Source of the DNA: Candidatus Cloacimonadota bacterium | GTDB taxonomy: Bacteria; Muiribacteriota; UBA6191 | Assembly: GCA_023954715.1 (NCBI GenBank) | Contig: JAGSHD010000006.1 | Coordinates: 132,515-196,514, forward strand | Direction of reading: 5' to 3' | Length of the DNA: 64,000 nucleotides | The notes under the pieces: generated by a model | Seen by the model: the letters and a program-made list of their open reading frames with translations, nothing else | Databases searched by the model: none | What the model was told of the DNA's origin: nothing | Position numbers and translations under genes: made by a program | Shown: positions 1 to 64,000 of the stretch, one piece after another | How positions within the stretch are numbered: the stretch's first letter is position 1 | Layout of the letters: each line of letters begins with the position of its first letter

Positions 1-1255
1 ATTTAAACTCTATCTCTGGCCGATTTAGCAACGATTGTAGTGCATTGTACACTTGATCGTGATAAGACTCTTGATAACTTGTAGACTCCCCTAAAGCAAT
101 GATGGAGTTTCCGAGTACTCGATTATTTTCATCATTTAAAAAGGATAAAAAATAGCTTCTTTCCTTTAAATCCCAGATAAGACGTAAGCCCTCTACAGCG
201 TTCGCCCTAACTCTAGGATCTGGATGTTGAACAAATCCATCTAATAATCTTTGTTTTTGATTGGTACCAATATCTGCGTTGGATAACTGAGCTAAACAAC
301 TAGCTATTTGTTTTTCATCGTTAGAGTTTTGAATAGTAGAAACAATGACTTCATACTCTAGATTTAGCTCAATGGTATCTACTTCTTCTATACCCCATTC
401 TTCTTCTAGGGCTTCTTCTAGAATAGATTGATGATCTGCATACTTTGGACTCTGAAGCATTTTAGCTGCTGTATCAAAAACTTCATCAAACTCAGACGAA
501 CTTAATTTTCTAAGAAGAAGTGCAGCATAACTTACTGACAAGTTATCGATAACTTTTAAAATAGCCAATTGATATGGCCCTTGATGAGAATCTGACATTC
601 TAAACAAAATTCGCTTTAACAAAGCTTGATCCATCTTTTTTAGGGTTTCGATAGCATAGGCTACTATCTCTTCATTATCACTTAAAGTAAGACGGCAAAT
701 CATAGCAATAGAGGACATTGTCTCAAATCGTACTACGGTTTCTATCAGATATTTTTGAATTTCAACTGACTTATCATGAAAATAAATCACCATTTCTTTC
801 AAATATAAGGGTCCCATTAAAGAGATTAGCTTAATATTTGCTTTTTTATAAAATGGATCTTGCCATTTCACTTCCAGATCTTGCATTAAGCGAAAAAAAT
901 CAAAGCGTCGATTTTGAATTATATATGAAAAAGCGCGACGAACCATGGACTCATCATCACTCAACAGACTTTGTTTAATTCGCTTCGATGTATCATCATG
1001 ATGGGACGATATAAAAATAGAGTTGTCTACAGCAAACTGTCTAACCAAGTTTATGGCATTTTTAATATGATACTTGATCTTAAGGTCTGACTCTCTCTCG
1101 TAAGCATCTTGCAATATTTGCTCTTTATCATCTACTGCAGAAACTACTAGTTCTGCAACAGCCAAATATCTAACTTTTGACAAACCTGATTTGAGATCTT
1201 TGGAAATCGCCTCTAACATACGTGGCGGCAATACCGTTTTCATATTAACCTTCAT
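1..1255 (-). CDS. HEAT-repeat protein (PBS-lyase HEAT-like), partial; C-terminus lies beyond window start
   Basis: Not in the supplied ORF track, which appears to list only complete ORFs. My own minus-strand translation from ATG at 1253-1255 gives MKVNMKTVLPPRMLEAISKDL... and stays open to position 1. Contains HPDPRVRANAVEGL-type HEAT motifs. Confidence 0.6.
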   Translation of the reverse strand, partial: MKVNMKTVLPPRMLEAISKDLKSGLSKVRYLAVAELVVSAVDDKEQILQDAYERESDLKIKYHIKNAINLVRQFAVDNSIFISSHHDDTSKRIKQSLLSDDESMVRRAFSYIIQNRRFDFFRLMQDLEVKWQDPFYKKANIKLISLMGPLYLKEMVIYFHDKSVEIQKYLIETVVRFETMSSIAMICRLTLSDNEEIVAYAIETLKKMDQALLKRILFRMSDSHQGPYQLAILKVIDNLSVSYAALLLRKLSSSEFDEVFDTAAKMLQSPKYADHQSILEEALEEEWGIEEVDTIELNLEYEVIVSTIQNSNDEKQIASCLAQLSNADIGTNQKQRLLDGFVQHPDPRVRANAVEGLRLIWDLKERSYFLSFLNDENNRVLGNSIIALGESTSYQESYHDQVYNALQSLLNRPEIEFK

Positions 1256-1711
1256 AAATATTCTTACCACATCCTATGATGTTTGGTCCTTATCTTTTAG
1301 ATTTTCTTACATATAAGCAGAAGTCAGTTTTTAAGCCTTAGGCTAAGTATATACTTACAACTAGCAAAATTGTAGAGTAGATTATAAAAATCTTGTTCTT
1401 AACTCAAGATATTAAAGGATCTACTCTTTTTTGTTTCTTTGAACAAAATATTTACGTGAATATTCTCAAATACAATGACAATGCAGAAAGCTTTATAATC
1501 ATACAAAAAAATGCCATTTTAAAAACTTTTGTCTTCACCTATTCAAACAATATATTCTAGCTTATTTTTTGTCAGTCTTTCTATGTCAATTTAACTCAAA
1601 TGCTTCGAAGAGGACAAAGAACTAAAATTTGTTTACGCCAAATGCTCTTGATTTTAAGCCTAGCTAAATCAATTCAACTTTAGGCTCACTACTATCTATT
1701 CGGAGGAAAAA

Positions 1712-3484
1712 ATGAAATATTCCATTCTAATGTCGCTTAGTATCGCTTTTGCAATACTATTAAACGGTTGTGGACTATCTACTACAACAACTAATTTAGG
1801 AGGAACATTAGCAAAAAGTGTTTCTGTAACTGGTACTGCAAAAAAAGGTAAGTTTAGCAGTTTAACCATTCGTCTTAAAGATGCTATGAACCCTACTTCT
1901 GTATTAGGTACTGGAACTTCTACCAATGGAGATAGTGGTAACTTTAATGTAACTTTTGCCACAGGTGTGACAGTACCTAATTTTGTACTGGTCGAAGTTT
2001 TCGGAAATTATGCTAGTGAAGCTGGAATCAATGCATCTGTTGCAGACTCTCAGCCATTAAGCACAATCATTGAAGTAGGTACATCAAATGTAACTAATAT
2101 TGCCATAACACCATTTACTAGTTTGTTGGTTTCACATATGGGATCGAACATATCTACTCAAGCCTTGTCTGATGCTAAAAGCTTTGTCGCTAATACTTTC
2201 GATCTTCAAATATCTACCATTACCGATGCTACTAAATTGTTAGATACTACGGTTAACAGTAACGAAAAAAGAAAGTACAACATGCTTTTGGCTGGTATTT
2301 CACAATTGGCTGATGACAAAAAAGCTACTGATAATAAAAATGGTATAGACACCGTTCTTCGACAATTCGGAGCACAAGCTAAAGATGGTTTTCTTACTGA
2401 TGAATTAATGGGAACTTTATCATCATCTTTAACAAAAATTTCTACAAATCAACTATATAGAAACTCTAGTGAAGGACAGCTGTTCTATCAGTCAGGAATC
2501 TCTTCAACTTTAGTAGATAAGATTAAAATGGGTAGCTCATGGAGCAAAACAAAAATTTCGTCTTCAAATCCAGATCGAGCTGGTCATGTTGGGTTTACTA
2601 ACATTAACAATAGTAGCTTCTATTTTTGGGGTGGAAAAAGTGCTGATGCAAATTCAACAGTAACCAACACTGTTTTAAGATACAATAGCAACTTTGATCT
2701 TCAAACTGCAAATACTTGTGGTATGGCTAGAGCTTATCACTCTATAGCAATGGCTCCTAACAACACAATGGCATACGCCTTTGGTGGAGTCGATGCTTCT
2801 GGTAATGTTACCAATGCTCTAGATATTTTTAGCCTCAGTTCTCTTAACTGTGTAGGTAACACAACTTATGGTGGACTCGCTAGAAGTCATCATTCTTCAT
2901 TTTATTACAATGATAAGATCTATTTTGTAGGAGGAATGGGAACATCTACAGCCGTCACTGATGTTAATATCTATTCAATTTCTAGTGGTACTTGGTCTAC
3001 AGACTCAATCACTGGTCCTGAGGTAGCAGCAAGATTTGGTCATTCAACTGTTTGGGATAAAACAATGAAACGAGCTCTAACATGGGGTGGAACAGCAGCA
3101 CAAAGTCATCAAAATACGGTACATAGTTTAGCCTTCACTGGTAATTCTATTGTATCAAGCACAATTGCAACGGGTGGGCTAGCTAGAACATCTCATTCTG
3201 GAGACTTTTATGACAATGGTATAAATCCAAGAATGATCTTGTTTGGTGGTGCTGCTGGGCAGTCTGATACACTTACCAACTCTATGCAAATACATGATTT
3301 CTCTAAAAATACATTTAATACTATTCCTTCTAAGGCAACTCCAAAGAAGAATATGGCCAATATTCAATACTATGATTTCTCTAAGCAAACACATAAAATT
3401 GTATATTTTGGTGGGGAAAAAGCTAGTTCAGTTATAACTAATGAAATAGATATTTTTACGATTCCACGCTCTAGTAAGAGATAA
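1712..3484 (+). CDS. Lipoprotein with C-terminal Kelch-like beta-propeller (six GG-doublet blades)
   Basis: Signal peptide plus lipobox LLNGCG. Repeated FWGG / AFGGVD / YFVGG / LTWGG / ILFGG / VYFGG blade motifs. Confidence 0.75.
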   Translation: MKYSILMSLSIAFAILLNGCGLSTTTTNLGGTLAKSVSVTGTAKKGKFSSLTIRLKDAMNPTSVLGTGTSTNGDSGNFNVTFATGVTVPNFVLVEVFGNYASEAGINASVADSQPLSTIIEVGTSNVTNIAITPFTSLLVSHMGSNISTQALSDAKSFVANTFDLQISTITDATKLLDTTVNSNEKRKYNMLLAGISQLADDKKATDNKNGIDTVLRQFGAQAKDGFLTDELMGTLSSSLTKISTNQLYRNSSEGQLFYQSGISSTLVDKIKMGSSWSKTKISSSNPDRAGHVGFTNINNSSFYFWGGKSADANSTVTNTVLRYNSNFDLQTANTCGMARAYHSIAMAPNNTMAYAFGGVDASGNVTNALDIFSLSSLNCVGNTTYGGLARSHHSSFYYNDKIYFVGGMGTSTAVTDVNIYSISSGTWSTDSITGPEVAARFGHSTVWDKTMKRALTWGGTAAQSHQNTVHSLAFTGNSIVSSTIATGGLARTSHSGDFYDNGINPRMILFGGAAGQSDTLTNSMQIHDFSKNTFNTIPSKATPKKNMANIQYYDFSKQTHKIVYFGGEKASSVITNEIDIFTIPRSSKR

Positions 3485-3507
3485 TAGTTATCACTTAATT
3501 TAGTTCA

Positions 3508-3540
3508 AAAGACCTCTCATTTTTGGGAGGTCTTTTTTTA
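3508..3540 (+). terminator. Rho-independent terminator after lipoprotein gene
   Basis: AAAGACCTC...GAGGTCTTT hairpin followed by a T-run. Confidence 0.7.
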
Positions 3541-3667
3541 TTGCTCCACTAAAACTCAAATAGTCGTGAACTTATTCAATTCTAGACTTTGTAAACAAAC
3601 ATTGATCTTCAATGCGTGTTACAATGGTACTAATTATACAAAATTGTTATGAGTAAAAGGATTTATA

Positions 3668-4174
3668 GTGGGTCTGAAAAACTACTTAATTGAAGGTGTT
3701 TCTTGCGTAGGTAAAACCACAGTATGTGAGCAACTTATAAAACGTGGTTATCAGGGTATCCATGGTGATCGTGAATTAGCCTACCAAGGAGACCCTTTAA
3801 CCGGAGTTGCAATGAATACTTCAGACCATACACATCATATTTGGGATGTAGACAAAGTCAAACATTTGATCTCCGACAACTCAAACCAAGCCACTTTTTT
3901 TTGTGGAGGGTCTAGAAACTTTAATCAATTTATTCACCTTTTTGATCTAGTCTTTGTACTTGATATTGATAGACATACTCTGATTGATAGACTTAAGCTT
4001 CGTCCGGCAGATGAATGGGGAGGACAACCATCTCAAAAAGACTTTATATTAGATTTACATAGTACTAAAGAAGATCTCCCTAAAGATGCCATAGTAGTTA
4101 ATTCTGCGGGTTCTATCGAGAACATTGTTAACGAAATTCTTTCAAAAACTGGTCTTTCATTAACAGCAACTTAA
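3668..4174 (+). CDS. P-loop NTPase / nucleotide-kinase-like protein (GTG start)
   Basis: Walker A GVSCVGKTT near N-terminus. AAAGGA RBS 9 nt upstream of GTG. Confidence 0.6.
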   Translation: MGLKNYLIEGVSCVGKTTVCEQLIKRGYQGIHGDRELAYQGDPLTGVAMNTSDHTHHIWDVDKVKHLISDNSNQATFFCGGSRNFNQFIHLFDLVFVLDIDRHTLIDRLKLRPADEWGGQPSQKDFILDLHSTKEDLPKDAIVVNSAGSIENIVNEILSKTGLSLTAT

Positions 4175-4230
4175 AAAGCCTTAGATACTAAAAGTACTTT
4201 TAACTCATAATACAAAAGTACAATGAATTG

Positions 4231-4674
4231 TTAGTTTTTACATTCAGCCTTACCTACGATGACTTCGGAAACCTCATTTTTGAGACCTTCATAAGAGCCG
4301 TGATGCAAACAAAACACATTTCCCATCTGATCTCTTCTATAATGATCTGACTTTTGACATTCGGGGTCTTTTGGTACACTTGTTATATACTTATGATCTA
4401 CTAGATCTGTCCAACTTTTTTTTGATGTGACAATCAACTTTTTAGATAAGTCCTCATCATACTTATTAGCCTGTTTTGCTAGATTTTGTTGAATTAAAAA
4501 ACACTCTTTTCGACCCAGTCGCTCTGGAGACTGCTCTTTTTGTCTTGAATAAAATGAAATAAACGTAAAACCAATAAATGATGAAGCTGTTATCACAACA
4601 AGTAATTTGTTAAAGAATTTATCATCAAAATCATCTTTATTTTTTTTTTCGTCCATAATAGTTTTTGCTTTCAA
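4231..4674 (-). CDS. Hypothetical membrane-anchored protein, 4 Cys in C-terminal half
   Basis: ORF with an N-terminal TM segment LLVVITASSFIGFTFISF. No recognisable domain. Confidence 0.45.
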   Translation of the reverse strand: MKAKTIMDEKKNKDDFDDKFFNKLLVVITASSFIGFTFISFYSRQKEQSPERLGRKECFLIQQNLAKQANKYDEDLSKKLIVTSKKSWTDLVDHKYITSVPKDPECQKSDHYRRDQMGNVFCLHHGSYEGLKNEVSEVIVGKAECKN

Positions 4675-4821
4675 AGATTTAAACCCTCTTTAAAGCCTAA
4701 ATCATAATATTAATCTAAAAGACGATCACTCAAGTTAAACAAGATCAAAAACCCTTTGCAATTGAGTAAGTGTCGTTTGTATAATATCAAAAGTAAAAAT
4801 TACTGAAAGCTTGTACCAAAC

Positions 4822-5097
4822 ATGGACCATAAAAAAACTAAAAACGCTATTGTATTTGCAACTTTTTTATTTGGGATTTGTTTTTTACATAGTGTTTTAA
4901 CTACAGTGGAGCTCTCTGTACTTTTATACAACTTTTATAAAAATGTTGCTATTTTAGTTTTCGCCCCCTTTATTTACCTACTTCTAAATAGTAAAAAAGA
5001 AAACGTTCAAAACTTAGATATTAAATATTTTATCTTCTCTATGCTGCTTGTTCTATATTTAATTAGTCGAGTTTTAAGAGAAGGCTTTCCGAGTTAA
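4822..5097 (+). CDS. Small hypothetical membrane protein
   Basis: 91-aa ORF with two hydrophobic helices. Weak call. Confidence 0.3.
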   Translation: MDHKKTKNAIVFATFLFGICFLHSVLTTVELSVLLYNFYKNVAILVFAPFIYLLLNSKKENVQNLDIKYFIFSMLLVLYLISRVLREGFPS

Positions 5098-5271
5098 ATA
5101 CTTCTTTTTATTTATCCCATCTAGTTCTATCAAAAAACATCCAAAAACTTATAATTATACCTATCATACATAAGATCATTTTAAGTGGTATATGGTATAA
5201 TTCATGCGCTAACTATACAAAAGTTAAACATCCATACATACCGTTTCGGTAAGTGTGAAGGAGGCACTGCC

Positions 5272-6117
5272 ATGATTAAGAGCATATTAGTAGGACTCGA
5301 CTCCTCAGAAAACCAAACCATTGTCAGAAAGTACGCAGTTGAAATAGCTAAGTTTTTAAAAGCTAAAGTAAATGGTGTACACGTAATTGACATCCGAAAA
5401 CTATATAGCCCATTTGTTGAAGATATATTTTACTCTGCCGGAATGGCATCTGTTCCAGATTTACAAAATTTAGTAAAAAATCGTCTCGAAAAAGTCAGTG
5501 AAGTGTTAAAAGAAGGCTATCAAGCAGCACTCGAAGAGCATGAAGTTGAAGGAGAGTTTTTTTCAAAACAAGGTAATGTGTCTGAAGAGATTGCCAACCA
5601 AGCAAAAAGCCATGATCTATTAGTAATAGGTACAAAAGGAGAACATACCTCCATATCTGAGATACTTTTAGGATCTACTTTTTCAGAGCTCATTTTAGGA
5701 GTGAATAAACCTGTTATAGTTGTACCAGAGCAATGTAAAAAGTTTTATATAAAAAAGATTTTGGTTGCTTATGATGGCAGTACAAACTCCAATCAAGCAT
5801 TAGAAATTATCACACAGTCAGTCAAAGATCATCAATTTGAATTAGAGATTTTAGTTGTGGAAAACTCTAACATTGAAGATGCTCAATCAGCCCTGCAAGA
5901 AGCAGAATGCTATTTAAAAAATCATGAAGTAAAGTACAATTGTCGCATCGTCAAAGGCCCTGCTTGTTCATGTATTTTAGAGCATGCTAAAGCTACAAAA
6001 TGCGATATGATCGCTATTGGCTCTTATAGCTCAAGTGCAATCAAAGATTTCTTCATAGGAAGCGTAGCTAGAGAACTACTCGAAGAGACTACCCTTCCCA
6101 TGCTGTTGGCCAACTAA
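5272..6117 (+). CDS. uspA: Universal stress protein, tandem UspA domains
   Basis: GGAGG RBS before ATG at 5272. Usp motifs LLVIGTKGE and KPVIVVPE. Second Usp repeat present. Confidence 0.8.
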   Translation: MIKSILVGLDSSENQTIVRKYAVEIAKFLKAKVNGVHVIDIRKLYSPFVEDIFYSAGMASVPDLQNLVKNRLEKVSEVLKEGYQAALEEHEVEGEFFSKQGNVSEEIANQAKSHDLLVIGTKGEHTSISEILLGSTFSELILGVNKPVIVVPEQCKKFYIKKILVAYDGSTNSNQALEIITQSVKDHQFELEILVVENSNIEDAQSALQEAECYLKNHEVKYNCRIVKGPACSCILEHAKATKCDMIAIGSYSSSAIKDFFIGSVARELLEETTLPMLLAN

Positions 6118-6307
6118 AAATTTTATGTGCGTAACATCTATTGGTTTTACGCACATAAACTTTTCTTATTTTTGTAAGTACTAACAAAAATAAATATTTC
6201 TACTTTTGGCTATTGCCAAATTCTATAATTTCCCTATAATCAGGACACAATTAATTTGTACTTTTGTTACATTTATAAATATTTACTCAATTTACTTGGA
6301 GAATTTA

Positions 6308-7516
6308 ATGAAAAAACTACTACTCAGTTTAGCTGTATCCACTGCATTAATTACACCTCACTTTGCTCAAGATGACTTTAAGCCTCTTGAAGGAAAGCGA
6401 TATATTACAGTAGATAGTGATGCTTCCAAGCAGATTAAAAAACAATTTGGTAAAGATGCTGCTATCATTGATGATAGCTACGGAGTTAGCTTAATTCACA
6501 TAGAAGCAAATAAAATCACTGAACTTTCTGAATTTATGCACAGAAACTTCAGAAGATGTGGTGGTTTTATCGTCCACGAAGAAATCGAAGAAGGTATCCA
6601 AACTCTTCGAACAAATGGCCAAAAAAGATGGGCTAATGCTCACCAATTTATGGATTATCAAATTGATCAAGAAGATATCGTTAAACCAATGATTCAAGAA
6701 GTAGAGCAAGAAAACATTGCCAACACTATCGTTGACCTAAGTAAATTTCATAATAGATACTATAAGTCTCAAAGTGGTGTTGATGCTGCTTATAGCATTA
6801 GAGACTCATGGGTAGAGCTTGGTAAAAATCGTGAAGACTTTAAAGTCGAAGTAGTGAAACATTCTGGTTTTCCTCAACCAAGTATAATTGCTACATTAGA
6901 AGGATCAGAGCATTCGGATGAAATCGTAATTATTGGCGGACATTTAGACTCAATCAATGGCCAGTGGGGTGCTGCAAAACGACGTGCTCCTGGTGCTGAT
7001 GATAATGCATCTGGTATCGCTACAATTTCTGAAATCATTCGAGTTGCTATGAAACACAACTACAAACCTAAAAGAACTATCAAATTCATGGGGTATGCTG
7101 CAGAAGAAGTAGGGTTAGTCGGTTCAAAACATATCGCTAATGATTATAAGCGTAATAACAAAAAAGTTGTTGGTGTTATACAGTTAGATATGACAAATTA
7201 CCAAGGTGATGAGACAGACATCTTATTTATGGATGATTATACTAATAAAGCTCAAAACGAGTTTCTTGGAAGTTTGATCGATCAATATATTGGTGTAAGT
7301 TGGGGTTACTCTCGATGCGGTTACGGATGTTCTGATCATGCTTCATGGCACAGAGCTGGTTATCCAGCATCAATGCCTCATGAAGCTACAATGGATGGAG
7401 GAAATCCTCATATCCACTCCACAAGAGATACTATCTCTCAATCAGGTAGCCATGCAAAACATGCTGCTAAGTTTGCAAAGCTTGGTCTAGCATTTATGGC
7501 CGAACTTGGTAAATAA
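6308..7516 (+). CDS. M28-family zinc aminopeptidase (Vibrio/Aeromonas leucyl aminopeptidase-like), secreted
   Basis: Signal peptide MKKLLLSLAVSTALI. Zinc-ligand blocks GGHLDS, GADDNASG, YAAEEVGLVGS, DM..., CSDHASWH. Confidence 0.85.
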   Translation: MKKLLLSLAVSTALITPHFAQDDFKPLEGKRYITVDSDASKQIKKQFGKDAAIIDDSYGVSLIHIEANKITELSEFMHRNFRRCGGFIVHEEIEEGIQTLRTNGQKRWANAHQFMDYQIDQEDIVKPMIQEVEQENIANTIVDLSKFHNRYYKSQSGVDAAYSIRDSWVELGKNREDFKVEVVKHSGFPQPSIIATLEGSEHSDEIVIIGGHLDSINGQWGAAKRRAPGADDNASGIATISEIIRVAMKHNYKPKRTIKFMGYAAEEVGLVGSKHIANDYKRNNKKVVGVIQLDMTNYQGDETDILFMDDYTNKAQNEFLGSLIDQYIGVSWGYSRCGYGCSDHASWHRAGYPASMPHEATMDGGNPHIHSTRDTISQSGSHAKHAAKFAKLGLAFMAELGK

Positions 7517-7526
7517 TTAATTATTC

Positions 7527-7562
7527 AAGCCCTCATGTTTATCAAACATGAGGGCTTTTTTA
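7527..7562. terminator. Bidirectional terminator between convergent aminopeptidase and XRE genes
   Basis: 14-bp perfect stem AAGCCCTCATGTTT / AAACATGAGGGCTT with a 3-nt loop, then a T-run. Confidence 0.75.
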
Positions 7563-8111
7563 TTTGTCTTCTTGTAATACAATAGCCGAGATGGCAGAGT
7601 TTTTACTATTACCATTGTTTTTGTAACTGTGAGCTTGGTCCCCTTCAAACACAAACACATCCCCCTTGAAGAGATGAAATGGTGTTCCGCTTAAATAGAT
7701 AGAAATTTGCCCTTGAATACAAACTAGGTATTCAATGCTTCCTCGCTGATGTGGGCTGCCCTTCATTAGAGCTTTTGCATTCATTTCAAAACGCTCTAAT
7801 TGCACCCCAGAAATAGCCTGAGGTAACAATTTAAATACTTCTACTGCTCCTGATGATTTTATTAGGGTTTCCATCTCATTAGCCCGATATAAGTGGTGTG
7901 CGCCCTGAACTGGTTCACTAATTAACTCATCTAAACTTACATGCAAAACTTTTGAAACCTTAAGTAAAGTCTCTAAACTAGGATTTGCTGACCCAGACTC
8001 TATATGAGTCCATGTTGTTCTTGGCAGTTGAGCTAACTCTGATATTTCTGCTTGTGACAAACCTTTTTGCTTTCTAAATTTAGCAACATTTTGTGCTAGT
8101 TTTAATTTCAT
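7560..8111 (-). CDS. XRE-family HTH transcriptional regulator with C-terminal cupin domain
   Basis: N-terminal HTH_3 (LSQAEISELAQLPRTTWTHIESG), C-terminal cupin-like half. Confidence 0.8.
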   Translation of the reverse strand: MKLKLAQNVAKFRKQKGLSQAEISELAQLPRTTWTHIESGSANPSLETLLKVSKVLHVSLDELISEPVQGAHHLYRANEMETLIKSSGAVEVFKLLPQAISGVQLERFEMNAKALMKGSPHQRGSIEYLVCIQGQISIYLSGTPFHLFKGDVFVFEGDQAHSYKNNGNSKNSAISAIVLQEDK

Positions 8112-8120
8112 TTCATATCC

Positions 8121-8176
8121 TTGACCGACTATAAATTAACCAATGGATAATATATTGTCTAAACCGACTATATAAA
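8121..8176. promoter_or_regulatory. Direct repeats ACCGACTATA x2 in divergent promoter region (candidate operator of XRE regulator)
   Basis: TTGACCGACTATAAA at 8121 and AAACCGACTATATAAAG at 8160, between divergently transcribed genes. Confidence 0.35.
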
Positions 8177-8225
8177 GACTAATCTATGTTACATATAAGT
8201 CATCAATTAAACAAAGGAAACACAA

Positions 8226-8876
8226 ATGAAAAAAATCCATTCAGATTTATATGTAAGTAAAGCCGAGCAACCATTTAACAATACTGTAACTACAGTGTCC
8301 TATTTTATTAAATCAAATAAAGAAAACTACTTATTGTACTCTTCAAGTCACTTATTAGACAACTTACACTCTAATTTCATAAAAGATAATGGTGGGGTGA
8401 AAGCACAAATTCTAAATCATCGCGATGAGGCGAGTCCTATTCTAAAGGATATTAGAAATACCTTTCAGTCAAAACTTGTTTGTCATGAGTTAGAAAAAGA
8501 TGCAATTACAAATTTTAGTACCATAGATCATTTAATAACCGATGAAACACCACTTTTTGATAATTTTAAAGTAATTCATACTCCAGGTCATGCACCAGGT
8601 AGTACAAGCTACTTGTATTCGGGACAGAAAGGAAATTACTTATTCACAGGAGATACCCTTTATTTGTCCCAAGGTCAGTTTAGGGTGGCCATTTCAGATG
8701 AAAATAGACTACAAATGATTGAAAGTCTGCTAAAATTACAATCACTAGAGGTAGATGGCATATTTCCCGGTTTATATATTGGTGATGAATCTTTTCGATT
8801 GTTTAATACTAACAATGACTTTTCTAAGCAATTACAACCACTAATAACATCACTACAAAACCAAACTTTTCGATAG
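8226..8876 (+). CDS. MBL-fold-like protein with degenerate first metal motif
   Basis: HTPGHAPGS and FTGDTLY match glyoxalase-II-type motifs. The HxHxDH position reads NHRDEA. Confidence 0.5.
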   Translation: MKKIHSDLYVSKAEQPFNNTVTTVSYFIKSNKENYLLYSSSHLLDNLHSNFIKDNGGVKAQILNHRDEASPILKDIRNTFQSKLVCHELEKDAITNFSTIDHLITDETPLFDNFKVIHTPGHAPGSTSYLYSGQKGNYLFTGDTLYLSQGQFRVAISDENRLQMIESLLKLQSLEVDGIFPGLYIGDESFRLFNTNNDFSKQLQPLITSLQNQTFR

Positions 8877-8884
8877 GACTGATT

Positions 8885-9952
8885 ATGAAATTTTTATTTA
8901 ATAACAAAGACACTATTCAAGATATAGATGATAAAAAATGTATTTTTGTGGATGGTACAAGCACTTTGATAGATTATGATAAGGATCTAGAGCTAAGTCA
9001 TTGGATACCGAATCAAACTCCTAAACAGTATAAAGCAGATACCTCTACCCAAGTTTGCTTTAATTTTATAAAAGATGATAAATCAAATAACTATGATTTA
9101 GTAATAAACAACCACGTAGATGCTGATGGTATATTATCTGCTTACGTCATTTTATACCCTGAAATTAGTTTAAAATACGAGTCGATCATCGCAAAAGCCA
9201 CTCTGATGGGAGACTTCTCTGCTTATGGTGATTATGATGTTGCTCATTTCTATATACATTTAGTTGAATGGATAAAAAACTCTCGGGAGTTAAAGTTCAA
9301 CAATCAAGCCATTTTTGAAAAGTGTTTTGAGCATATAAATAAGTACTTTCATAATGAGTACTTCCCCTTTGATACCTTAGTAAAAGACTCTTATGCGAGT
9401 TTAAATGAATCTAGTGATTTACTTGATAGCAAACAAATAATCAGAACCCTTATTCATGACACATTTACCACTTTTTATATCCCGTACTCTGTCTCTATTA
9501 AAAGTAACAAACAAGCAATCTATAAAGCGGGTTTTGACTTTGGGCTAGATACTAGACAACTTTTACCCATGCAATTATTAAATCAACATGATTTTGAACG
9601 ACAAAAACTTATCATCGTAGAAACAATAGACAATCAATATTATTATGATCTATTGCTTCCCGATTACCTCTGGGCAGAGACAAGTACCTTGTATAGACCA
9701 AAGGGAGTACAGTCTACAGACTCTACTAATATTCATATTTTTAATCGTCCAGATTTGACTAAGCTTTGTAATGATCTCAACCAATTAGAGAAAAATGAAG
9801 GCCGATGGGTTTTGGCTGATACTTTTCATCCATTTGCCTCAATCAAAGGTCGTGGGTTTCCTGTTGTATTATCTTTTATGCTAGATGATCAGGTGACTCC
9901 GAGCTCGATTCATCCATCAGAGATAACACAATCCTTGGCGAAGGTACTATGA
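8885..9952 (+). CDS. Hypothetical protein with DHH-like motif I only
   Basis: NNHVDADGILSAY resembles NrnA/RecJ motif I. No DHH motif III found. Confidence 0.4.
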   Translation: MKFLFNNKDTIQDIDDKKCIFVDGTSTLIDYDKDLELSHWIPNQTPKQYKADTSTQVCFNFIKDDKSNNYDLVINNHVDADGILSAYVILYPEISLKYESIIAKATLMGDFSAYGDYDVAHFYIHLVEWIKNSRELKFNNQAIFEKCFEHINKYFHNEYFPFDTLVKDSYASLNESSDLLDSKQIIRTLIHDTFTTFYIPYSVSIKSNKQAIYKAGFDFGLDTRQLLPMQLLNQHDFERQKLIIVETIDNQYYYDLLLPDYLWAETSTLYRPKGVQSTDSTNIHIFNRPDLTKLCNDLNQLEKNEGRWVLADTFHPFASIKGRGFPVVLSFMLDDQVTPSSIHPSEITQSLAKVL

Positions 9953-9963
9953 TATGGGTTAAG

Positions 9964-10827
9964 TTAGATCTTTTTTCTAATTAACTCAAAAAAGTCTTGA
10001 GGAAATATTTCAGCAATTTTAAGGGGATTCTTTGCAGATCTAATGATAACTTCGTCTCTCTCATCTAAACGATAGCCCACTTGTCCATCAACCGTCAAAA
10101 TCACATTGGTCTGAACATAGCTGTTTGCTTGGTGTAACCTAATTTTTAACTCGTCTTGTTTGCTAAAAATCATAGGACGAGCATTAAATTTATGAGTACA
10201 TATAGGTGACATTAACAATACATCAAATCCTGGACGCACAATAGGCCCTCCAGCAGAAAGAGAGTATCCCGTTGATCCTGTGGGAGTACTGATTAGTATT
10301 CCATCTCCAGGATATTCTTCTACATAGATATCGTTAACAAAAAGCTGAAAATCTACAATTCTGGATAGAGAACCCACCTTTAAGACAGCGTCATTTAAGC
10401 CATAAAACGAGGTAATTCGCTTACCCTCTCTTAATATACTAGCTTGAATCATCAGTCGTTTTTGTTCGGTGTACTCGCCATGAACGACTCTTTCTAGCCC
10501 TTCTATCATGTTTTCTTCATTTAACTGGGTCAAAAAACCTTTAGTACCGCGATGAATCCCAATCAATACAGTATCATATTGTGCACAGTATCTAGAGGCT
10601 CGCAAGATGGAGCCATCTCCACCAATAACTATAAGAAAGTCACTTTGTTTAGTTAATGGAGCAATGGACATATAGTTCACTTGAAAACTATCATCCAAAC
10701 GAGAACGTGACTCGATTGCGTATTCAAAACCCTTTTCATTGAGCCAATCTACGACTTTTATACAGGTTTCACTTGATTTACTATTTTTAGAATAAAAAAC
10801 TATGCCAAATTTCATCTTGTCTGCCAA
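9964..10827 (-). CDS. nadK: NAD+ kinase
   Basis: GGDGSILRA and DGILISTPTGSTGYSLSAGGPIV motifs. Confidence 0.92.
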   Translation of the reverse strand: MADKMKFGIVFYSKNSKSSETCIKVVDWLNEKGFEYAIESRSRLDDSFQVNYMSIAPLTKQSDFLIVIGGDGSILRASRYCAQYDTVLIGIHRGTKGFLTQLNEENMIEGLERVVHGEYTEQKRLMIQASILREGKRITSFYGLNDAVLKVGSLSRIVDFQLFVNDIYVEEYPGDGILISTPTGSTGYSLSAGGPIVRPGFDVLLMSPICTHKFNARPMIFSKQDELKIRLHQANSYVQTNVILTVDGQVGYRLDERDEVIIRSAKNPLKIAEIFPQDFFELIRKKI

Positions 10828-10828
10828 T

Positions 10829-11944
10829 TTATTTAGACGAACCCTTTAGTTTACGTTTCATCTTCAACTGTTTCATAAACTCACGAAGTTTATGACTTCC
10901 GCCTTCTTTTATAATCTTTAGTTTGTATTGAACCAAATTATAATAAGGACTATCTTTTGAGTTTAAATCATTATAGTACTTTTTAGCTAATTTATGATTT
11001 CCATTTTTATAAAAATACTCTGCAAGCCAATACGAGTTACCCGAGTCTTTGATTCCTGAGTCTGCTATTTTAATACGAAAGTCTACTTCTTTCTTTTCTT
11101 CTTTTAAACGTCGGTACATATCAATTAAATATAAAAACTCTTCATTTGATACTTTTTCTAATTTCTCTAGAACGGATGCAGCCTCTTTGAATTTACCTTT
11201 TTTTGCTAAATTCAATGCAGATAAATATGGCTTGAGAGACTCTTTTTGTATTGTTGCAGTTTGATAAATTGAGCTATTTACTTCTTGGCCTTTTATCGTT
11301 ACTTCACCCAAGAAACTAAAATCCATTTGTCTTGTACTAAGTTTTAACTCTTTTACACTGGCTAAAGAGAACCCTGCTAAACTACCTTTACGTGCTTCAA
11401 AAACTCTAGCTTGTGTTTGTAGGGTTTCTAGAGCTTTATAGGCTGCGTAAGCTCTCTTTGCAAAACTCTTAATCTCTACGACAGCTTCACCTGTAGTAAT
11501 CTTCGAAGTCTCTATAGCTACTGGTTTTGGCTCTAACTGAGTCTTTTTCTTTTTTTTGGGGCGTTTAGCAAGCATTTCTTTCATCTTGCCTAATGCCCGC
11601 TCTGACTTACTCAGAGAAAAACATCTTTGATAGGATAGATATGCATTTTTATACTTTTTTAAACGCTCAAAAATTAATCCTTGCAAAAACCAAGGTTCAG
11701 GGTCATAAGGCGCCTCAGCCATATGATATCTCAATTTTTGCAAGGATTCTTTATAATAGCCCTTTTGATAGTCTTTTTTTGCCCAAATCATTATTGAACT
11801 CAGATTGAGTTCTCCAACTCGTGAAATACCAGAGTTTATTCGTGCTCTGGTCTTTGACAAGTTCGGATGAGGATCTGAAGCATAGCATATTACTGCTACA
11901 CTACTCATTATAACTACAAATATAAATCTTGATAGTTTCATCAA
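10829..11944 (-). CDS. Secreted TPR-repeat protein with poly-lysine linker
   Basis: Signal peptide. TPR-like helices. KRPKKKKKTQLEPKP segment. Confidence 0.6.
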   Translation of the reverse strand: MMKLSRFIFVVIMSSVAVICYASDPHPNLSKTRARINSGISRVGELNLSSIMIWAKKDYQKGYYKESLQKLRYHMAEAPYDPEPWFLQGLIFERLKKYKNAYLSYQRCFSLSKSERALGKMKEMLAKRPKKKKKTQLEPKPVAIETSKITTGEAVVEIKSFAKRAYAAYKALETLQTQARVFEARKGSLAGFSLASVKELKLSTRQMDFSFLGEVTIKGQEVNSSIYQTATIQKESLKPYLSALNLAKKGKFKEAASVLEKLEKVSNEEFLYLIDMYRRLKEEKKEVDFRIKIADSGIKDSGNSYWLAEYFYKNGNHKLAKKYYNDLNSKDSPYYNLVQYKLKIIKEGGSHKLREFMKQLKMKRKLKGSSK

Positions 11945-12044
11945 GCTCTCCCAAAAAGAGTGCTCATAAAACCAACTAGAACTAAAGTAATCATAGTTTC
12001 AAGTTTTGAAATGGACAAAATAGAACTAAGAACTAGCAATTGAA

Positions 12045-12374
12045 CTAAGCTAAACTATTGTCAATTTTTTGCTTAAGCTCATCTTTACCCAAAGCTCCAA
12101 CCATTGTCTTGATAGCTTCGCCATCTTTGAAAAGGATCATACTTGGGATAGACCGAACTTTAAACTTTTGAGCTAATTTTGGGTTTTCTTCTACATTTGC
12201 TTTGTAAATTTTTAAAGATTCACCGTATTCAGAAGACAACTCTTCTAAAACTGGTAGCATCATTTTACAAGGCCCACACCATTCAGCCCAAAAATCAACC
12301 AATACTGGTGAGCTTGAGTTATCTATTGTTTCATCAAAATTATCTTGTGTTACTACGCCTACTGAATCTGACAT
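12045..12374 (-). CDS. trxA: Thioredoxin
   Basis: WAEWCGPCKMM active site. Confidence 0.95.
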   Translation of the reverse strand: MSDSVGVVTQDNFDETIDNSSSPVLVDFWAEWCGPCKMMLPVLEELSSEYGESLKIYKANVEENPKLAQKFKVRSIPSMILFKDGEAIKTMVGALGKDELKQKIDNSLA

Positions 12375-12383
12375 ATTATCTCC

Positions 12384-12944
12384 TTATGTTTTCCAACTTT
12401 TTGTAAGTTTAATATCTAAGCCAACTGTGCTCAACACCCTACCTACAACAAAATCTACTAAATTATCTATTGTTTGCGGATTATGGTAAAAACCAGGTGA
12501 AGCAGGGAATATAATAGCCCCCATCTCAGAAATCCTCAACATATTTTCTAAGTGTACTGTACTAAATGGTGCTTCACGCACCAATAAAAGCATTTTCCTT
12601 CGCTCTTTGAAGGCAATATCTCCAACACGGGTTAAAAGGTTATCACCGATGCCGTGTCTTATCTGACCCATGGTTTTCATAGAACATGGAGCTACTATAT
12701 AAGCATCAAAATGATTGGAACCACTTGCCAATGGTGATAGAAAGTTTTTATATTTATGAACCGTGATATGATCAAATTGTTTGAGTAAATCACCCAAGTC
12801 AATATCTAGCTCCTCTTTGAATACTAAATGAGCACTGGGTGAGGCTACCACGTCAAGATTACAATGCCCTTGGGAAGCCTCCATAATTCGTTTTGCATAA
12901 ACAGCACCCGACGCTCCCGTTATTCCAAGAACAATACGTTTCAT
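12384..12944 (-). CDS. ubiX: Flavin prenyltransferase UbiX/Pad1
   Basis: MKRIVLGITGASGAVYA N-terminus. Flavoprotein fold motifs. Confidence 0.88.
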   Translation of the reverse strand: MKRIVLGITGASGAVYAKRIMEASQGHCNLDVVASPSAHLVFKEELDIDLGDLLKQFDHITVHKYKNFLSPLASGSNHFDAYIVAPCSMKTMGQIRHGIGDNLLTRVGDIAFKERRKMLLLVREAPFSTVHLENMLRISEMGAIIFPASPGFYHNPQTIDNLVDFVVGRVLSTVGLDIKLTKSWKT

Positions 12945-13792
12945 AAAAACACCTCACAAATAACGCCTACCATAAATAATAAGCTAATGGTGGAGTTTAG
13001 CTTAAAAAAAGCTAATGATATATTTTTTTGATAACCTTTATGTACTAAACGATGTTCATAGACAAGTAAGGCACTAATAATCGCAATTGTAATCTGAAAA
13101 TAAACTCCTAAACCATATAAATGGCCAGCTGCATAAAAACAAAATGGTACTACCATATGCAACAAAGAAGCTATTTTTAAAGAGTTTGCCTTTCCGAATT
13201 TGGATGGGATGGAATGCAATGAATGTTCTTTGTCAAAATCTTCATCTTGAATAGCATAAATAATATCAAAGCCATTCACCCAAAACAATATACCCAAACC
13301 AATCAATGCAGGAACTATATCTAATTCATTTCTTACTGCTACCCATGCTCCTACTGGTGCAATCGCAAGTACCAATCCTAAAACTGTATGGGCAAATACA
13401 GTAAACTTTTTACATAGAGGGTATAAAACCATGATGAACAAAGAAATGGGTACCAATTTGAAAGCTAAAGGATTTAAGTAATAGCAGCTAAGGCCAAAGA
13501 TAAGACAAAACATTAGGAGGTATGGTAGTAACTCTTTGGTTCCAAGTTTTCCACTGGCCATCAAACGATGTTCTGTTCGAGGGTTTTTAGCATCTATATC
13601 TTTATCAATCCAGCGATTCATGGCCATTCCAAAAGACCTAGCACTCATAAAAGCTATTATAATCAGCAAAGATGTTTTAGCCCCAGGAAACCCATTGGCA
13701 GCCAAAAACATAGAGGACATAGTAAAAGGAAGGGCAAACAATGCATGCTGCAGCTTTACTAATTGTATGATTTGAGAAAACTTATCTTTCAT
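12941..13792 (-). CDS. UbiA-family aromatic prenyltransferase
   Basis: Polytopic membrane protein. NRWIDKDIDAKNPRT Asp-rich motif. 4-nt overlap with ubiX. Confidence 0.8.
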   Translation of the reverse strand: MKDKFSQIIQLVKLQHALFALPFTMSSMFLAANGFPGAKTSLLIIIAFMSARSFGMAMNRWIDKDIDAKNPRTEHRLMASGKLGTKELLPYLLMFCLIFGLSCYYLNPLAFKLVPISLFIMVLYPLCKKFTVFAHTVLGLVLAIAPVGAWVAVRNELDIVPALIGLGILFWVNGFDIIYAIQDEDFDKEHSLHSIPSKFGKANSLKIASLLHMVVPFCFYAAGHLYGLGVYFQITIAIISALLVYEHRLVHKGYQKNISLAFFKLNSTISLLFMVGVICEVFL

Positions 13793-13804
13793 TTCAGTCC
13801 TATA

Positions 13805-14572
13805 TTAACAATCATACTCTATATGATCATCGTCTTTTGCTTTTTCTTCTTCCGCTGCTTTCTTTTTATCAAAAAACCATAATAACTGAATGGATATCTC
13901 ATACAAGAAAATCATCGGTATGGCTACCATGACTTGCGTAATAATATCTGGTGGAGTGATGATAGCAGCAAAAACAAACATTGAAACAAAAACATGTTTT
14001 CTAAATTTGATTAAGTGCTCTCTTTGCAGCAATCCAATAAAATACAATAAAAGAATAAAAATTGGTAATTCAAATACGATTCCAAAAACCAATAATAGAG
14101 TAAAACAAAAGGATACGTATTTCTCAATGGATATTGTAGAAGAAACATCAGCAAATTGAAAACTGAGTAAAAACTCCAAGCCAAATGGAATTACAAAGAA
14201 GAAGGCTAATGACACACCAGAAATAAACAGGGCAATCATAAAAGGAGTTGATAGATACAAAAACCTTTTTTCTGTATCCTCTAATGCTGGACCAATAAAT
14301 CTCCAAAATTGGATCAACGTATTTGGAAAACTAATTACTATTCCACCCAGTAGACCTAACTTTAGCTGTGTGAAAAATCCTTCTGTTGGTGAGATCATGA
14401 TAAACTTAATCTTACCATCTGATATCTTTATAAACTCTTGTAGAATGACTTCGGAGTATCCCATACAGATTACTGTACCAACAAACACTCCAGCTATGAT
14501 CCATATAAACATGGTTCGCAATTCGTCTAAGTGCGAAATCAAACTCATTTGAGCTACATCTGCTTCTTCCAT
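13805..14572 (-). CDS. tatC: Twin-arginine translocase subunit TatC
   Basis: LISHLDELRTMF N-terminus, six TM helices, typical TatC length. Confidence 0.85.
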   Translation of the reverse strand: MEEADVAQMSLISHLDELRTMFIWIIAGVFVGTVICMGYSEVILQEFIKISDGKIKFIMISPTEGFFTQLKLGLLGGIVISFPNTLIQFWRFIGPALEDTEKRFLYLSTPFMIALFISGVSLAFFFVIPFGLEFLLSFQFADVSSTISIEKYVSFCFTLLLVFGIVFELPIFILLLYFIGLLQREHLIKFRKHVFVSMFVFAAIITPPDIITQVMVAIPMIFLYEISIQLLWFFDKKKAAEEEKAKDDDHIEYDC

Positions 14573-14594
14573 CTCTTCTCTTTTTTTTAAGTGA

Positions 14595-16424
14595 TTATAA
14601 TTTGGACACCGTACTCATACCATCTAATAAATTCAAATGGTGTATCTCTTTTAGACTTCGATAATAAAGATACTTGTCGGGTATATTTCCAAATATGTTA
14701 TCTACCATGTGGTTTTTGATATTGTAATCAAAGCGACAAGAAAACTTTTCTGGCATGGCACTACGTTTTAACTCTTCTACTGCCAAGTTGCCCAAAATAA
14801 AGACTTCTTCGCATCCCTGTTTTTTCAGTCCTTTTCGAGCATACACCGCAGCTTGAATCAAAAGATTCTCTTTAGTTAAAATCACTTCATTCCACAAAGA
14901 AACTAGAGATAAAGAGGAATGCTCATTGGCTTTTTTAAGACTAGATGTAACGATAATTGGCTTGTCTGCTACGATGGTTCCACGACCTGTAAAATAACCG
15001 CCAATCTCTACACCTTCTTTAAAATACCAAATACCATTCAATTGAAAAGGCACCTCTTTAGTCCCTAACAACACCTCTTTTTTTGTGTACCTTTCATTAG
15101 CTATTTGCATGCCAAATTCTTCAAAACGTTTTAAATTTTGAATATCATATTTTTGCTTATAACGCTTGGGATACTCTAAACGAGTATTGATGGTGTACTG
15201 CTCAGGAGGAACATCTTCTGGCTCAGCAATACCATATTGTGAAGGATATATTTTTCGATACTTTTTATAGATTAAACCTTCATAATGAGTATATACAGAC
15301 ATGTATGGATCATGCAGTCTATTATCATGAAATAAATAACCAACTTCAGGTAGATCTCTCCAACTCCCAGCTTCTGCAAAATAGTTTATAATATCATCTG
15401 CCGCAAAAAATGGCATATCAATATCTAATCTACCATTGGTACGTATTCGTCCCCAGTTTCTTGGATTTAATGACAAAATGATGTTATCAACTGCTTCAGA
15501 GATATTATCATCAGAAGTTTGAGATGATAATTGTGAAATAATCTCTATAGAGTCTTTGGTCCCTTTTGAATTAAAAACATCAGTAAATGCATTGTTTAAA
15601 GAGTCTAATATATTAAGTGTTTTGTTTTTATCTTCACCGATTTCAAAACCCAAGGTATCCTTAATTTGCTGTGATATTTGAAAAATCAACTTTACAATTA
15701 GTGGCGGTAGAGTGAGATTAGATAGCTCGAATTTACCTCGTTGAATTTTCTCTTTTTTAGTAGAGTGGATAAATAGAGTATGATCTGGTGCGGGCGGAGT
15801 AATATCTGTTACCTGTAAAGTCTTCACAAGCTCTACACAATTTTTAACCGATCCCCATTCACCACAAGACGTAAAACGCAATCTTGCACTGATACCCCCT
15901 AAAGGCTCTAAAGCAGTAATATCTCTTGCATTTCTTGGTTTTTGATGGACTTTTAGATTTTCTGGAATTTTCTCTTGGTAATCGATAAAGGTACTAAACT
16001 CATTAGAAGCTACTTCAACTACCTCAACTAAGACGGTGACTTTGCCATTTTCTTCGAGCTCATCTTCACGAAATGTCATCACTCGTTGATAGTTTTCTGC
16101 TCTTGTAATCTCAATTAAATCATAAAGTGAATTGTTTATTTCAAAGTCTAACTCGCCCGTTTTATTTTTTTCTGAATAAACTAACTCATTTAGAAACTCT
16201 TGCTTAATCTTATAGATTGACTTCTCTAAGCCACTTTCTGCAAGATATCTAGCTCGCAATCTAGACTCTGTTTTTCGTATTACAGACACCTGCTGTCGAG
16301 TCATATAAACAAAAGAAACCCCTAAAATAAACAAAACTGAAATAATACCAAATACAACAAACAAACTTGTACCCTTTTGGGTAGAAACAAGTCGTCTATT
16401 ATTGGCTAAATGGCTTTTATTCAT
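14595..16424 (-). CDS. Hypothetical membrane-anchored protein (609 aa), first gene of hyp-tatC-ubiA-ubiX-trxA run
   Basis: N-terminal TM segment FVVFGIISVLFILGVSFVY. No recognisable domain. 22-nt gap to tatC. Confidence 0.55.
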   Translation of the reverse strand: MNKSHLANNRRLVSTQKGTSLFVVFGIISVLFILGVSFVYMTRQQVSVIRKTESRLRARYLAESGLEKSIYKIKQEFLNELVYSEKNKTGELDFEINNSLYDLIEITRAENYQRVMTFREDELEENGKVTVLVEVVEVASNEFSTFIDYQEKIPENLKVHQKPRNARDITALEPLGGISARLRFTSCGEWGSVKNCVELVKTLQVTDITPPAPDHTLFIHSTKKEKIQRGKFELSNLTLPPLIVKLIFQISQQIKDTLGFEIGEDKNKTLNILDSLNNAFTDVFNSKGTKDSIEIISQLSSQTSDDNISEAVDNIILSLNPRNWGRIRTNGRLDIDMPFFAADDIINYFAEAGSWRDLPEVGYLFHDNRLHDPYMSVYTHYEGLIYKKYRKIYPSQYGIAEPEDVPPEQYTINTRLEYPKRYKQKYDIQNLKRFEEFGMQIANERYTKKEVLLGTKEVPFQLNGIWYFKEGVEIGGYFTGRGTIVADKPIIVTSSLKKANEHSSLSLVSLWNEVILTKENLLIQAAVYARKGLKKQGCEEVFILGNLAVEELKRSAMPEKFSCRFDYNIKNHMVDNIFGNIPDKYLYYRSLKEIHHLNLLDGMSTVSKL

Positions 16425-16541
16425 AATTGATCTATTTTTAGTTAAGAAAATACATTCATCAGTATATCGTATTAGAATAATATTATCTAAAGAATCTTAA
16501 TGTAAACCAAGCTATTTAGACGATTCATTCACATTTTTTGC

Positions 16542-16578
16542 AAAAAAAAATACCCTTGAATCGTTCAAGGGTATTTTT
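16542..16578. terminator. Bidirectional rho-independent terminator downstream of pilQ
   Basis: A9 run, stem TACCCTTGAA / TTCAAGGGTA with 3-nt loop, T5 run. Confidence 0.75.
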
Positions 16579-16596
16579 GTTTAGACCGGTATTATC

Positions 16597-18063
16597 TTAG
16601 AGTCCACCAAAGTCATCTCCAAAATCATCTCCAAAGTCGTCTCCACCAGTTGGATCTTCGTTATCCAATCCACCAGAACTTGTTGATGGTTTGTCCACAC
16701 TAGGATTAAATGATCCAGAGTTTGGTATTCCTCCGCCATTATCAGCTACTAGCTCACCAAAGTCAGTTGTTGCTATACTTTGTTTGACAATTTTAGGTGT
16801 GATTAAAATTACGATTTCTTTAGAACTTGGTTTAATATTTCTACTTGTAAACAAGTGTTTAATAAATGGTAGGTTAGATAAAAACGGAATCTTAGTTTCT
16901 GTTTTTGATTCTGATTCTTCTACAATTCCACCTACTAAGATTTCTTCGTTATCATGTACTTGAAGAGTTGTCTTTAAAGAAGTCTTATCTACAGTTAAGT
17001 TACTACCCTGTAAGTTACCTGTTGATTTTTCTAAATCTAACTCTAATACTAAAAATCCATCGTTATTAATCTGTGGAACAACATTTAAGATTGTACCCAC
17101 ATCTTTTGATTGTGAAGGAGAATCTGCACCTGTTTGAAATGTAAATTCCTTACCAATGTTTAACGTAGCCTTCTGCCCATTCATAGCTATGATTCGAGGT
17201 GAAGCTAGCGTTCTATTATCAGAAGTTGTTTGTAGGGCATTAAACACAGCATTAAAGTATAAGTTTTGTCGGTAGAAATCTCCAAAGCTCATTAATGAAG
17301 CCCCTTCTGTTCCTCCACCTGCATAAGACTGACCATTTTGTAAGGTTCTTAGAGCTTCTGTATATGCTAATACTCCACCGCCACCACCGTTTCCATCAAC
17401 AGCGCCATTGGCAGCTCCGCCTGTTCCCCAATCCCATTTGAATCCTAAACTATCAGAAAAATCAGAAGATACTTCAACGATTTTCACATCTAGCATAACT
17501 TGTGGGACGGGATGATCCAGTTTAGAGATTAAATCATCTACTCTTTTGAACATATCTTCAGTAGTACTTACTACTAAGGCGTTTAATCGATCTTCCACTT
17601 GAACATTCAATTTTGCATTTGCATTTTGACCAAGAAGAGCTGTCAAAATACCTTGAATGTTTTTCGCTTTGGCATATCTCAGTGGATATGTTTTCGTTAA
17701 ACCTTCATCGAAGTTATCTGTGATTGTTTTTTTTGTAGCAATGACTAATGTGTTACCAATTTTTCTTTTGGCGTAATTATTTGTTCTAAGTAGAAGATCT
17801 AAACCTTCTTCCCACGGAACACTCTTTAAGTTCATTGTTACTGATCCCTTGATTTTTGGGTCAATAATCACATTATATTTAGTTTTTTTAATAATAGCTG
17901 ATATTGCAAGACTAATAGGAACCTTTGGAAAGTTCATACTGATTTTTGGTCCCGCATCCTGGTCACTATCAAAATCATCTGCAGCATTCACAGTATTTGA
18001 CATCAAACAAAATGTCAAAAATAATCCAGTACCAACTTTTAATATATCTCTTCTTAGTTTCAT
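16597..18063 (-). CDS. pilQ: Type IV pilus secretin PilQ
   Basis: Start set at the MKLRRDIL ATG, which has an AAGGAG RBS 8 nt upstream. Signal peptide, secretin N domains, C-terminal secretin core (NGQKATLNIG...). C-terminal GDDFGDDFGDDFGGL tail. Confidence 0.85.
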   Translation of the reverse strand: MKLRRDILKVGTGLFLTFCLMSNTVNAADDFDSDQDAGPKISMNFPKVPISLAISAIIKKTKYNVIIDPKIKGSVTMNLKSVPWEEGLDLLLRTNNYAKRKIGNTLVIATKKTITDNFDEGLTKTYPLRYAKAKNIQGILTALLGQNANAKLNVQVEDRLNALVVSTTEDMFKRVDDLISKLDHPVPQVMLDVKIVEVSSDFSDSLGFKWDWGTGGAANGAVDGNGGGGGVLAYTEALRTLQNGQSYAGGGTEGASLMSFGDFYRQNLYFNAVFNALQTTSDNRTLASPRIIAMNGQKATLNIGKEFTFQTGADSPSQSKDVGTILNVVPQINNDGFLVLELDLEKSTGNLQGSNLTVDKTSLKTTLQVHDNEEILVGGIVEESESKTETKIPFLSNLPFIKHLFTSRNIKPSSKEIVILITPKIVKQSIATTDFGELVADNGGGIPNSGSFNPSVDKPSTSSGGLDNEDPTGGDDFGDDFGDDFGGL

Positions 18064-18277
18064 AGCGCATCGCTCCTTTGATTTGCTTCTTACCAATTTC
18101 GACATTTATACAAGTTTATATAACTATTTTGACATACCAAATCTCTGCTTTTTTTTATTTTTTGTAATATTGAAAACAGCTAAAAGCCCCTATAACAAAG
18201 AACAAACAAGTCCCAACAAATACAAACAAAGAAAGAGTTAGTAAAATTAAATCTTACTAACTCTTTCTTTAAATAAA

Positions 18278-18510
18278 TGTAACTATTCAGCTATAATTTT
18301 TCAATTTGCTTACAAAAGTTGATTGCACCTAGGTTTTTGATCATTATTATATTTTGTATTTAAAGATTTTGAAGTGTAGTGGACTACTCGAAAAAAGCTT
18401 TAAAAACAAAAGATGATGATGAGATAAACCGCATACATAAAGCAAAAACTACGAAAAGCTTGTATGCTCCGTAACTTTTATCGAAGAAAACACCTGAATA
18501 ATTACAAATA
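18278..18510. repeat. Intergenic repeat element copy 1 (233 bp, MITE-like, carries ~105-bp internal insertion)
   Basis: Shares TGTAACTATTCAGCTATAATTTTTCAATTT... left module and AAGCAAAAACTACGAAAAGC...CCTGAATAATTACA right module with copies at 21983 and 29383. 13-bp TIR TGTAACTATTCAG / CTGAATAATTACA. AATAAA on both flanks. Confidence 0.7.
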
Positions 18511-18526
18511 AATTATGTATTAATTT

Positions 18527-18904
18527 TTATTGAATGATCGACGTCTCTCGTTTTGAAGCTTTTATATGAAAGAACACAACCTTATCCTCATCAATTTGAA
18601 GAACTTTATAAACCCCTGGTTTGCTATCTCCCTCTTCAATAAGAGTTTGATGCCCTTTGTAGTTTATTATGGCCACCCGTGAACCTTCAACCCCTGTTAT
18701 ACCCAGTGTTTTTATTGACAATGGTGATATAACTTTTGGGATAGGTTTAATCTCACGACGGATATGAAGATTGCAATTAGTTTTTTTAGCTTTAGGTTGA
18801 ATCAATTTTCTAAAAACATCATAATAAGGTTTTTGTACTTCTTGTGAAAATCCCATACCAATACTGGTAAACATTAACATTGATAAGATCTTTTTCATAA
18901 GCAC
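18527..18904 (-). CDS. pilP: PilP-like pilus assembly lipoprotein, paralog 2
   Basis: Signal peptide. C-terminal beta domain LGITGVEGSRVAIINYKG...GDSKPGVYKVLQIDEDKVVF. Position between pilO and pilQ. Confidence 0.65.
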   Translation of the reverse strand: MLMKKILSMLMFTSIGMGFSQEVQKPYYDVFRKLIQPKAKKTNCNLHIRREIKPIPKVISPLSIKTLGITGVEGSRVAIINYKGHQTLIEEGDSKPGVYKVLQIDEDKVVFFHIKASKRETSIIQ

Positions 18905-18915
18905 ATCCCTTTTAA

Positions 18916-19293
18916 TTATTGAATCTTAGATATCTCTCTTTTTGAAGCTTTAATATGCATAAAGACAACCTTATCTTCATCGATCTGGATCACCTTATAG
19001 ACACCGGGCTTACTATCGCCCTCTTCTACTAGATCTTGGCTACCCTTGAAGCTAATAATAGCTACTCGAGCACCTTCTTCACCAGTAATGCCTAAAATTT
19101 TGATGCCTAATGGTGGAATCGTTGGTTTTTTTGCACGAACAGTTTTTTTTCGTCTTACGGCTTTACGTTTAGCTTTCGGCTTAGGCTGAATCAACTTTCT
19201 AAAAAAATCAAAATAAGGTTTTTCTATTCCGGCAGAGTATGTACTCGTACTAGATACAGTAAACGCTATTATTAGAATTATAATTTTATACAT
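18916..19293 (-). CDS. pilP: PilP-like pilus assembly lipoprotein, paralog 1
   Basis: Near-identical C-terminal half to the adjacent paralog. Lys/Arg-rich linker. Confidence 0.65.
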   Translation of the reverse strand: MYKIIILIIAFTVSSTSTYSAGIEKPYFDFFRKLIQPKPKAKRKAVRRKKTVRAKKPTIPPLGIKILGITGEEGARVAIISFKGSQDLVEEGDSKPGVYKVIQIDEDKVVFMHIKASKREISKIQ

Positions 19294-19378
19294 TTTGACC
19301 TCGATATTTTTATTTTAGAAGATACTTATACAAGAAACAATGGAGACTTGTAGTATTTTTTATTATTTAAGATATTAA

Positions 19379-20047
19379 TTAGTTTTCGTATTGAGTGATT
19401 TTTCCACGATCTACCATGATGATCTTTCCTTCAAACTGTGCTCTCATTTTTGGAAAAGTAGTGCTACCAGAATATGCTGGACTCGGTATCTTTTTACCAG
19501 CTAAATCTTTTAGAGTTACTTTTTTTGTAATCAACTTACTCAATCTTGGAAGCTTATATCCTCTTCCTCCACCGCCACCTAATCTCAATCCAGAGTCCGC
19601 AAAATTTAAAATCTTTCTACTTTCTACTCTAGTAAAGAAATCATACAACTGAAAGTAGGTTCCAGATATACTAAACTCTAATGGGATCTCAATAAATTTA
19701 GAACGAGTTAAGCGAGGATTAATCCGGATCGTTTTCAACTCTATTCCTGAATCCTGTGCATCATTTTCTACGTCATTCAAAAATTTACCAACATCTCTAC
19801 CTTTTCCTTTTTCTTTTAGAAAAGTTACGATTTCAGCTCGAACATCCTTAATTTGCTTTTCGATTTTTTTAAGACTTCGCTTTAATTTCTTACCTTTAGA
19901 TCGCTGACTCTTTAGTTTTCTCATTTCAGTATCAACAGCTTGAATCTGCTCGTCTAATGGCTGTTTATATTCCAAAATCCAAACACCTGCTGTAACAATT
20001 GAAATCAGCACCATTCCAAATACATAACTAACTACTTTTACAATCAT
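19379..20047 (-). CDS. pilO: Type IV pilus assembly protein PilO
   Basis: Single N-terminal TM, coiled coil, position after pilN. Confidence 0.7.
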   Translation of the reverse strand: MIVKVVSYVFGMVLISIVTAGVWILEYKQPLDEQIQAVDTEMRKLKSQRSKGKKLKRSLKKIEKQIKDVRAEIVTFLKEKGKGRDVGKFLNDVENDAQDSGIELKTIRINPRLTRSKFIEIPLEFSISGTYFQLYDFFTRVESRKILNFADSGLRLGGGGGRGYKLPRLSKLITKKVTLKDLAGKKIPSPAYSGSTTFPKMRAQFEGKIIMVDRGKITQYEN

Positions 20048-20049
20048 TT

Positions 20050-20655
20050 CTAATCCTTACGGATAACAAAAGTCATTTCAAACTTTGTTACTTTTTTTCG
20101 ATCGATAGTATCTTGTACCATTGATGATAAAGAAATATTTTCTACAATATGAGTTGCTTCTCTCAAGATTTTTACAAAATCCGTTACACCTTTTGATGTG
20201 GACTTACGAGGTTGACCAGATACATTGCTCTGACCAGGTATTACTGTTTCCATGGAGGTACCCGTTAAAGATACTTGTCCATCATTATCAATATTTAGTT
20301 GAACAATCCAAACCGTTTTAGCTCGTATAACAAACTCTTCAAAATTATGTAAAACCTTAGTCCATGAGCCTGTGTTTTTGGATAATACCTGTTGGTATTC
20401 AGCCAAATCACCTTTCACTCGATTTAAATTATTGATTAATCGCTTTTGCTTTTTTCGAACCCTTTTGAACTCATTTACCTCTCTTTTGACAGGCTCAAGT
20501 TTTCTTTTATATTCTTCAAGTTCTAAATCTGTTTGCTCAGCTTTATAAGCTAAGCCAGCACCATTGACACAGATCCATAATGCAATAATGATTCCACCAA
20601 CCGGAATTGGAACCGATTTCTTTTTCTTTTCGGTGAGTAAATTGACTTTAATCAT
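20050..20655 (-). CDS. pilN: Type IV pilus assembly protein PilN
   Basis: MIKVNLL N-terminus (PilN signature), TM segment. 4-nt overlap with pilM. Confidence 0.75.
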   Translation of the reverse strand: MIKVNLLTEKKKKSVPIPVGGIIIALWICVNGAGLAYKAEQTDLELEEYKRKLEPVKREVNEFKRVRKKQKRLINNLNRVKGDLAEYQQVLSKNTGSWTKVLHNFEEFVIRAKTVWIVQLNIDNDGQVSLTGTSMETVIPGQSNVSGQPRKSTSKGVTDFVKILREATHIVENISLSSMVQDTIDRKKVTKFEMTFVIRKD

Positions 20656-21818
20656 ATCTCTTGATCCTCAGCAAATCCCCTCATAGCTAGTCCTATGGCG
20701 GTAACGTATTGATGCATATTTTCTTCAAACATTTCTTCTTGGTCCATGTCTCTTGGATAGCCATAAGCAGGTTCACCTAAACGAACCTTTACAGATAGCT
20801 CATTTTCTAATAGAACTTCAATCCCTTTAATGCGAGAGGATCCACCAGTCAAAATAACTTCATGGATAATTGGCTCTCTATGCTGAGCTTTATAAAAATC
20901 AAATGATCTTCTGATCTCTACTGCAATTTCTTCGATTGTCGCTTGTACTAGCTCTTCAAAGTCTTGATCTTCTTGGCCTTCATTTAACTGCAAAGATTTT
21001 TCGATTTTAATGCTCTCTGCTTCTTCAAATGAGACCTTATAAACACCTTTTACGATTTCAGTGATACTGTTACCAGAAATAGGCACATTTCTAGAAAATC
21101 GTAGAATATTTCCTTTAAGAACATTTATGATAGTGGATCGAGCTCCAATACTTACTATGGCAACTACTTTATCTTCGATCTCTTTATCTTCGACCTCTGT
21201 ATCCATAGAGTCAATCCCAGCTGTCTCTTGCTCTCCATCTTCAAAAGACGGTTCACTTGTTACACCCGGAACTAAACACCCTTCAAGAGCGTTGATAATT
21301 GCTAGTGAGTCAATATCTAAAGCATCAAGGTTTTTTACCCCAACCGACTTAAAAATACTTACTAGACTTTCCACATGCTCTTTTTGAGATACAGCTAACA
21401 AACATAAAATCCGTTGCATCCCATCCTGTTCAACTCTAGCTAATTTCGCATAAGAGATATTTACTGTCTCCAAAGGATATGGTACATATTGCTCTGCTTC
21501 TCCATCAATAGCGTATTTTAATTCCTCATCCATCATCTCAGGAAAAGGAATAAATCTTAATATTGTTACTTGAGATGACAAACTAGTAAATACCTGATTA
21601 AACTTTAATCCATATTCTTTTTTTATATTTTTAAGAATTTGTATAATTGCATTTGGGTCTTGTAAAGTTCCTTCAACAAATGTTCCCTCTGGATATCTTT
21701 CAACACCATGTTTAACAATTGTTGGCCCTTGCTTTGTCTTTTTTACCTGTATAAATTTGAGAGAGGAAGAGCCTATATCAATTCCTAGTGAGAATTTTGG
21801 GGGACCAAATGAAAACAT
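20652..21818 (-). CDS. pilM: Type IV pilus assembly ATPase-fold protein PilM
   Basis: Actin-like fold motifs LGIDIGSSSLKF and VILTGGSS. Acidic insertion. Confidence 0.85.
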   Translation of the reverse strand: MFSFGPPKFSLGIDIGSSSLKFIQVKKTKQGPTIVKHGVERYPEGTFVEGTLQDPNAIIQILKNIKKEYGLKFNQVFTSLSSQVTILRFIPFPEMMDEELKYAIDGEAEQYVPYPLETVNISYAKLARVEQDGMQRILCLLAVSQKEHVESLVSIFKSVGVKNLDALDIDSLAIINALEGCLVPGVTSEPSFEDGEQETAGIDSMDTEVEDKEIEDKVVAIVSIGARSTIINVLKGNILRFSRNVPISGNSITEIVKGVYKVSFEEAESIKIEKSLQLNEGQEDQDFEELVQATIEEIAVEIRRSFDFYKAQHREPIIHEVILTGGSSRIKGIEVLLENELSVKVRLGEPAYGYPRDMDQEEMFEENMHQYVTAIGLAMRGFAEDQEI

Positions 21819-21982
21819 TTCTCTACCTTTCCAACTTATCTAAATGTATTTTAATCATTATAAAATTACTTTGATCTCAGTTTAACTAAATTAAACATTA
21901 ATAATAAAACCTGTTTTTAACACAAATTTCATAGTTAAACGATCTAATCTATCTATTTATTTATGTTCAATATAAAAATAGT

Positions 21983-22117
21983 TGTAAATGTTCACTTATA
22001 ATTTTTCATTTTTTACAAAGGTTGATTATACTTAGGTGTATCAACATAGCAAAAACTTCAAAAAATTTGTACGCTCCACGCCTTTTATCGAAGAGACCAC
22101 CTGAATAACTACAAATA
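21983..22117. repeat. Intergenic repeat element copy 2 (135 bp)
   Basis: Same modules and TIR (TGTAAATGTTCAC / CTGAATAACTACA). AATAGT on both flanks. Upstream of pilM. Confidence 0.65.
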
Positions 22118-22298
22118 GTTTTTATACGCTACTTGAACATATCGTCAAAAAAGGTGAACAAGTTACTGCCTTTGACTAATTATAATGTATCTAATTGTAA
22201 AGGTAAATGGTTTTACTCCATCTAAAATTTGCTTATATAGCAAGATAAGTGTTGTTCATTAGTAGTTAATGACAAGTAAAATAGATTTTCAAGTTGAT

Positions 22299-23489
22299 TT
22301 AATAGTACGTTTTAACGATATCTACATCACTATAATAATATTGCAAGATCTGCTTAAAGCTCTTTTTTTGTTTAGCCAGGCCCTTAGCACCCCATTGACA
22401 AAGGCCAACCCCATGCCCAAAGCCTTGTCCTTTCAAAGATAATACTCTTGAGTTAGATGGCTTACTAAATCTAGACAAAATATCCATAATAGCTGATTCA
22501 TCTGGGTTAGTAATCTTAACAGAACTGCTCTCTTGTTGAAAAGCCATAGTACTTCTCATAGTAGAAGGACCCATTAACTTTCTCAATTTAGCTCCAGATA
22601 AAGAGATTTTACCTGACGAATGATTTACAATAAGAGTTTTTAATCTTCCATCTTGTGAGTTTTTCACCTGTAAATTATCTATATTTTTTAGCTTTTTACC
22701 GTCAAGTCGGAGTAGATTTTTTAGTTTTTCATAGGGGATATCTAACTCCCACTTGTAGTTTTTATAGGCATTACACCATTTACATGACTTAGACTTTAAA
22801 AACTCCACTTTTTTACCTAACCAATGTCTAGAGTCTAACGTAGACCCTCCACAAGCTGAATGGTAATACGTTGAGATGAGCTCTTTTTTGTAAGTGATTA
22901 CCAATCCTCTAGTATTATCCACTACCTTAATCGCTAGTGGGTGTTCACTGGATACACCAGCATAAACCTGAGATCGAACATCCGCAGTTAACCCAAATCC
23001 ATAAGCATCTCGAAATTTATCAATATTTTTCATAGCGTAGGTCCGAGCTACAACTGCTTGTGCTTTTAGGGCTTCAATCGGAGAAGTGATTAGCATCTCG
23101 GCCTTTATAACTGAATATAAATAAGATTCAATGTCCACTTTGTTCACAATAGTCAATTTTCCGAATTTATCTTCAAAAATCTCAATTGTACCTCTATACG
23201 GTTTACCATTTACTACGATATTTTGTCGTTTGAAAGGCTTGATGTATATCCTGTGATAATCTACCTTCTTTAAAAAACCAAAGCCTCGTTGCGTTAACCT
23301 TATTTTTATGGGTGTAGCATTCCATCGAGTAAATATTTTCTTCTTATTTGCATCTAAGTTAAAAACTTGAAAACCATATTTTGCACCGATGCTTACTTTT
23401 TTTTGACCTTGTAAAATACCAACGTCAAGCATTGGATTTATGGCAAAACTAAAAGAACAAAGTAAAAACTGTAGAACAAACCACTTCAA
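22299..23489 (-). CDS. SpoIID/LytB-domain protein (amidase enhancer family)
   Basis: SPIEALKAQAVVARTYA signature. Signal peptide. Confidence 0.8.
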   Translation of the reverse strand: MKWFVLQFLLCSFSFAINPMLDVGILQGQKKVSIGAKYGFQVFNLDANKKKIFTRWNATPIKIRLTQRGFGFLKKVDYHRIYIKPFKRQNIVVNGKPYRGTIEIFEDKFGKLTIVNKVDIESYLYSVIKAEMLITSPIEALKAQAVVARTYAMKNIDKFRDAYGFGLTADVRSQVYAGVSSEHPLAIKVVDNTRGLVITYKKELISTYYHSACGGSTLDSRHWLGKKVEFLKSKSCKWCNAYKNYKWELDIPYEKLKNLLRLDGKKLKNIDNLQVKNSQDGRLKTLIVNHSSGKISLSGAKLRKLMGPSTMRSTMAFQQESSSVKITNPDESAIMDILSRFSKPSNSRVLSLKGQGFGHGVGLCQWGAKGLAKQKKSFKQILQYYYSDVDIVKTYY

Positions 23490-24784
23490 GATAGAAGCTC
23501 CTTAATATCTTTAAAGGTTACTAAAACAATTAGAGATAAAACACACAGTACTCCAAAAAGGTTTACATATCCTTCGATAATATCATCAAAGGCATCTTCT
23601 TGCTTACCCATTACATTTCCAAATTTATTGATACAATCCTTAACAACAATGATCATAATTCGGCCGCCATCCAAACCAGGAATCGGAACTAAATTAAAGA
23701 GACCAATGGAAATACTAATTTTGGCCACTAAAAATAGAAAGTCTAGTAAACCACGCTCAACACTTTGAGACACAACATTTGCAATGGCCACAGGCCCACC
23801 AATATTTTCAGGAGCTTTGAAGTTTCTGATCATATTAACAAACATGTTGGATAGCTCTCCAGCAAATTGTGTAGACCAGTTTATAGTTGACTTAAATGAA
23901 CGTTTTACCGAATCATTGAATGGATACACTATTAATTTGCCATCTAAAAAGAATGGACGAATTTGAATTCCAATCGTTCCTTGTTTACTTGGCACGACAA
24001 CTAAAACTTTCTTTTCTACATCTTGAGAGATAGACACTTTTATCTCAGTTGGGTTCAATTTTTCAAGATGCTTTAAAGCTACTTCTTTTGTATCATACAC
24101 CACTGATTTTTTGTCTTTTATTGTTTCTATCTTTATAAAACTTTTATCTACATATAGCTTGTCTAAATAATTTAAAAGACCAGCATGATCATCAAAACTT
24201 TTATAATTGGTTCGTCTTTGAACTTCTACTTCTACATCTTTTGTTGCAAAGCTTGAAATTAAAAATCGTCCTTGTTCAAAGTCTTCAATTTTCTTTTTAT
24301 TAATGCTAAGTAAAACATCATTTTCTTGAAAACCAGCAGTTGCCGCTGGAGCATCCTTAAGAACATTTACCACTTGAAGTGTAGTTGCCGGAAGACCGTG
24401 CCAATGATGGATATAAGCTAAAATGGCAAATGTACCCACTAGATTCATGGCTGGACCCGCTAGTAAAATTGCTATTTTTTGAAATATATTTTTTCTTTGG
24501 AAACTTCTATTGCCTGGGTCGGGTTTGTCATCATCCGGGTCGAGCCCATCTTCTTGGGCTAACATTACAAAGCCACCAATAGGCAAAGCACGAATAGAGT
24601 ACTCGGTCTCGCCAACTGTTTTAGCTATTAGTTTAGTTGAACCCATACCGATAGCAAAAGCGTCTACTCTCACATCACACCATTTAGCCACAACAAAATG
24701 CCCCAACTCATGAATGAAAGCAACTAATCCAATAACTAAACTGAACCAAAAAAGCTTGTATGCCAATGTAAGTAAAAATTCCAT
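23486..24784 (-). CDS. rseP: RIP zinc metalloprotease RseP (site-2 protease), active-site intact
   Basis: HELGHF, a PDZ domain, and NLVPIPGLDGG third-ligand motif. Confidence 0.9.
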   Translation of the reverse strand: MEFLLTLAYKLFWFSLVIGLVAFIHELGHFVVAKWCDVRVDAFAIGMGSTKLIAKTVGETEYSIRALPIGGFVMLAQEDGLDPDDDKPDPGNRSFQRKNIFQKIAILLAGPAMNLVGTFAILAYIHHWHGLPATTLQVVNVLKDAPAATAGFQENDVLLSINKKKIEDFEQGRFLISSFATKDVEVEVQRRTNYKSFDDHAGLLNYLDKLYVDKSFIKIETIKDKKSVVYDTKEVALKHLEKLNPTEIKVSISQDVEKKVLVVVPSKQGTIGIQIRPFFLDGKLIVYPFNDSVKRSFKSTINWSTQFAGELSNMFVNMIRNFKAPENIGGPVAIANVVSQSVERGLLDFLFLVAKISISIGLFNLVPIPGLDGGRIMIIVVKDCINKFGNVMGKQEDAFDDIIEGYVNLFGVLCVLSLIVLVTFKDIKELLS

Positions 24785-25019
24785 ATAATTCCGTTCGTGG
24801 TTTGATTTGTGCTAAATCTAAGCCCAATTTTATTGATGCTAAATAACTTTCTGAGCGAGGGTAAAATTTAACAATCTAAAAGTCTATAGTCTATATTACA
24901 TCGTTAAAATCAGTATCTTTAATAACAATAATACCTAAATCCACTGTAAAGAAACATGGAAGATTTAAAATAAGCCGCTCTGCTAGCTTTAAACGTTGAT
25001 TAGAATCACTAATTAAGAA

Positions 25020-26294
25020 TTACAATTGGGCGATGACCAACATGTTCTGAAAGATCATTAATAAAATCAAAAATACAAAAGCAATCAAATAAAACCAATC
25101 AAGCCATATTTCTGACTCCAAGCTTATGGGCTCCTCTTTGTAGTTAAAAAGTAGTGCCAACTTATTGATAAACATTCTGAGAAACATAACAAAAACTTTG
25201 CCGCCAGCTAGTTTAGGGATCGGAAAAAAGCTCAACCATCCAATGGTTAGAGAAACCATTGCAAAAAGTCGAAAAAAGTCAAAAGCAGTCATTTCTGAAA
25301 ACTCTTCAATAAACTGTTTTAACTCCCACGGAACATTAACCGGCAGTTCACGCTTCTTTAAAAAACTATGTATCATTGAAAATGCTTGAGTTAAAAACTC
25401 TTTGCTCAAAATATGAGTAAAATCGAAGGCTGTTTTAAAGGATTTTGCTAAACCTAGCTCTAGAGATTTTTCATTTAATGAATATGGTTTAATACCTATA
25501 CCGACTTTTCCTTCGTTGGTAGACAAGACATCAATATTTAAAATTTTAGAACTCTGAGAAAAATGAACTTCGATATTATTTGGATTCATGGAGCGCAAGT
25601 GTCGAATGGCTGGCTCTTTAGCATAAAACATTAGATAACTTTCAACACCTTTTTGAAATATTTTAATATAACTCTTGTGCTGATAAGTTTTAGTTAAGTA
25701 AGTTTTTGCTTTTTCATAATTGTCAAAAACTAAGTAGTCGCCTTTTCTTTCTATAGTAAAACTAACTTTGGTTTGAACTAATTTAGATATAGACTGACGT
25801 CCTTCATCAAAACGTTTTATATCCTCGTTATTGACCTTAAGGATAATATCTCCACGTTGAAAACCACTTTTGTGCGCTGGCATTCCAGGAATTGTATTGG
25901 TTACTTGCATCGTGCTTGGTGTATCTCCAAACATATAAAACGTAAATCCAAGTACCACAAAAGTAAAGAATATGGAAGAAATAGGCCCAGCACAGATTAG
26001 GATCAATTTCTTTAAGGGGGAAATCTCTGAGTTAACTACCTGAGGATCATTTGAGCATTTAGGTGAAAACTCTAAACTTCCACCTACAGGAAAAGAACAG
26101 ATAACAAAAAGTACTTCGCCAAAACTTTTGCTTAAAAGAATCGAACTACCCACACCTATTTTTATCTTAGTGAGTTTTATATTTAAAAACTTTGAAACTA
26201 AATATTTACCTAGGGCAAAAAATAAGGCTACTCCATCAACAAGTATAATAAACCAAAATATCTTTTTAAGAAAAAGTAATACTAAATCCACCAC
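25020..26294 (-). CDS. RseP paralog lacking all catalytic residues (pseudo-protease), PDZ retained
   Basis: Same architecture as rseP, but HELGH is replaced by FALGK and LDGG by LAGG. Confidence 0.8.
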   Translation of the reverse strand: MVDLVLLFLKKIFWFIILVDGVALFFALGKYLVSKFLNIKLTKIKIGVGSSILLSKSFGEVLFVICSFPVGGSLEFSPKCSNDPQVVNSEISPLKKLILICAGPISSIFFTFVVLGFTFYMFGDTPSTMQVTNTIPGMPAHKSGFQRGDIILKVNNEDIKRFDEGRQSISKLVQTKVSFTIERKGDYLVFDNYEKAKTYLTKTYQHKSYIKIFQKGVESYLMFYAKEPAIRHLRSMNPNNIEVHFSQSSKILNIDVLSTNEGKVGIGIKPYSLNEKSLELGLAKSFKTAFDFTHILSKEFLTQAFSMIHSFLKKRELPVNVPWELKQFIEEFSEMTAFDFFRLFAMVSLTIGWLSFFPIPKLAGGKVFVMFLRMFINKLALLFNYKEEPISLESEIWLDWFYLIAFVFLILLMIFQNMLVIAQL

Positions 26295-26303
26295 GCCCCA
26301 ATT

Positions 26304-27110
26304 TTAAAATATTAATAACAAGTATAAGGCACATAAAGCACCAGCTGTTACAGAATCAAATCGATCCAACACGCCCCCATGACCCGGAATAATCCACCCA
26401 GAGTCTTTAACGCTTAGACATCTTTTGAAACACGATTCTAACAGATCGCCTATCTGTCCCGCAATACCAATAATAAATAAACATAACAAGAAATAGTCTT
26501 TGAAAATAAATCCAAAATTTTGATGAACAGTATATAACACTCCCATCATAACTAAAATTCCAATGATAGACCCTTCCCAAGTTTTCTTTGGACTCAAATA
26601 TTGACTAAACTTATGCTTGCCAAATGCTCTTCCTCCAAAGTAGGCGAAAGTGTCTTGTAACCACATAATACAAAACAATAACAAAATTAAACTCAAGGAC
26701 GATTTTACATTTAACAGGAGTACAATCATTGGGGAAAAAAAGAAAACAACGTAGGAGAACATCAAAAACCCACGACCAAAGTCTTCAAAAAATTCATCTT
26801 TATTTTGTTCAGTATAATTAAAGATAGCCAAAATCAAAAACAGAACTGGGGATAAAATCAGCACATCTAAATCATAAATCTTCTTCATGGATTCAAATTT
26901 TTGTAACAAGATCAAGAGACTTGCTAAATGGATGCACATACAAAAAATATATACTCTACCTAGTACCTTAAATTTAGTCATTGAATATGCTTCTTGGTGC
27001 GCGAAGGCTGTTACTAGTAGCCAAAAAGCTCCAAAATATAGTGCCCCAGCCTTTAGTGATAATAGAGTCAGGGCCACCACTAAAAATCCACCAATTGCTC
27101 TAATAATCAT
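26304..27110 (-). CDS. cdsA: Phosphatidate cytidylyltransferase
   Basis: C-terminal SGWIIPGHGGVLDRFDS signature. Confidence 0.9.
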   Translation of the reverse strand: MIIRAIGGFLVVALTLLSLKAGALYFGAFWLLVTAFAHQEAYSMTKFKVLGRVYIFCMCIHLASLLILLQKFESMKKIYDLDVLILSPVLFLILAIFNYTEQNKDEFFEDFGRGFLMFSYVVFFFSPMIVLLLNVKSSLSLILLLFCIMWLQDTFAYFGGRAFGKHKFSQYLSPKKTWEGSIIGILVMMGVLYTVHQNFGFIFKDYFLLCLFIIGIAGQIGDLLESCFKRCLSVKDSGWIIPGHGGVLDRFDSVTAGALCALYLLLIF

Positions 27111-27883
27111 AATCCACCAAATTTTCTATGGCGGTTTTGAAACTCTAAAATGGATTCAAATAGATGAATTTCACGAAAATCTGGCCAATGGACATCGGTG
27201 AAGTAAAACTCAGAATAGGCGTTTTCCCACAGCATAAAGTTAGATAGTCGATTTTCACCACTTGTTCTAATCATTAGTTCTGGCTCTGGCATAAACCCTG
27301 TATACAACTTTTCGGTAATTAGCTCTTCTGTCACCGAGTTCACGTCCAAAGTACCAGACTGTACTTCAGTAGCAATTTCTTTAGTAACTCTTGCAATATC
27401 TGCTCTGCCTGAGTAATTCAAAGCTAAGTTCATACAGATTTTTTTGTTATCTTTGGTACGTTCACTCGCTTGAGCAAATTCTTGCTGAATTTTTGCACTC
27501 ATCTTGGTTAAATCACCGATGACGTTGATTCGAACACCTTGAGCACTCAATTCATCAATGTACTTATTTAAGGAAGATGAAAATAGCCCCATTAGCATGG
27601 ATACTTCAGACTCTGTTCTTTTCCAGTTTTCTGTAGAAAAAGCATAAAATGTTACGTAATCTACAGGTATTTTACCGCATAACTCTACTATAGCATGTAT
27701 AGAGTCTACCCCTTTTTTATGCCCAAAAGTTCGCGGTTTTCCTTGTGCTTTCGCCCATCGACCGTTGCCATCCATAATGATAGCAAGATGTTTAGGACAG
27801 TTCTCCCAATCAATTTGAGAAAACACCTTATCTTCTGCTTCATTCAATTCAACGTCTAGTCTGATTTGTTCTTCTATTGACAT
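27107..27883 (-). CDS. uppS: Undecaprenyl diphosphate synthase
   Basis: HLAIIMDGNGRWA motif. Confidence 0.93.
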   Translation of the reverse strand: MSIEEQIRLDVELNEAEDKVFSQIDWENCPKHLAIIMDGNGRWAKAQGKPRTFGHKKGVDSIHAIVELCGKIPVDYVTFYAFSTENWKRTESEVSMLMGLFSSSLNKYIDELSAQGVRINVIGDLTKMSAKIQQEFAQASERTKDNKKICMNLALNYSGRADIARVTKEIATEVQSGTLDVNSVTEELITEKLYTGFMPEPELMIRTSGENRLSNFMLWENAYSEFYFTDVHWPDFREIHLFESILEFQNRHRKFGGL

Positions 27884-28049
27884 TCCCCACCGTCCAAATA
27901 AAGTAATAAAGCCTCATTATCAAAGCTCTTAGTACATTATGCACCAAGTTTATCTAACCTTGAAATGAGACTTTGTAAGATGAGCACGAATCTAACTTAA
28001 TAATCGATAGAATTAAGTTAAAAAACATACCCGAAATGCAATCCGAGGA

Positions 28050-28610
28050 CTACACTTCCATAATATCTTTTTCTTTGTTTGCTACTAGTGCATCAATCTT
28101 AACGATATGACCGTCTGTAGCATCTTGAATTTGCTTTTGATACTCTTTGTTATCATCTTCAGTTATAGTTTTATCCTTAACTAATTTCTTTAAAGAGTTA
28201 TTGCTATCTCTTCTAATATTTCTTACAGATACTTTAGAGTCTTCACCACGGCTCTTTGCGATTTTAACCATGTCTCGTCTTCTATCTTCTGTCATATCTG
28301 GCATATTCAATCGAATCACTCTACCATCGTTGGCTGGTGTGATCCCAAGATCTGATGCTAAAATTGCCTTTTCAATAGCAGAAATTAAAGACGTATCCCA
28401 AGGCTGAATAGCTAACACTCTTGGCTCAGGTACAGAGATTGATGCCACACCCTTTAATGGAGTCTTTGCTCCATAGCTGTCAACGCTGATTCTGTCTACA
28501 AGCATTGGATTTGCTCGACCAGTTCGAATTGATTGTAAGCTTGTTTGTAGTGAGTCTACTGTTTTATCCATTTTGTCTTCAGAGTCTAATAAAATTTCAT
28601 CTGGTTCCAT
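28050..28610 (-). CDS. frr: Ribosome recycling factor
   Basis: Full-length RRF similarity. Confidence 0.93.
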   Translation of the reverse strand: MEPDEILLDSEDKMDKTVDSLQTSLQSIRTGRANPMLVDRISVDSYGAKTPLKGVASISVPEPRVLAIQPWDTSLISAIEKAILASDLGITPANDGRVIRLNMPDMTEDRRRDMVKIAKSRGEDSKVSVRNIRRDSNNSLKKLVKDKTITEDDNKEYQKQIQDATDGHIVKIDALVANKEKDIMEV

Positions 28611-28619
28611 GTTTCACCC

Positions 28620-29318
28620 CTATTTAATTAAAGTTCCTATGTTTTCACCATTTACTAATTTCAGAATATTACCTTTTTCAAATATATTCAAGACCCTAAT
28701 AGGAATGGAATTATCCATACAAATAGCAATTGCCGCTGTATCCATCACTTTTAAGCCATCTTTTAAAATATCTTTGTAGTTTATTTCTTCATATAATTTG
28801 GCGTCTGGGTTTTTTTCTGGATCACAATCATAAACCCCATTTACTTTTGTTGCTTTTATCAGAAGATCGATACCTAATTCAGCTGATCGTAATGCCGCTG
28901 CTGTATCTGTTGTAAAGAAAGGTCTACCCGTTCCACCTGCACAAATGACAACTCCGCCATCTTTCATGAACTTTTGTGCTTTTTTAACGTGAAAAAGCTC
29001 AACATATTCTTCTAATCGAAAAGGTGTCATTACCATTGCTTTTAACCCATTCGCTTCAAATATATTTTGCATAGCTACAGCATTCATGATAGTAGCCAAC
29101 ATACCCATAAAGTCACCAGAAACACGATTATAACCTTCTTGTTCCCCAGATATTCCTCTAAATATGTTTCCGCCACCAATAACTACTGCAACTTCTTTTC
29201 CTTTTGCTATCATTTCTTTGACTTGATTGCAAATGGAGACTGTAGTAGTAGCATCAACGCCCCTGCCAGATTTATCGCCTAATGCTTCCCCACTAAGCTT
29301 TAACATTATTCTTTTCAT
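28620..29318 (-). CDS. pyrH: UMP kinase
   Basis: MKRIMLKLSGEALG N-terminus, amino acid kinase fold. Confidence 0.93.
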   Translation of the reverse strand: MKRIMLKLSGEALGDKSGRGVDATTTVSICNQVKEMIAKGKEVAVVIGGGNIFRGISGEQEGYNRVSGDFMGMLATIMNAVAMQNIFEANGLKAMVMTPFRLEEYVELFHVKKAQKFMKDGGVVICAGGTGRPFFTTDTAAALRSAELGIDLLIKATKVNGVYDCDPEKNPDAKLYEEINYKDILKDGLKVMDTAAIAICMDNSIPIRVLNIFEKGNILKLVNGENIGTLIK

Positions 29319-29382
29319 TTATTCTCCTTTAAGAGAGTAAGTCATTCAAAGTATTTTGCACTATGATGAACTGCAAGCTACT

Positions 29383-29516
29383 TTGTAACTATTCAGCTAT
29401 AATTTTTCAATTTCTTTGCAAAGGCCGATTATACCTAGGTACATCAATAAAGCAAAAACTACGAAAAGCCTGTATGACCCTCAACTTTTGTCCAAGAGAC
29501 CATCTGAACAATTACG
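29383..29516. repeat. Intergenic repeat element copy 3 (134 bp)
   Basis: First 28 nt identical to copy 1. Right module CATCTGAACAATTACG. Lies between tsf and pyrH. Confidence 0.65.
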
Positions 29517-29611
29517 TTACTTTAAACAAAAGTAAAGAACATAGTAGTCTTTACATCTTTACCAAATAATTTTGACAAAAAAAAAGACCCTTTCGGGTCT
29601 TTTTAAATCAA

Positions 29612-30529
29612 CTATTGCATTTTTGCAACTTCTTCTGCGAAATCTTCAACTTTTTTCTCGATACCTTCACCAAGAACAAATCTCTTAAATCGGTTGATTG
29701 ATACATCAGTACCTAATTTAGTACTTACATCTTTAACCAATTGATTGATTTTAGTTTTAGTTTCTTTTACAAATGGTTGCTCAAGCAAACAGATTTCTCC
29801 GTAGTACTTATTAACTTTACCAAGAGCAATTTTTTCAAGCATTTCTTCTTTTTTGCCTTGCTCTCTCATTTGATCTTTATAAATAGCTACTTCTTTATCG
29901 ATTTCTTCACTTGGAACTTCATCACGCTTTAAATAAGCTGGAGCTGCTGCTGCAATGTGCATAGCGATATCTTGATAAAAATCAACAAATACATCGTTAC
30001 TTACGCAAGAAGTATCAGCTACTCCTAATTCAACCATAACACCGATGCTACCACCAGCGTGGATATAAGTATGAACATAACCACTGTCTACAGAATACTT
30101 CACAAATCTTCTTGGTGTAATTTTTTCACCAATTTTAGCTACTTGCTCAGTAATTACTTGCTCAACTTTAACGCCGTTAAGCTCGCTAGACATAAGACCA
30201 TCTACGTTTTCTACATCAGAGCTTTCAATCAACTTAGTTAAGTCAGAAGCTAACGACTGAAACGCTGGGTTTTTACCAACAAAGTCAGTTTCACAGTTTA
30301 ACTCAAACAATGCACCAGTAGATTTATCTTCACCAACATAAGCACAAATTGTACCTTCTGCTGCAATTCTACCTGCTTTTTTACCAGATGCTGCTAATCC
30401 TTTTGTTCTCAAAAAGTCAACCGCAGCTTCCATGTCACCATCGCATTCTACTAATGCTTTTTTACAATCCATCATTCCAGCTTGAGTTTTTTCTCTTAAC
30501 GCCTTAACGTCCTTTGCAGAAATTGCCAT
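29612..30529 (-). CDS. tsf: Elongation factor Ts
   Basis: MAISAKDVKALREKTQAGMMDCKKAL N-terminus. Confidence 0.95.
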   Translation of the reverse strand: MAISAKDVKALREKTQAGMMDCKKALVECDGDMEAAVDFLRTKGLAASGKKAGRIAAEGTICAYVGEDKSTGALFELNCETDFVGKNPAFQSLASDLTKLIESSDVENVDGLMSSELNGVKVEQVITEQVAKIGEKITPRRFVKYSVDSGYVHTYIHAGGSIGVMVELGVADTSCVSNDVFVDFYQDIAMHIAAAAPAYLKRDEVPSEEIDKEVAIYKDQMREQGKKEEMLEKIALGKVNKYYGEICLLEQPFVKETKTKINQLVKDVSTKLGTDVSINRFKRFVLGEGIEKKVEDFAEEVAKMQ

Positions 30530-30784
30530 TTCTTAATCCTTTTTACCAAAAAGTTTATCATGCTTTTGGTTCACATCTATGAAACGAAGAGTCCTTAGAG
30601 TTTTAACGACTTCATTCCTCATAGTTATTTAATATTAAATAGTATCAATAACTCGATACATAGTTTTTTTTATTAATTTATCTAAGTCCTATACCTATTG
30701 GTTTAGACATCAGATTAATCGAATAAAACTTGTATTTGGCCCTCTATAGAGAAGACCAAATCAAGTTCTATAGCAAAGCGGTAA

Positions 30785-31504
30785 CTAGTTAGCTACTTCT
30801 TTGTCTTGCTTAGCTTTTCTTTGTTCTTTGCCTTCCATAACAGCTTCAGAAATATAGCTAGTAATAATTTTGATTGCTCTCATAGCATCATCATTACCAG
30901 GAATTATATGCTGAATTTTGTCAGGATTACAGTTAGAATCTGTAATAGCAACGATTGGAATTCCAAGCTTGTTACACTCATCAACAGCGATATGTTCTCT
31001 ATTTGGATCAACGATGAATACGATTTCAGGAAGCTTTTCCATATCTCGGATACCGTTTAAGTTTCTAGTTAACTTATCTAGTTCCTTCATTCTTTTAGAT
31101 CGTTCTTTTTTACCAAGTAAATCCATATCTCCATTTTCTACCATTCTTTCTAACTTTTTTAAGTATGCAATTCTTTGTCGAATTGTTTTATAGTTAGTAA
31201 GTGTTCCACCAAGCCATCTGCTATTGATATAATAACAACCTGCTTCTTCTGCATTTTCTCTAACGATATCAGAAGCTTGCTTTTTAGTAGAAATGAATAA
31301 GATATTAGCACCTTTTTTAGATACTTTTTTCATTGCAGTACATGCTTTTACAATTAACTTTACAGTCTTTTGTAAATCGATAATGTGAATTCCATTTCTT
31401 TTAGTGTGTAGGTATGGAGCCATTCTTGGATCCCATTTTGAACTTGAATGTCCGAAGTGTACGCCTGCCTCTAAAAGACCTTTAATTGAAACTCGTGGTA
31501 ACAT
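30785..31504 (-). CDS. rpsB: 30S ribosomal protein S2
   Basis: Start reset to MLPRVSIKGLLEAGVHFGH with an AAGGAG RBS. The longer ORF extension runs through the leader. Confidence 0.92.
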   Translation of the reverse strand: MLPRVSIKGLLEAGVHFGHSSSKWDPRMAPYLHTKRNGIHIIDLQKTVKLIVKACTAMKKVSKKGANILFISTKKQASDIVRENAEEAGCYYINSRWLGGTLTNYKTIRQRIAYLKKLERMVENGDMDLLGKKERSKRMKELDKLTRNLNGIRDMEKLPEIVFIVDPNREHIAVDECNKLGIPIVAITDSNCNPDKIQHIIPGNDDAMRAIKIITSYISEAVMEGKEQRKAKQDKEVAN

Positions 31505-31600
31505 ATTCTCTCCTTTTGGTTGTTTTGTTCCTGTGCCATTGCAAGCGAACCCGAGGGTCACCGAGCCTACAACGAAAAACGGCATAAGAATCTTAATTTA
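31505..31600 (-). promoter_or_regulatory. GC-rich structured 5' leader of rpsB (candidate S2 autoregulatory element)
   Basis: ~95-nt segment that is locally far more GC-rich than the ~35% window average and rich in inverted repeats (GGCTCGGTGACCCTCGGGTTCGC...). Confidence 0.4.
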
Positions 31601-31697
31601 AATATTGTCCGCCATATTAAAAAACTGAGTCTCTAAAGTCAATTTTTTATTGTAAAATCCCGAATTAGAATACAACGAACCCCATTAAGGAACCATA

Positions 31698-33503
31698 ATG
31701 TTTAATTATTTGAATAGGATTACTTTTATTAGATCCAATCGGCTAGTCATATCAAGTCTTTTCATAGCCCTTATTTTTATTGGCTGCGGTGGAAAAGGTT
31801 TAGAAGAACTATCTGATTCTGCTACTACAATCAAATCTTCCACCCTTATATTTGGCTCAGTATATAATAAAGATGAAGATCATGTAGGGCGTAATGTTCA
31901 AATCTCCGTCAATCCCGGTTTTGCTAAGACAGTCAGTGATGATAACGGTAACTTCTTTTTTGATGATTTAGCTAAAGGTAGCTACACCATCATAGCTTCT
32001 TCAGGAAACTACGTAACATCAACTCATATTTCAACAGTTTCGACTGACTTTTTGAGTGTAGATCTTAATTTTGGTAATGATAGTCGAAACGCAAATGATA
32101 TAAACTTTTTTGAAAACAATAGTCTTTTGACAAAAAAGATTGCTGATGACTCTACTTTACCCGTATATAATTCACTGTTAAGTTTTCTTCCTATAAATTT
32201 TTCATATATCGATAGTATTGATTGGAGCCCTGTTACCGAAAACCTAATTTTACTATCTGCGTCTACATTACCGCAATCGGACCCTAATAGTAGACTAGAT
32301 ATCTATCTTTTTAATATCACCACTAAAGAGCTAAAGCTTTTAGTACAAGATACTATAAATAATAATTCAGCTAGTGACCCCTCTTTTTCACCAACAGGAA
32401 CTAAGTTTGCCTATCTTTTGGATAAACGAATATTTCATGCGTCGATTACTAATCTGGTAACCAACCCTGTTGAATTGATTCGAAACCAATCCCTCCTATT
32501 TAGAACGCCTAATGGTCATCTATTTTTAAAACAAGACTACCTAAACGAAGAAGCAGGATTGGTATATGTAGACACTCAAAAACCAGCTACAACTGTTCCT
32601 ACTGTTGGTAATCTACATAAAACATATCCAACGATCAATCGGCCAGAAAGCGCTGTATTTTTCAACCGTTTAAATACTTATTTTAATGGATTATGCCAAC
32701 AAAACTTAAATAACTTTGCTTTTTGCCAAGATGTTACTATTCAGACATGTAACGCTGCCACCCCTATTACAGACCATACCCTACCACCACTTACTTGCCC
32801 AACCTTCTATCCGCAAGACCTTAGTGTCAGTGGTCAAGTCAATGCATCCACACTATTTGATGCTACAAACTTTCCGGCTGATTGTCCTGTTGAATTTAAA
32901 AAACCAGTATGGTCACCGAAAGGAAACTCTATCGCTTTTTTAGCTAAACCTAAAGGATGTACTGGAGCCCGCCCTACAGTGTGTGGTAGAACCTGTGACG
33001 ACACAAATTTAGAAGTCTTTGTATCTTTCATAGACTATCAAAGAGATAACATTGCTGATCAAACTAACTATTATAGTACCAATGATTTTGAGCAATTGGA
33101 CAAATTTTCTGTCATGCAAATTACCCAAAACTCTCTAGAAGAGGATAATATCTCTTGGGACCCTTTGGGACATACAGTTCTATACGATCAAATATCTGTT
33201 TTCAATAATATTTCTACCTATTTTTTAATCGCATCTAGTCCTAGCGAAAGAGGATTGTTTTCACGTACTTTACTTCTTAACGGAAAGCTTCCTCATCAAG
33301 CTACGGTGAGCTACGATGGTGCCAAAATTGCATATATTTCAAACAATATTACTGCTGAAAATAGCTTTGGGTTTCCTCAAGTTTTTGTTGGAGACTTTAA
33401 AGGCACAGTCAGCAATGCAAAACCAACTACTAAGTATAATACTACCAAAGATCTACGTAGACCTCTTTTTTACAAGATTTTCCCAGATGCATATAGTCAA
33501 TAG
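31698..33503 (+). CDS. Lipoprotein with carboxypeptidase-regulatory-like domain and TolB-like (PD40) beta-propeller
   Basis: Lipobox IGCGG. DDNGNFFFDDLAKGSYTI. Repeated WSP/FSPtG propeller motifs. Confidence 0.65.
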   Translation: MFNYLNRITFIRSNRLVISSLFIALIFIGCGGKGLEELSDSATTIKSSTLIFGSVYNKDEDHVGRNVQISVNPGFAKTVSDDNGNFFFDDLAKGSYTIIASSGNYVTSTHISTVSTDFLSVDLNFGNDSRNANDINFFENNSLLTKKIADDSTLPVYNSLLSFLPINFSYIDSIDWSPVTENLILLSASTLPQSDPNSRLDIYLFNITTKELKLLVQDTINNNSASDPSFSPTGTKFAYLLDKRIFHASITNLVTNPVELIRNQSLLFRTPNGHLFLKQDYLNEEAGLVYVDTQKPATTVPTVGNLHKTYPTINRPESAVFFNRLNTYFNGLCQQNLNNFAFCQDVTIQTCNAATPITDHTLPPLTCPTFYPQDLSVSGQVNASTLFDATNFPADCPVEFKKPVWSPKGNSIAFLAKPKGCTGARPTVCGRTCDDTNLEVFVSFIDYQRDNIADQTNYYSTNDFEQLDKFSVMQITQNSLEEDNISWDPLGHTVLYDQISVFNNISTYFLIASSPSERGLFSRTLLLNGKLPHQATVSYDGAKIAYISNNITAENSFGFPQVFVGDFKGTVSNAKPTTKYNTTKDLRRPLFYKIFPDAYSQ

Positions 33504-33555
33504 GCTTTGATATTATTTGAGGTGAGTCTCAACGATGTTGAACTTGGATACTATC

Positions 33556-35601
33556 TTAAAACTGATTTTTGTAGCTTAAACTAATGTTTTCACTAGATCC
33601 ATGACTTAAGTTGCCAGCAAGACTCTGATCTTCCCACTTATAACTAAATTTCAGGCTCTTGTCCCAATTAGCATTTAAAGGATAGTCAAAATCTACATGG
33701 GCTTCTTTGAGTTGCTGTGTCTGTCTATTGAATAGCCCACTATTTTTCCAAATAGCTGCGCCCATATTCATAGTCATAGGTCCACCAACTCTTGATGACA
33801 AGTCTGCTCCTAGTCCTATGCGTGTATTTGCAGAACCATTCACATCTTCACGTCTTTCATGTTGCACGAAAGCCGATGGACTAAACTCTTTATTTCTTTT
33901 GGAATAAAATGCTCTAGTACCCAAGTAAACCACAGTCTCTTCTTCATTTTTTGTTGATAAAACTTTATCATAAGTTGATCGATGTTGGAGTCGTGTATCG
34001 ACCTCAAATCGCTTGAAAGACTTCATTAGATACACATTATGTGTATTTGACTCTAATAACCTACTTCGATCATCTGACTCTTCACGAGACTCATGATACA
34101 TATAGTCAAAAAACACACCATCCATGGAAAACAAGTCGTTTAAATGAAATGATAGAGATGGTCTTATTGTATTCATTGACAATGAATCAATTGTTTCTTG
34201 GTCTTTTCTATACATGGAACGTATATCCCAACTTCCCCAGTTAGAATATTGCCCAACATATATTTCAAGCTCACTAAATGAGTTTAACTCATAAGCCATT
34301 GGTGTATACAAGTCTTTACTATAGTCTTGAATTTTTAGGCCACTAGAGTTATGCCCATCATCATAATCTAAAAACAAATTCAGTCCAAAGCCCCCGCGAT
34401 CATTCCCCACACTTTTGGTGTGCAGTGATGAATTCATTTCAAGGTCTAATGTCAAATGTTCTGATAGCTTTGAATCATGAGAAAAACTAATGTTATGAGC
34501 ATCATTTCGTGTGCTATTGGCATTTGCTGCATAGTACATATATCCCAAAGAAAACTTTTTCCCACTGTCATATTCTTTTTCAACAGAAAAACCAGCTACT
34601 TGATCATATTGTTTGCTATAATCATCAAATGTGTCTTCTCTATTTTCAACGATTCCTAGATAAGCAGAAACCCAAGTATCTTGTCGTGAAGATATCTTTC
34701 TTGAGCTATGAATTCCTCGAAATTCCCGTGCCACAGATAACTTGCCTAAATCCAAAAACGTGTCACCAATAGTAAACTTAGAGCGATCTCCTCGCCATTG
34801 TAGCTGCATCAACTCAAGGTCATAGTCTCCTTTAGATCTTAAACTCGAACTTCCAGCTATAATAGAATAGTCCGAAGTAAACTCATAACCTTTGTGACTA
34901 GTAGCGGTCTTCACATGATGTCTACCTTTGGCATATACTCCATCATGTCTTAACTGATCCGCAGTAAAACCATTTAAAGTTGTCGTACCTACTTCTAATT
35001 CTTGACTATATTTTTGTTGTTTATTGTCCTGATACTCAAAGTATGCAGCTAGTTTACCTTCAACAATTTTTTTCGATAACTTTTTATCACTCACTTCTAA
35101 AAAGCTCAATGCATCTATTTTGTTATATAAGCTTAATAACTCAGATGGTTTGGTGTTTTCAAACAGGTTTTTCACTATCTCGTATTGATTTTCTGTTTTT
35201 ACTTTAGATAATAAAAACTTCTTCAAAATCAATCTTTTCTCTGCATCATCCCCAAGTTCTATAAATGAAAACTCACCCTTTTTTGTTGTTGTTTTAATAT
35301 GGGCTAGATTTCGCTTTTCCTGATCATCTAGCATCCTCATCATCACAACCTTCTCTGTAGAGTTGATGAAAGGAATCCTAGATACAACAGTTTTAGCATC
35401 GTCTTTAGAGATTTTTAGCTTTAGAATTCTAGCAACTAGCTCTTTTGAATGTTTAGTATTTGCTCGTACTGTTAAATACTGAGCAAATTCATTGGAAAAT
35501 ATAATAGTCTCTTTAAAAGATGCATAGACACAAGAAGACATTGCAAACCCTAAAAGGGTTGCTTTGACTATTTTATGGCTATATGGCAAACAAAGATTCA
35601 T
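33556..35601 (-). CDS. Large outer-membrane beta-barrel protein (hypothetical)
   Basis: Signal peptide. Alternating hydrophobic strands. C-terminal ...YKNQF with terminal Phe. Confidence 0.65.
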   Translation of the reverse strand: MNLCLPYSHKIVKATLLGFAMSSCVYASFKETIIFSNEFAQYLTVRANTKHSKELVARILKLKISKDDAKTVVSRIPFINSTEKVVMMRMLDDQEKRNLAHIKTTTKKGEFSFIELGDDAEKRLILKKFLLSKVKTENQYEIVKNLFENTKPSELLSLYNKIDALSFLEVSDKKLSKKIVEGKLAAYFEYQDNKQQKYSQELEVGTTTLNGFTADQLRHDGVYAKGRHHVKTATSHKGYEFTSDYSIIAGSSSLRSKGDYDLELMQLQWRGDRSKFTIGDTFLDLGKLSVAREFRGIHSSRKISSRQDTWVSAYLGIVENREDTFDDYSKQYDQVAGFSVEKEYDSGKKFSLGYMYYAANANSTRNDAHNISFSHDSKLSEHLTLDLEMNSSLHTKSVGNDRGGFGLNLFLDYDDGHNSSGLKIQDYSKDLYTPMAYELNSFSELEIYVGQYSNWGSWDIRSMYRKDQETIDSLSMNTIRPSLSFHLNDLFSMDGVFFDYMYHESREESDDRSRLLESNTHNVYLMKSFKRFEVDTRLQHRSTYDKVLSTKNEEETVVYLGTRAFYSKRNKEFSPSAFVQHERREDVNGSANTRIGLGADLSSRVGGPMTMNMGAAIWKNSGLFNRQTQQLKEAHVDFDYPLNANWDKSLKFSYKWEDQSLAGNLSHGSSENISLSYKNQF

Positions 35602-35840
35602 ACTTTCCTAATTCAAAAACAAACAAACTCCAACCGTATCGTATAGTAAAAGTCCAATACCTTAAAATATGGTCAATCACTAGCTCAAATACAATGAGTT
35701 TTTGTTATGGTATTTATCGGAGTAAGGGGACTTCTATTTGATAGAATAGTAAGTATTCATGGTCATTTCAGGCACTAATTTCTTAGCTAATAGATTAAAC
35801 TAAATTTTGGGTTTTCTTTGTGGAATTGAGTATATATTAA

Positions 35841-37490
35841 TCAATCAACAAATGAGATAGCATGAAATTTTCCCCAATTTCCTCTACTATCTTGAGCATG
35901 TACAAAGAGCCTATAGTTTCGGAATCCAGGACGAAGTAATATTCTAAACTGCTCGAGTCTTTCATCAAATTTTCCATCTAATGCAAGAACCTTTATACCT
36001 CGTCCATCAGATGATGTTGAATCCAAAAAGTACTCCACTCTTTTAATGATTGAAGTTTCATCTTCAGCTGTTAGATTCACTACCGTGTTAGCACCTTTTA
36101 CTTTGGTCACTATAAAGCTCCCTATTACTTTAGGGCCTCTATAATCGACTCTGTTTTTAGAGTAGTTTTTAATGAATGGAAAATCACCTGTCAAACTCTT
36201 AGGAGTAAATCCTAGTTTCGAGTCTTGTTTAAAAAGTATTCTAAATGTACCACTTTCTTTTATCGCTTCTAGATTACTTCTTGTGGTGGTGATTTTGTTA
36301 AATTTGACTACAATTTGCAGTTTATTTTTAAGCTCCATATATCTCAGTATTTCAAAATGAATACTTTGATGAGATACTTCTCTAAACTCTTGCATTAAAT
36401 CTTCAACTATTAATCTACTTACATTTTTAATAGGACGAAGCACATTTGATAATCTAAATGCATTCTTTCGTTTAAATGACTCTGATAGTTCACTCAACCA
36501 GTTTTCAATGAAGTCTTTGTTTCCTCGCTCACTATAGCTAAAATCAAGATTATTATGTTTTACATCATAAAATTTATCAAAATCTCTCAATCTAAATTGA
36601 ATAGAATATTGTCCTTCTTTTGGAAACCTTTTTACTAAAAAACCTTCTTTATACACTACATCAAAAAAGTTATTTCCTTCATCTAGTGACATTTGTAATA
36701 TTTGATGAGGAAGTCGGTTTTCGATAGTTCCTTCAAATCTCAATTTACCCATGATTAAATCAGCAGAGCCAAAAGTTGGATTATCTCCCATTTCTTCTAC
36801 AGTTAAACCATTTATTGTAAAGTCTCGCAAGTGAACTGTTTCACTTTCATAGCTTTCTGAAAAATCTCGTAGATAAACTGGAATAGGCCATGAACTTTCT
36901 AATCTATACCAAGAAAAGAGTCTTCGAGACTGAGCTGCATCGATGGATAACTTTCTTGAAATCCTATCATTTTCTACAAAGGCTGACTCTCCAGCTTCTA
37001 GAATAATTTGTAAGTCTTGAAATCGTAAATTTAACTTCCCGTCTAAACAGAAGACTTCTAAAAAACCTCGTTGCTCATCAACATGAATCAAAAAATCTCC
37101 ATTGGATGACTCAATGGTACCCATTGGTGTCATAATTTCAAACTCTGTTGGCTTCGGTCGATTTTCATGAAGTAAGTTAAAAAAATATTGACCTTTTAAC
37201 AATTGTAGGCCAATAGTATTTTTACGCTTTAATGATACTCCCTTAAAGACCGAGTGCTCTGTTATTTTAACCTGATCTCCCGTTTTATATTTTAAAAGAG
37301 CAAAAGCATTATCTTCAACTTTTACAAAGCTATTCGTATAAAAGCCTCGATCGTTGGAGATCAACTTATTTTCAGGACCTGTTACAAAAACTCGACCTTT
37401 TTTAATGGCGAATTCTGCTATGTGTTCTTGGGTGTAACTTAATGTACTAATTATTAAAAATATAGGAAATAATATAGGTAGAGATTTCAT
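35841..37490 (-). CDS. Secreted hypothetical protein with FecR-like N-terminal region
   Basis: Signal peptide. N-terminal segment resembles a FecR domain. 1-nt gap to the upstream MBL gene. Confidence 0.5.
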   Translation of the reverse strand: MKSLPILFPIFLIISTLSYTQEHIAEFAIKKGRVFVTGPENKLISNDRGFYTNSFVKVEDNAFALLKYKTGDQVKITEHSVFKGVSLKRKNTIGLQLLKGQYFFNLLHENRPKPTEFEIMTPMGTIESSNGDFLIHVDEQRGFLEVFCLDGKLNLRFQDLQIILEAGESAFVENDRISRKLSIDAAQSRRLFSWYRLESSWPIPVYLRDFSESYESETVHLRDFTINGLTVEEMGDNPTFGSADLIMGKLRFEGTIENRLPHQILQMSLDEGNNFFDVVYKEGFLVKRFPKEGQYSIQFRLRDFDKFYDVKHNNLDFSYSERGNKDFIENWLSELSESFKRKNAFRLSNVLRPIKNVSRLIVEDLMQEFREVSHQSIHFEILRYMELKNKLQIVVKFNKITTTRSNLEAIKESGTFRILFKQDSKLGFTPKSLTGDFPFIKNYSKNRVDYRGPKVIGSFIVTKVKGANTVVNLTAEDETSIIKRVEYFLDSTSSDGRGIKVLALDGKFDERLEQFRILLRPGFRNYRLFVHAQDSRGNWGKFHAISFVD

Positions 37491-37491
37491 T

Positions 37492-38325
37492 TTAAATCTC
37501 TATTTCTTGACCTTCATACGCAGCCGAAAAGATGACTCCATCATCTTCAAACTCAGCGTTAGCATCAATCACCATTTGATCAATAAACTCATCGTCATGA
37601 TCTGGATCATGATGAATCATAAGGAGGTTTTTGGCCTCACCTTGAATCATCAAATTACCCGCAGCTCGCCAAGTAGAATGTCCAAAGCTAACTCTCATAG
37701 GATATTCATCCGGTGTGTACTGACAATCATAAGCGGCCATGTCACACCCTCGCACCAATTCAACTAATGCAGGATCTGGATCTTCATCCGATATATGCTC
37801 AATATCAGTCATTAACACAAATATTTTACCATTATCATTAAATCGCATACCAATCACACCATTTGGATGATTCATTGGTATATAAGACATGGTGAAACCG
37901 TTTCCAAAATCCACTTCTCCACGAATGTCTAAATCAGTAAAGCTCAAGCTCGCACCCATTATAGACAAAGGAACCGGAAAATTTGGAGGGCTCATTAAGT
38001 GTTTATCTAAGATATCTTTGGCTGAAAGCTCTCCCTTTCTTTGTCCATAAATATGGATTTTGTTTCCGGGGATAAAGGAAGGTACAAAAAATGGAAAACC
38101 TAGAATGTGGTCCCAATGGTAATGTGTAAAAACTAAATGGACTTCTACGGGTAATGACTTTAAAAGGGATGCGCCTAAAGACCGAATACCTGTTCCTGCA
38201 TCGACAATAACTCGAGTACCTGCATCTGAAATAATTTCATAACAGCTCGAGCTTCCGCCATATCTCATATAGTTCTGGGACGAGACCGGTGTAGATCCTC
38301 TTGAGCCCCATATTCTAACTAACAT
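37492..38325 (-). CDS. MBL-fold metallo-hydrolase
   Basis: THYHWDH (HxHxDH) motif. Conserved downstream His and Asp. Confidence 0.8.
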   Translation of the reverse strand: MLVRIWGSRGSTPVSSQNYMRYGGSSSCYEIISDAGTRVIVDAGTGIRSLGASLLKSLPVEVHLVFTHYHWDHILGFPFFVPSFIPGNKIHIYGQRKGELSAKDILDKHLMSPPNFPVPLSIMGASLSFTDLDIRGEVDFGNGFTMSYIPMNHPNGVIGMRFNDNGKIFVLMTDIEHISDEDPDPALVELVRGCDMAAYDCQYTPDEYPMRVSFGHSTWRAAGNLMIQGEAKNLLMIHHDPDHDDEFIDQMVIDANAEFEDDGVIFSAAYEGQEIEI

Positions 38326-38467
38326 AGTATTACCTAATGCATTGCCTTATATCTTTTATTTAACCATCACTATCATGATGATTTATAATAGTTTTTCACA
38401 TCTAGATTTACGTGAATTTATTCAATTCAATAAAGTCACTTATACCTTTGTCGACACTTAATTGAAA

Positions 38468-41400
38468 CTACTTAATAATAGCAAGCTTCACTATTTTCTT
38501 ATTTGTATTTCCATCCGAATCTTCAATCTGAATTTTCATGAAATAAATACCATTAGCTAAGGAGTCTAAATTAAATTGGTCTAATGGTAAATAGCTATCT
38601 TTGGATATTTGCCCCATATTTTGACTATGTATCCTAGAGGAAGCCGAATCATACAAAGATAAGTGTACTTTTGTCGCTGTTCTATTTAACTTTAGTTTAA
38701 GTTGAGCGTTACTTGATCGTATGGGATTTGGTACAACAATGCTTTCTTGAAAAGCAATAGGCCCTACTGGCTTAACTAAAAGGCTTAATGACTTAGAATT
38801 ACCTAGGTAATCCATAGCATTAATTTCAACATTATTCATCTGACCTTGCTGTAGTTTGGACTTACTAACTCTGATAAACGAATCTTCATCATAAGTTACA
38901 GAATGAAGTGAGTTATTAATTTTAACCTTTAATGCATCAAGGTTAACCCCTACACCTAAATCTTCTACTTTTATAAGTAGATCACTTTCTAAAGCTTCTA
39001 AGTCAATACTTTGATCAATCTCCAAGATCGGGTTTTTACTGTCTTCTATCAAAAGTAGCTTAGATGGATTAGATGACGATAGATATATTTTATCATCTTG
39101 CATAATCTGTGTTTGATAAGTCAAACCATCAACTGAAGACTCCATCACAGCGTATTTTCCCACATTGCCTTTTACATAGTCATTTAAATTAATCTCAAAG
39201 TTACTATCCTTTGCTAGACTCGTCTTAGGAAACATATTAAAGAGTGGGAGATTGTCTTGATTAACTTTTTGATTTGTAGTCCAAGGAAATACGTAAAATG
39301 TGGGTTCTATTCTTGAGACCGCCTGAGAGATCTCACTTACTTTTGATTGAGAAAAAGCTAATCTCTTGACTTGAAAAGGAATCACTCTAGTTATCGAGTT
39401 ACCTTGAACATCTACTCCGGTAATTTCGATTTGTAAAGAGCCCGACAGATTTAAGTTTAAAAGATATCCTCCATGAAAAGCTGAGCTTGTTAACCTCGTG
39501 AGATTAACTATCTGTATTTCATCTGCTGTAGATTGAGTGCCTGGATCTTTCAACTGTCTAATCTGCATATAAGGCAATTGAGATACGTCTTCATCGGTAC
39601 CCCCCTTTTGATGTAAGCCTTTAATTACAAATATAATCTCATTATCATTGGAAGGATGCGAAAAAATTCTAAATTCAAAATATGGGCCTAGGTCTACCTC
39701 GAAGTTATGTGTCCGAGTTAGGCCAACATTATTTGATAGATCATAATAGTTTTCAACTTTAATATAACCTAATCCATTGTAATCAACATCCCCGTCTTCA
39801 GGTAGAATTTTAAAGTTACCTACATATTTGTTACCCTCATAGCTCAATTGATTTAATGTAATCGGAGGGTAAACTTCTATAACTTCTTGATTAAAAGCAT
39901 TTACAATTGTCTTAGATGCTGGATAAAAACGTACAAGAGGAGTTTTGCTAGTATCCATATTTTCAGTAAAAGTAATATGAAACCTTAAATCTCCGTTTAG
40001 TATTGTCCCTTGTAAATTATCTGGTAAAATTGTTCGGTCAAACCCATAGTTTTCTACATCAGGGATACTTCTATCCATTATAATTGTCCTACCATTGGAC
40101 GTTTCACTCCGTTGATTAATTCCATCAATTGCAATTACTCTCCATGACGCCACACCTTCTTGTAAAAAACCCAAATTTACATCGGCTTGAATGGTCTCTC
40201 TATCAAAAGGAAACTCTGTTGAATTATTATCTTTATCTGTTATCACCAAAACATAACTATTTGCAGTAGGCTCAGTTTTCCACTCGAAACGCTGAATACC
40301 TCCAGAAAGTCGATAACCATCAATTGGAGAAACTAATTGAGGTGGACTAAGTAGATCAGAGTTTAAAGACAAGTCCTTAATAACATATCTTTCATTTCCA
40401 GCTTTATCGATAGCTCTAAAGGTTAAACGTACATCACCTTTAAAGTTATAAAATTTCTGTGAAAATTGAAACTCAAACTTTTGACTCTTTGGATAATTGA
40501 CTAGCTTTTTGTTTAAAGGGACTTCCGTCCAAGCCAATACCTCAGGATAGGTGGCTGAGCCAATATTATTTACTGACTCTACTCGTACTTCTACTTTTTG
40601 AACTCCTAGCCCATTTGTACCACCAAAAAGCGGGTATGCAGAGTTTATGACTTGCTCATCTTGCGCAAAACCAGAAAACTCCAGTACCCCAGAGGTTATC
40701 CATATATCATTATTTAAAGCAATGCTTAAATTTGGTGTTATTGTGTCATACATAAAATACGATGTACTTATTTCACCAACATTTAGGCTCAAGTCTACAG
40801 GTAGAATCTCCATCTTATAAATACCATCCATGGAACCATCGGTCTGTAAGCCAATAGGATCTAAAGATACAGGATCTACGTTTAATTCAAAAAGTAACCT
40901 ACCAACTAAAGGTCCCCCAAATACTGGTGCATTGCCACTTGCATCTGCCTTAAATTTGATCCGAGAAGAAGTTATCAATCCAGCTGGTACCGAACCAAAT
41001 GGATGCTCTAAGCGTAAAACTACAGTAGATGTGGGTAAAGTGTTTTGTGAATCTGTTTGAGCACGTAAACCAGACCCTAAGTAGCCATTGCTAGACCTTT
41101 GATCAAATATATATGAAGATAAAATATTTAAGGGGCCTTTTACTACACTTCTGTTAGAGGGTATTCGTGAGTCTCTTTGTTCAAATCCATCTGGAATTGG
41201 AAAATTGATTCCATCCATTACAGATGGTACTTTAGTATCATAAGTATATTGATATACTTTTGGGTTTGATACATTGCCAGCAATATCTGAAATAGTGGCG
41301 TTGGCTACCAATATCCCATCATCTGTTCCGTCTTTTAGTAGGTCTTCTTTAAAATGAAATTTAACACTTGAACTGCTCACAGACTGGGGCTTAGATACTT

Positions 41401-43963
41401 TATACTCTTGAGGACTTCTTAGATAGTTAAAAACTTTTATTTCAGACTTTAACAAATCAATTTCTGAAGTCAAAGTCTCCTCAACACTAATTGATAGAAG
41501 TGGGAGCGAGTTTTCACGTGGTAAGGTATCTGCATTGTAATAAGCATGGTCTTGTGGAGTAAAAGTGACAATCAAGTTAGGTGATAAAGACTCTGTATCT
41601 AGTTGAAGCACTATAGACTCAACAAACGAGTTACCTACCTTATCTCTCATTGTAATTTGAAACAGATAAGTACCATCAGTAACCATAGCAGAGGGACCAG
41701 ATGAATTAGGATAAAAGTCTATAGTTCTTGGATCAAAAACCTCTAATCGACCTTCTACTACATGAGTTGGATCTGTCTCTAAAGGGCCAATACACGATAC
41801 AGTTGAAGTCATAGGGTCAGCACCAGACACCACAAGATTTGAACTATCATCACTCATAACCAAACGTAAAGGAGATGGAGCTGCGTTTATAACCGACCCA
41901 TCAGAAGGAGTAACGAATTGTCGAAACAACTTGGGAGCCAAGGAGTCTACTATAAAAGCTTGAGGTTCACGAAAAGAAGGTACTAAAGTATTACCAGCAG
42001 AGTCTCGGCCTCCCGTGACCAAAATCTCTACTGCCCCATCATTTTTACCATCATTTGATGATTGAACTACATATTGGTATTCAAACTCTAGACCATTATC
42101 AAAAGTATTAGACAATCCAACCTGCTGAGCATAACCTGCTTGTTGTGTAACCCAAACAAAAGGTGCCTCTTCTAGTTTTTCAGAAAGTAGAACTTTTATA
42201 TTTACTGTAGTCCCTGGTAAAAAAAAGATTGGATCTCCACTTTCAATAACAGCATTATTAATTTTGATATTTTTTACAGTTGGAGCTGTTCTATCAATCT
42301 TTATAACTAATTGAGTTTTAGACCCTGGTCCTGAGTTTTGAGCTTTATCTTTAGATATAATATCAACAGTATACTCACCGTCTTGCACATCTCCAATACT
42401 TATAAGGCCTCTAAACTCATCTTCAAGTGCACCAATATTTGCAGCGGGTCTAACATTAAAGTTGGTAGGAGAATGAACAAAGACTCCCCCTTCTGGTTCT
42501 AAACCATCACCATCTATTAAAATTGTATTTGAATTAGTAGCAAAAAATGTATCTTGAGTTAACAAATTTGGAGCACTCGGAGCAACTCGATCAAAAATTA
42601 CAGACCCTAAGTTATGTGGAGGAGAAAACTCTTCTAATGTGGCATCATCCGGTCTTGGAGAAATAACAATTGCTTGCACCTCTAAGGATGCATTTTGGTT
42701 TGGGTTTAAAGCATCAAAAGGAATAGAGATATCCTTCTGGAAGGAAACTCCAGCTGCTACGTTGGTTAGCTGCTCTTCTACTAAAAATTGACTCCCTGAC
42801 ACAATGGATGATACTCGAAACATGATCCTGTGAGTATCAACCTCATTACACACAGCACCCAAAACAGATATAGATTGATTCTGTCCAATGAAAGCCCCAT
42901 CAAATGGTTGCATACTTAACAAGTTGAAACATGGCTCTAATGTCAATCGTCGAACTACTTGGGTTTCAGCTGTTGCTTGATTTCCAGCCGCATCAAAAGC
43001 GATAACCGTATACGTTGTTTCTGTTGTGCCTGCTATAGATACTGTTGGATCTCTTTCTAACTCAACTCCTGCTATTGTTACTCTACCACTCAAGTCTGTC
43101 ATTCTAATTAATTTGTTAGTATTTCGAGAGTTTGTGACGTGAACTTGAGCAAAAGGCTCATTCGTCTCTACAATTAATCCAAACACCGCCAGCTCGGTTG
43201 GTCCTGCGGGATCAGCTGTACCCCCAGGTAATGTCGTACTTACGCCGGTAATGACAGGAGCAGTTGTATCATGAAACATTCTAAGAAAATCACTTTCTTT
43301 TTGAATACCAAGATTGCTAGCCCCTTGATCTAATACCTGTGCCTTGAGTTGAACTAAATTTAATTGATTTGCTACAAGAGGTATATTGGTAATTACACCA
43401 TTACCTGTTGAAAAAACCGTATCTGACTTTACTTCTGTTCCGTTGATAAAAGTCTTTATTTCATAACTACTAGCGTTTCCATTTAAAGTATAATGAGCTT
43501 CAATCTCTGGTTGAGTAGTATATAGACTAATAGCCCCACCGGACTCCTGTAGATGGTTTAGAGTCAAATTAGTTACGTTATATTCAAGATCTCTTACAAT
43601 ATTATTTATCGTTGTTGTTACTGGAGTAACAGCAACAGAAAAACCAACAACCGTTAGAGCAAAAGAGTTGCTTCCTTCGTTTAGCGATAACTTAACAAAG
43701 AAGTCCTCTTCTCCCGTATGGCTAAATTGCTCTCTCGAATTTATTATTTGATTGGGAAAGCCTTGACGTATAGCTCGTACACTATAGACTCCAGGATCAG
43801 CTTTCAATCGTAACTTTAAAGCTATTGACGAACCAGTTCTACTATTTAAATTGGATTGACTTAAAGAAGGTAACACTTCAATAATATTGAATTCTTGAAT
43901 TGCCCCATACGCAAATGTATTAAAAAGTATATATAAAAAAACGATTAGCCGTTTAGCTGTCAT
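38468..43963 (-). CDS. Giant secreted surface protein (1831 aa) with T9SS-type C-terminal sorting-domain-like tail
   Basis: Signal peptide. Long Ig/FN-like repetitive body. C-terminus PNP...LSLYDSASSRI...LANGIYFMKIQ...KKIVKLAIIK. Confidence 0.7.
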   Translation of the reverse strand: MTAKRLIVFLYILFNTFAYGAIQEFNIIEVLPSLSQSNLNSRTGSSIALKLRLKADPGVYSVRAIRQGFPNQIINSREQFSHTGEEDFFVKLSLNEGSNSFALTVVGFSVAVTPVTTTINNIVRDLEYNVTNLTLNHLQESGGAISLYTTQPEIEAHYTLNGNASSYEIKTFINGTEVKSDTVFSTGNGVITNIPLVANQLNLVQLKAQVLDQGASNLGIQKESDFLRMFHDTTAPVITGVSTTLPGGTADPAGPTELAVFGLIVETNEPFAQVHVTNSRNTNKLIRMTDLSGRVTIAGVELERDPTVSIAGTTETTYTVIAFDAAGNQATAETQVVRRLTLEPCFNLLSMQPFDGAFIGQNQSISVLGAVCNEVDTHRIMFRVSSIVSGSQFLVEEQLTNVAAGVSFQKDISIPFDALNPNQNASLEVQAIVISPRPDDATLEEFSPPHNLGSVIFDRVAPSAPNLLTQDTFFATNSNTILIDGDGLEPEGGVFVHSPTNFNVRPAANIGALEDEFRGLISIGDVQDGEYTVDIISKDKAQNSGPGSKTQLVIKIDRTAPTVKNIKINNAVIESGDPIFFLPGTTVNIKVLLSEKLEEAPFVWVTQQAGYAQQVGLSNTFDNGLEFEYQYVVQSSNDGKNDGAVEILVTGGRDSAGNTLVPSFREPQAFIVDSLAPKLFRQFVTPSDGSVINAAPSPLRLVMSDDSSNLVVSGADPMTSTVSCIGPLETDPTHVVEGRLEVFDPRTIDFYPNSSGPSAMVTDGTYLFQITMRDKVGNSFVESIVLQLDTESLSPNLIVTFTPQDHAYYNADTLPRENSLPLLSISVEETLTSEIDLLKSEIKVFNYLRSPQEYKVSKPQSVSSSSVKFHFKEDLLKDGTDDGILVANATISDIAGNVSNPKVYQYTYDTKVPSVMDGINFPIPDGFEQRDSRIPSNRSVVKGPLNILSSYIFDQRSSNGYLGSGLRAQTDSQNTLPTSTVVLRLEHPFGSVPAGLITSSRIKFKADASGNAPVFGGPLVGRLLFELNVDPVSLDPIGLQTDGSMDGIYKMEILPVDLSLNVGEISTSYFMYDTITPNLSIALNNDIWITSGVLEFSGFAQDEQVINSAYPLFGGTNGLGVQKVEVRVESVNNIGSATYPEVLAWTEVPLNKKLVNYPKSQKFEFQFSQKFYNFKGDVRLTFRAIDKAGNERYVIKDLSLNSDLLSPPQLVSPIDGYRLSGGIQRFEWKTEPTANSYVLVITDKDNNSTEFPFDRETIQADVNLGFLQEGVASWRVIAIDGINQRSETSNGRTIIMDRSIPDVENYGFDRTILPDNLQGTILNGDLRFHITFTENMDTSKTPLVRFYPASKTIVNAFNQEVIEVYPPITLNQLSYEGNKYVGNFKILPEDGDVDYNGLGYIKVENYYDLSNNVGLTRTHNFEVDLGPYFEFRIFSHPSNDNEIIFVIKGLHQKGGTDEDVSQLPYMQIRQLKDPGTQSTADEIQIVNLTRLTSSAFHGGYLLNLNLSGSLQIEITGVDVQGNSITRVIPFQVKRLAFSQSKVSEISQAVSRIEPTFYVFPWTTNQKVNQDNLPLFNMFPKTSLAKDSNFEINLNDYVKGNVGKYAVMESSVDGLTYQTQIMQDDKIYLSSSNPSKLLLIEDSKNPILEIDQSIDLEALESDLLIKVEDLGVGVNLDALKVKINNSLHSVTYDEDSFIRVSKSKLQQGQMNNVEINAMDYLGNSKSLSLLVKPVGPIAFQESIVVPNPIRSSNAQLKLKLNRTATKVHLSLYDSASSRIHSQNMGQISKDSYLPLDQFNLDSLANGIYFMKIQIEDSDGNTNKKIVKLAIIK

Positions 43964-44142
43964 TTTATCAATCTAGGATGAAAGTATTTCATCAAAGCCT
44001 ATAAGTAATGTCTGATTAGTTTATTTAAAGTTGTACCTAGAAAATACATAGGAGTACAAAAGTAAACAAAAATGAACCGATATTGTATCACATCAGAAGT
44101 TACATACCCATAATTTTCAACTTTGAAAAATAGTTTTTATCT

Positions 44143-44176
44143 AAAAAAAAAGAGACCCACACATTGTGTAGGTCTC
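44143..44176 (-). terminator. Rho-independent terminator after rpoC
   Basis: On the minus strand, a GAGACC...GGTCTC stem is followed by a T9 run. Confidence 0.75.
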
Positions 44177-44207
44177 GATTTATTGACTAGTTAATATTGT
44201 TTAAATA

Positions 44208-47200
44208 TTAATCGTCGGATTCTGTTGATACATTCAACTCTTTTAAGAACTCTGTACCAAGATTATCTTCAAGAGAAATTTCGAAATTTCCTTCAAGTTC
44301 TTCTCGGTCTTCAGAACCATTAATTAAGCTCTCTTTATCATCAAAATCATATTTTAGGTATCTATCGAAACCAGTACCAGCTGGAATCAAGTTACCCATA
44401 ATAATGTTTTCTTTTAATCCACTTAAGTTATCAATCTTAGATTGGATTGCAGCGTTTGTAAGAACCTTAGTTGTTTCTTGGAACGAAGCGGCAGATAGAA
44501 AACTATCTGTAGTCAACGATGCCTTAGAAATACCTTGGATAATACTTACAGCAGTTGCAGGCTTAAATTTGTCTTTGATCAAAGCATCATTCGTTTTCTT
44601 AAATTCAAAAGCATTGATAATATTACCAGTGTTGTATGGAGAGTCTCCAGAACCAGTAATTCTTACCTTAGAAACCATTCGTCGAAGAATCGTTTCAACG
44701 TGCTTATCATTAATTGTTACACCCTGAGATGTATAAACCGTTTGTACTTCATTCAATAAGTATTTTTGAGCATCAAAGATACCTAAAGACTCACTTAATG
44801 ATTTAACATCAACATCGCCATCAGTTAACTTATCACCAATACTTACATATTCACCATCAGTTACAATAAGATCACCAAGTGCTCCTGTTACAACCTGCTT
44901 TTCAGAATTCTTTTCATTTTCAATAACAATATTGTTACCTCTAATTCTTAGAACTCCACTTCGAGATGAGATCAAAGAGTAAACTTTTGGATTTCTAACT
45001 TCGAATAGAGAGTTAATTCTTGGAAGACCCTGAACAATATCAGTAGTTTTCTTACCAGCACCACTCCATTTAGCTAAAATATCACCTGGCTTAATTTCTG
45101 CATTTTCTTTTACAAAGATTTCAGCACCATCTGGAATGGAGTGAACCTCTCCAGCTTGTACTTGAACGCTTTCGATAACTGATCTTACTTTTCCTGTTTT
45201 AGTTAAAGCATGAATCAATTTAACAGTACCATCAGACTCAGTTACCATACGAGCAATTTGATCACCCTTCTTAACTTCACCTTCTGTTACTAATACTTCG
45301 ATATCATCAGTTACAGTATATTTCTTTTCGTTTACTTCTTCTCTTGTAAAACAAACACCATCTTCTAAAGCCTCAAAGTTTGTATACTCTAAGAATTCAG
45401 TAATAGCATCACCTTTTTCTACTTTTTGACCATTCTTAACACAAAGTGGTAATCCAGTAGATAAGAAATAATCTTTTCCTGAATATACTAAGATAGATCG
45501 AACCATTTCTTCGCCAGTTCGCTTATTGTATTCAGTAATAAAGTTTACTTTACCTTCAATATCAGCAACGATTGGAGCAAAAGAGTTAATTAACTTAGCT
45601 CCCACTTCGACTTCGTCACCTTCAGCTACTAATAATTCAGCGTTTCCAGGAGTGATATACTCTCTAGATGTTTCATCATTAGTAATGATAATACGCTTAG
45701 ACTCAGATAATGCAGATACTTCTACTTTACCAACAGACTCACGCTTTTCATATAGATCTTGAGCGATTTCACTTGTTACTTCTTCACCGGCTTTGTATAA
45801 AACAGCACCTTCATGAGAGGCATCTTCCATGAAAACAGCTCCAACTAAAGATTCTGGCTGAAGATCTTCTTCAAGTAGTACAGATGATTTTGCATAATGA
45901 TCTTTAATTGCTACTGTTCCTTCTACTTCTGTGATGAAAGGAATCGTACCAGTTAATTTCTGACCAACTTCAACATCATCACCAGACTGAACAACAACAT
46001 TGTCAAATCTCAATTGGCAACTTTCAGGAATTACATATTCACGCTCATCCTTTATCAATACTCTACGTCTATCAACAGTTTTATTAGAAGCAGATCGGTA
46101 ACTAATCAACTTAACAATACCGTTACCTTCAGCTAAAAATCGAACTTGTTTATTATCTTCATCTAATTCAACATCCATTGAACCAGTCATATAGTATTCA
46201 CTTGATTTCTTGTGAATTACAGATAGAGTTTTTCTACCAGTATATTTAACTTCACCAGAGAATTCTGCAAAGATACTACATAGTTCATCGTTGGCTTTCA
46301 CCTGATCTCCAGATTTAACCTTAAGAACTACGCCTAAATCACCTGGTAAACCAATTGGCTTTGTAGCGGATGATTTTAGACCCTTTGGAGATTCATAGAT
46401 ATTATCTTCTAAATCATCAGAAGCGATAAAGATCATTCCGTTTTCTGAAATAACTCTTTGGTTTTTAATCTTAATATCTCTAAATTCTGCTGTACCATGG
46501 CTTGATGCAATAACAATAGATCTTTCTTTTTCAAGTAAGTATAAGTTATCACCAGCAGCTACAGTCTCACCATCTTCAACAGCAAGTGCAGATCCTTTAG
46601 GAATCTTATAAGAACCTAAAAGTTTTGTAGAATCGGCACTGTCATATACTTCGATCTCACCATCATGAACAACTACACCATCTTTACGAACGATGCTAGC
46701 AAATTTCACAACTCCACTGTAAGAAGTAATATATGTACTTGGATTGTACTCAACAAGAACTTGACCTGCAGTAACGAATTCGCCTTCTTCAACTCTTAAG
46801 ACCCCACCTTGTGGCATAACAAACTCATACTTCTTACCTTTTTTATCAGTAATTTTAAGTACTCCACCTGTTACAATCTTTTTAACGTTGTCATCAAATT
46901 CATCGTTTTCAGAAGCATCGTTTCCAGTATCAATCTGAAATCTAGCTCTTTCAACTTTATACTCATAAGTTAAGTCATCTAAAGAGATATGACCAGTAAC
47001 TTTTGCTTTTACCACAATTCTAGCTGCTTCAGCAATACCACCAGTGTGGAAGGTTCTCATTGTTAACTGAGTACCAGGCTCACCAATAGATTGTGCTGCA
47101 ATAACACCAACAGCAGTACCAATAGATACATTTTGACCTGTTGATAAATCAATTGCGTAACATTTTCTACAAACTCCCCATTCTACTTTACAAGTAATTG

Positions 47201-50162
47201 GAGATCGTACCCATACTTGTGGGTATACACGAACATCATCAATATCATGTGCTTTAAATTGCTCAATCAACTGTGGAGTGATCAATTGATCCGGACCACA
47301 GATAATAGAATTATCAACTAAGTTAACAACACATTCATCAGTTAACATTCCAGGCTTAATCTTATCAACTCTTAAAGAAGTTGTAGTTAAAGAAATTTGC
47401 TTAGCAATTTCTTTAGTAATTGTGATTCCACCTTTTAAAATAGTTTTATTTGTTTCAGGATGAACTACATCTTTTAACAATGTTCTAGCAAAGATACGAT
47501 CTTCAATTGGAATAACGATCTCATCCACTAAAATGTTGTTAGTTGTTCTTTTTCCACGAAGAGGAGACATTCTAAGACCATGTTCTGTACCACAATCTTC
47601 TGTAGTAACAATAACATCTTGAGCAACGTCAACTAATCTTCTTGTTAAATATCCTGAATCGGCTGTACGAAGAGCAGTATCCACAAGACCTTTTCTAGCT
47701 CCATAAGTAGAGATAAAATAATCGGTCATTGTAAGACCCTCTTTAAAGGATCTCTTGATCGGAACGTGCATAATATCCCCGTGCGGGTTAGACATCAATC
47801 CACGCATACCAGCCAACTGCTTCATCTGCTGAACATTACCTCTAGCCCCAGAAATTGCCATGGTATAGATCGGATTGAATTCTCCGTTTTCCCATTTTTG
47901 CTTATAGTGAGCCATCATATCATCTGTTACTTCTTCAGTAGCATTGATCCAAAGGTCAACTTCCGCTTTCTTACGCTCTTCAAGGTTAATCTCTTTATTA
48001 GAAAAACGATCTGCAATTTTCCTTGCTCGTTCTTCTGCAACTGCCATGATGTGATCTTTTCTAGGCGGCTTTTCTAGATCAGACAATGCAATTGTTAATC
48101 CAGAGAATGTTGCATATCTAAATCCAACATCTTTAATAGCATCCAAGAGTAGTACTGTTTCATTTGTACCACAAGTTTCATAACATAACTCGATAATATT
48201 CATTAGTTTCTTTTTATCGAAACGATAATTATGATATCCAATTTCATTTGGAATAATATCATTGAATAATACTCTACCAATTGTTGTCACATAATATTTG
48301 TTGAATTCATCTGTACCACGTTCTGCTTCTAGAGGGTTCTTAACAAGAACCGAATCATGCATTTCGTGATTTCCGTTTTCAAAGCTTAAAAGAGCTTCTT
48401 TTGCTGAAGAATATTTTTGTAAATCTAAAATAGTAACTTCAGGGATTTTTGCCTTTTTAATTACTTTGAACTCATCCAATTGGATAATACCAGATGCACT
48501 TACAATCTTAGTACCTGCTGCATCGCAGATATCATCATAAGCTACAGCAACTCCGCTTCCAAATTTAATCATTTCTTCTAGTGAAGGTACTTTTAATGAC
48601 TTCTTGCTACCAACTGGCATAGTCTTTGTTTTTTCCCACTTAACTTGGTTAGTCAGGTAAAAAGCACCAATAGACATATCTTGTGATGGAGCAGCTACTG
48701 CACGACCAGAAGAAGCAGCTAAAATGTTGTAAGAAGACATCATTAATATTCGAGCTTCTACTTGTGCCTCAAGTAAAAGTGGAATATGTACAGCCATCTG
48801 ATCCCCATCGAAATCGGCATTAAATGCACCACAAACTAATGGGTGTAACTGTATAGCTTTTCCTTGAACCAAGATTGGTTCGAAAGCTTGAATTCCTAAT
48901 CTATGAAGTGTAGGAGCACGGTTCAGCATAATTGGGTGATCTCTTACGATCTCCTCTAATACTTTCCATACGTTTTCATCTTCTTTTTCAATCAATTTTT
49001 TAGCTGATTTGATATTGTGTGCAAAAGCATACTCTACCAATTTATTCATGATAAAAGGCTTAAATAATTCAAGAGCCATCTTTTGTGGTAAACCACACTG
49101 ATGCAATCTTAAATCTGGTCCAACCACAATAACTGATCGACCAGAATAATCCACACGCTTACCAAGTAAGTTTTGTCTGAATCGTCCTTGCTTACCTTTT
49201 AACATATCATTTAGAGATTTTAGTGGTCTGTTTCCAGAACCAGTCACTAAACGACCTCTTCTACCATTATCAATCAAAGCATTTACTGCTTCTTGAAGCA
49301 TACGCTTCTCGTTTTTGATAATAATATCTGGAGCATTCAATTTCATTAATCGCTTTAAACGATTGTTTCTGTTGATTACTCTTCTATATAAATCATTTAA
49401 ATCAGAAGTAGCAAATCTACCACCATCTAGTTGAACCATAGGACGTAAATCCGGTGGAATAACTGGTAATACATCAATAATCATCCACTCTGGTCTATTT
49501 TTAGAGTTCATGAATACTTCAGCTACTTGTAGTCTATTTACAATATTTTGTTTTTTTGAACCTAAATCTTCACGTAATTTACGCTTTAAGTCCTCAACCA
49601 ATTTTGAAAGATCTAACTCTCTAAGTAGTTCTGCAACTGCAACCCCACCTGTACCAGCTCGATACATATCTCCATATCGTTCTTGATACTGAGCATGCTC
49701 GTCTTCACTTAAGATTTGCTTCTTAAGAAGAGGTAAACTACCTGGATCAATTACAATATAAGAGTTAAAGTACAATACTTTTTCAAAATCTCTTGCAGTA
49801 ATATCTAACAATAGAGCGATATAATTTGGTGTACCTTTTGAGTACCAGATATGAGCAACAGGAGCTACTAACTCAATGTGTCCCATTCTTTCACGACGCA
49901 CATTAGATCGAGTTACCTCAACACCACATCGTTCACAAACCAAACCCTTATATCGGATACTTTTATATTTCCCACAGAAACATTCCCAATCTTTGGTAGG
50001 TCCAAAGATACGCTCACAAAACAATCCATCTCTTTCTGGACGGTGAGTTCTGTAGTTGATTGTTTCTGGCTTTTTTACAACACCCTTTGACCATTGTCTA
50101 ACAGTCTCAGGAGAAGCAATACTAATTTGAATGGAAGATAATTCCTTAATTCCTTTTAACAT
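44208..50162 (-). CDS. rpoC: DNA-directed RNA polymerase subunit beta' with ~665-aa SBHM-repeat insertion in the trigger loop
   Basis: [12 protein letters not shown]. Trigger-loop halves [19 protein letters not shown] at ~aa 1040 and [14 protein letters not shown] at ~aa 1710. Repeated V.xGd.L SBHM motifs between them. Confidence 0.97.
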
Positions 50163-50165
50163 AAT

Positions 50166-53100
50166 TTAGTTTTCCTTCTCTGTATTAAATTCAATGTTCA
50201 ATCCTAAACCTTTAAGTTCTGAAATAATAACTTTAAATGATTCTGGGATATTTGGATTCATAACGTTGTTACCTTTAACGATATTTTCATATACCACTAC
50301 TCGGCCCTCAACATCATCAGATTTGATTGTTAGAAGTTCTCTTAGAACATGAGCTGCTCCATAAGCTTCAAGAGCCCAAACTTCCATTTCTCCAAATCTT
50401 TGTCCACCAAATTGCGCTTTACCACCCAACGGCTGTTGAGTAACAAGTGAGTAAGGTCCAGTGGATCTTGCGTGAATTTTATCTTCAACCAAGTGAATCA
50501 ACTTCAACATGTACATTATTCCAACCATAATTGGAGCTGCATATGCTTCACCGTTTTCACCATCATATAGAGTCATTCTTCCGTTTGCCGGCATGATAGG
50601 CTCTTGTCTTAGATTTGTAGTCGCATTTTTCTCAGTAAGTACTTTTGCAGCTTCTGCAAATTTATCATCAAGAAACTTTTCATTACTTACTTTGTTATGC
50701 TCATTAAATGAACTTGTAGCATACTTTTCACCAAGTACTCTACCAGCCCAACCTAAATGAGTTTCCATAACTTGTCCCAAGTTCATACGAGAAGGAACAC
50801 CTAGAGGATTTAAAATCACATCTACTGTTGTTCCGTCTGATAAAAATGGCATATCTCTTCTTGGGAAAATTTTGGAGATAACCCCTTTATTTCCGTGACG
50901 ACCAGCCATCTTATCACCTTCAGAGATGATACGTTTTTGAGCTAAATAAACTCTAACAAGTTTATTTACACCATAAGGAAGTTCGTCTTTATTTTCTCTT
51001 GAGAAAACAACAACATCAATTACTTTACCACGCCCACCATGAGGAACTACTAATGAAGTGTTTCTTACTTCTTTAGCTTTTTCTCCAAAGATTGCTCGTA
51101 ATAATTTATCCTCTGCTGTTAGTTCAGTTTCACCTTTTGGAGTGATTTTTCCAACCAAGATATCTCCAGGCTTGACTTCTGCTCCAATTTGAATGATCCC
51201 GTTATCATCTAAAACGCTTAATGCATCTTCAGAAATACTAGGAATATCTCTAGTGATTTCTTCTGCACCAAGTTTTGTATCTCTTGCTTCTACTTCAAGT
51301 GAACTGATATGAACAGAAGTATAAATATCTTCATGTACTAATCGTTCTGACAATACAATCGCATCCTCAAAGTTATATCCACGAAAAGGCATAAATGCAC
51401 AAATAACGTTTTTACCTAAAGATAGTTCACCTTGAGCTGTTGAAGGCCCATCAGCGATTACTTCATGCGCTTCAACCATTTCGCCTGCTTTAACACATGG
51501 CTTTTGATTGACACAAGTACCTTGATTCGATCTTGCATATTTTCTAAGTGGATATTTATCTACTTTTTCGAAATAGATACAGATTACGTCTTCACATTTA
51601 GCACGAAGTGTTTCTATATCTTTTGAAGTAAGAACATGTCCTACTTTGAAAAGAGTTTTTCCTTTAGTATCTTTTATCTCTGTTTCTACTGTTCTGTTTT
51701 CACAATAAGAGTAAAATTCAGGACCAAAATTATCTAAACAATCTTCTCTTTCTGTTCTTTTTACTTTTACTACAGTAGCATCAGTATAAACAACTTCACC
51801 CTTGAATTTAGCAGAAACACAAGCTCCAGAGTTTTGAGCTGTATAGCTTTCCATTCCTGTTCCAACGATTGGAGAATCAGTTCGAACTAATGGAACAGCT
51901 TGACGTTGCATGTTCGTACCCATCAAGGCACGGTTAGCATCATCATGCTCAATAAAAGGAATCAATGAAGAAGCAATAGAAATCATTTGTAGAGGTGAAA
52001 TATGAATCAACTCTGCTTCTTTTGCTTGTAACATTGTAAAATCTTGTTCCCCTTCAACATATTGCTTTACAGGGAATACATCTTCAACAAGATCATTACC
52101 AGTATAGAATCCTTGATTATAAGGAACAACTCTATACTTTTCTTCCATCAAAGCATCCATATATTCAAAGGATTCTGCTGGCTTTGTATTTTTGAAATGT
52201 CTCAATGGAGTAATTAAAAATCCATAACGATCAATTCTTGCACAAATAGCCATTGAACCAATCAATCCAGCATTTGGACCTTCAGGAGTTTCAATAGGAC
52301 AGATTCTTCCAAAGTGAGTTGGATGAACGTCTCTTACTTCGTAACCAGCACGTTCTCTTTTTAAACCACCAGGCCCAAGAGCAGATAATCTTCTCTTGTG
52401 TGTTAGTTCAGACAATGGATTTACTTGATCCATAAATTGACTTAACTGGGACGATCCAAAAAATTCATCAATAGATGATGAGATGGCTCGAGTATTGATT
52501 AACAATTGAGGAGTTAGATTATTAACGTCCTGGATTGTCATTCTTTCTTTGATTACTCTATCCATTCGAGCTAATGAAACTCGAAATTGGTTTTGAAGTA
52601 ATTCACCAACACGTCGGATACGTCTATGTCCTAAGTGATCGATATCATCTACAAAACCGACACCGATTGATAAATCGATGATATATTTCATTGTATGAAG
52701 AATATCTTCTGCATCAACAACACAGTGCTTTTGCAAGCAAATGGAGCCAGCAGGTACATCTTCATCTAACTTTTCAACATGCTTTTGCTTCAGGTTGTTT
52801 TGTCTATCAACTAATCTAAAGATAGTCTCATTTTCTAATGGCTCACCATCAGCAATGATTAACTCATCTGTTTCAGTATCATAGATATCACCAGCAACAC
52901 ATACACCTTCGTGTAACGGCTGACAAAGTCCTTCACCTTCAGCAAATTCTACAAGAAAGCTTTGCTTTGGTCTTTTAACAGTTAACTCGATATCATCTAA
53001 GGTACGGATTCGAATTTCATCGATTCGTGCATCAACCAAAGTAGATATAATATCTGCATCTAAAACATCGTCAGCTTTTACTAAAACTTCATCAGTTTTT

Positions 53101-54119
53101 GGATGCTTGATCGTGTTTACACTGAATTGACCAGATAGCTTCTCAATGAAGCCCATTTTCTTGTTGAACTTATATCGCCCAACTTCACCAAGATCATATC
53201 TCTTTGCATTTCCGTATAGATTATCTACTAATTGCTTAGCATTATCGAAAATGAATGGTTCGCCAGGGCGTAATTTACGGTAGATTTCTTCAAGTGACTT
53301 TACTTCGTCTGTAGTTTTATCTACTTTTAATGTGTTTTTAATGTAGTTTAAAGTATCACCGTGATCCAATTCTTGGATCATTTCATCATCATTTAGCCCA
53401 AGCACTCTTAAATATTGAGTTACAGGAACCTTTCTTTTACGGTCGATACGAATGTGAAAAAGATCTCGCATTACATCAAGATCGAATTCTAGCCAAGCAC
53501 CTCTATAAGGAACAATTTTCCCTTGATAGATTTTTTTAGCTTTATTATATTCATAGTATACACCTGGAGATCTGTGTAATTGAGAAACAACAACTCTTTC
53601 AGCACCATTGATGATAAAAGTACCACGTGTAGTCATCAAAGGAAGATTTACAACAAATAATTCTTGTTCTTTGATTTCTCCAGATAACTTGTTAATCAAT
53701 CGAATTCTCATGTTTAATGGGATTCCGTAAGTTAGATCACGCTTTTGACACTCTTCTGGAGAGAATTTAATTCTATACGTTTGATCTCCAAATTTTGCGA
53801 AATGACAATCATCTGCAAATTCTGGGCATTCATCCATTAACCATTGTTGATTTGTGTTTTGGTGTTTCTTTAACCACTCTTCTGGAGGTGGTAGTCCTAG
53901 ATCATAATCAATAAATTCTAGAATAATGTTTTCTGTAAAATCTTTGATTGGAAAAGTTTCAGTTAGAATCTCTTGAAGACCTCTTCTTTTTCGGTCTGCT
54001 TTTGCAACATCCGCTTGTAAAAAGTCTTTGAAGGATTCTGTTTGAATTTCTAGGAGGTTTGGAACGTTATGGTGGCTATCACCTAATTCATTGATAAAAA
54101 TTCTTTTATTTTTCGCCAT
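50166..54119 (-). CDS. rpoB: DNA-directed RNA polymerase subunit beta
   Basis: Full-length conserved beta subunit. Only 3 nt separate it from rpoC. Confidence 0.97.
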   Translation of the reverse strand: MAKNKRIFINELGDSHHNVPNLLEIQTESFKDFLQADVAKADRKRRGLQEILTETFPIKDFTENIILEFIDYDLGLPPPEEWLKKHQNTNQQWLMDECPEFADDCHFAKFGDQTYRIKFSPEECQKRDLTYGIPLNMRIRLINKLSGEIKEQELFVVNLPLMTTRGTFIINGAERVVVSQLHRSPGVYYEYNKAKKIYQGKIVPYRGAWLEFDLDVMRDLFHIRIDRKRKVPVTQYLRVLGLNDDEMIQELDHGDTLNYIKNTLKVDKTTDEVKSLEEIYRKLRPGEPFIFDNAKQLVDNLYGNAKRYDLGEVGRYKFNKKMGFIEKLSGQFSVNTIKHPKTDEVLVKADDVLDADIISTLVDARIDEIRIRTLDDIELTVKRPKQSFLVEFAEGEGLCQPLHEGVCVAGDIYDTETDELIIADGEPLENETIFRLVDRQNNLKQKHVEKLDEDVPAGSICLQKHCVVDAEDILHTMKYIIDLSIGVGFVDDIDHLGHRRIRRVGELLQNQFRVSLARMDRVIKERMTIQDVNNLTPQLLINTRAISSSIDEFFGSSQLSQFMDQVNPLSELTHKRRLSALGPGGLKRERAGYEVRDVHPTHFGRICPIETPEGPNAGLIGSMAICARIDRYGFLITPLRHFKNTKPAESFEYMDALMEEKYRVVPYNQGFYTGNDLVEDVFPVKQYVEGEQDFTMLQAKEAELIHISPLQMISIASSLIPFIEHDDANRALMGTNMQRQAVPLVRTDSPIVGTGMESYTAQNSGACVSAKFKGEVVYTDATVVKVKRTEREDCLDNFGPEFYSYCENRTVETEIKDTKGKTLFKVGHVLTSKDIETLRAKCEDVICIYFEKVDKYPLRKYARSNQGTCVNQKPCVKAGEMVEAHEVIADGPSTAQGELSLGKNVICAFMPFRGYNFEDAIVLSERLVHEDIYTSVHISSLEVEARDTKLGAEEITRDIPSISEDALSVLDDNGIIQIGAEVKPGDILVGKITPKGETELTAEDKLLRAIFGEKAKEVRNTSLVVPHGGRGKVIDVVVFSRENKDELPYGVNKLVRVYLAQKRIISEGDKMAGRHGNKGVISKIFPRRDMPFLSDGTTVDVILNPLGVPSRMNLGQVMETHLGWAGRVLGEKYATSSFNEHNKVSNEKFLDDKFAEAAKVLTEKNATTNLRQEPIMPANGRMTLYDGENGEAYAAPIMVGIMYMLKLIHLVEDKIHARSTGPYSLVTQQPLGGKAQFGGQRFGEMEVWALEAYGAAHVLRELLTIKSDDVEGRVVVYENIVKGNNVMNPNIPESFKVIISELKGLGLNIEFNTEKEN

Positions 54120-54343
54120 TAAATTCCCTCATGCAGTGTTTAATTAGTATAAGTCAGGTTTTACTATATTCCTCTACTTTATACTACTTGTTTAACTTTA
54201 TATCTGTTGCAGATATGAGGGTCAGACTCCATTGGTGCGGATTTTCTATATTTTTCGGAGCCGGGACCACTATTTCGCTGGATCTTATCCAGTTGTTTCC
54301 CTTTTACATTTTATTTAGCAACATTGTAATCTACAGAGAAAGC

Positions 54344-54380
54344 AAAAAAATAGCACCAAGAAATCCTTAAGATTTCTTGG
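54344..54380 (-). terminator. rplL-rpoB intergenic attenuator hairpin
   Basis: CCAAGAAATC / GATTTCTTGG stem with T-run on the minus strand. Sits in a 282-nt GC-richer spacer. Confidence 0.5.
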
Positions 54381-54401
54381 GCTATTTTTAAAGTGTTGAA
54401 A

Positions 54402-54776
54402 TTATTTTACTTCAACTTGAGCGCCGTTTGCTTCTAACTTTTCTTTGATTTCGTTAGCTTCATCTTTGCTTACTTTTTCTTTGATTGCAGCAGGAGTTCC
54501 GTCTACTAAAGCTTTAGCTTCTTTAAGACCTAAACCTGTTACTTCTCTAACAGCCTTGATAACTTTGATCTTAGCTTCTCCACAATCTTTCAAGATTACG
54601 TCGAATTCTGTTTGCTCAGCAGCGGCTTCTCCACCAGCTACTCCAGCACCAGCTGCAACCATAGCTACAGGAGCTGCTGCAGAAACACCGAATTTGTCTT
54701 CAAGTGCCTTTACCAAGTCAGATAATTCCAATACTGTCATTTTTTCAATAGTTTCGATTAGTTGTGCTTGATCCAT
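54402..54776 (-). CDS. rplL: 50S ribosomal protein L7/L12
   Basis: Start at [12 protein letters not shown] with a GAAGGAAGG RBS. Ala-rich hinge. Confidence 0.93.
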
Positions 54777-54795
54777 AACCAAACCTTCCTTCAAT

Positions 54796-55320
54796 TTAAG
54801 CCTCGTCTTTTTGGCTCTTTATATTATTAATTACATTAACTAAATTTACTGTTGTTCCGTTTAATACTCTTACAAAACCAGTTAGTGGAGCTAGCATTAC
54901 ATTTAATACTTGTGCTCTTAATTGATCTTTTGTTGGTAATGTAGATAGAACCTTTAATTTTGATTCATCAATATATTCACCATCTAGAGTCCCACACTTT
55001 ACAACTAGGTGTTCACTGTGTTTTTTTGAAAAGTCCATTAAACCTTTAAGGTCATTAACGAAGTCTTCTCCACCAAACAAAAAGATGTTTGGTCCTTTTA
55101 ATCCACTTTCTAATTCTTCATTTACGTCATCGCCCATTGCAATTTTTGCAAATGTGTTTTTGAAAACACGTAGGGTTCCGCCTGTTTCATGAATCTTAGA
55201 TCGCAATTCAAAAGTCGCTTGAGCATCTAAACCTTTGTTTTCAGCCATTACACATAACTGACTAGCTTTATATAACTCTTCGAATTTTTTAATTTGTTCG
55301 CTTTTTTCTGCTTTATTCAT
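54796..55320 (-). CDS. rplJ: 50S ribosomal protein L10
   Basis: Conserved L10. Confidence 0.93.
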
Positions 55321-55331
55321 CTGGGAGCTCC

Positions 55332-56054
55332 TTATGAAACTAGAGCATTCACGCTATCAACTTCTGTTTTAAGAGATGTTGTGTCAACCTTTACACCAGG
55401 CCCCATTGTAGGAGAAAGTGTTACTGACTTTACGTAAATACCTTTTGCTGAAGCTGGTTTTGCTTTTAATAAAACATTTACCAATACAGCTACGTTTTCA
55501 AATAATTGTTTTTCATTGAAGGATCTCTTCCCAAATGGCAAGTGGACTATTCCGTATTTATCTACCTTATATTCAAGTCTACCAGCAATAATTTCTTTAA
55601 TTGCTACTTCAATATTAGGAGTCACAGTTCCAACCTTTGGATTTGGCATCATACCTCTTGGTCCCAAGATTTTACCTAATTGACCAACAAATCTCATCAT
55701 GTCTGGTGTAGTAACTACAACTTCGTAGTCCAACCATCCACCTTTGATCTTGTCAACTAATTCTTGACCACCAACAAAAGTTGCTCCCGCATCCTTAGCT
55801 AATTGCTCTTTGTCTGGTGCAACAATAGCTACAACTCGAGTCTCTTTACCAGTTCCGTGTGGCAGTGCTACTGTTCCACGAACCATTTGATCTGCATGTC
55901 GTGGATCTACACCCAAAACTACATCTACGGTTAGAGTCTCATCAAACTTTGCAAAGGAAATCTTCTTAGTTATTGATGTTGCTTCACTTAGACTATAATT
56001 CTTCTTTGTATCAAACTGCTCTAAAGCATGCTTGTATCCTTTTGATCTTTTCAT
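55332..56054 (-). CDS. rplA: 50S ribosomal protein L1
   Basis: Conserved L1. Confidence 0.95.
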   Translation of the reverse strand: MKRSKGYKHALEQFDTKKNYSLSEATSITKKISFAKFDETLTVDVVLGVDPRHADQMVRGTVALPHGTGKETRVVAIVAPDKEQLAKDAGATFVGGQELVDKIKGGWLDYEVVVTTPDMMRFVGQLGKILGPRGMMPNPKVGTVTPNIEVAIKEIIAGRLEYKVDKYGIVHLPFGKRSFNEKQLFENVAVLVNVLLKAKPASAKGIYVKSVTLSPTMGPGVKVDTTSLKTEVDSVNALVS

Positions 56055-56057
56055 AGC

Positions 56058-56483
56058 CTATCCTTCCACCTCTATACCCATACTTCTAGCTGTACCCTTT
56101 AGCATGGATACCGCAGATTCTACAGTGTGAGCGTTTAAATCTTCTTTTTTGATCTCTGCTATTTCTTTTAGCTGATCAACAGTAACTTTACCGATTTTAG
56201 TTTCGATAGAGTTTGATGAACCCTTTTTCTTCTTGAGTGCCTTTAAAAGCAATACTGGAGCTGGTGGTGATTTTACAATGAAATCAAAACTCCTGTCTGA
56301 ATATACAGTGATAACTACAGGTAATATTGTACCCATACTCTCTTTTGTCTGCTCATTAAAAGCAGTACAAAATTGCATGATATTCACGCCTTTGGCCCCA
56401 AGGGCGGGTCCTACTGGTGGGGCTGGATTTGCTTGTCCAGCTTTAATTTGCAGTTTTATCTGCCCAGTTACTTCTTTTGCCAT
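56058..56483 (-). CDS. rplK: 50S ribosomal protein L11
   Basis: Conserved L11 (PPVGPALG). Confidence 0.95.
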
Positions 56484-56504
56484 ACTTCCCCTCCTGTGGA
56501 TTTT

Positions 56505-57050
56505 CTAGACGTCTTCGACTTCAGAGAATCCCAGTTCAACCGGAGTTTCTCGTCCAAAAATATGAACTTTCACTCTTAATTTCTTTTTGGTCATGTTTAC
56601 TTCTTCTATATCACCTATAAAATCAGAAAATGGACCGTCCACAATACGAACACTTTGTCCGACTTTGAACATTGCGTAGGTTACTGGTGCAACACTACCA
56701 ACACCCATTTGACTTTGAATTTTTTCAAATTCTTTGTCAGTAAGAGGTACCGGATGTTTACCTTGTCCTACAAAACCTGTGACACCTGGTGTATTTCTAA
56801 CGATACCCCATGTACTATCATCAAGATTCATTCTAACCATACAATAACCTGGATAGATCATTGCTTTGACTAGCTTTTTTTTACCAGCCGGAGTTTCAAC
56901 TTCTTCCTCTTTATCAGGAACGAGAACTTCGAAGATTGAATCACCAACCCCCATTACTTTTATTCTTTGTTCCAAGTTAAGTTTAACCTTAACCTCAGAG
57001 CTTGAGCTCGTAGCAACTAAGTACCACTTACCTTCACTTCGAGTTTCCAT
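56505..57050 (-). CDS. nusG: Transcription antitermination factor NusG
   Basis: NGN domain plus C-terminal KOW domain (GDIEEVNMTKKKLRVKV). Confidence 0.93.
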   Translation of the reverse strand: METRSEGKWYLVATSSSSEVKVKLNLEQRIKVMGVGDSIFEVLVPDKEEEVETPAGKKKLVKAMIYPGYCMVRMNLDDSTWGIVRNTPGVTGFVGQGKHPVPLTDKEFEKIQSQMGVGSVAPVTYAMFKVGQSVRIVDGPFSDFIGDIEEVNMTKKKLRVKVHIFGRETPVELGFSEVEDV

Positions 57051-57058
57051 TTTTTCTC

Positions 57059-57259
57059 CTAGTCTGCGTAAAGAATCCCTCGGATGATTTGACCGAAAGC
57101 AGAATCAACGAGGAAAAGATAAATACCACATAACGATGAAGCTGCAATTACAACCCAAGTAGATTGAATTACTTTCTCCTTGTCAGGCCACACAACTCTA
57201 CCACTGGTAGGATGCACTTCTCTCCACACTTCTTCTAGAAATCCTTTTAGATTACCCAT
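57059..57259 (-). CDS. secE: Preprotein translocase subunit SecE
   Basis: Start at MGNLKGFLEEVWREV. The longer ORF extension overlaps tRNA-Trp. One C-terminal TM. Confidence 0.85.
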   Translation of the reverse strand: MGNLKGFLEEVWREVHPTSGRVVWPDKEKVIQSTWVVIAASSLCGIYLFLVDSAFGQIIRGILYAD

Positions 57260-57275
57260 TTTGCCACCTGTAATA

Positions 57276-57349
57276 CAGGGCGAGAGTGATTCGAACACTC
57301 AACACCTGGATTTGGAATCCAGTGCTCTAACCGTTGGAGCTACCGCCCT
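57276..57349 (-). tRNA. trnW: tRNA-Trp (anticodon CCA)
   Basis: Cloverleaf folded by hand. 7-bp acceptor stem, D-arm, anticodon loop TTCCAAA, T-loop TTCGAAT. Canonical position between rpmG and secE. Confidence 0.88.
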
Positions 57350-57361
57350 AAATGTTTAACC

Positions 57362-57511
57362 TTACTTAACTTCTCTGTGCAAAGTAACTTTTCTCAATCT
57401 CGGAGAGTACTTCTTACGTTCAAGTCTTTCTGGTGTATTTCTTTTATTTTTCATTGTAGAGTAGTTTCTATCTCCACATTCTGTACATGCTAATATAATA
57501 TGTTTTCTCAT
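57362..57511 (-). CDS. rpmG: 50S ribosomal protein L33
   Basis: Own translation gives [49 protein letters not shown] with CxxC...CxxC. Below the ORF-track size cutoff. Confidence 0.88.
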
Positions 57512-57552
57512 CTATACAACCTCTTTCTATACCCGTGAAAAACAGGTACGGA

Positions 57553-57581
57553 ATAATAGCACCAGTGCCTTAGTGAGTCAA
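57553..57581 (-). promoter_or_regulatory. Sigma70-type promoter with A/T-rich UP element for the rpmG-secE-nusG-rplKAJL-rpoBC operon
   Basis: On minus strand: TTGACT, 17-nt spacer, TATTAT. An A/T tract lies upstream. ~40 nt to the rpmG ATG. Confidence 0.6.
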
Positions 57582-57642
57582 GTCGTTTTTTTATAAATTT
57601 TTATTTTTTTAATTTTATTCCAAAAAACACTATAGCTAGTCA

Positions 57643-58851
57643 CTATTTTGGTCGAATCGTCCCGTTTTTTCCATCTACAAACAAAGTCGTATTTTTGACA
57701 AGCTTACCGTTACAAACTAGGTCTTCTGGTAGATAGCCTTCTGAAAACACCTTTGCTTTAATCGTAGACCAAGGTCCTGTCTTGACGTGATCAGAATTAT
57801 AAAACTCTACAGCTTGCTCAATCATCTTCATTTCTTTTGGACATGGTCCTGTTGCTTGTGGCATTCCTCCCATAGTTGGGATCAGACCTAAGTTCATTGA
57901 TTTCAGCTTGGATAAATCCATTTGCTTTGATGCTAACATACCTACTATGGACCCTAATGCTAATACAAATGACCCTTCAAAACTTTTATATAAATCTTTT
58001 ACTGAATTTTTCATTTGGTAACTTAAGCTTAAAATGGACCCTGTAGATTTAGGCTCCAATTTATTTACATGATGCATGGCTTGAGCCGCAAACATTTGAT
58101 TACTTGAATAGTTGACCCAATCAATCAAATTATCTTTATCTCCTGGCTTTTCTTTTATCTGTAAAATCATTCCCTTTAAAAATTCTAAGCCTGTTGAAAT
58201 CATCCCTGTAGCAAATACAGCTTGAGATGGATCATAAAAGTCTAAAGATAATGAAGCTTTACTTCCATCCAATACAATCCCAATTCCTTTTACCATAGAT
58301 AGGTAAACTCTACCCTTCTCTGATTTCTCAGCCCATGCTTTCATAAAGGATTGATCTCCACTTAAAGCTACACCTTTAACCTGCGCTACACCAATTTTAA
58401 AGTTAATTTGTTTTTTTACTTCTTCAATTCTTTTTGTTTTCGTAATAATCAAGCACTCTTTTTTTTCAAACAAATAGAGTTCTCCAGCAAACCAATGTCC
58501 ATCTTTTTTAGTCCATGAGGTTTTTTCTAATGCATCGTAAAACTTTTTCTTATCAAAATCTCCCCTTAGCTGAGCTACCCATTCATGCTTTTGGTTTTCA
58601 CTCCAACCGAGTTTAATAGAGTCTATACTATCAACCAGATTATATCCCCCTAAGGAGTTAAATTGGTCTTTTAGTTTTCCTATAAACTCCTGATCTGTTT
58701 TTGATAAGTCTTTTTGCAACTTCTTTGCAGATTCTTCATACACTTTTAGCCTTGAATCAATGATATCTTTTCCAATTTGTATTTCTAAATCATAGGCATT
58801 ACTCAATCCTACCATCACCAAAGTAAGTGCCAATTTTAGTACAAGCTTCAT
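57643..58851 (-). CDS. Secreted hypothetical protein (402 aa)
   Basis: Signal peptide. No recognisable domain. 4-nt overlap with upstream glycosyltransferase. Confidence 0.55.
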   Translation of the reverse strand: MKLVLKLALTLVMVGLSNAYDLEIQIGKDIIDSRLKVYEESAKKLQKDLSKTDQEFIGKLKDQFNSLGGYNLVDSIDSIKLGWSENQKHEWVAQLRGDFDKKKFYDALEKTSWTKKDGHWFAGELYLFEKKECLIITKTKRIEEVKKQINFKIGVAQVKGVALSGDQSFMKAWAEKSEKGRVYLSMVKGIGIVLDGSKASLSLDFYDPSQAVFATGMISTGLEFLKGMILQIKEKPGDKDNLIDWVNYSSNQMFAAQAMHHVNKLEPKSTGSILSLSYQMKNSVKDLYKSFEGSFVLALGSIVGMLASKQMDLSKLKSMNLGLIPTMGGMPQATGPCPKEMKMIEQAVEFYNSDHVKTGPWSTIKAKVFSEGYLPEDLVCNGKLVKNTTLFVDGKNGTIRPK

Positions 58852-60080
58852 TTCAAATTCCTTTTATATATAGTTTCCATATCCTTTAGCCATAGATCTT
58901 TATAGAACGAATCTTCACTTAAGCCCCCTTGTTTTGGACCACTTGATTCTAATTCTCCGACCCTCTTTCTATATAGGCGGCGTTCTATTTCTATGTTTGT
59001 TATTGGAGAAAGAGTATTCTTTTTCTTAGTAAGATTCAAGATGCAATCTAAACTTTCTTGCGCCTTATCAAAGAAATAGTGCTTCAAGTTAAATTGAAAC
59101 ACATTTCTTTTACACTCCTGCAACTTTGATTTTAACTTTGTTAATTTAAATAACTCACTTGGTTGATCAATTAAGATTCCTAGGCCATTGTTTTCAACAA
59201 TATCAGATAACTCTAGACCTTTAGAATATATAATAGGTAATCCACAATATAAATACTCCACACTACGTGTTGTAACAGCAAGCTTTCTCTCCATATTTAT
59301 TTCATACAAATCAAACGCTGCTAAACTTTGGCAATATTGCTTAATTAGAGTGTTATGCGCTTCTCCAGTTTTTACAATAGCTCCATCATCATTATGATGT
59401 ATACTCGTGTCTTGTGGTTGATAGAACTTTGATAAGACAGTCAAGTTTTCTTTCTCTAAGTATCTTTGTAGTTTTTCTTCAGGAAGCTGTTTTACCCAAG
59501 GCCATGTTGCGCCCCCCATTACTATAGTAGAAGACTCTTTGTTAACTTTATGTTCATAAAAGCTTTCATCCAATAATAATGGAACTATCCTTAATCTCTG
59601 ATCAAGCTCTTTCAAACCTGCCATTTGTGACCATGCTAAGAAATAATAATATTGTCGCTCTCCTGGTACAATAACTGCATCTGCTTTTGCCAAGCAAATT
59701 AACTTTGCTCTAGTCTGCTGTTCGTCACGATAACCTTTATAATAGTTCTCCCAAATCAGTGAACCATGTAAATCAACAATCACCGGCACTTCAGTCTCAA
59801 ACCATTCTAACAAGCCCCATTGCTCTACAATAACTTGATCTGGACTGATTTCTAATATTTTGTCACTTATGTCTGTATGTAGCAATCCATCACTTTTTGC
59901 CTCAGTCATCTGAAAACTATAGGTATCTTCATTTAAATCCTGTGGCCCTTCTTTTTGTAACACTACAACTTCGTGCCCCATGGATTGAAGAAGGTATTTT
60001 AACCCAGTCACTCTTAGTGCCCCACCAGACAAACTATAATTTCGATTGGTTTGCTCTAAAGTTATGATACAGATTTTCAT
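58848..60080 (-). CDS. GT-B glycosyltransferase, family 4-like
   Basis: MKICIIT...GG...GHEVVVL N-terminal Rossmann half. C-terminal E..LYCGLPII donor-binding motif. Confidence 0.65.
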   Translation of the reverse strand: MKICIITLEQTNRNYSLSGGALRVTGLKYLLQSMGHEVVVLQKEGPQDLNEDTYSFQMTEAKSDGLLHTDISDKILEISPDQVIVEQWGLLEWFETEVPVIVDLHGSLIWENYYKGYRDEQQTRAKLICLAKADAVIVPGERQYYYFLAWSQMAGLKELDQRLRIVPLLLDESFYEHKVNKESSTIVMGGATWPWVKQLPEEKLQRYLEKENLTVLSKFYQPQDTSIHHNDDGAIVKTGEAHNTLIKQYCQSLAAFDLYEINMERKLAVTTRSVEYLYCGLPIIYSKGLELSDIVENNGLGILIDQPSELFKLTKLKSKLQECKRNVFQFNLKHYFFDKAQESLDCILNLTKKKNTLSPITNIEIERRLYRKRVGELESSGPKQGGLSEDSFYKDLWLKDMETIYKRNLK

Positions 60081-60439
60081 TTACTCTTCCTAAATTTATC
60101 TAATGGATATAGTGCCTGTTCTTAGCCAAGCCTGCTTGTATATTGTTTACTTTGTGCCTTAAGGTATTAGTTATAGCGACTAAATTCAAAGACTTATTTT
60201 GATAAAACTCACTTCTTAGACATAAATACGTGCTTTTTGCATTTTTTTGCTCTACTTTTAATTAGCTTATTGTATCGCTTTTGATTATAAGACTTAATTT
60301 TGTATGTGTATTTGCTCAGTTTAAATGTTCCTATATGGCACAAAGGACCGCTATTACACTCAAACCATTATAAACAAACACTATAGGACATTTTTCAACC
60401 CTATTAAATCTATTTTTTGTCACTAAAAACATAAAAATA

Positions 60440-60469
60440 TTGACAGTTATAACAAGTATTGCCTATAAT
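60440..60469 (+). promoter_or_regulatory. Consensus sigma70 promoter upstream of cdnL
   Basis: TTGACA, 18-nt spacer, TATAAT. ~60 nt upstream of the ATG. Confidence 0.6.
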
Positions 60470-60528
60470 GATACCATCCCGCAGCGTAGTAATACCTTAA
60501 AGAAAACGAAAACAAATTTGGAGAAAAC

Positions 60529-61029
60529 ATGCAAGAGCTAGAACTAGGAAAAACAATCGTACATCCAACTCACGGAACAGGAAAAGTCAAAGAAATTAAA
60601 GAAGTATGTGTAATGGGAGAGCCAACTACATACTACGTTTTAGACTTTGGTGCCAGTGACGTAGGTAAAGTTATGATTCCCCTTGATAAAGTCCAAGCTA
60701 TAGGCCTAAGAAATCCGGTATCTCCTGAAGTATTACAAGTTACAATCGATTATCTTGAGTCTTCTGAAGTTGAAGTTCAATCTAAGCGTAGCAACTTTCA
60801 CAGAATCCACAAAGAATACACTGAGCGTATTGCTAAAGGATGTATTTTTGAAGTTGCTAAAGTATACAAAGCTTTATCTAAAAAAGGTCTTGAAAAAGAG
60901 CTTGGTTTAAAAGATAAATTATTATTTGAAAAAACAGAAGCTATGCTTCTTGGTGAAATCGAAGCATCTTGCCAAATTACGTCTCAAGAGAGCCGAACAA
61001 AATTAACAAGTGCTTTAAATATTAACTAA
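60529..61029 (+). CDS. cdnL: CarD/CdnL-family RNAP-interacting transcription regulator
   Basis: N-terminal RNAP-interacting (TRCF-like) domain GKTIVHPTHGTGKV...YYVL. Confidence 0.8.
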   Translation: MQELELGKTIVHPTHGTGKVKEIKEVCVMGEPTTYYVLDFGASDVGKVMIPLDKVQAIGLRNPVSPEVLQVTIDYLESSEVEVQSKRSNFHRIHKEYTERIAKGCIFEVAKVYKALSKKGLEKELGLKDKLLFEKTEAMLLGEIEASCQITSQESRTKLTSALNIN

Positions 61030-61043
61030 TTCTAAATATTTAA

Positions 61044-61946
61044 ATGATACCGTTTAAAAGCCCTGCAAAAATTAATGTAGGGCTTTTTGTTTTCCCAAAG
61101 CGAAACGATGGCTATCATCCTCTTGATACTACATTTTTTGGCATTAATCTTTTTGATACTCTTCACATAGAAAAATCTAACTCATTTGGCTTATCTTGTA
61201 GTTCTTCAAAAATACCTACCGATCATAAAAATATTATTCATAAAACTTGGAGCCTTTTTAGCAATCAGGTGAACAATGCAACGCCGCTAAAAATTCACCT
61301 TGAAAAAGATTTACCCTCTGAGGCGGGTATTGGTGGTGCATCAGGTAATGCAGCCATAACTCTTTGGCTTTTAAATGAGATTCATGGTCGACCTTTCAAT
61401 ATAGAGCAACTAGAGTCGATGGCTCTATCAATCGGGGCGGATGTTCCTTTTTTTTTACAAAACGAACCTTGTTTTGCTAGTGGTATTGGTGAGATTTTTA
61501 GCCCTATAAAAGACCATCAAACACTTCATCTTGTTCTTATTAAACCCACCTTTAGTATCAAAACTGGTCCAGCGTTTCATTTTTTGGATAGCGTCACTAG
61601 AAATACATCAAACATTCCACATCAAAAGTTTTCTTCGATCTTACGTACTGGTAATTTATCCTCTCTCACTCAGCTTGTTTCTAATGATTTTGAATTGATT
61701 CCTGGAGAAAGTGAAGAACAAATTAGTCAAATCAAACATAAGCTTTACCAAAACAATGCTTCTTATGCTAGTTTGAGTGGTAGTGGCTCTTGTATCTATG
61801 GATTGTTTGAGTCTAAAACTAAAGCTAAACTTGCCTTTGATGTCTTAAATAAGTCATACGAAACCTATTTGTGTGAAACCCTATTAAACCACTCACCACT
61901 AGCTCTGAATAAGAGCTCTCTAGCACAAATCATTAGTTCGCTTTAG
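61044..61946 (+). CDS. ispE: 4-diphosphocytidyl-2-C-methyl-D-erythritol kinase
   Basis: GHMP kinase motifs PSEAGIGGASGNAA. N-terminus KINVGL. Confidence 0.88.
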   Translation: MIPFKSPAKINVGLFVFPKRNDGYHPLDTTFFGINLFDTLHIEKSNSFGLSCSSSKIPTDHKNIIHKTWSLFSNQVNNATPLKIHLEKDLPSEAGIGGASGNAAITLWLLNEIHGRPFNIEQLESMALSIGADVPFFLQNEPCFASGIGEIFSPIKDHQTLHLVLIKPTFSIKTGPAFHFLDSVTRNTSNIPHQKFSSILRTGNLSSLTQLVSNDFELIPGESEEQISQIKHKLYQNNASYASLSGSGSCIYGLFESKTKAKLAFDVLNKSYETYLCETLLNHSPLALNKSSLAQIISSL

Positions 61947-62101
61947 GCAACAGTTTTAAACTACACGTGTATTCAAATTGCTTCTACCTTTGTTTACAGG
62001 ATTAATCTCTAATATTAGGTCTTCTTCTCTACATTTACTTGATTTTTTTGTATGATTTTGTATAATCTTGTACTTGTGTGTCGTAAAAATTTTGAGGGTA
62101 T

Positions 62102-63262
62102 ATGAAAAAAATTGTGATATTAGGAGCTACTGGTTCTATTGGTGATAGTACCATCGAATTGGTTCGAAACTTCCCTTCGCAATATCAAATTGTAGGAATC
62201 ACTTCAAACACATCGGTAGACAAGCTATTTAAATTACAAAAAGAGTTTAATGTCCCTTATCTACATATCATGGACCAAGATGCCTATACATCTATTAAAA
62301 ATTACTCTTCAAGTGCCAGAGTTGAGAGCTCTATGGAGTCCCTGCTAGACTTTATAGCATCCGCTGATTATGATGTAATCGTTGCTGCTATGGTTGGCAA
62401 TGTTGGTTTGTTACCTGTCATGGAGGCAATCAAGGCTGATAAAATCGTTGCTCTCGCCAACAAAGAGACCCTAGTGAGCGGAGGACACCTAGTTCAGGAC
62501 CTACTCAAACAACATCCCAAATCCAGTTTACTACCAGTAGACTCAGAACACAGTGCTATTTATCAATGTCTTCGGGGAGAGTCTCACAAAGAGCTTAAAA
62601 ATATCTGGCTTACAGCTAGTGGTGGTAGCTTTCGTGAAATGTCATTAGAAGACATGAAAAACATCTCTGTTAAAGATGCACTCACTCACCCTAATTGGGA
62701 TATGGGTGCAAAAATCACTATTGATTCTTCAAGTATGATGAACAAAGGACTTGAAGTCATCGAAGCGAAATGGCTATTTGATTGTACTATGGATCAAATA
62801 CAGGTTGTTGTACATCCACAAAGTATCGTTCACTCAGCAGTGGAGTTTCAAGACAACTCCTTTATAGCTCAAATGGGCCATCCGGATATGACCGTACCGA
62901 TCTCATTTGCACTATCTTACCCCCAACGTCATTGCCTTAACCACTTGGAGGCTTTAGATTTAAGAACTTTAGGGTCCTTACAGTTTCATGCTCCTGACTT
63001 TGAGCGATTTCCTTGTCTTGGTCTTGCTTTTGAAGCTGGTCGCATTGGGCATAGCGCGCCAACAGTTCTCAACGCCTCTAATGAGATTGCAGTAAAACTA
63101 CTTCTTCAAGAGAAAATTCAATTTTTACAAATACCGCAGCTCATCAAAAATGCACTATCTAAGTTTGAAGTCATATCATTTCCAAACTTAGAGCAGATTT
63201 TAAAGATCGACCTTGAAACCCGTCACTATATACTAGATAACTATCAGGATATTTTATCATGA
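62102..63262 (+). CDS. dxr: 1-deoxy-D-xylulose 5-phosphate reductoisomerase
   Basis: ILGATGSIGDSTIELV N-terminus. Conserved Dxr blocks. Confidence 0.93.
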   Translation: MKKIVILGATGSIGDSTIELVRNFPSQYQIVGITSNTSVDKLFKLQKEFNVPYLHIMDQDAYTSIKNYSSSARVESSMESLLDFIASADYDVIVAAMVGNVGLLPVMEAIKADKIVALANKETLVSGGHLVQDLLKQHPKSSLLPVDSEHSAIYQCLRGESHKELKNIWLTASGGSFREMSLEDMKNISVKDALTHPNWDMGAKITIDSSSMMNKGLEVIEAKWLFDCTMDQIQVVVHPQSIVHSAVEFQDNSFIAQMGHPDMTVPISFALSYPQRHCLNHLEALDLRTLGSLQFHAPDFERFPCLGLAFEAGRIGHSAPTVLNASNEIAVKLLLQEKIQFLQIPQLIKNALSKFEVISFPNLEQILKIDLETRHYILDNYQDILS

Positions 63263-63741
63263 GAAACATTCGAGTTGGTCAAGGATATGATGTTCATACA
63301 TTTTGTGAGGGGCGTCCACTAATACTTGGTGGAGTTAATATCCCCCATCCGTATGGACTCAAAGGACATTCAGATGCTGATGTCTTAATTCATGCCGTTG
63401 TTGATGCATTGTTAGGCGCATTAGCCCTAGGAGATATTGGACAGCACTTTCCTCCAGAGGATAGTTCTATAAAAGGTATTGACAGTCAAAAGATTTTATC
63501 TTATACCTGTAAGCTTCTTCACGAAAAAGAGTATAAAGTTTCTAATGTTGACTGTACTGTAATTTGTGAAAAACCCAAACTTAAAGCAATGATCCCTCAG
63601 ATAAGAGATAACCTTGCAAAAGTAATGAATATACAAGTCGACCAAGTATCCGTTAAAGCTACCACAACTGAAAAGCTTGGGTTTACTGGCCGACAAGAAG
63701 GTATTGCAGCACAAGCAATCACCTTATTATACAAAGATTAA
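63259..63741 (+). CDS. ispF: 2-C-methyl-D-erythritol 2,4-cyclodiphosphate synthase (standalone, not fused to IspD)
   Basis: [10 protein letters not shown]...[19 protein letters not shown]. 4-nt overlap with dxr. Confidence 0.93.
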
Positions 63742-63743
63742 TA

Positions 63744-64000
63744 ATGATAAACGAAATACAAAATATTGATGAAACATCTGACACTGAATGTACAACTGAC
63801 TCCAACTTAGTACGATTAAACATACAAAAGTCACATCAAATCCTACCTCAAGTTAATACATCTCATGACTTAAAAGACCTAGATATAGATCAACTAAAAC
63901 TCCTTTCTGAAGAGATTAGAGACTTCTTGATTCAATCTATTTCTAAAACAGGTGGTCACTTAGGCCCTAATCTAGGTACAGTTGAAATTATCATTGCTTT
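63744..64000 (+). CDS. dxs: 1-deoxy-D-xylulose-5-phosphate synthase, N-terminal fragment (continues beyond window)
   Basis: Own translation gives MINEIQNID...[18 protein letters not shown] (TPP-binding GGHLG motif). Starts 3 nt after the ispF stop. Confidence 0.8.

Follow-up and report, generated by a model that had tools for sequence, protein, structure and literature searches.

Correia elements (NEMIS) of Neisseria and ERIC elements of enterobacteria are repeats of 100-160 bp with paired ends, which occupy transcribed intergenic regions, are co-transcribed with their neighbours and can carry parts of promoters or alter mRNA processing. Correia elements have inverted repeats of 26 bp and a TA duplication. 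Among insertion sequences, IS481 itself and some other members of its family prefer NCTAGN as target. IS481 duplicates 6 bp on insertion (PMC3053399), and ISLxc2, another member of the IS481 family, combines an inverted repeat beginning with TGTGTTTCTCAG with a 6-bp duplication (PMC2516522, Table 1). TGT ends and a 6-bp duplication are also found in ISLxc1, which belongs to the IS21 family (PMC2516522, Table 1). A general definition of MITEs is available (PMC9330008, PMC3852290), and no paper describing a MITE in Cloacimonadota was found in the literature searched.

Three homologous non-coding repeats, lying between genes and all in one orientation, were identified within 11 kb of the 64-kb stretch of a Cloacimonadota MAG analysed here (the window), whose encoded Tsf is 100% identical to MCO4782396.1. 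The copies are 77-83% identical to one another (17-23% diverged), and their flanks are unrelated. They form a repeat family with inverted ends, flanking duplications, no coding capacity and empty sites in relatives, and are very probably copies of a non-autonomous DNA transposon, namely a bacterial MITE of ~133 bp with one long form of 229 bp. An earlier model-made reading of the same DNA (the sequence-only reading) had called them MITE-like, a proposal supported by direct repeats that exceed chance expectation and by the empty sites in relatives. Like bacterial MITEs in general, the repeats are short (131-229 bp) and lack coding capacity, carry terminal inverted repeats and a target-site duplication of fixed length, lie between genes in several copies and are absent from the orthologous sites of relatives; the difference is that here there is no known parent insertion sequence and only three copies were seen. 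The size range, the pairing ends and the intergenic sites in transcribed regions are shared with Correia and ERIC elements, but an inverted repeat of 13 bp and a duplication of 6 bp set the copies apart from Correia elements.

The family was retrieved with an nhmmer profile built from the three copies, which recovered the two short copies at E = 3.6e-41 and 8.9e-39 and matched the two halves of copy 1 separately (E = 2.6e-19 and 3.2e-14). All other matches in the 64-kb window had E >= 0.95, and thus no fourth copy was detected there. A repeat search of the window delineated the two conserved modules named in the sequence-only reading. The family of three copies postulated by the sequence-only reading is therefore real, with profile E-values from 1e-14 to 1e-41 and agreement of the repeat search. 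Its three loci were right, whereas its boundaries needed correction on the basis of the inverted-repeat ends, as 4 nt of the flanking direct repeat had been included at the ends of copies 1 and 2 and 1 nt of flank at the start of copy 3. The corrected coordinates are given in Table 1.

Table 1. Positions in the window of the three copies, their flanking direct repeats and the adjoining host signals
Feature	Coordinates	Strand	Basis
Copy 1, long form, 229 bp, TGTAACTATTCAG to CTGAATAATTACA	18278..18506		inverted-repeat ends, profile match
Copy 1 internal segment, long imperfect palindrome	18335..18430		reverse-complement self-match, E = 8e-5
Left direct repeat of copy 1 (target-site duplication), AATAAA	18272..18277		
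Right direct repeat of copy 1, AATAAA	18507..18512		
Host terminator-like hairpin adjoining copy 1, outside the element, kept in a relative; marks the insertion point	18227..18271	-	
Copy 2, 131 bp, spoIID-pilM spacer, pilM leader	21983..22113		profile match, inverted-repeat ends
Left direct repeat of copy 2, AATAGT	21977..21982		
Right direct repeat of copy 2, AATAGT	22114..22119		
Host promoter-like site TTTACC-17-TATAAT upstream of copy 2, outside the element; kept in L010, L012 and L002	22179..22207	-	
Copy 3, 133 bp, between the tsf terminator and pyrH	29384..29516		profile match, inverted-repeat ends
Left flanking repeat of copy 3, CTACTT; 5/6 match to the right repeat	29378..29383		
Right flanking repeat of copy 3, TTACTT	29517..29522		
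Host tsf intrinsic terminator, outside the element; kept in all relatives	29581..29604	-	

TGTAA opens and TTAC(A/G) closes every copy, and the two ends form an imperfect terminal inverted repeat of 13 bp (consensus TGTAAYTRTTCAG). The pair TGTAACTATTCAG / CTGAATAATTACA matches at 12 of 13 positions in copy 1, the same count as reported before, and is imperfect in copies 2 and 3, with 9/13 and 10/13 matching positions, respectively. Copies 1 and 3 have an identical left end, as previously noticed, although it extends over 30 nt and not 28 nt. Direct repeats of 6 bp flank the copies, with 6/6 matches at copies 1 and 2 and 5/6 at copy 3, and their sequence differs at each site, so that the target-site duplications proposed earlier were found at all three copies. 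Over a segment of 131 bp, a 6/6 match of the flanks occurs at 0.04% of the window positions, or 0.19% with AT-rich sequence on both sides; for 5/6 or more, the values are 0.7% and 1.8%, respectively. The joint chance of the three flanking repeats is ~7e-8, with no correction for the choice of register. The reservation of the sequence-only reading that these repeats might have arisen by chance in AT-rich DNA was thus tested, and they lie far beyond chance.

The long form of copy 1 is due to a segment of 96 nt, unique in the window, rather than the ~105 bp estimated when this extra segment was first noticed. When it is removed, copy 1 is 133 nt long and aligns without gap to copy 3. The sole ORF in the copies, of 68 aa (29363-29569, in copy 3), has its frame broken in copy 1, where stop codons occur, and shifted in copy 2 by a 2-nt deletion, which bears out the earlier statement that the element is not coding.

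Orthologous regions with conserved gene order and 73-89% nucleotide identity to the window were available from four related lineages, L002/L008 (GCA_002402105.1), L010, L011/L012 and L013 (partial), and the element profile had no match in any of them. The spoIID-pilM spacer measures 480 bp in the window versus 217, 347 and 339 bp in relatives, and the tsf-pyrH spacer 293 bp versus 62, 136 and 106 bp. L010, L012 and L002 lack the element at the site of copy 2; without the element and one repeat, the spacer in the window is 343 bp long, and a stretch of 126 nt spanning the insertion point aligns without gap to L010. Removal of the element and one repeat at copy 1 likewise leaves no gap at the junction with L008, in which the stop codon is followed by ~20 nt and then by the conserved hairpin. 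At copy 3, the element is absent from the tsf-pyrH spacer of L002, L010, L011 and the partial L013, and this spacer is too diverged from the relatives for a clean junction; around copy 3, and partly around copy 2, the element accounts for only part of the difference between the spacer and those of the relatives. The search for empty sites suggested by the sequence-only reading therefore showed the element to be absent from the orthologous spacers, with gap-free junctions at two of the three sites (copy 1 versus L008 and copy 2 versus L010). As these relatives are different species (73-89% identity) and not strains, no presence/absence polymorphism within a population was seen.

The host signals adjoining each insertion are conserved in the relatives. 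Copy 2 lies ~65 nt downstream of a conserved promoter-like site, whereas copy 1 separates the stop codon of a 125-aa gene (18527) from the conserved terminator-like hairpin that precedes pilQ, i.e. in the 3' region of the pilMNO operon and not simply upstream of pilQ. The earlier assignment of all copies to the 5' regions of minus-strand operons thus holds for copy 2, in the pilM leader, and copy 3, before pyrH, but not for copy 1.

An alternative is a regulatory cassette of the host that works in cis, as a common promoter/operator or as a structure in the mRNA leader, was copied to three operons and acts on the expression of pilM, pilQ and pyrH. The copies are oriented like the downstream genes, and their gene-proximal ends read TTGAAA-17-TACATT in copy 1, ATGAAA-17-TACAAC in copy 2 and TTGAAA-17-TACAAA in copy 3. 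However, the promoter scan listed that of copy 1 only (9/12 matches), those of copies 2 and 3 being read by eye; the -10-like hexamer is half flank, with its final T missing in two of the three copies, and promoter-like matches in the region do not exceed those in shuffled sequence (36 found versus 46 expected). The shared orientation is not significant for three copies (p = 0.25), and a pilQ promoter would not be expected where copy 1 lies, ahead of a terminator-like hairpin. In copy 3, folding of the minus-strand RNA surpasses that of shuffled sequences (z = -3.1), but neither strand of copy 2 gives such a signal (z = -0.6 and -0.9). The spacer of only 62 nt in L002 leaves pyrH no room for a promoter of its own, which would fit a cassette, but the element is missing from all three orthologous spacers, and the relatives keep their own promoter-like and terminator signals. 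Finally, duplications of 6 bp at the flanks are unexpected for a host cassette. This explanation, which the sequence-only reading had left as an option, is therefore improbable.

About equally improbable are dead relics, i.e. internally deleted remnants of an insertion sequence now extinct in the genome, with no partner transposase and no present mobility. The divergence of 17-23% between copies and the decay of the inverted repeats of copies 2 and 3 to 9/13 and 10/13 are compatible with such a state, as are the lack of a transposase in the scanned ORFs of the window and of related sequences in the collections searched. On the other hand, the 30-nt identical left end of copies 1 and 3 and the near-perfect duplications argue against great age. 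Relics would in any case be a special case of the MITE explanation, with a shared origin and a different present state. Plus-strand small RNA genes antisense to the operons, with the invariant TATAAT at element positions 15-20 as -10 box, are the least likely explanation: TATAATTTTTCA is invariant in the three copies, and the promoter scan found TTTAAA-18-TATAAT on the plus strand of copy 1 (18268-18297), but the -35 position falls in the non-homologous flank and is promoter-like in copy 1 only, the right end of no copy has a plus-strand terminator-like site, the plus-strand folds of copies 2 and 3 are at the level of shuffled sequences (z = -0.6 and -0.7), no Rfam match was found at the gathering threshold or at E <= 10, and chance accounts for the longest invariant run, which measures 12 nt (permutation p = 0.39). 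The structured non-coding RNA that had been put forward as another option finds no support either, given the same Rfam and invariant-block results and a covariation term of +0.12 in the alignment fold, in which both partners differ in 3 of the 41 predicted pairs, three sequences affording little power.

Returning to the non-autonomous transposon, a DDE-type transposase encoded elsewhere in the genome would act in trans, recognising the TG...CA termini and the 13-bp inverted repeat. It would cut AT-rich intergenic targets with a stagger of 6 bp and insert the element there, and repair of the stagger would then generate the 6-bp direct repeats. The insertions probably took place in the lineage of the window after its split from the sampled relatives. 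The copies occupy tolerated sites, copy 1 in 3' untranslated sequence ahead of a terminator, copy 2 in the pilM leader and copy 3 in the spacer between tsf and pyrH. No transposase was detected among the 20 ORFs of the window scanned with Pfam. The exact left-end pattern gave only chance matches in genome, metagenome and viral collections, so that no element with matching ends was found there, and BLAST of the copies against plasmids and phages detected no similarity. In the absence of copies outside the window in the collections searched, the family so far comprises three copies within 11 kb of a single MAG. The TGT-initial ends and the 6-bp duplication are shared with the IS481 family but are not exclusive to it; the targets AATAAA, AATAGT and YTACTT differ from the NCTAGN of IS481, and no rve/DDE transposase was found here. 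Because ISLxc1 of the IS21 family has the same two features, IS481 is not the sole family to consider, and judging from the ends and duplications both IS481 and IS21 are candidate families for the mobilising transposase. Given the divergence of 17-23% between copies and the decayed inverted repeats of copies 2 and 3, it is doubtful that the family is still mobile.

The three copies are probably co-transcribed with the minus-strand genes and may possibly affect the expression of pilM, pilQ and pyrH. This might happen through pairing of the two ends into an RNA stem, or through a weak TTGAAA-17-TACAnn promoter that points outward from the downstream end. It is unlikely, if slightly less so than the cassette or the relics, that the element is a mobile regulatory module rather than a neutral passenger, rewiring the expression of the type IV pilus operon and pyrH in this lineage. 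If it were, the paired ends would be an RNA stem controlling processing or stability, or the gene-proximal end would be a promoter, and the rewiring would proceed via MITEs of a family so far undescribed in Cloacimonadota. On this unlikely reading, the 229-bp form could be a composite with a second palindromic module nested in it.

The three copies represent a previously undescribed family of miniature transposable elements in an uncultured Cloacimonadota lineage, and as such an ordinary kind of bacterial feature. Its recognition allows the three spacers to be flagged as recent insertions in the annotation of the MAG, the consensus ends and the 6-bp duplication provide a handle in the search for the missing transposase, and the copies may serve as a marker for strain or lineage typing. 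A new biological question would arise only if they alter the expression of the pilus genes or pyrH.

The three intergenic segments make up a dispersed repeat family, as the sequence-only reading had proposed, and this was confirmed by alignment, by profile search and by an independent repeat search of the window, which returned the same two shared modules as the alignment. An nhmmer profile built from the three segments recovered copy 1 from the 64-kb window as two halves (E = 2.6e-19 and 3.2e-14), and the other two copies with E values of 3.6e-41 and 8.9e-39. All remaining matches had E values of at least 0.95, so that the window contains no further copy. A candidate fourth copy or solo end, with one mismatch to the inverted repeat, was rejected, as it lies inside an ORF and about 3.4 such matches are expected by chance. 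The boundaries of the copies were set by their inverted-repeat ends, TGTAAYTRTTCAG.

Copies of the repeat element and other features of the window
Feature	Coordinates	Strand	Length	Inverted-repeat matches	Flanking 6-bp direct repeats
Copy 1	18278-18506		229 bp	12/13	AATAAA / AATAAA
Segment found only in copy 1	18335-18430		96 nt
Copy 2	21983-22113		131 bp	9/13	AATAGT / AATAGT
Copy 3	29384-29516		133 bp	10/13	CTACTT / TTACTT
Rejected solo end	32732-32744
Terminator-like hairpin before pilQ	18227-18271	minus
Tandem paralogous genes after pilO	18527-18904; 18916-19293	minus	125 aa each
Promoter-like TTTACC-17-TATAAT	22207-22179
Tandem M50 (RseP-like) peptidase genes	23486-24784; 25020-26294	minus
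tsf-pyrH spacer	29319-29611		293 bp
tsf intrinsic terminator	29604-29581
tRNA gene	57276-57349	minus
Overlapping ORFs	57643-58851; 58848-60080	minus	402 and 410 aa

Without its additional segment, copy 1 is 133 nt long and aligns to copy 3 without gaps. The pairwise identities among the copies are 80.2%, 82.7% and 77.1%, with 93 of 133 columns invariant, and every copy runs from TGTAA to TTAC(A/G), its 13-nt ends forming a terminal inverted repeat. The segment specific to copy 1 is a long imperfect palindrome that matches its own reverse complement (E = 8e-5) and does not occur a second time in the window. Just outside each copy lies a pair of direct repeats. At the spacing of the element, a chance match of all six flanking bases was found at 0.04% of the window positions (0.19% when only AT-rich flanks are counted), and a match of at least five of six at 0.7% (1.8% for AT-rich flanks). 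The joint chance of the three flanking repeats is approximately 7e-8, and it stays far below chance expectation even if the choice of register is generously allowed for.

The window was compared with four related lineages: GCA_002402105.1 (L002 and L008; Tsf 87% identical, aligned DNA about 73-74%), a Logan contig (L010; about 79% identical), ENA contigs (L011 and L012; 75-83%) and the closest relative, a JGI contig (L013, from 3300053785; 89% across tsf). The Tsf of the window itself matches at 100% identity MCO4782396.1, a protein encoded on a 280-kb contig of a Candidatus Cloacimonadota MAG. Gene order is unchanged in all four lineages, and the element profile gave zero matches in any of them. 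The tandem M50 genes, which carry PDZ domains, are kept as a pair in all relatives. In L013 (83-1000), the tsf call consists of two ORFs (128 and 141 aa), which points to either a frameshift or an error in the assembly.

Empty sites were looked for in these relatives, and two of the three loci align through the junction. The spoIID-pilM spacer, which holds copy 2, measures 480 bp in the window versus 217 bp in L002, 347 bp in L010 and 339 bp in L012; after removal of the element and one repeat it measures 343 bp, and the sequence to either side of the insertion point, 126 nt in all, aligns gap-free with L010 (window, GCGTATAAAA-ACTATT-TTTATATTG; L010, GCGTGTATTA-GGTGTA-TTTGTATAA). At the site of copy 1, the stop codon and the same hairpin are 19 nt apart in L008 and about 25 nt apart in the window without copy 1 and one repeat, and the two sequences align through the junction. 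L002, L010 and L011 lack copy 3, as do the 113 nt available past the terminator in L013, but the junction is not clean because the post-terminator spacer is highly variable in every lineage. Outside the terminator, close relatives differ greatly in the length and the sequence of this tsf-pyrH spacer (62 bp in L002, 106 bp in L011, 136 bp in L010 and >113 nt in L013), and that of the window minus the element is still about 90 nt longer than in L002. The host signal adjoining each insertion, i.e. the hairpin, the promoter-like site or the terminator, is kept in relatives. As the elements are absent at the orthologous sites, they are lineage-specific insertions into pre-existing spacers.

All genes between ~9.9 and 31.6 kb are on the minus strand. 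In gene direction, a 125-aa gene ends with its stop codon 20 nt ahead of copy 1 (14 nt and then the 6-bp repeat), and the other repeat of copy 1 is followed after 6 nt by the terminator-like hairpin and then by pilQ. Copy 2, in the spoIID-pilM spacer, has the promoter-like site upstream of it, and copy 3 lies approximately 65 nt past the tsf terminator and 65 nt ahead of the pyrH start codon. Neither the shared orientation of the three copies (p = 0.25) nor the fact that they fall within 11 kb of the 64-kb window (p about 0.08 for three points) was retained as a significant signal.

Several features of the pilO-pilQ region were observed in addition. The hairpin, a 20-bp stem followed by TTTGTTTGT, is kept at about 80% in L008 (about 9796-9850) and is probably a terminator or attenuator of the pilMNO unit. 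The two tandem 125-aa genes are 71% identical over 200 nt, and the duplication directly adjoins copy 1; L008 has a single such gene between pilO and pilQ. The member of the pair that was scanned (18527-18904) belongs to no Pfam family. The longest pilQ ORF starts at 18105, whereas conservation with the relative begins at an ATG at 18063 (MKLRRD...) that has a conserved AAAGGAG ahead of it, so that the true pilQ start is probably located there, 14 codons further in.

Besides a mobile element, a shared cis-regulatory cassette or a structured ncRNA had been considered. The gene-proximal ends carry the motifs TTGAAA-17-TACATT in copy 1, ATGAAA-17-TACAAC in copy 2 and TTGAAA-17-TACAAA in copy 3. 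The flank supplies half of the -10 hexamer, the threshold of the promoter scan was reached by copy 1 alone, and the region contains fewer promoter-like matches (36) than shuffled sequence (46). To judge from these motifs, the gene-proximal end may be a weak outward promoter at best. Conserved functional blocks inside the element were rejected, since the longest invariant run, TATAATTTTTCA (12 nt), is as expected at the identity of the copies (permutation p = 0.39) and thus gives no sign of internal constraint.

The ncRNA reading found no support. Neither an Rfam search of the whole window at the gathering threshold nor one of 18000-30000 at E <= 10 returned anything on the copies. Folding the three minus-strand copies to a consensus gave a covariation term of +0.12, with both partners changed in only 3 of the 41 predicted pairs, although three sequences give little power. 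Owing to the palindrome inside it, copy 1 folds strongly on either strand (z = -5.1 and -5.2), and copy 3 folds on the minus strand (z = -3.1), mostly via the terminal stem. Folding of copy 2 on both strands and of copy 3 on the plus strand was unremarkable. A strand-specific RNA structure was therefore rejected, as copy 1 folds equally on both strands and copy 2 on neither. The only Rfam match of the window at the gathering threshold is a single tRNA gene (59.3 bits). A coding role of the 68-aa ORF in copy 3 was dismissed, its frame being interrupted by stop codons in copy 1 and shifted in copy 2, as noted before.

The inverted ends, the 6-bp duplications and the empty sites support the proposal of a MITE-like non-autonomous transposable element, and the three copies are likely MITEs. 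This combination of features corresponds to the definition of such elements (PMC9330008, PMC3852290). The element would be cut and joined by a DDE transposase acting in trans, given its TG...CA ends, short inverted repeat, 6-bp duplications that differ in sequence, lack of an ORF and empty sites. The inverted repeat of IS481 begins TGTGAAGATTCAA and would match that of this element at 9 of 13 positions. IS481 duplicates 6 bp on insertion (PMC3053399), and so does ISLxc2, whose inverted repeat reads TGTGTTTCTCAG... (PMC2516522, Table 1); for an IS21-family element, the same table likewise lists TGT ends and a duplication of 6 bp. The likeness to the IS481 family consists of the TGT... ends and the 6-bp duplication, whereas the NCTAGN target of IS481 differs from the AT-rich targets seen here. 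An IS481-family transposase may be the source, and so may one of the IS21 family, a member of which has both of these features.

A Pfam scan of 20 window ORFs revealed no transposase. The overlapping 402-aa and 410-aa ORFs, which adjoin the tRNA, nusG and a ribosomal-protein cluster, had no Pfam match at E <= 0.001. A 26-nt left-end pattern (21 specified bases) revealed no true copy in species-representative genomes or JGI metagenomes; its matches (one in genome contigs, two in metagenome contigs) are attributed to chance, since each covers the first 28-29 nt only, i.e. the pattern plus 2-3 nt. Neither the left-end nor the right-end pattern matched viral contigs, and BLAST in distant mode gave no match of copy 1 to plasmids or of copy 3 to phages. 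The family is thus known from this window only, and a literature search for MITEs in Cloacimonetes turned up no paper.

The 17-23% divergence between the copies and the eroded inverted repeats of copies 2 and 3 suggest that the insertions may not be very recent, or may derive from already diverged source copies. Any regulatory effect on the pilus or pyrH genes is speculative. Elements of this kind are well known; the family itself is new, and its host phylum has been little studied.

Follow-up and report, generated by a model that had tools for sequence, protein, structure and literature searches.

In chloroplasts, active and inactive paralogs of a membrane metalloprotease, FtsH and FtsHi, are combined in mixed complexes. 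Within the site-2 protease (S2P) family, EGY3 belongs to the EGY-type branch and not to the RseP-type group I. It is an S2P homolog of the Arabidopsis chloroplast that has no HExxH motif, plays a non-proteolytic role and is reported to be a stabiliser of other proteins (PMC10978774). The iRhoms and Derlins are likewise dead paralogs of intramembrane proteases, which keep the fold, bind clients and regulate their fate (PMC3149277). For the site-2 proteases, substrate selection and gating is the main open question. Here we describe a bacterial locus that can be read as a natural separation-of-function experiment: the protease scaffold is present twice per cell, once as a canonical active RseP (A) and once as a paralog that has lost its catalytic motifs (D), in which selection acts on the binding and filter parts only.

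Results and Discussion

The window, by which we mean the whole stretch of 64,000 nt that was analyzed, covers positions 132,515-196,514 (forward strand) of contig JAGSHD010000006.1 in assembly GCA_023954715.1. The lineage that carries the D-A pair is uncultured, mostly marine and represented by metagenomes only, with contigs for example from the JGI series Ga0181584, Ga0181589 and Ga0181590; NCBI labels it Candidatus Cloacimonadota. The ORFs of the window give the gene order uppS-cdsA-D-A on the minus strand, in agreement with the uppS-cdsA-rseP neighbourhood named in the original prediction. The identities of cdsA (26304-27110, minus strand) and of uppS directly upstream of cdsA and D (27107-27883, minus strand) follow from the Pfam labels of the orthologous genes in relatives. 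The stop codon of cdsA and the start of D are separated by 9 nt, and D and A plausibly belong to one operon. No evident sigma-E or RseA gene was seen near the pair in the window. A FecR-domain gene (35841-37490) lies 10 kb from it, and an Rfam scan of the window returned a tRNA only.

The downstream gene A (23486-24784, minus strand; 432 aa) is a canonical active RseP by its ORF, its Pfam matches and TIGR00054. HELGH (residues 25-29; 24698-24712, minus strand) is accompanied by FNLVPIPGLDGG, which includes LDGG (residues 371-374; 23663-23674, minus strand), and the third-ligand region reads NLVPIPGLDGG and fits NxxPxPGLDGG. Pfam reports Peptidase_M50 with 3e-49 plus a PDZ domain, and with 202.9 bits A passes the cutoff of 147.55 of the NCBIfam RseP equivalog TIGR00054. 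HELGH, PDZ and LDGG, all three predicted for this gene, were found. HELGH and NxxPxPGLDGG are invariant in 10 of 10 full-length A orthologs; the A sequence of L019, 119 aa long and ending at the contig end, shows HELGH only.

The upstream gene D (25020-26294, minus strand; 424 aa, GTG start) aligns with A over the full length (28% identity, E 1e-65) and shows the length, RseP layout and PDZ domain that it had been predicted to share with A. In the NCBI annotation the gene begins one codon further downstream. Read from the DNA, the position of HExxH is occupied by FALGK (residues 26-30; 26205-26219, minus strand) and that of LDGG, the third zinc ligand, by LAGG (residues 362-365; 25200-25211, minus strand) within SFFPIPKLAGG, where the flanking PxP (P358, P360) is kept. 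Both predicted substitutions were also confirmed by alignments. Because the motifs of D and A fall into identical alignment columns, the substitutions are no alignment artefact, and HExxH occurs nowhere in D nor in any of 11 D orthologs; misaligned motifs with a functional HExxH elsewhere are thereby ruled out. Pfam detects M50 (8.8e-17) and PDZ in D. The protein passes PF02163 (61.6 against a gathering score of 27.2) but stays under the TIGR00054 cutoff of 147.55 with an end-to-end match of 95.7 bits, which makes it a homolog and not an equivalog. Thus, D shows neither the HExxH nor the LDG Asp of an active S2P, nor an equivalog-level score. Since none of the three catalytic or zinc-ligand residues is kept in it, we infer that it is catalytically dead and binds no metal.

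Despite these losses, the fold predicted for D is that of a group I S2P of the RseP type. The AF2 model (pLDDT 81.9) contains TM1, the membrane-reentrant beta-loop, TM2, the PDZ domain with an insert, the PCT helices, TM3 and TM4. A Foldseek search of the model against the PDB placed RasP and RseP structures on top (E 1e-15 to 1e-18), the best matches being RasP 9a6w, Aquifex RseP 9j82/9j83, Kangiella RseP 7w6y and E. coli RseP 7w6x. The same entries were retrieved when the D profile was run against the PDB sequences with hmmsearch (6e-29 to 2e-22; 7w6y 6e-29).

In 11 distinct lineages, in which D-D identity goes down to 21-26%, D is intact and the next gene downstream is an active A; the predicted pairing of a dead with an active copy is therefore present in all of them. 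The two genes are adjacent at every locus with enough sequence, with gaps of -8 to 262 nt. In the NJ tree, the D clade and the A clade are each supported by 100/100 and D+A by 80/100, with mirrored branching orders, which suggests that a single ancient tandem duplication took place at the root of the lineage. The sole exception to the pairing is one short contig (L016), in which D is deleted and A kept, so that D is not indispensable everywhere. The distant D orthologs came from an exhaustive HMM search, and a metagenome pattern scan for further loci used the A-family alignment. A scan of the GTDB genomes with the single D protein gave no matches, the same scan with the close-ortholog D alignment found NORP72 only, and a word-indexed search with a 9-sequence D profile gave no further D members.

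We favor, with a probability of roughly 0.55, the reading that D is a pseudoprotease derived from one old tandem RseP duplication, which acts as a non-cutting binder and modulates A. The sequences make D a probable non-cutting partner or regulator of A, and we infer more specifically a substrate- or signal-binding partner.

Where the constraint on D lies bears directly on this reading. The periplasmic module (residues 123-275; 25470-25928, minus strand) consists of a PDZ domain (PDZ_6 match 5e-9) that is split by an alpha/beta insert of some 55 residues for which Pfam has no match. The sub-domain was modelled by AF2 with a pLDDT of 87.8, and its PDZ core finds its matches among PDZ structures of RseP. 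This module is the best-conserved region of D. In the membrane core, mean pairwise identity in D versus A is 0.27 versus 0.66 for TM1, 0.27 versus 0.82 for the membrane-reentrant beta-loop and 0.34 versus 0.74 for TM3, whereas in the periplasm it is 0.43 versus 0.42 for the PDZ domain and 0.39 versus 0.31 for the insert. The D/A conservation ratio is accordingly 0.33-0.46 in the catalytic core and 1.04-1.27 in PDZ plus insert. Moreover, 8 of the 12 D-specific conserved positions fall into the periplasmic module, where R147, Y224, A225 and K269 are invariant; E324 and F328 are further residues conserved specifically in D. By these comparisons, the constraint on D has shifted out of the catalytic core in the membrane and into the PDZ domain and its insert on the periplasmic side.

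Such a pattern, with a relaxed membrane core and invariant residues that A does not have, would also be expected if D acted independently of A, as a membrane-anchored periplasmic PDZ scaffold or receptor in another envelope process, for example one concerned with lipid carriers, peptidoglycan or pili, for which genes lie nearby. Adjacency to A would then be a relic of the tandem duplication. Indeed, the D-bearing loci of the 11 lineages share the block rpsB-tsf-pyrH-frr-uppS-cdsA-D-A-spoIID-pilMNO, and since all of these approximately 12 genes are syntenic, D and A are not alone in staying adjacent; their adjacency may be a legacy of the duplication and speaks only weakly for a functional link. 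In the same direction, TM4 is missing from D in L010 and in L011, which together with the deletion in L016 indicates that the role of D is dispensable or variable. Against an independent D stands the retention of the full S2P scaffold over very deep divergence, for which a simple anchor needs far less. The few core residues that D and A have in common lie in the C1N region (GxG), the membrane-reentrant beta-loop (PxG) and TM3 (PxP), and in E. coli RseP the elements that hold these residues contact the substrate (PMC7728848). These Gly and Pro residues could, however, have been kept for purely structural reasons.

The spacing of the two genes argues against independence as well. In deep branches the two genes come as close as -8, +2 or +23 nt, and such overlapping or abutting frames suggest translational coupling and hence a coupled synthesis of D and A. 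The spacer of 162-262 nt in the clade of the window means that strict co-translation is not universal. In the window itself, the spacer has 235 nt (24785-25019, minus strand), and its alignment with the two closest relatives shows a conserved block at about 24896-24962. No sigma-70-like promoter or terminator match was found on its coding (minus) strand. The first letters of A, ATGGAA, have their complement in a TTCCAT of the conserved block, a match of little weight. Taken together, we consider an independent D less probable than the modulation of A by D, our preferred reading.

A second alternative, that D is a protease with different, unrecognised catalytic residues, appears highly improbable to us from the residues at the former active site. 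The first His of HExxH is kept in 4 of the 11 D orthologs, so the claim that all catalytic positions are substituted is true of the copy in the window and has to be given up for these four. Furthermore, the position of the second His (residue 30) is Lys or Arg in all 11. A retained His and an invariant basic residue would speak for this alternative. The two acidic positions, however, have become aliphatic throughout: position 27 is never Glu, and position 363 is A, V, I or L instead of Asp (11/11 in both cases). The first His is replaced by F, S, P or Y in seven orthologs, no conserved nucleophile or metal ligand lies near the former active site, and TM1 and TM3 are the least constrained regions of D relative to A. 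Around these positions, P358 and P360 are kept in 11/11, the Asn of NxxPxxxLDG in 6/11, and the GGP before TM3 is lost in the D orthologs.

Finally, the D genes bear the marks of selection. With pN of 0.11-0.23 against pS of 0.73-0.81, which is saturated, D resembles cdsA and spoIID, and the ratio pN/pS is about 0.13-0.31 before correction for saturation. The D pairs are either nearly identical or saturated, with none at the intermediate distance that an unsaturated dN/dS value requires; the dN/dS check proposed with the original prediction is answered in so far as pN is low. This pattern is that of purifying selection. The view that D is a decaying pseudogene, a chance ORF or an annotation artefact, for which one could cite that the evolution of D is about 1.5 times faster than that of A in the tree and that D was deleted once, has a negligible probability and is refuted by ORFs of 380-433 codons intact in 11 lineages despite saturated synonymous sites and a locus GC of 29 to 50%, by the low pN/pS, by 21 invariant positions in the 9-sequence D alignment (A6) and by the confidently predicted RseP-like fold. 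The expectation of a conserved pseudoprotease instead of a pseudogene is borne out by the survey of relatives, apart from the one contig without D. The loss of the catalytic residues, the low pN, the old and conserved pairing and the shift of constraint to the periplasm together characterize D, at the level of sequence, as a neofunctionalised pseudoprotease.

How D could modulate A can be outlined as follows. D would be made together with A and, seated in the inner membrane, would bind without cutting; the Lys or Arg that is conserved in place of the second His plausibly occupies the vacant metal site. With its PDZ module and what is left of the substrate groove, D would capture a periplasmic signal or a membrane protein already cleaved at site 1, and it would then modulate the access of substrates to A. 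It may hand substrates over to A as an adaptor or gate, possibly in a D-A heteromer, or it may hold them back as a decoy or stabiliser, as do iRhom or EGY3; a positive and a negative action on A look the same in sequence.

Conclusion

In summary, we describe an RseP paralog without catalytic motifs that is encoded directly upstream of an active RseP. Current databases list D as "site-2 protease family protein", "RseP" or "hypothetical", annotations that overstate or miss its nature whichever role holds. If D modulates A, the pseudoprotease principle known from iRhom and EGY3 extends to bacterial regulated intramembrane proteolysis, and structural work would gain, in D, a naturally inactive RseP-type protein as a possible substrate trap. 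Should D act alone, the scaffold of an intramembrane protease has been recycled as a periplasmic receptor.

With the group I S2Ps (MEROPS M50), such as E. coli RseP, B. subtilis RasP and Aquifex aeolicus RseP, D shares the four TM helices, the membrane-reentrant beta-loop, the PDZ domain between TM2 and TM3 and the PCT helices. It also lies in their typical uppS-cdsA-rseP neighbourhood, next to a bona fide member of the group. It differs from them by the missing HExxH and LDG Asp and by its score below the equivalog cutoff, and, unlike those members that have a PDZ tandem, both D and A contain a single PDZ domain with a lineage-specific insert of about 55 residues. In the literature searched, no report of an S2P pseudoprotease from bacteria was found. 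Within that literature, the original prediction that such a pairing has not been described thus stands for bacteria, while S2P pseudoproteases as such are known so far from plants only, with EGY3.

Among known proteins, EGY3 and the iRhoms come closest to D as precedents. Like D, EGY3 is an S2P-family protein that lacks HExxH and has nevertheless been retained; it is, however, eukaryotic and has no active paralog in tandem, and the likeness does not imply orthology. The iRhoms and Derlins are eukaryotic, have an unrelated fold and belong to the serine rhomboid class, so that the analogy is one of principle only. FtsH and FtsHi resemble the model suggested by the D-A pairing in that a dead and an active paralog cooperate, but they are AAA+ hexamers and not intramembrane S2Ps, and a D-A hetero-oligomer is hypothetical. 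One may speculate, though we would not count on it, that D is the first intramembrane pseudoprotease of a prokaryote to serve as a dedicated regulator, in which case it would form a heteromer with A and its PDZ-plus-insert module would serve as the sensing or gating subunit that chooses membrane proteins, for example anti-sigma factors, for cleavage. The D-A pair would then achieve with two subunits what the PDZ filter of E. coli RseP does within one chain.

Results and Discussion

The minus strand of the window carries, in this order, rpsB, tsf, pyrH, frr, uppS (27107-27883), cdsA (26304-27110), two M50/PDZ genes, spoIID and pilMNO. The downstream M50/PDZ gene, A (23486-24784, 432 aa), is a canonical RseP: it contains HELGH and FNLVPIPGLDGG, matches Pfam Peptidase_M50 at 3e-49 and passes TIGR00054, the NCBIfam RseP equivalog, with 202.9 bits (cutoff 147.55 bits). 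Its upstream paralog D (25020-26294, 424 aa) aligns with A from end to end (28% identity, E 1e-65) and matches M50 (8.8e-17) and PDZ_6 (5e-9). At the motif columns of A, however, D has FALGK for HELGH and LAGG for LDGG, and no HExxH is found anywhere in its sequence. TIGR00054 covers D over positions 7-410 of 421, but gives only 95.7 bits. As judged from its sequence, D is hence a homolog of the group I site-2 proteases (S2Ps) that lacks both defining catalytic motifs and scores below the RseP equivalog cutoff, so that a protease annotation is unsuitable. The original prediction had described both genes accurately, including coordinates, substitutions, PDZ domain and uppS-cdsA neighbourhood, and the substituted columns do align in the full-length comparison.

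Two further features of the neighbourhood were seen. A spoIID-family gene (22299-23489, minus strand) shares 4 nt with the 3' end of A and lies 3' of A in every related locus that reaches past A (one, L019, stops within A); to our knowledge, the lineage with this conserved coupling is not known to sporulate. Additionally, dxr, which in many bacteria is positioned between uppS-cdsA and rseP, is found about 35 kb away from this cluster (62102-63262, plus strand).

A word-indexed search gave four close D orthologs (62-100% identity), all four with F[AGV][LI]GK and L[AS]GG. When 1.84 billion representative proteins were searched exhaustively with the D-profile HMM, six further full-length matches (P0019, P0020, P0021, P0023, P0025 and P0027) and one fragment (P0026) came up, none containing HExxH or LDGG. 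The remaining ~140 matches listed are ordinary active RseP proteins, among which only one, N-terminally truncated, is missing HExxH. Every contig encoding one of the D proteins shows the order rpsB-tsf-pyrH-frr-uppS-cdsA-D-A-spoIID-pilMNO(Q), and in further loci from metagenomes, collected with the A family as seed, D precedes A wherever the upstream sequence suffices. Altogether, 11 distinct lineages carry the pair in the same gene order, which bears out the prediction that the dead copy is conserved in relatives. Their loci span 29 to 50% GC, and the lowest identities are 44% between A copies and 21% between D copies; three source MAGs are labeled Candidatus Cloacimonetes or Cloacimonadota, a placement given by NCBI. 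HELGH and NxxPxPGLDGG are kept in all ten full-length A copies, and HELGH is also present in the A of L019, which the end of the contig truncates to 119 aa. Neighbour joining with 12 RseP proteins as outgroup recovers D and A each as monophyletic (100/100) and D+A as monophyletic with 80/100, and both subtrees have the same branching order. This phylogeny indicates that a single tandem duplication took place at the base of the lineage and that the two copies have been inherited together since.

There is one counter-example. Locus L016 (contig Ga0163109_10076129, 2458 bp, ~76% nucleotide identity to relatives) contains, at 369-605, the 3' end of cdsA, about 107 nt and the last ~110 nt of D, followed by an intact A, so that D is shorter by about 1.2 kb than in L013. 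This is either the loss of D in one lineage or a mis-assembly of a short contig. Should the loss be genuine, D would be accessory and not essential.

Compared with its two nearest relatives, the window shows saturation at synonymous sites (pS 0.73-0.81), and no pairs exist at the intermediate distance needed for an unsaturated dN/dS. For D, nonsynonymous differences amount to 0.11 and 0.23, for A to 0.06 and 0.15; cdsA and spoIID, with 0.10-0.23, are similar to D. Although D evolves about 1.5 times as fast as A, purifying selection on it is clear, because an unconstrained frame of 424 codons would not remain open in 11 lineages at such depth. The low nonsynonymous change and the open frames agree with the proposal of a pseudoprotease instead of a decaying pseudogene, and we put the probability that D is a selected pseudoprotease at roughly 0.9.

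Where the constraint sits became clear from the mean pairwise identities of 11 D and 10 A sequences in a single alignment. In TM1, the HExxH helix, identity is 0.27 for D and 0.66 for A (ratio 0.40); in the membrane-reentrant beta-loop 0.27 and 0.82 (0.33); and in TM3, the LDG region, 0.34 and 0.74 (0.46). The PDZ domain gives 0.43 and 0.42 (1.04) and the insert after the PDZ core 0.39 and 0.31 (1.27). While A is most conserved in the membrane core and least in the periplasmic part, D is the opposite. The catalytic core of D is thus relaxed and its periplasmic module constrained at least as much as that of A. Position His26 is H in only 4 of 11 D copies (F, S, P or Y in the others), Glu27 is Glu in none, His30 is K or R in all 11 and Asp363 is A, V, I or L in all 11; the GGP found ahead of TM3 in A is gone. 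The invariant Lys or Arg at the second His position may fill the vacant metal site. Membrane-core positions common to D and A are mainly G29, G47, G49, P69, G71, P358, P360 and N377. G47/G49 map to the C1N region with its GFG motif, P69/G71 to the reentrant beta-loop and P358/P360 to the TM3 start, all three reportedly substrate-contacting elements in E. coli RseP (PMC7728848). Since the retained residues are Gly and Pro, a purely structural reason is possible. Finally, 12 positions are conserved within D yet different in A: eight in the periplasmic module (D124, R147, V154, E182, Y209, Y224, A225, K269), three in the PCT region (L296, E324, F328) and one in TM3 (L354). Such a pattern points to neofunctionalisation rather than simple decay.

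An AF2 model of D from a 13-sequence alignment (pLDDT 81.9) has the RseP-type secondary-structure layout. Its best PDB matches, with E values of 1e-14 to 2e-18, are the RasP model 9a6w, Aquifex RseP 9j82/9j83, Kangiella RseP 7w6y/7w6z and E. coli RseP 7w6x. Modelled alone, the periplasmic module (pLDDT 87.8) has a core matching single RseP PDZ domains, with a predicted alpha/beta insert of ~55 residues (roughly 191-245) inside a single PDZ domain. Pfam has no match for the insert, and no clear structural counterpart came up either. It is lacking in ordinary RseP proteins and common to both paralogs (25515-25724 in D and about 23951-24220 in A), and thus was present before the duplication. In the deepest branch, D is 380-382 aa long (L010:6001-7143 and L011:6001-7149) and ends after TM3, without TM4.

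The gap between D and A is -8, +2, +23, +62, +74 and +102 nt in the deeper branches and 162-262 nt in the window's clade. In L010, D overlaps A by 8 nt and cdsA by 4 nt; in L011, D and A are 2 nt apart. The 235-nt spacer of the window (24785-25019) gave no match to a sigma-70-like promoter or a terminator on the coding strand. Its block at ~24896-24962 is conserved in the two nearest relatives despite the synonymous saturation and may serve A as an internal promoter or as an element of translational control. TTCCAT (24956-24961) in this block is the complement of ATGGAA at the start of A (24779-24784), and RNAalifold predicts a weak pairing between them (three sequences, -3.8 kcal/mol); this is only a lead.

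That D acts on or with A, the regulatory part of the original prediction, is a tentative reading, a little short of an even bet. D would bind a periplasmic ligand or a processed membrane protein without cleavage, and this binding would modulate RseP-dependent intramembrane proteolysis, with D as adaptor or gate, or as decoy or stabiliser. The main rival, a scaffold or receptor independent of A, is less likely in our view. Close spacing or overlap of the two frames, seen in several lineages, agrees with coupled synthesis of D and A; adjacency alone is nonetheless weak evidence of a functional link, since the whole gene block is syntenic. Residual catalysis, with Glu27 lost in every copy, and a decaying pseudogene, with the frame open throughout, are both very unlikely.

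Other genes in the window deserve mention. Since anti-sigma factors of the FecR type are established substrates of S2Ps, a 549-aa protein with a FecR domain (35841-37490, minus strand) is a candidate for cleavage by A or binding by D; an ECF sigma gene was not identified adjoining it. The rpoC gene (44208-50162, minus strand) encodes 1984 aa, compared to the usual ~1400 aa, and its Rpb1 domain 5 is spread over residues 809-1877 with hybrid-barrel-like segments inside; it thus carries a very large lineage-specific insertion. Directly downstream, an 1831-aa ORF (38468-43963, minus strand), with a bacterial Ig-like Big_13 repeat as sole Pfam match, probably encodes an unusually positioned giant surface protein.

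Conclusion

In summary, D is a dead, conserved membrane protein of the RseP fold. Its surface under selection is the periplasmic one, and it has been inherited together with an active RseP. The pair offers a clean, testable natural system, though in an uncultured lineage. MEROPS lists 'non-peptidase homologues' in many families, and the mere existence of motif-less M50 homologs is therefore not new. The original prediction considered the paired arrangement undescribed. Indeed, our full-text literature searches brought up no description of a dead RseP from bacteria, and a 2023 review of bacterial S2Ps gives HExxH and LDG for all S2Ps and does not mention inactive paralogs (PMC10202637). S2P pseudoproteases as such, however, are known in plants: EGY3, like D an S2P-family protein without HExxH, is reported to stabilise other proteins (PMC10978774), and for rhomboids the pseudoprotease principle is well established (PMC3149277). 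Compared to these systems, what appears to be new is an ancient, lineage-wide and syntenic pair of dead and active RseP, in which the constraint has moved onto the PDZ module.

What the first reader, a model, noticed from the sequence alone, without database searches (positions are those of the whole stretch)
38468..43963. 1831-aa secreted protein ending in a T9SS-type C-terminal sorting-domain-like tail, in a genome that also encodes type IVa pili
The last ~90 residues follow the pattern of Por/T9SS type-A C-terminal domains: VVPNPIRSS...KVHLSLYDSASSRI...LANGIYFMKIQIEDSDGNTNKKIVKLAIIK. That pattern is PNP, then a Y-D-x-x-G-R/K-like strand, then G-I-Y-F-x-K, then a KK-I/V-x-L-x-I-I-K ending. 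The body is long, Thr/Ser/Asn-rich and repetitive, consistent with an adhesin or S-layer-like surface protein. T9SS cargo signals are characteristic of Bacteroidota and allied phyla such as Fibrobacterota and Gemmatimonadota. Finding one beside a PilMNOPQ secretin pathway and a TolB-like/OMP block hints at an unusual lineage or secretion repertoire. The gene lies immediately downstream of the rpoC terminator.
Basis: partly seen in the sequence, partly recalled or inferred. Interest (0 to 1): 0.55.

Follow-up and report, generated by a model that had tools for sequence, protein, structure and literature searches.

The report
Giant surface protein with T9SS tail
This is a real 1831-residue secreted protein built from many immunoglobulin-like modules and ending in a genuine type IX secretion sorting domain. 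It is conserved right after the RNA polymerase genes in every sampled member of the little-known uncultured phylum UBP17, but public annotation already labels the tail, and whether the phylum has the matching secretion machine could not be checked.

Summary
The ORF is real: 38468-43963, on the minus strand, 1831 aa, with a Sec signal peptide, and it follows the rpoC terminator. Scored alone, its last ~95 residues pass the curated cut-offs for the T9SS type-A sorting domain: TIGR04183 27.3 bits against 23, and PF18962 30.0 against 27. All six orthologues tested match TIGR04183. The best solved-structure match is the C-terminal domain of P. gingivalis PorU, and AlphaFold2 gives a confident 7-strand sandwich. 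NCBI already names this exact protein "T9SS type A sorting domain-containing protein".

The body is an array of diverged bacterial Ig-like modules (Big_13 and Big_3 types), not a sequence repeat.

The genome belongs to GTDB phylum UBP17, close to MAG NORP72, which was formerly filed under Cloacimonetes. In every UBP17 locus with sequence there, the order is rpoC, this gene, an MBL-fold hydrolase, a FecR-domain protein, then an orphan ~680-aa predicted outer-membrane protein.

Orthologues keep a near-constant length of 1827-1844 aa. Distant homologues in another lineage lie near type IV pilus genes and a PorV/PorQ-family gene.

T9SS core genes in UBP17 could not be searched. No other CTD-bearing protein was seen.

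Verdict: a new member of a known kind, of modest interest.

The parts
38468..43963 (-). Gene for the 1831-aa giant Ig-module protein with a T9SS type-A C-terminal domain (stop codon 38468-38470)
   Evidence: ORF list and translation. An identical protein is in NCBI, named 'T9SS type A sorting domain-containing protein'.
43904..43963 (-). N-terminal Sec-type signal peptide, residues 1-20 (MTAKRLIVFLYILFNTFAYG|A). It has no lipobox cysteine.
   Evidence: By inspection. The same K/R-hydrophobic-AxG pattern occurs in the orthologues.
38753..43903 (-). Body, residues ~21-1737: roughly 15 diverged bacterial Ig-like modules
   Evidence: Big_13 scores 45 bits in the target and hits 9 of 9 family members; Big_3_2, Big_3_4 and Big_3_3 hit several. 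The D-x-x-G-N module-end motif occurs 9 times against 0.55 expected, about 100-120 aa apart or multiples of that. The penultimate module folds as an Ig-like sandwich.
38471..38752 (-). T9SS type-A C-terminal sorting domain (CTD), residues ~1738-1831, with motifs VVPNP, LYDSxS, ANGIYF and KKIVKLAIIK
   Evidence: TIGR04183 27.3 bits and PF18962 30.0 bits when scored alone. P1745, N1746, P1747, D1772, N1804, G1805, Y1807 and K1826 are invariant across nine family members. A profile of six orthologues hits the PorU CTD (6za2) at E 2.9e-4. AlphaFold2 gives a 7-strand sandwich at pLDDT about 90.
44143..44176 (-). Intrinsic terminator of rpoC (11-bp stem, 6 G-C pairs, T-run); the target therefore has its own transcription start
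37492..38325 (-). Co-conserved MBL-fold metallo-hydrolase (277 aa, HYHWDH motif, no signal peptide, so cytoplasmic)
   Evidence: Lactamase_B_2, 57 bits. RNase Z / cyclic-nucleotide phosphodiesterase-like, below cut-offs. Sequence. Syntenic in all UBP17 loci.
35841..37490 (-). Co-conserved secreted FecR-domain protein (549 aa, with signal peptide); starts 1 nt after the MBL gene ends
   Evidence: PF04773 FecR, 32.3 bits. Sequence. Syntenic. No relative in the PDB.
33556..35601 (-). Co-conserved orphan predicted outer-membrane protein (681 aa): signal peptide, ~190-aa helical N-terminal part, then a strand-rich part ending ...LSYKNQF with an invariant terminal Phe
   Evidence: No Pfam, NCBIfam or PDB family, whether searched as a single sequence or as an 11-member profile. 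Only about 13 representatives among 1.84 billion proteins. Syntenic. The AlphaFold2 model was unusable, at pLDDT 30.
44208..50162 (-). rpoC (1984 aa), the upstream neighbour and the synteny anchor
16597..21818 (-). pilM-pilN-pilO-pilP-pilP-pilQ block for the type IVa pilus alignment complex and secretin, about 17 kb downstream of the target

Best explanation
The gene encodes a Sec-exported giant cell-surface protein: about 15 diverged bacterial Ig-like modules in a chain, ending in a true member of the T9SS type-A C-terminal sorting-domain family.

The most likely route is as follows (inferred, not shown):
1. The signal peptide takes the protein into the periplasm.
2. The folded CTD is recognised by a T9SS-type outer-membrane translocon and a PorV-type shuttle.
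3. The CTD is cleaved off by a PorU-type sortase.
4. The Ig-module chain is left anchored on, or released from, the cell surface.
5. There it serves as an adhesin or structural fibre for a particle-associated marine bacterium.

The gene is a vertically inherited, single-copy, constant-length core gene of the uncultured phylum UBP17 (class UBA6191). It is fixed directly after rpoBC. It is followed by a conserved trio: a cytoplasmic MBL-fold hydrolase, a secreted FecR-domain protein and an orphan predicted outer-membrane protein. Those three may regulate it or help anchor it; this too is inference.
For: Shown:
- The ORF, the signal peptide and the CTD motifs are present.
- The isolated CTD passes the curated cut-offs of TIGR04183 and PF18962.
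- Six of six orthologues match TIGR04183, best E 1.2e-7.
- The motif residues stay invariant at about 40% overall identity.
- The orthologue profile's best PDB sequence hit is the CTD of P. gingivalis PorU, 6za2 residues 1055-1154, E 2.9e-4.
- The AlphaFold2 model of the last 200 aa has pLDDT 84.9 and a 7-strand C-terminal sandwich. Its top Foldseek hit in the PDB is PorU, E 2.6e-7.
- Ig-like families hit all nine family members.
- The order rpoC, target, MBL, FecR, OMP is found in every UBP17 locus with sequence there, and in none of about 70 rpoC loci from other phyla.
- Orthologue length is 1827-1844 aa.
- Distant homologues (20-24% identity over more than 1000 aa, with the same CTD) lie beside pilB-pilT-pilC and pilin genes. 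They are 8 kb from a PorV/PorQ-family gene that scores NF033709 109 bits against a cut-off of 90.

From the literature: T9SS is reported or suspected in several FCB-group phyla beyond Bacteroidota, including Cloacimonadota and Fibrobacterota (PMC11285876). NORP72, the closest MAG, was originally placed with Cloacimonetes (PMC9426571).
Against: - No T9SS core gene (porK/L/M/N, sprA, porU, porV, porP, porQ and others) was found in the 64-kb window or in about 200 kb of UBP17 loci held. The rest of the genome could not be searched.
- No second CTD-bearing protein was seen, although T9SS organisms usually have dozens. Nothing turned up among 4926 ORFs of the held loci. Among 1.84 billion representatives, only orthologues and body-homologous relatives appeared. 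This test is weak, because typical paralogous CTDs would score below the database-wide threshold.
- In full-length context the CTD scores 20.4 and 22.4 bits, just under the cut-offs. The related FlgD_ig fold also scores weakly.
- UBP17's relationship to the FCB group is not established. rpoC shows no special affinity to the single Bacteroidota locus recovered: 41% against 44-50% for Clostridia, Planctomycetota and Melainabacteria, in a biased sample.
- Codon usage is that of ordinary genes, not highly expressed ones. This argues against an abundant S-layer protein.
Confidence: 0.6

Rival explanations
1. The C-terminal domain is only a structural Ig-like or FlgD-like sandwich that resembles T9SS CTDs. 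On this view UBP17 has no T9SS, and the protein reaches the surface by another general route or stays in the periplasm or on the outer membrane.
For: - The HMM scores are marginal and fall below the cut-offs in full-length context.
- FlgD_ig also scores, at 21.4 bits.
- The CTD carries the same D-x-x-G-N motif as the body modules.
- No T9SS gene and no other CTD protein was seen in the sequence available.
- The phylum is not known to belong to the T9SS-bearing FCB group.
Against: - The best matches are consistently T9SS-specific: TIGR04183, and the CTD regions of the PorU, PorZ and T9SS-dependent protease models.
- The best PDB hit by both sequence and structure is the PorU CTD.
- The canonical PNP, GxY and terminal-K motifs are invariant, and the domain is strictly C-terminal in every homologue.
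- A PorV/PorQ-family gene lies close to distant homologues.
Confidence: 0.22
2. The conserved downstream genes form a dedicated, lineage-specific export or anchoring device for this one CTD-bearing cargo. The orphan ~680-aa outer-membrane protein would be the channel or anchor and the secreted FecR-domain protein a periplasmic adaptor. The device would be independent of, or replace, the canonical T9SS.
For: - Target, MBL, FecR and OMP co-occur strictly in all UBP17 loci, down to 21-39% identity.
- Gene spacing is tight in a relative: 55, 4 and 47 nt.
- The outer-membrane protein family exists only alongside this cargo: about 13 representatives among 1.84 billion proteins.
- Only one CTD cargo family is visible.
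Against: - There is no homology or fold evidence for any transport function in either protein.
- The structure prediction of the outer-membrane protein failed.
- The distant homologues with the same CTD lack this trio.
- Synteny alone does not show function, and one member of the block (MBL) is cytoplasmic.
Confidence: 0.1
3. The long ORF is an assembly artefact or a pseudogene, and the CTD resemblance is chance.
For: None beyond the marginal full-length HMM scores.
Against: Collinear orthologues of 1827-1844 aa occur in at least seven independent assemblies from different projects. Conservation is uniform along the length.
Confidence: 0.01

Closest known systems
T9SS type-A CTD cargo proteins (TIGR04183 / PF18962), for example P. 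gingivalis RgpB, and PorU and PorZ, which carry the same domain
   Same: - Signal peptide plus a strictly C-terminal domain of about 90 aa.
- The PNP, YD-x-x-G, G-x-Y-F and K-x-x-K-hydrophobic motifs.
- A predicted 7-strand Ig-like sandwich.
- The best solved relative is the PorU CTD.
   Different: - The host is the uncultured phylum UBP17, for which no T9SS has been described.
- Scores are only just above the cut-offs.
- No machinery genes and no further cargo were seen in the sequence available.
Large T9SS-secreted surface adhesins of Bacteroidota such as Flavobacterium johnsoniae RemA (type-A CTD) and SprB (own knowledge, not tested here)
   Same: A very long, beta-rich modular surface protein exported through a CTD, with a plausible adhesive role.
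   Different: - No detectable sequence homology of the body.
- No lectin or SprB repeat families.
- No gliding-motility genes seen.
- The length is fixed rather than variable in repeat number.
Giant tandem-Ig adhesins of Proteobacteria (SiiE, the ice-binding adhesin MpIBP, the RTX adhesin extender regions)
   Same: The two C-terminal modules superpose on tandem Ig domains of SiiE and the RTX adhesin extenders: Foldseek E 7e-7 to 2e-4. The body is a chain of Ig-like modules.
   Different: - Those proteins are type I secretion substrates with RTX or C-terminal T1SS signals and near-identical repeats.
- This protein has a Sec signal peptide, a T9SS-type CTD and highly diverged modules.
Fibrobacter succinogenes cell-surface proteins with basic C-terminal (T9SS) domains
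   Same: A non-Bacteroidota organism that combines TIGR04183-type tails with type IV pilins for surface attachment (PMC6851124).
   Different: The Fibrobacter cargo are mostly glycoside hydrolases, and many proteins carry the tail. Here only one giant non-enzymatic protein family is seen.

Membership tests
T9SS type-A C-terminal sorting domain (TIGR04183 / PF18962) | HMM score at or above the curated cut-off | tested here: met
   The isolated C-terminal 110 aa scores TIGR04183 27.3 bits (cut-off 23) and PF18962 30.0 bits (cut-off 27). All six orthologues match TIGR04183 at E down to 1.2e-7. Caveat: scored within the full-length protein it gets 20.4 and 22.4 bits, just below the cut-offs.
T9SS type-A C-terminal sorting domain (TIGR04183 / PF18962) | Located at the extreme C-terminus of a protein that has an N-terminal Sec signal peptide | tested here: met
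   The domain ends at the last residue in the target and in every homologue. The signal peptide was judged by inspection.
T9SS type-A C-terminal sorting domain (TIGR04183 / PF18962) | Conserved CTD motifs (PxP near strand 1, G-x-Y in strand 6, basic/hydrophobic end) and a 7-strand Ig-like sandwich | tested here: met
   PNP, DS, ANGxY and the terminal K are invariant. AlphaFold2 gives 7 strands at pLDDT about 90. The top PDB hit by sequence and by Foldseek is the PorU CTD. The fold is predicted, not solved.
T9SS cargo (functional membership) | The genome encodes the T9SS core (PorK/L/M/N or GldK/L/M/N, SprA/Sov, PorV, PorU and others) | not testable with these tools
   None is in the 64-kb window or in the held UBP17 loci. 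Indirect evidence only: a PorV/PorQ-family gene (109 bits, cut-off 90) lies 8 kb from distant homologues in another lineage.
T9SS cargo (functional membership) | The genome carries a repertoire of many CTD proteins | tested here: inconclusive
   No other CTD was found among 4926 ORFs of the held loci. Database-wide searches returned only orthologues and body-homologous relatives. Typical paralogous CTDs would fall below the significance threshold in databases of 10^9 proteins.
T9SS cargo (functional membership) | The CTD is cleaved by PorU and the cargo is attached to the surface or released | not testable with these tools
   Needs proteomics or genetics.
T9SS type-B CTD (TIGR04131 / CHU_C) | HMM match to the type-B / CHU_C model, with an adjacent porP/sprF-like gene | tested here: not met
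   CHU_C scores 13.2 bits against a cut-off of 27. TIGR04131 is not among the NCBIfam hits. No PorP/SprF-like neighbour was found.
PorV/PorQ family (tested for the co-conserved 681-aa outer-membrane protein) | Match to NF033709, NF033710 or PF19572 | tested here: not met
   No NCBIfam or Pfam hit. hhalign of the family profile against a bona fide PorV-family protein gives probability 0.1%.
Bacterial Ig-like domain arrays (Big_13 / Big_3 group) | Pfam match above the gathering score | tested here: met
   Big_13 scores 45 bits (gathering score 27) in the target. It hits 9 of 9 family members, best E 9.9e-21. Big_3_2, Big_3_3 and Big_3_4 hit several members.

The most novel reading that the evidence does not exclude
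UBP17 would be a phylum outside the recognised T9SS range, lacking the canonical machine. On this reading it exports a single, universally conserved giant Ig-chain protein through a T9SS-type CTD, using a dedicated phylum-specific device made of the co-conserved orphan outer-membrane protein and the secreted FecR-domain protein. That would be either a minimal, one-cargo relative of type IX sorting or an evolutionary precursor of it.
Probability: 0.1. Interest if true: 0.7.

Novelty: new member of a known kind. Interest (0 to 1): 0.35.

Why it matters
If UBP17 really runs a T9SS-type sorting pathway, the known range of that system extends to another deep, uncultured marine phylum. That phylum has been singled out as having the highest density of unknown gene families per genome (PMC10849945).

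The protein is one of the few envelope components there with an interpretable function. It is phylum-wide, constant in length and fixed next to rpoBC. That makes it a useful marker, and a candidate determinant of the particle-attached lifestyle reported for these deep-sea MAGs (PMC9426571).

The co-conserved orphan outer-membrane protein and FecR-domain protein are concrete targets for working out how such cargo is handled outside Bacteroidota.

Taken alone, a CTD-tagged Ig-repeat protein is ordinary, and automatic annotation had already recognised it.

Tried and rejected
1. Searching the genome for T9SS core genes. This was not possible. The single genome-collection scan went on rpoC, to identify the lineage and the synteny. 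The window's own protein is not in the contig index.

2. Secretion-system table of a published UBP17 MAG (supplement of PMC9426571). It is stored truncated, without a T9SS column or row labels, so it was unusable.

3. Structure of the 681-aa outer-membrane protein. AlphaFold2 with only three close homologues gave pLDDT 30, which is unusable. Profile searches of an 11-member family alignment against PDB sequences and Pfam found nothing significant. hhalign against a PorV-family protein was negative.

4. Metagenome scan with the PorV-family protein found near the distant homologues. It returned only the same lineage, three loci. The extra 9 kb upstream held housekeeping genes (MiaB, RecJ, MetF-like, LolC-like) and no further T9SS genes.

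5. Combined profile search with a chimeric alignment. I therefore ran a single chimeric query, the window's OMP681 joined to the window's CTD.

7. The idea that the protein is an abundant S-layer protein. I lowered this because its codon usage matches ordinary genes.

8. The idea that it is a repeat-variable adhesin. I lowered this because there are no sequence repeats and length is constant.

9. Rfam and tRNA scans. They found only tRNA-Trp at 57275-57350 and nothing near the target.

10. Literature search for T9SS surveys covering candidate phyla. It returned nothing relevant.
Full report
**Observation.** The ORF list shows one ATG-started ORF of 1831 aa at exactly 38468..43963. It is on the minus strand; the plus-strand reading is full of stops. 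It begins with a typical Sec signal peptide, MTAKRLIVFLYILFNTFAYG|A, which has no lipobox cysteine.

The upstream genes on the same strand are rpoB (50166..54119) and an unusually long rpoC (44208..50162, 1984 aa). A strong intrinsic terminator sits at 44176..44143, right after the rpoC stop: an 11-bp stem with 6 G-C pairs and a T-run. It lies about 180 nt before the target's ATG.

The window also holds pilM, a pilN-sized ORF, pilO, two pilP-like ORFs and the pilQ secretin, at 16597..21818.
- The gene is on the minus strand.
- The body is not repetitive at sequence level, with only one weak internal match. It is only mildly enriched in S+T+N: 23.3% against 18.5% in the window's other proteins.

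**The tail.** Scored alone, the last 110 residues reach TIGR04183 27.3 bits (cut-off 23) and PF18962 30.0 bits (gathering score 27). They also align to the C-terminal ends of the PorU, M6-like and M36 T9SS-dependent protein models. Scored inside the full-length protein, the same domain gets 20.4 and 22.4 bits, just under the cut-offs. The match is real but not strong. The type-B model CHU_C scores only 13 bits.

I recovered orthologues from six further assemblies. In all of them the domain ends at the last residue. The residues P-N-P, D-S, A-N-G-x-Y and the terminal K are invariant. All six sequences tested match TIGR04183, with best E 1.2e-7.

A profile of the six orthologous tails was searched against all PDB sequences. 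Its best hit is the CTD of Porphyromonas gingivalis PorU (6za2, residues 1055-1154, E 2.9e-4), aligned through PNPV, YD-x-x-G and G-x-Y.

AlphaFold2 on the last 200 residues used a five-sequence alignment and gave mean pLDDT 84.9. The model has an Ig-like module followed by a seven-strand sandwich at pLDDT about 90. Its top Foldseek match in the PDB is again PorU (E 2.6e-7). After that come tandem-Ig adhesins such as SiiE.

By sequence and by predicted fold, the tail is a member of the T9SS type-A CTD family. NCBI's pipeline reached the same conclusion. The identical protein is deposited as [quoted passage not shown].

**The body.** Pfam finds Big_13 at 45 bits, plus weaker Big_3_4 and Big_3_2. 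Across nine family members, Big_13 hits all nine and Big_3_2, Big_3_3 and Big_3_4 hit several. The module-end motif D-x-x-G-N occurs nine times against 0.55 expected, spaced about 100-120 aa apart or multiples of that. This implies roughly 15 highly diverged Ig-like modules. No PDB sequence matches the full protein.

Orthologues at about 40% identity are collinear. Conservation is even along the whole length, and lengths are 1827-1844 aa. That is unlike adhesins whose repeat number drifts. Codon usage resembles ordinary genes rather than the ribosomal and RNA polymerase set. This speaks against a very abundant S-layer protein.

**Lineage.** I scanned one genome per GTDB species with rpoC. It returned nine close loci:
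- NORP72, at 93% identity
- UBP17_UBA6191
- BROCD023
- several "binchicken" MAGs, at 68-85%

Everything else was at 50% identity or below and came from unrelated phyla.

Published work places NORP72 and its relatives in GTDB phylum UBP17 (class, order and family UBA6191, genus GCA-2402105). The GC content is about 34.6%, as in the window. Their origin is deep-sea and particle-associated, and they were "formerly known as Cloacimonetes" (PMC9426571). The phylum has about ten genomes (PMC11382960). It has the highest density of novel gene families per genome of any phylum (PMC10849945).

However, the coexistence of T9SS signals with type IV pili is not peculiar in itself. Fibrobacter succinogenes combines TIGR04183 tails with type IV pilins (PMC6851124).

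**Genomic context.** In every UBP17 locus that includes sequence downstream of rpoC, the order is: rpoC, the target's orthologue, an MBL-fold hydrolase, a FecR-domain protein, then a ~680-aa protein. An oppositely oriented CarboxypepD_reg/PD40 protein usually follows, then rpsB-tsf-pyrH-frr. None of the roughly 70 rpoC loci from other phyla has the block.

Gene spacing in the window is 142, 1 and 239 nt. In a relative it is 55, 4 and 47 nt, so an operon is plausible.

The three downstream genes look like this:
- The MBL protein has no signal peptide and an HYHWDH motif, so it is cytoplasmic.
- The FecR-domain protein has a signal peptide.
- The ~680-aa protein has a signal peptide, a helical N-terminal part of about 190 aa and a strand-rich remainder. 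It ends in an invariant terminal Phe, which is the usual signature of an outer-membrane barrel.

That last protein matches no Pfam, NCBIfam or PDB family, either as a single sequence or as an 11-member profile. Only about 13 representatives exist among 1.84 billion proteins. Its AlphaFold2 model was unusable, at pLDDT 30. It is unrelated to a PorV-family protein by hhalign.

**Wider family.** I ran a full HMMER search of 1.84 billion representatives. The query joined the window's outer-membrane protein to the window's CTD. The only CTD matches it found were orthologues, their fragments, and more distant proteins of 1435-2362 aa. Those distant proteins also align over more than 1000 residues of the body at 20-24% identity, and they end in the same CTD.

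Their contexts differ from UBP17's:
- In one lineage, two paralogues lie in tandem.
- In another (GC 49%), two tandem giants sit directly upstream of rpsL-rpsG-fusA and directly downstream of pilB-pilT-pilC and two pilin genes. A gene 8 kb away passes the PorV/PorQ family model: NF033709 109 bits against a cut-off of 90.

This is the only T9SS-machinery-type gene I could tie to the family, and it is not in UBP17 itself.

**What could not be shown.** No T9SS core gene is present in the window or in the roughly 200 kb of UBP17 loci held. The rest of the genome was out of reach.

No second CTD protein was seen either. That test has little power: ordinary paralogous CTDs would score below significance in databases of 10^9 proteins, and 64 kb is expected to hold only about one such gene.

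**Conclusion.** The best-supported reading is a Sec-exported, Ig-module surface protein with a genuine T9SS type-A sorting domain. It is a conserved core gene of phylum UBP17 and is probably exported and processed by a T9SS-type pathway.
- Confidence that the tail belongs to the CTD family: about 0.85.
- Confidence that the protein is really T9SS-dependent in this organism: about 0.55-0.6.

The rivals are these:
- The domain is merely a structural Ig-like sandwich in a phylum without T9SS (about 0.2).
- The co-conserved orphan outer-membrane protein and FecR-domain protein form a dedicated device for this one cargo (about 0.1).

As a kind of thing, it is a new member of a known class that automatic annotation had already recognised. 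What is new here is its strict conservation and synteny in an almost unstudied phylum, and its orphan partners.

Noticed in passing
window 44208-50162 (-): rpoC encodes 1984 aa. Pfam domain 5 is stretched over residues 809-1877 by several hundred extra residues that give weak sandwich-barrel-hybrid / biotin-lipoyl-like hits (1175-1207, 1277-1300, 1507-1559, 1643-1716). This looks like a very large trigger-loop insertion. The same length (1988 aa) is seen in a UBP17 relative at 72% identity.
   Followed up: partly
window 23486-24784 (-) and 25020-26294 (-): Two adjacent RseP-like site-2 protease paralogues (Peptidase_M50 with PDZ). The second is much more diverged: 61.6 bits against 167.8.
   Followed up: no
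window 18527-18904 (-) and 18916-19293 (-): Two tandem 125-aa PilP-like ORFs sit between pilO and pilQ. Both are below the TIGR03021 cut-off.
   Followed up: no
window 14595-16424 (-), 57643-58851 (-), 58848-60080 (-): Three sizeable ORFs (609, 402 and 410 aa) have no Pfam or significant NCBIfam family. The last two occupy the place upstream of tRNA-Trp and nusG where tuf is usually found.
   Followed up: no
L085/L086 10001-24027; L083 3195-13726; L089 ~1-11509: Distant homologues of the target occur as tandem pairs of giant CTD proteins. In two lineages they lie directly upstream of rpsL-rpsG-fusA, so the family tends to sit beside the rpoBC/str region in more than one lineage. In L089, a long-read contig, the gene is broken into many small ORFs, probably by frameshift errors.
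   Followed up: partly
L085 1266-2246 (+): A 326-aa PorV/PorQ-family outer-membrane protein (NF033709, 109 bits) is encoded next to a CarboxypepD_reg-domain protein and an NHL-repeat protein, just upstream of pilB-pilT-pilC. The 9 kb further upstream holds only housekeeping genes.
   Followed up: yes
window 43964-44142 and the start regions of all genes: The target has no Shine-Dalgarno-like motif upstream of its ATG, whereas 34 of 48 genes in the window do. No consensus sigma-70 promoter was found on the minus strand between the rpoC terminator and the ATG.
   Followed up: no
window 31698-33503 (+): A 601-aa CarboxypepD_reg + PD40 (TolB-like propeller) protein lies on the opposite strand. It is conserved in position next to the four-gene block in UBP17 relatives.
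   Followed up: partly
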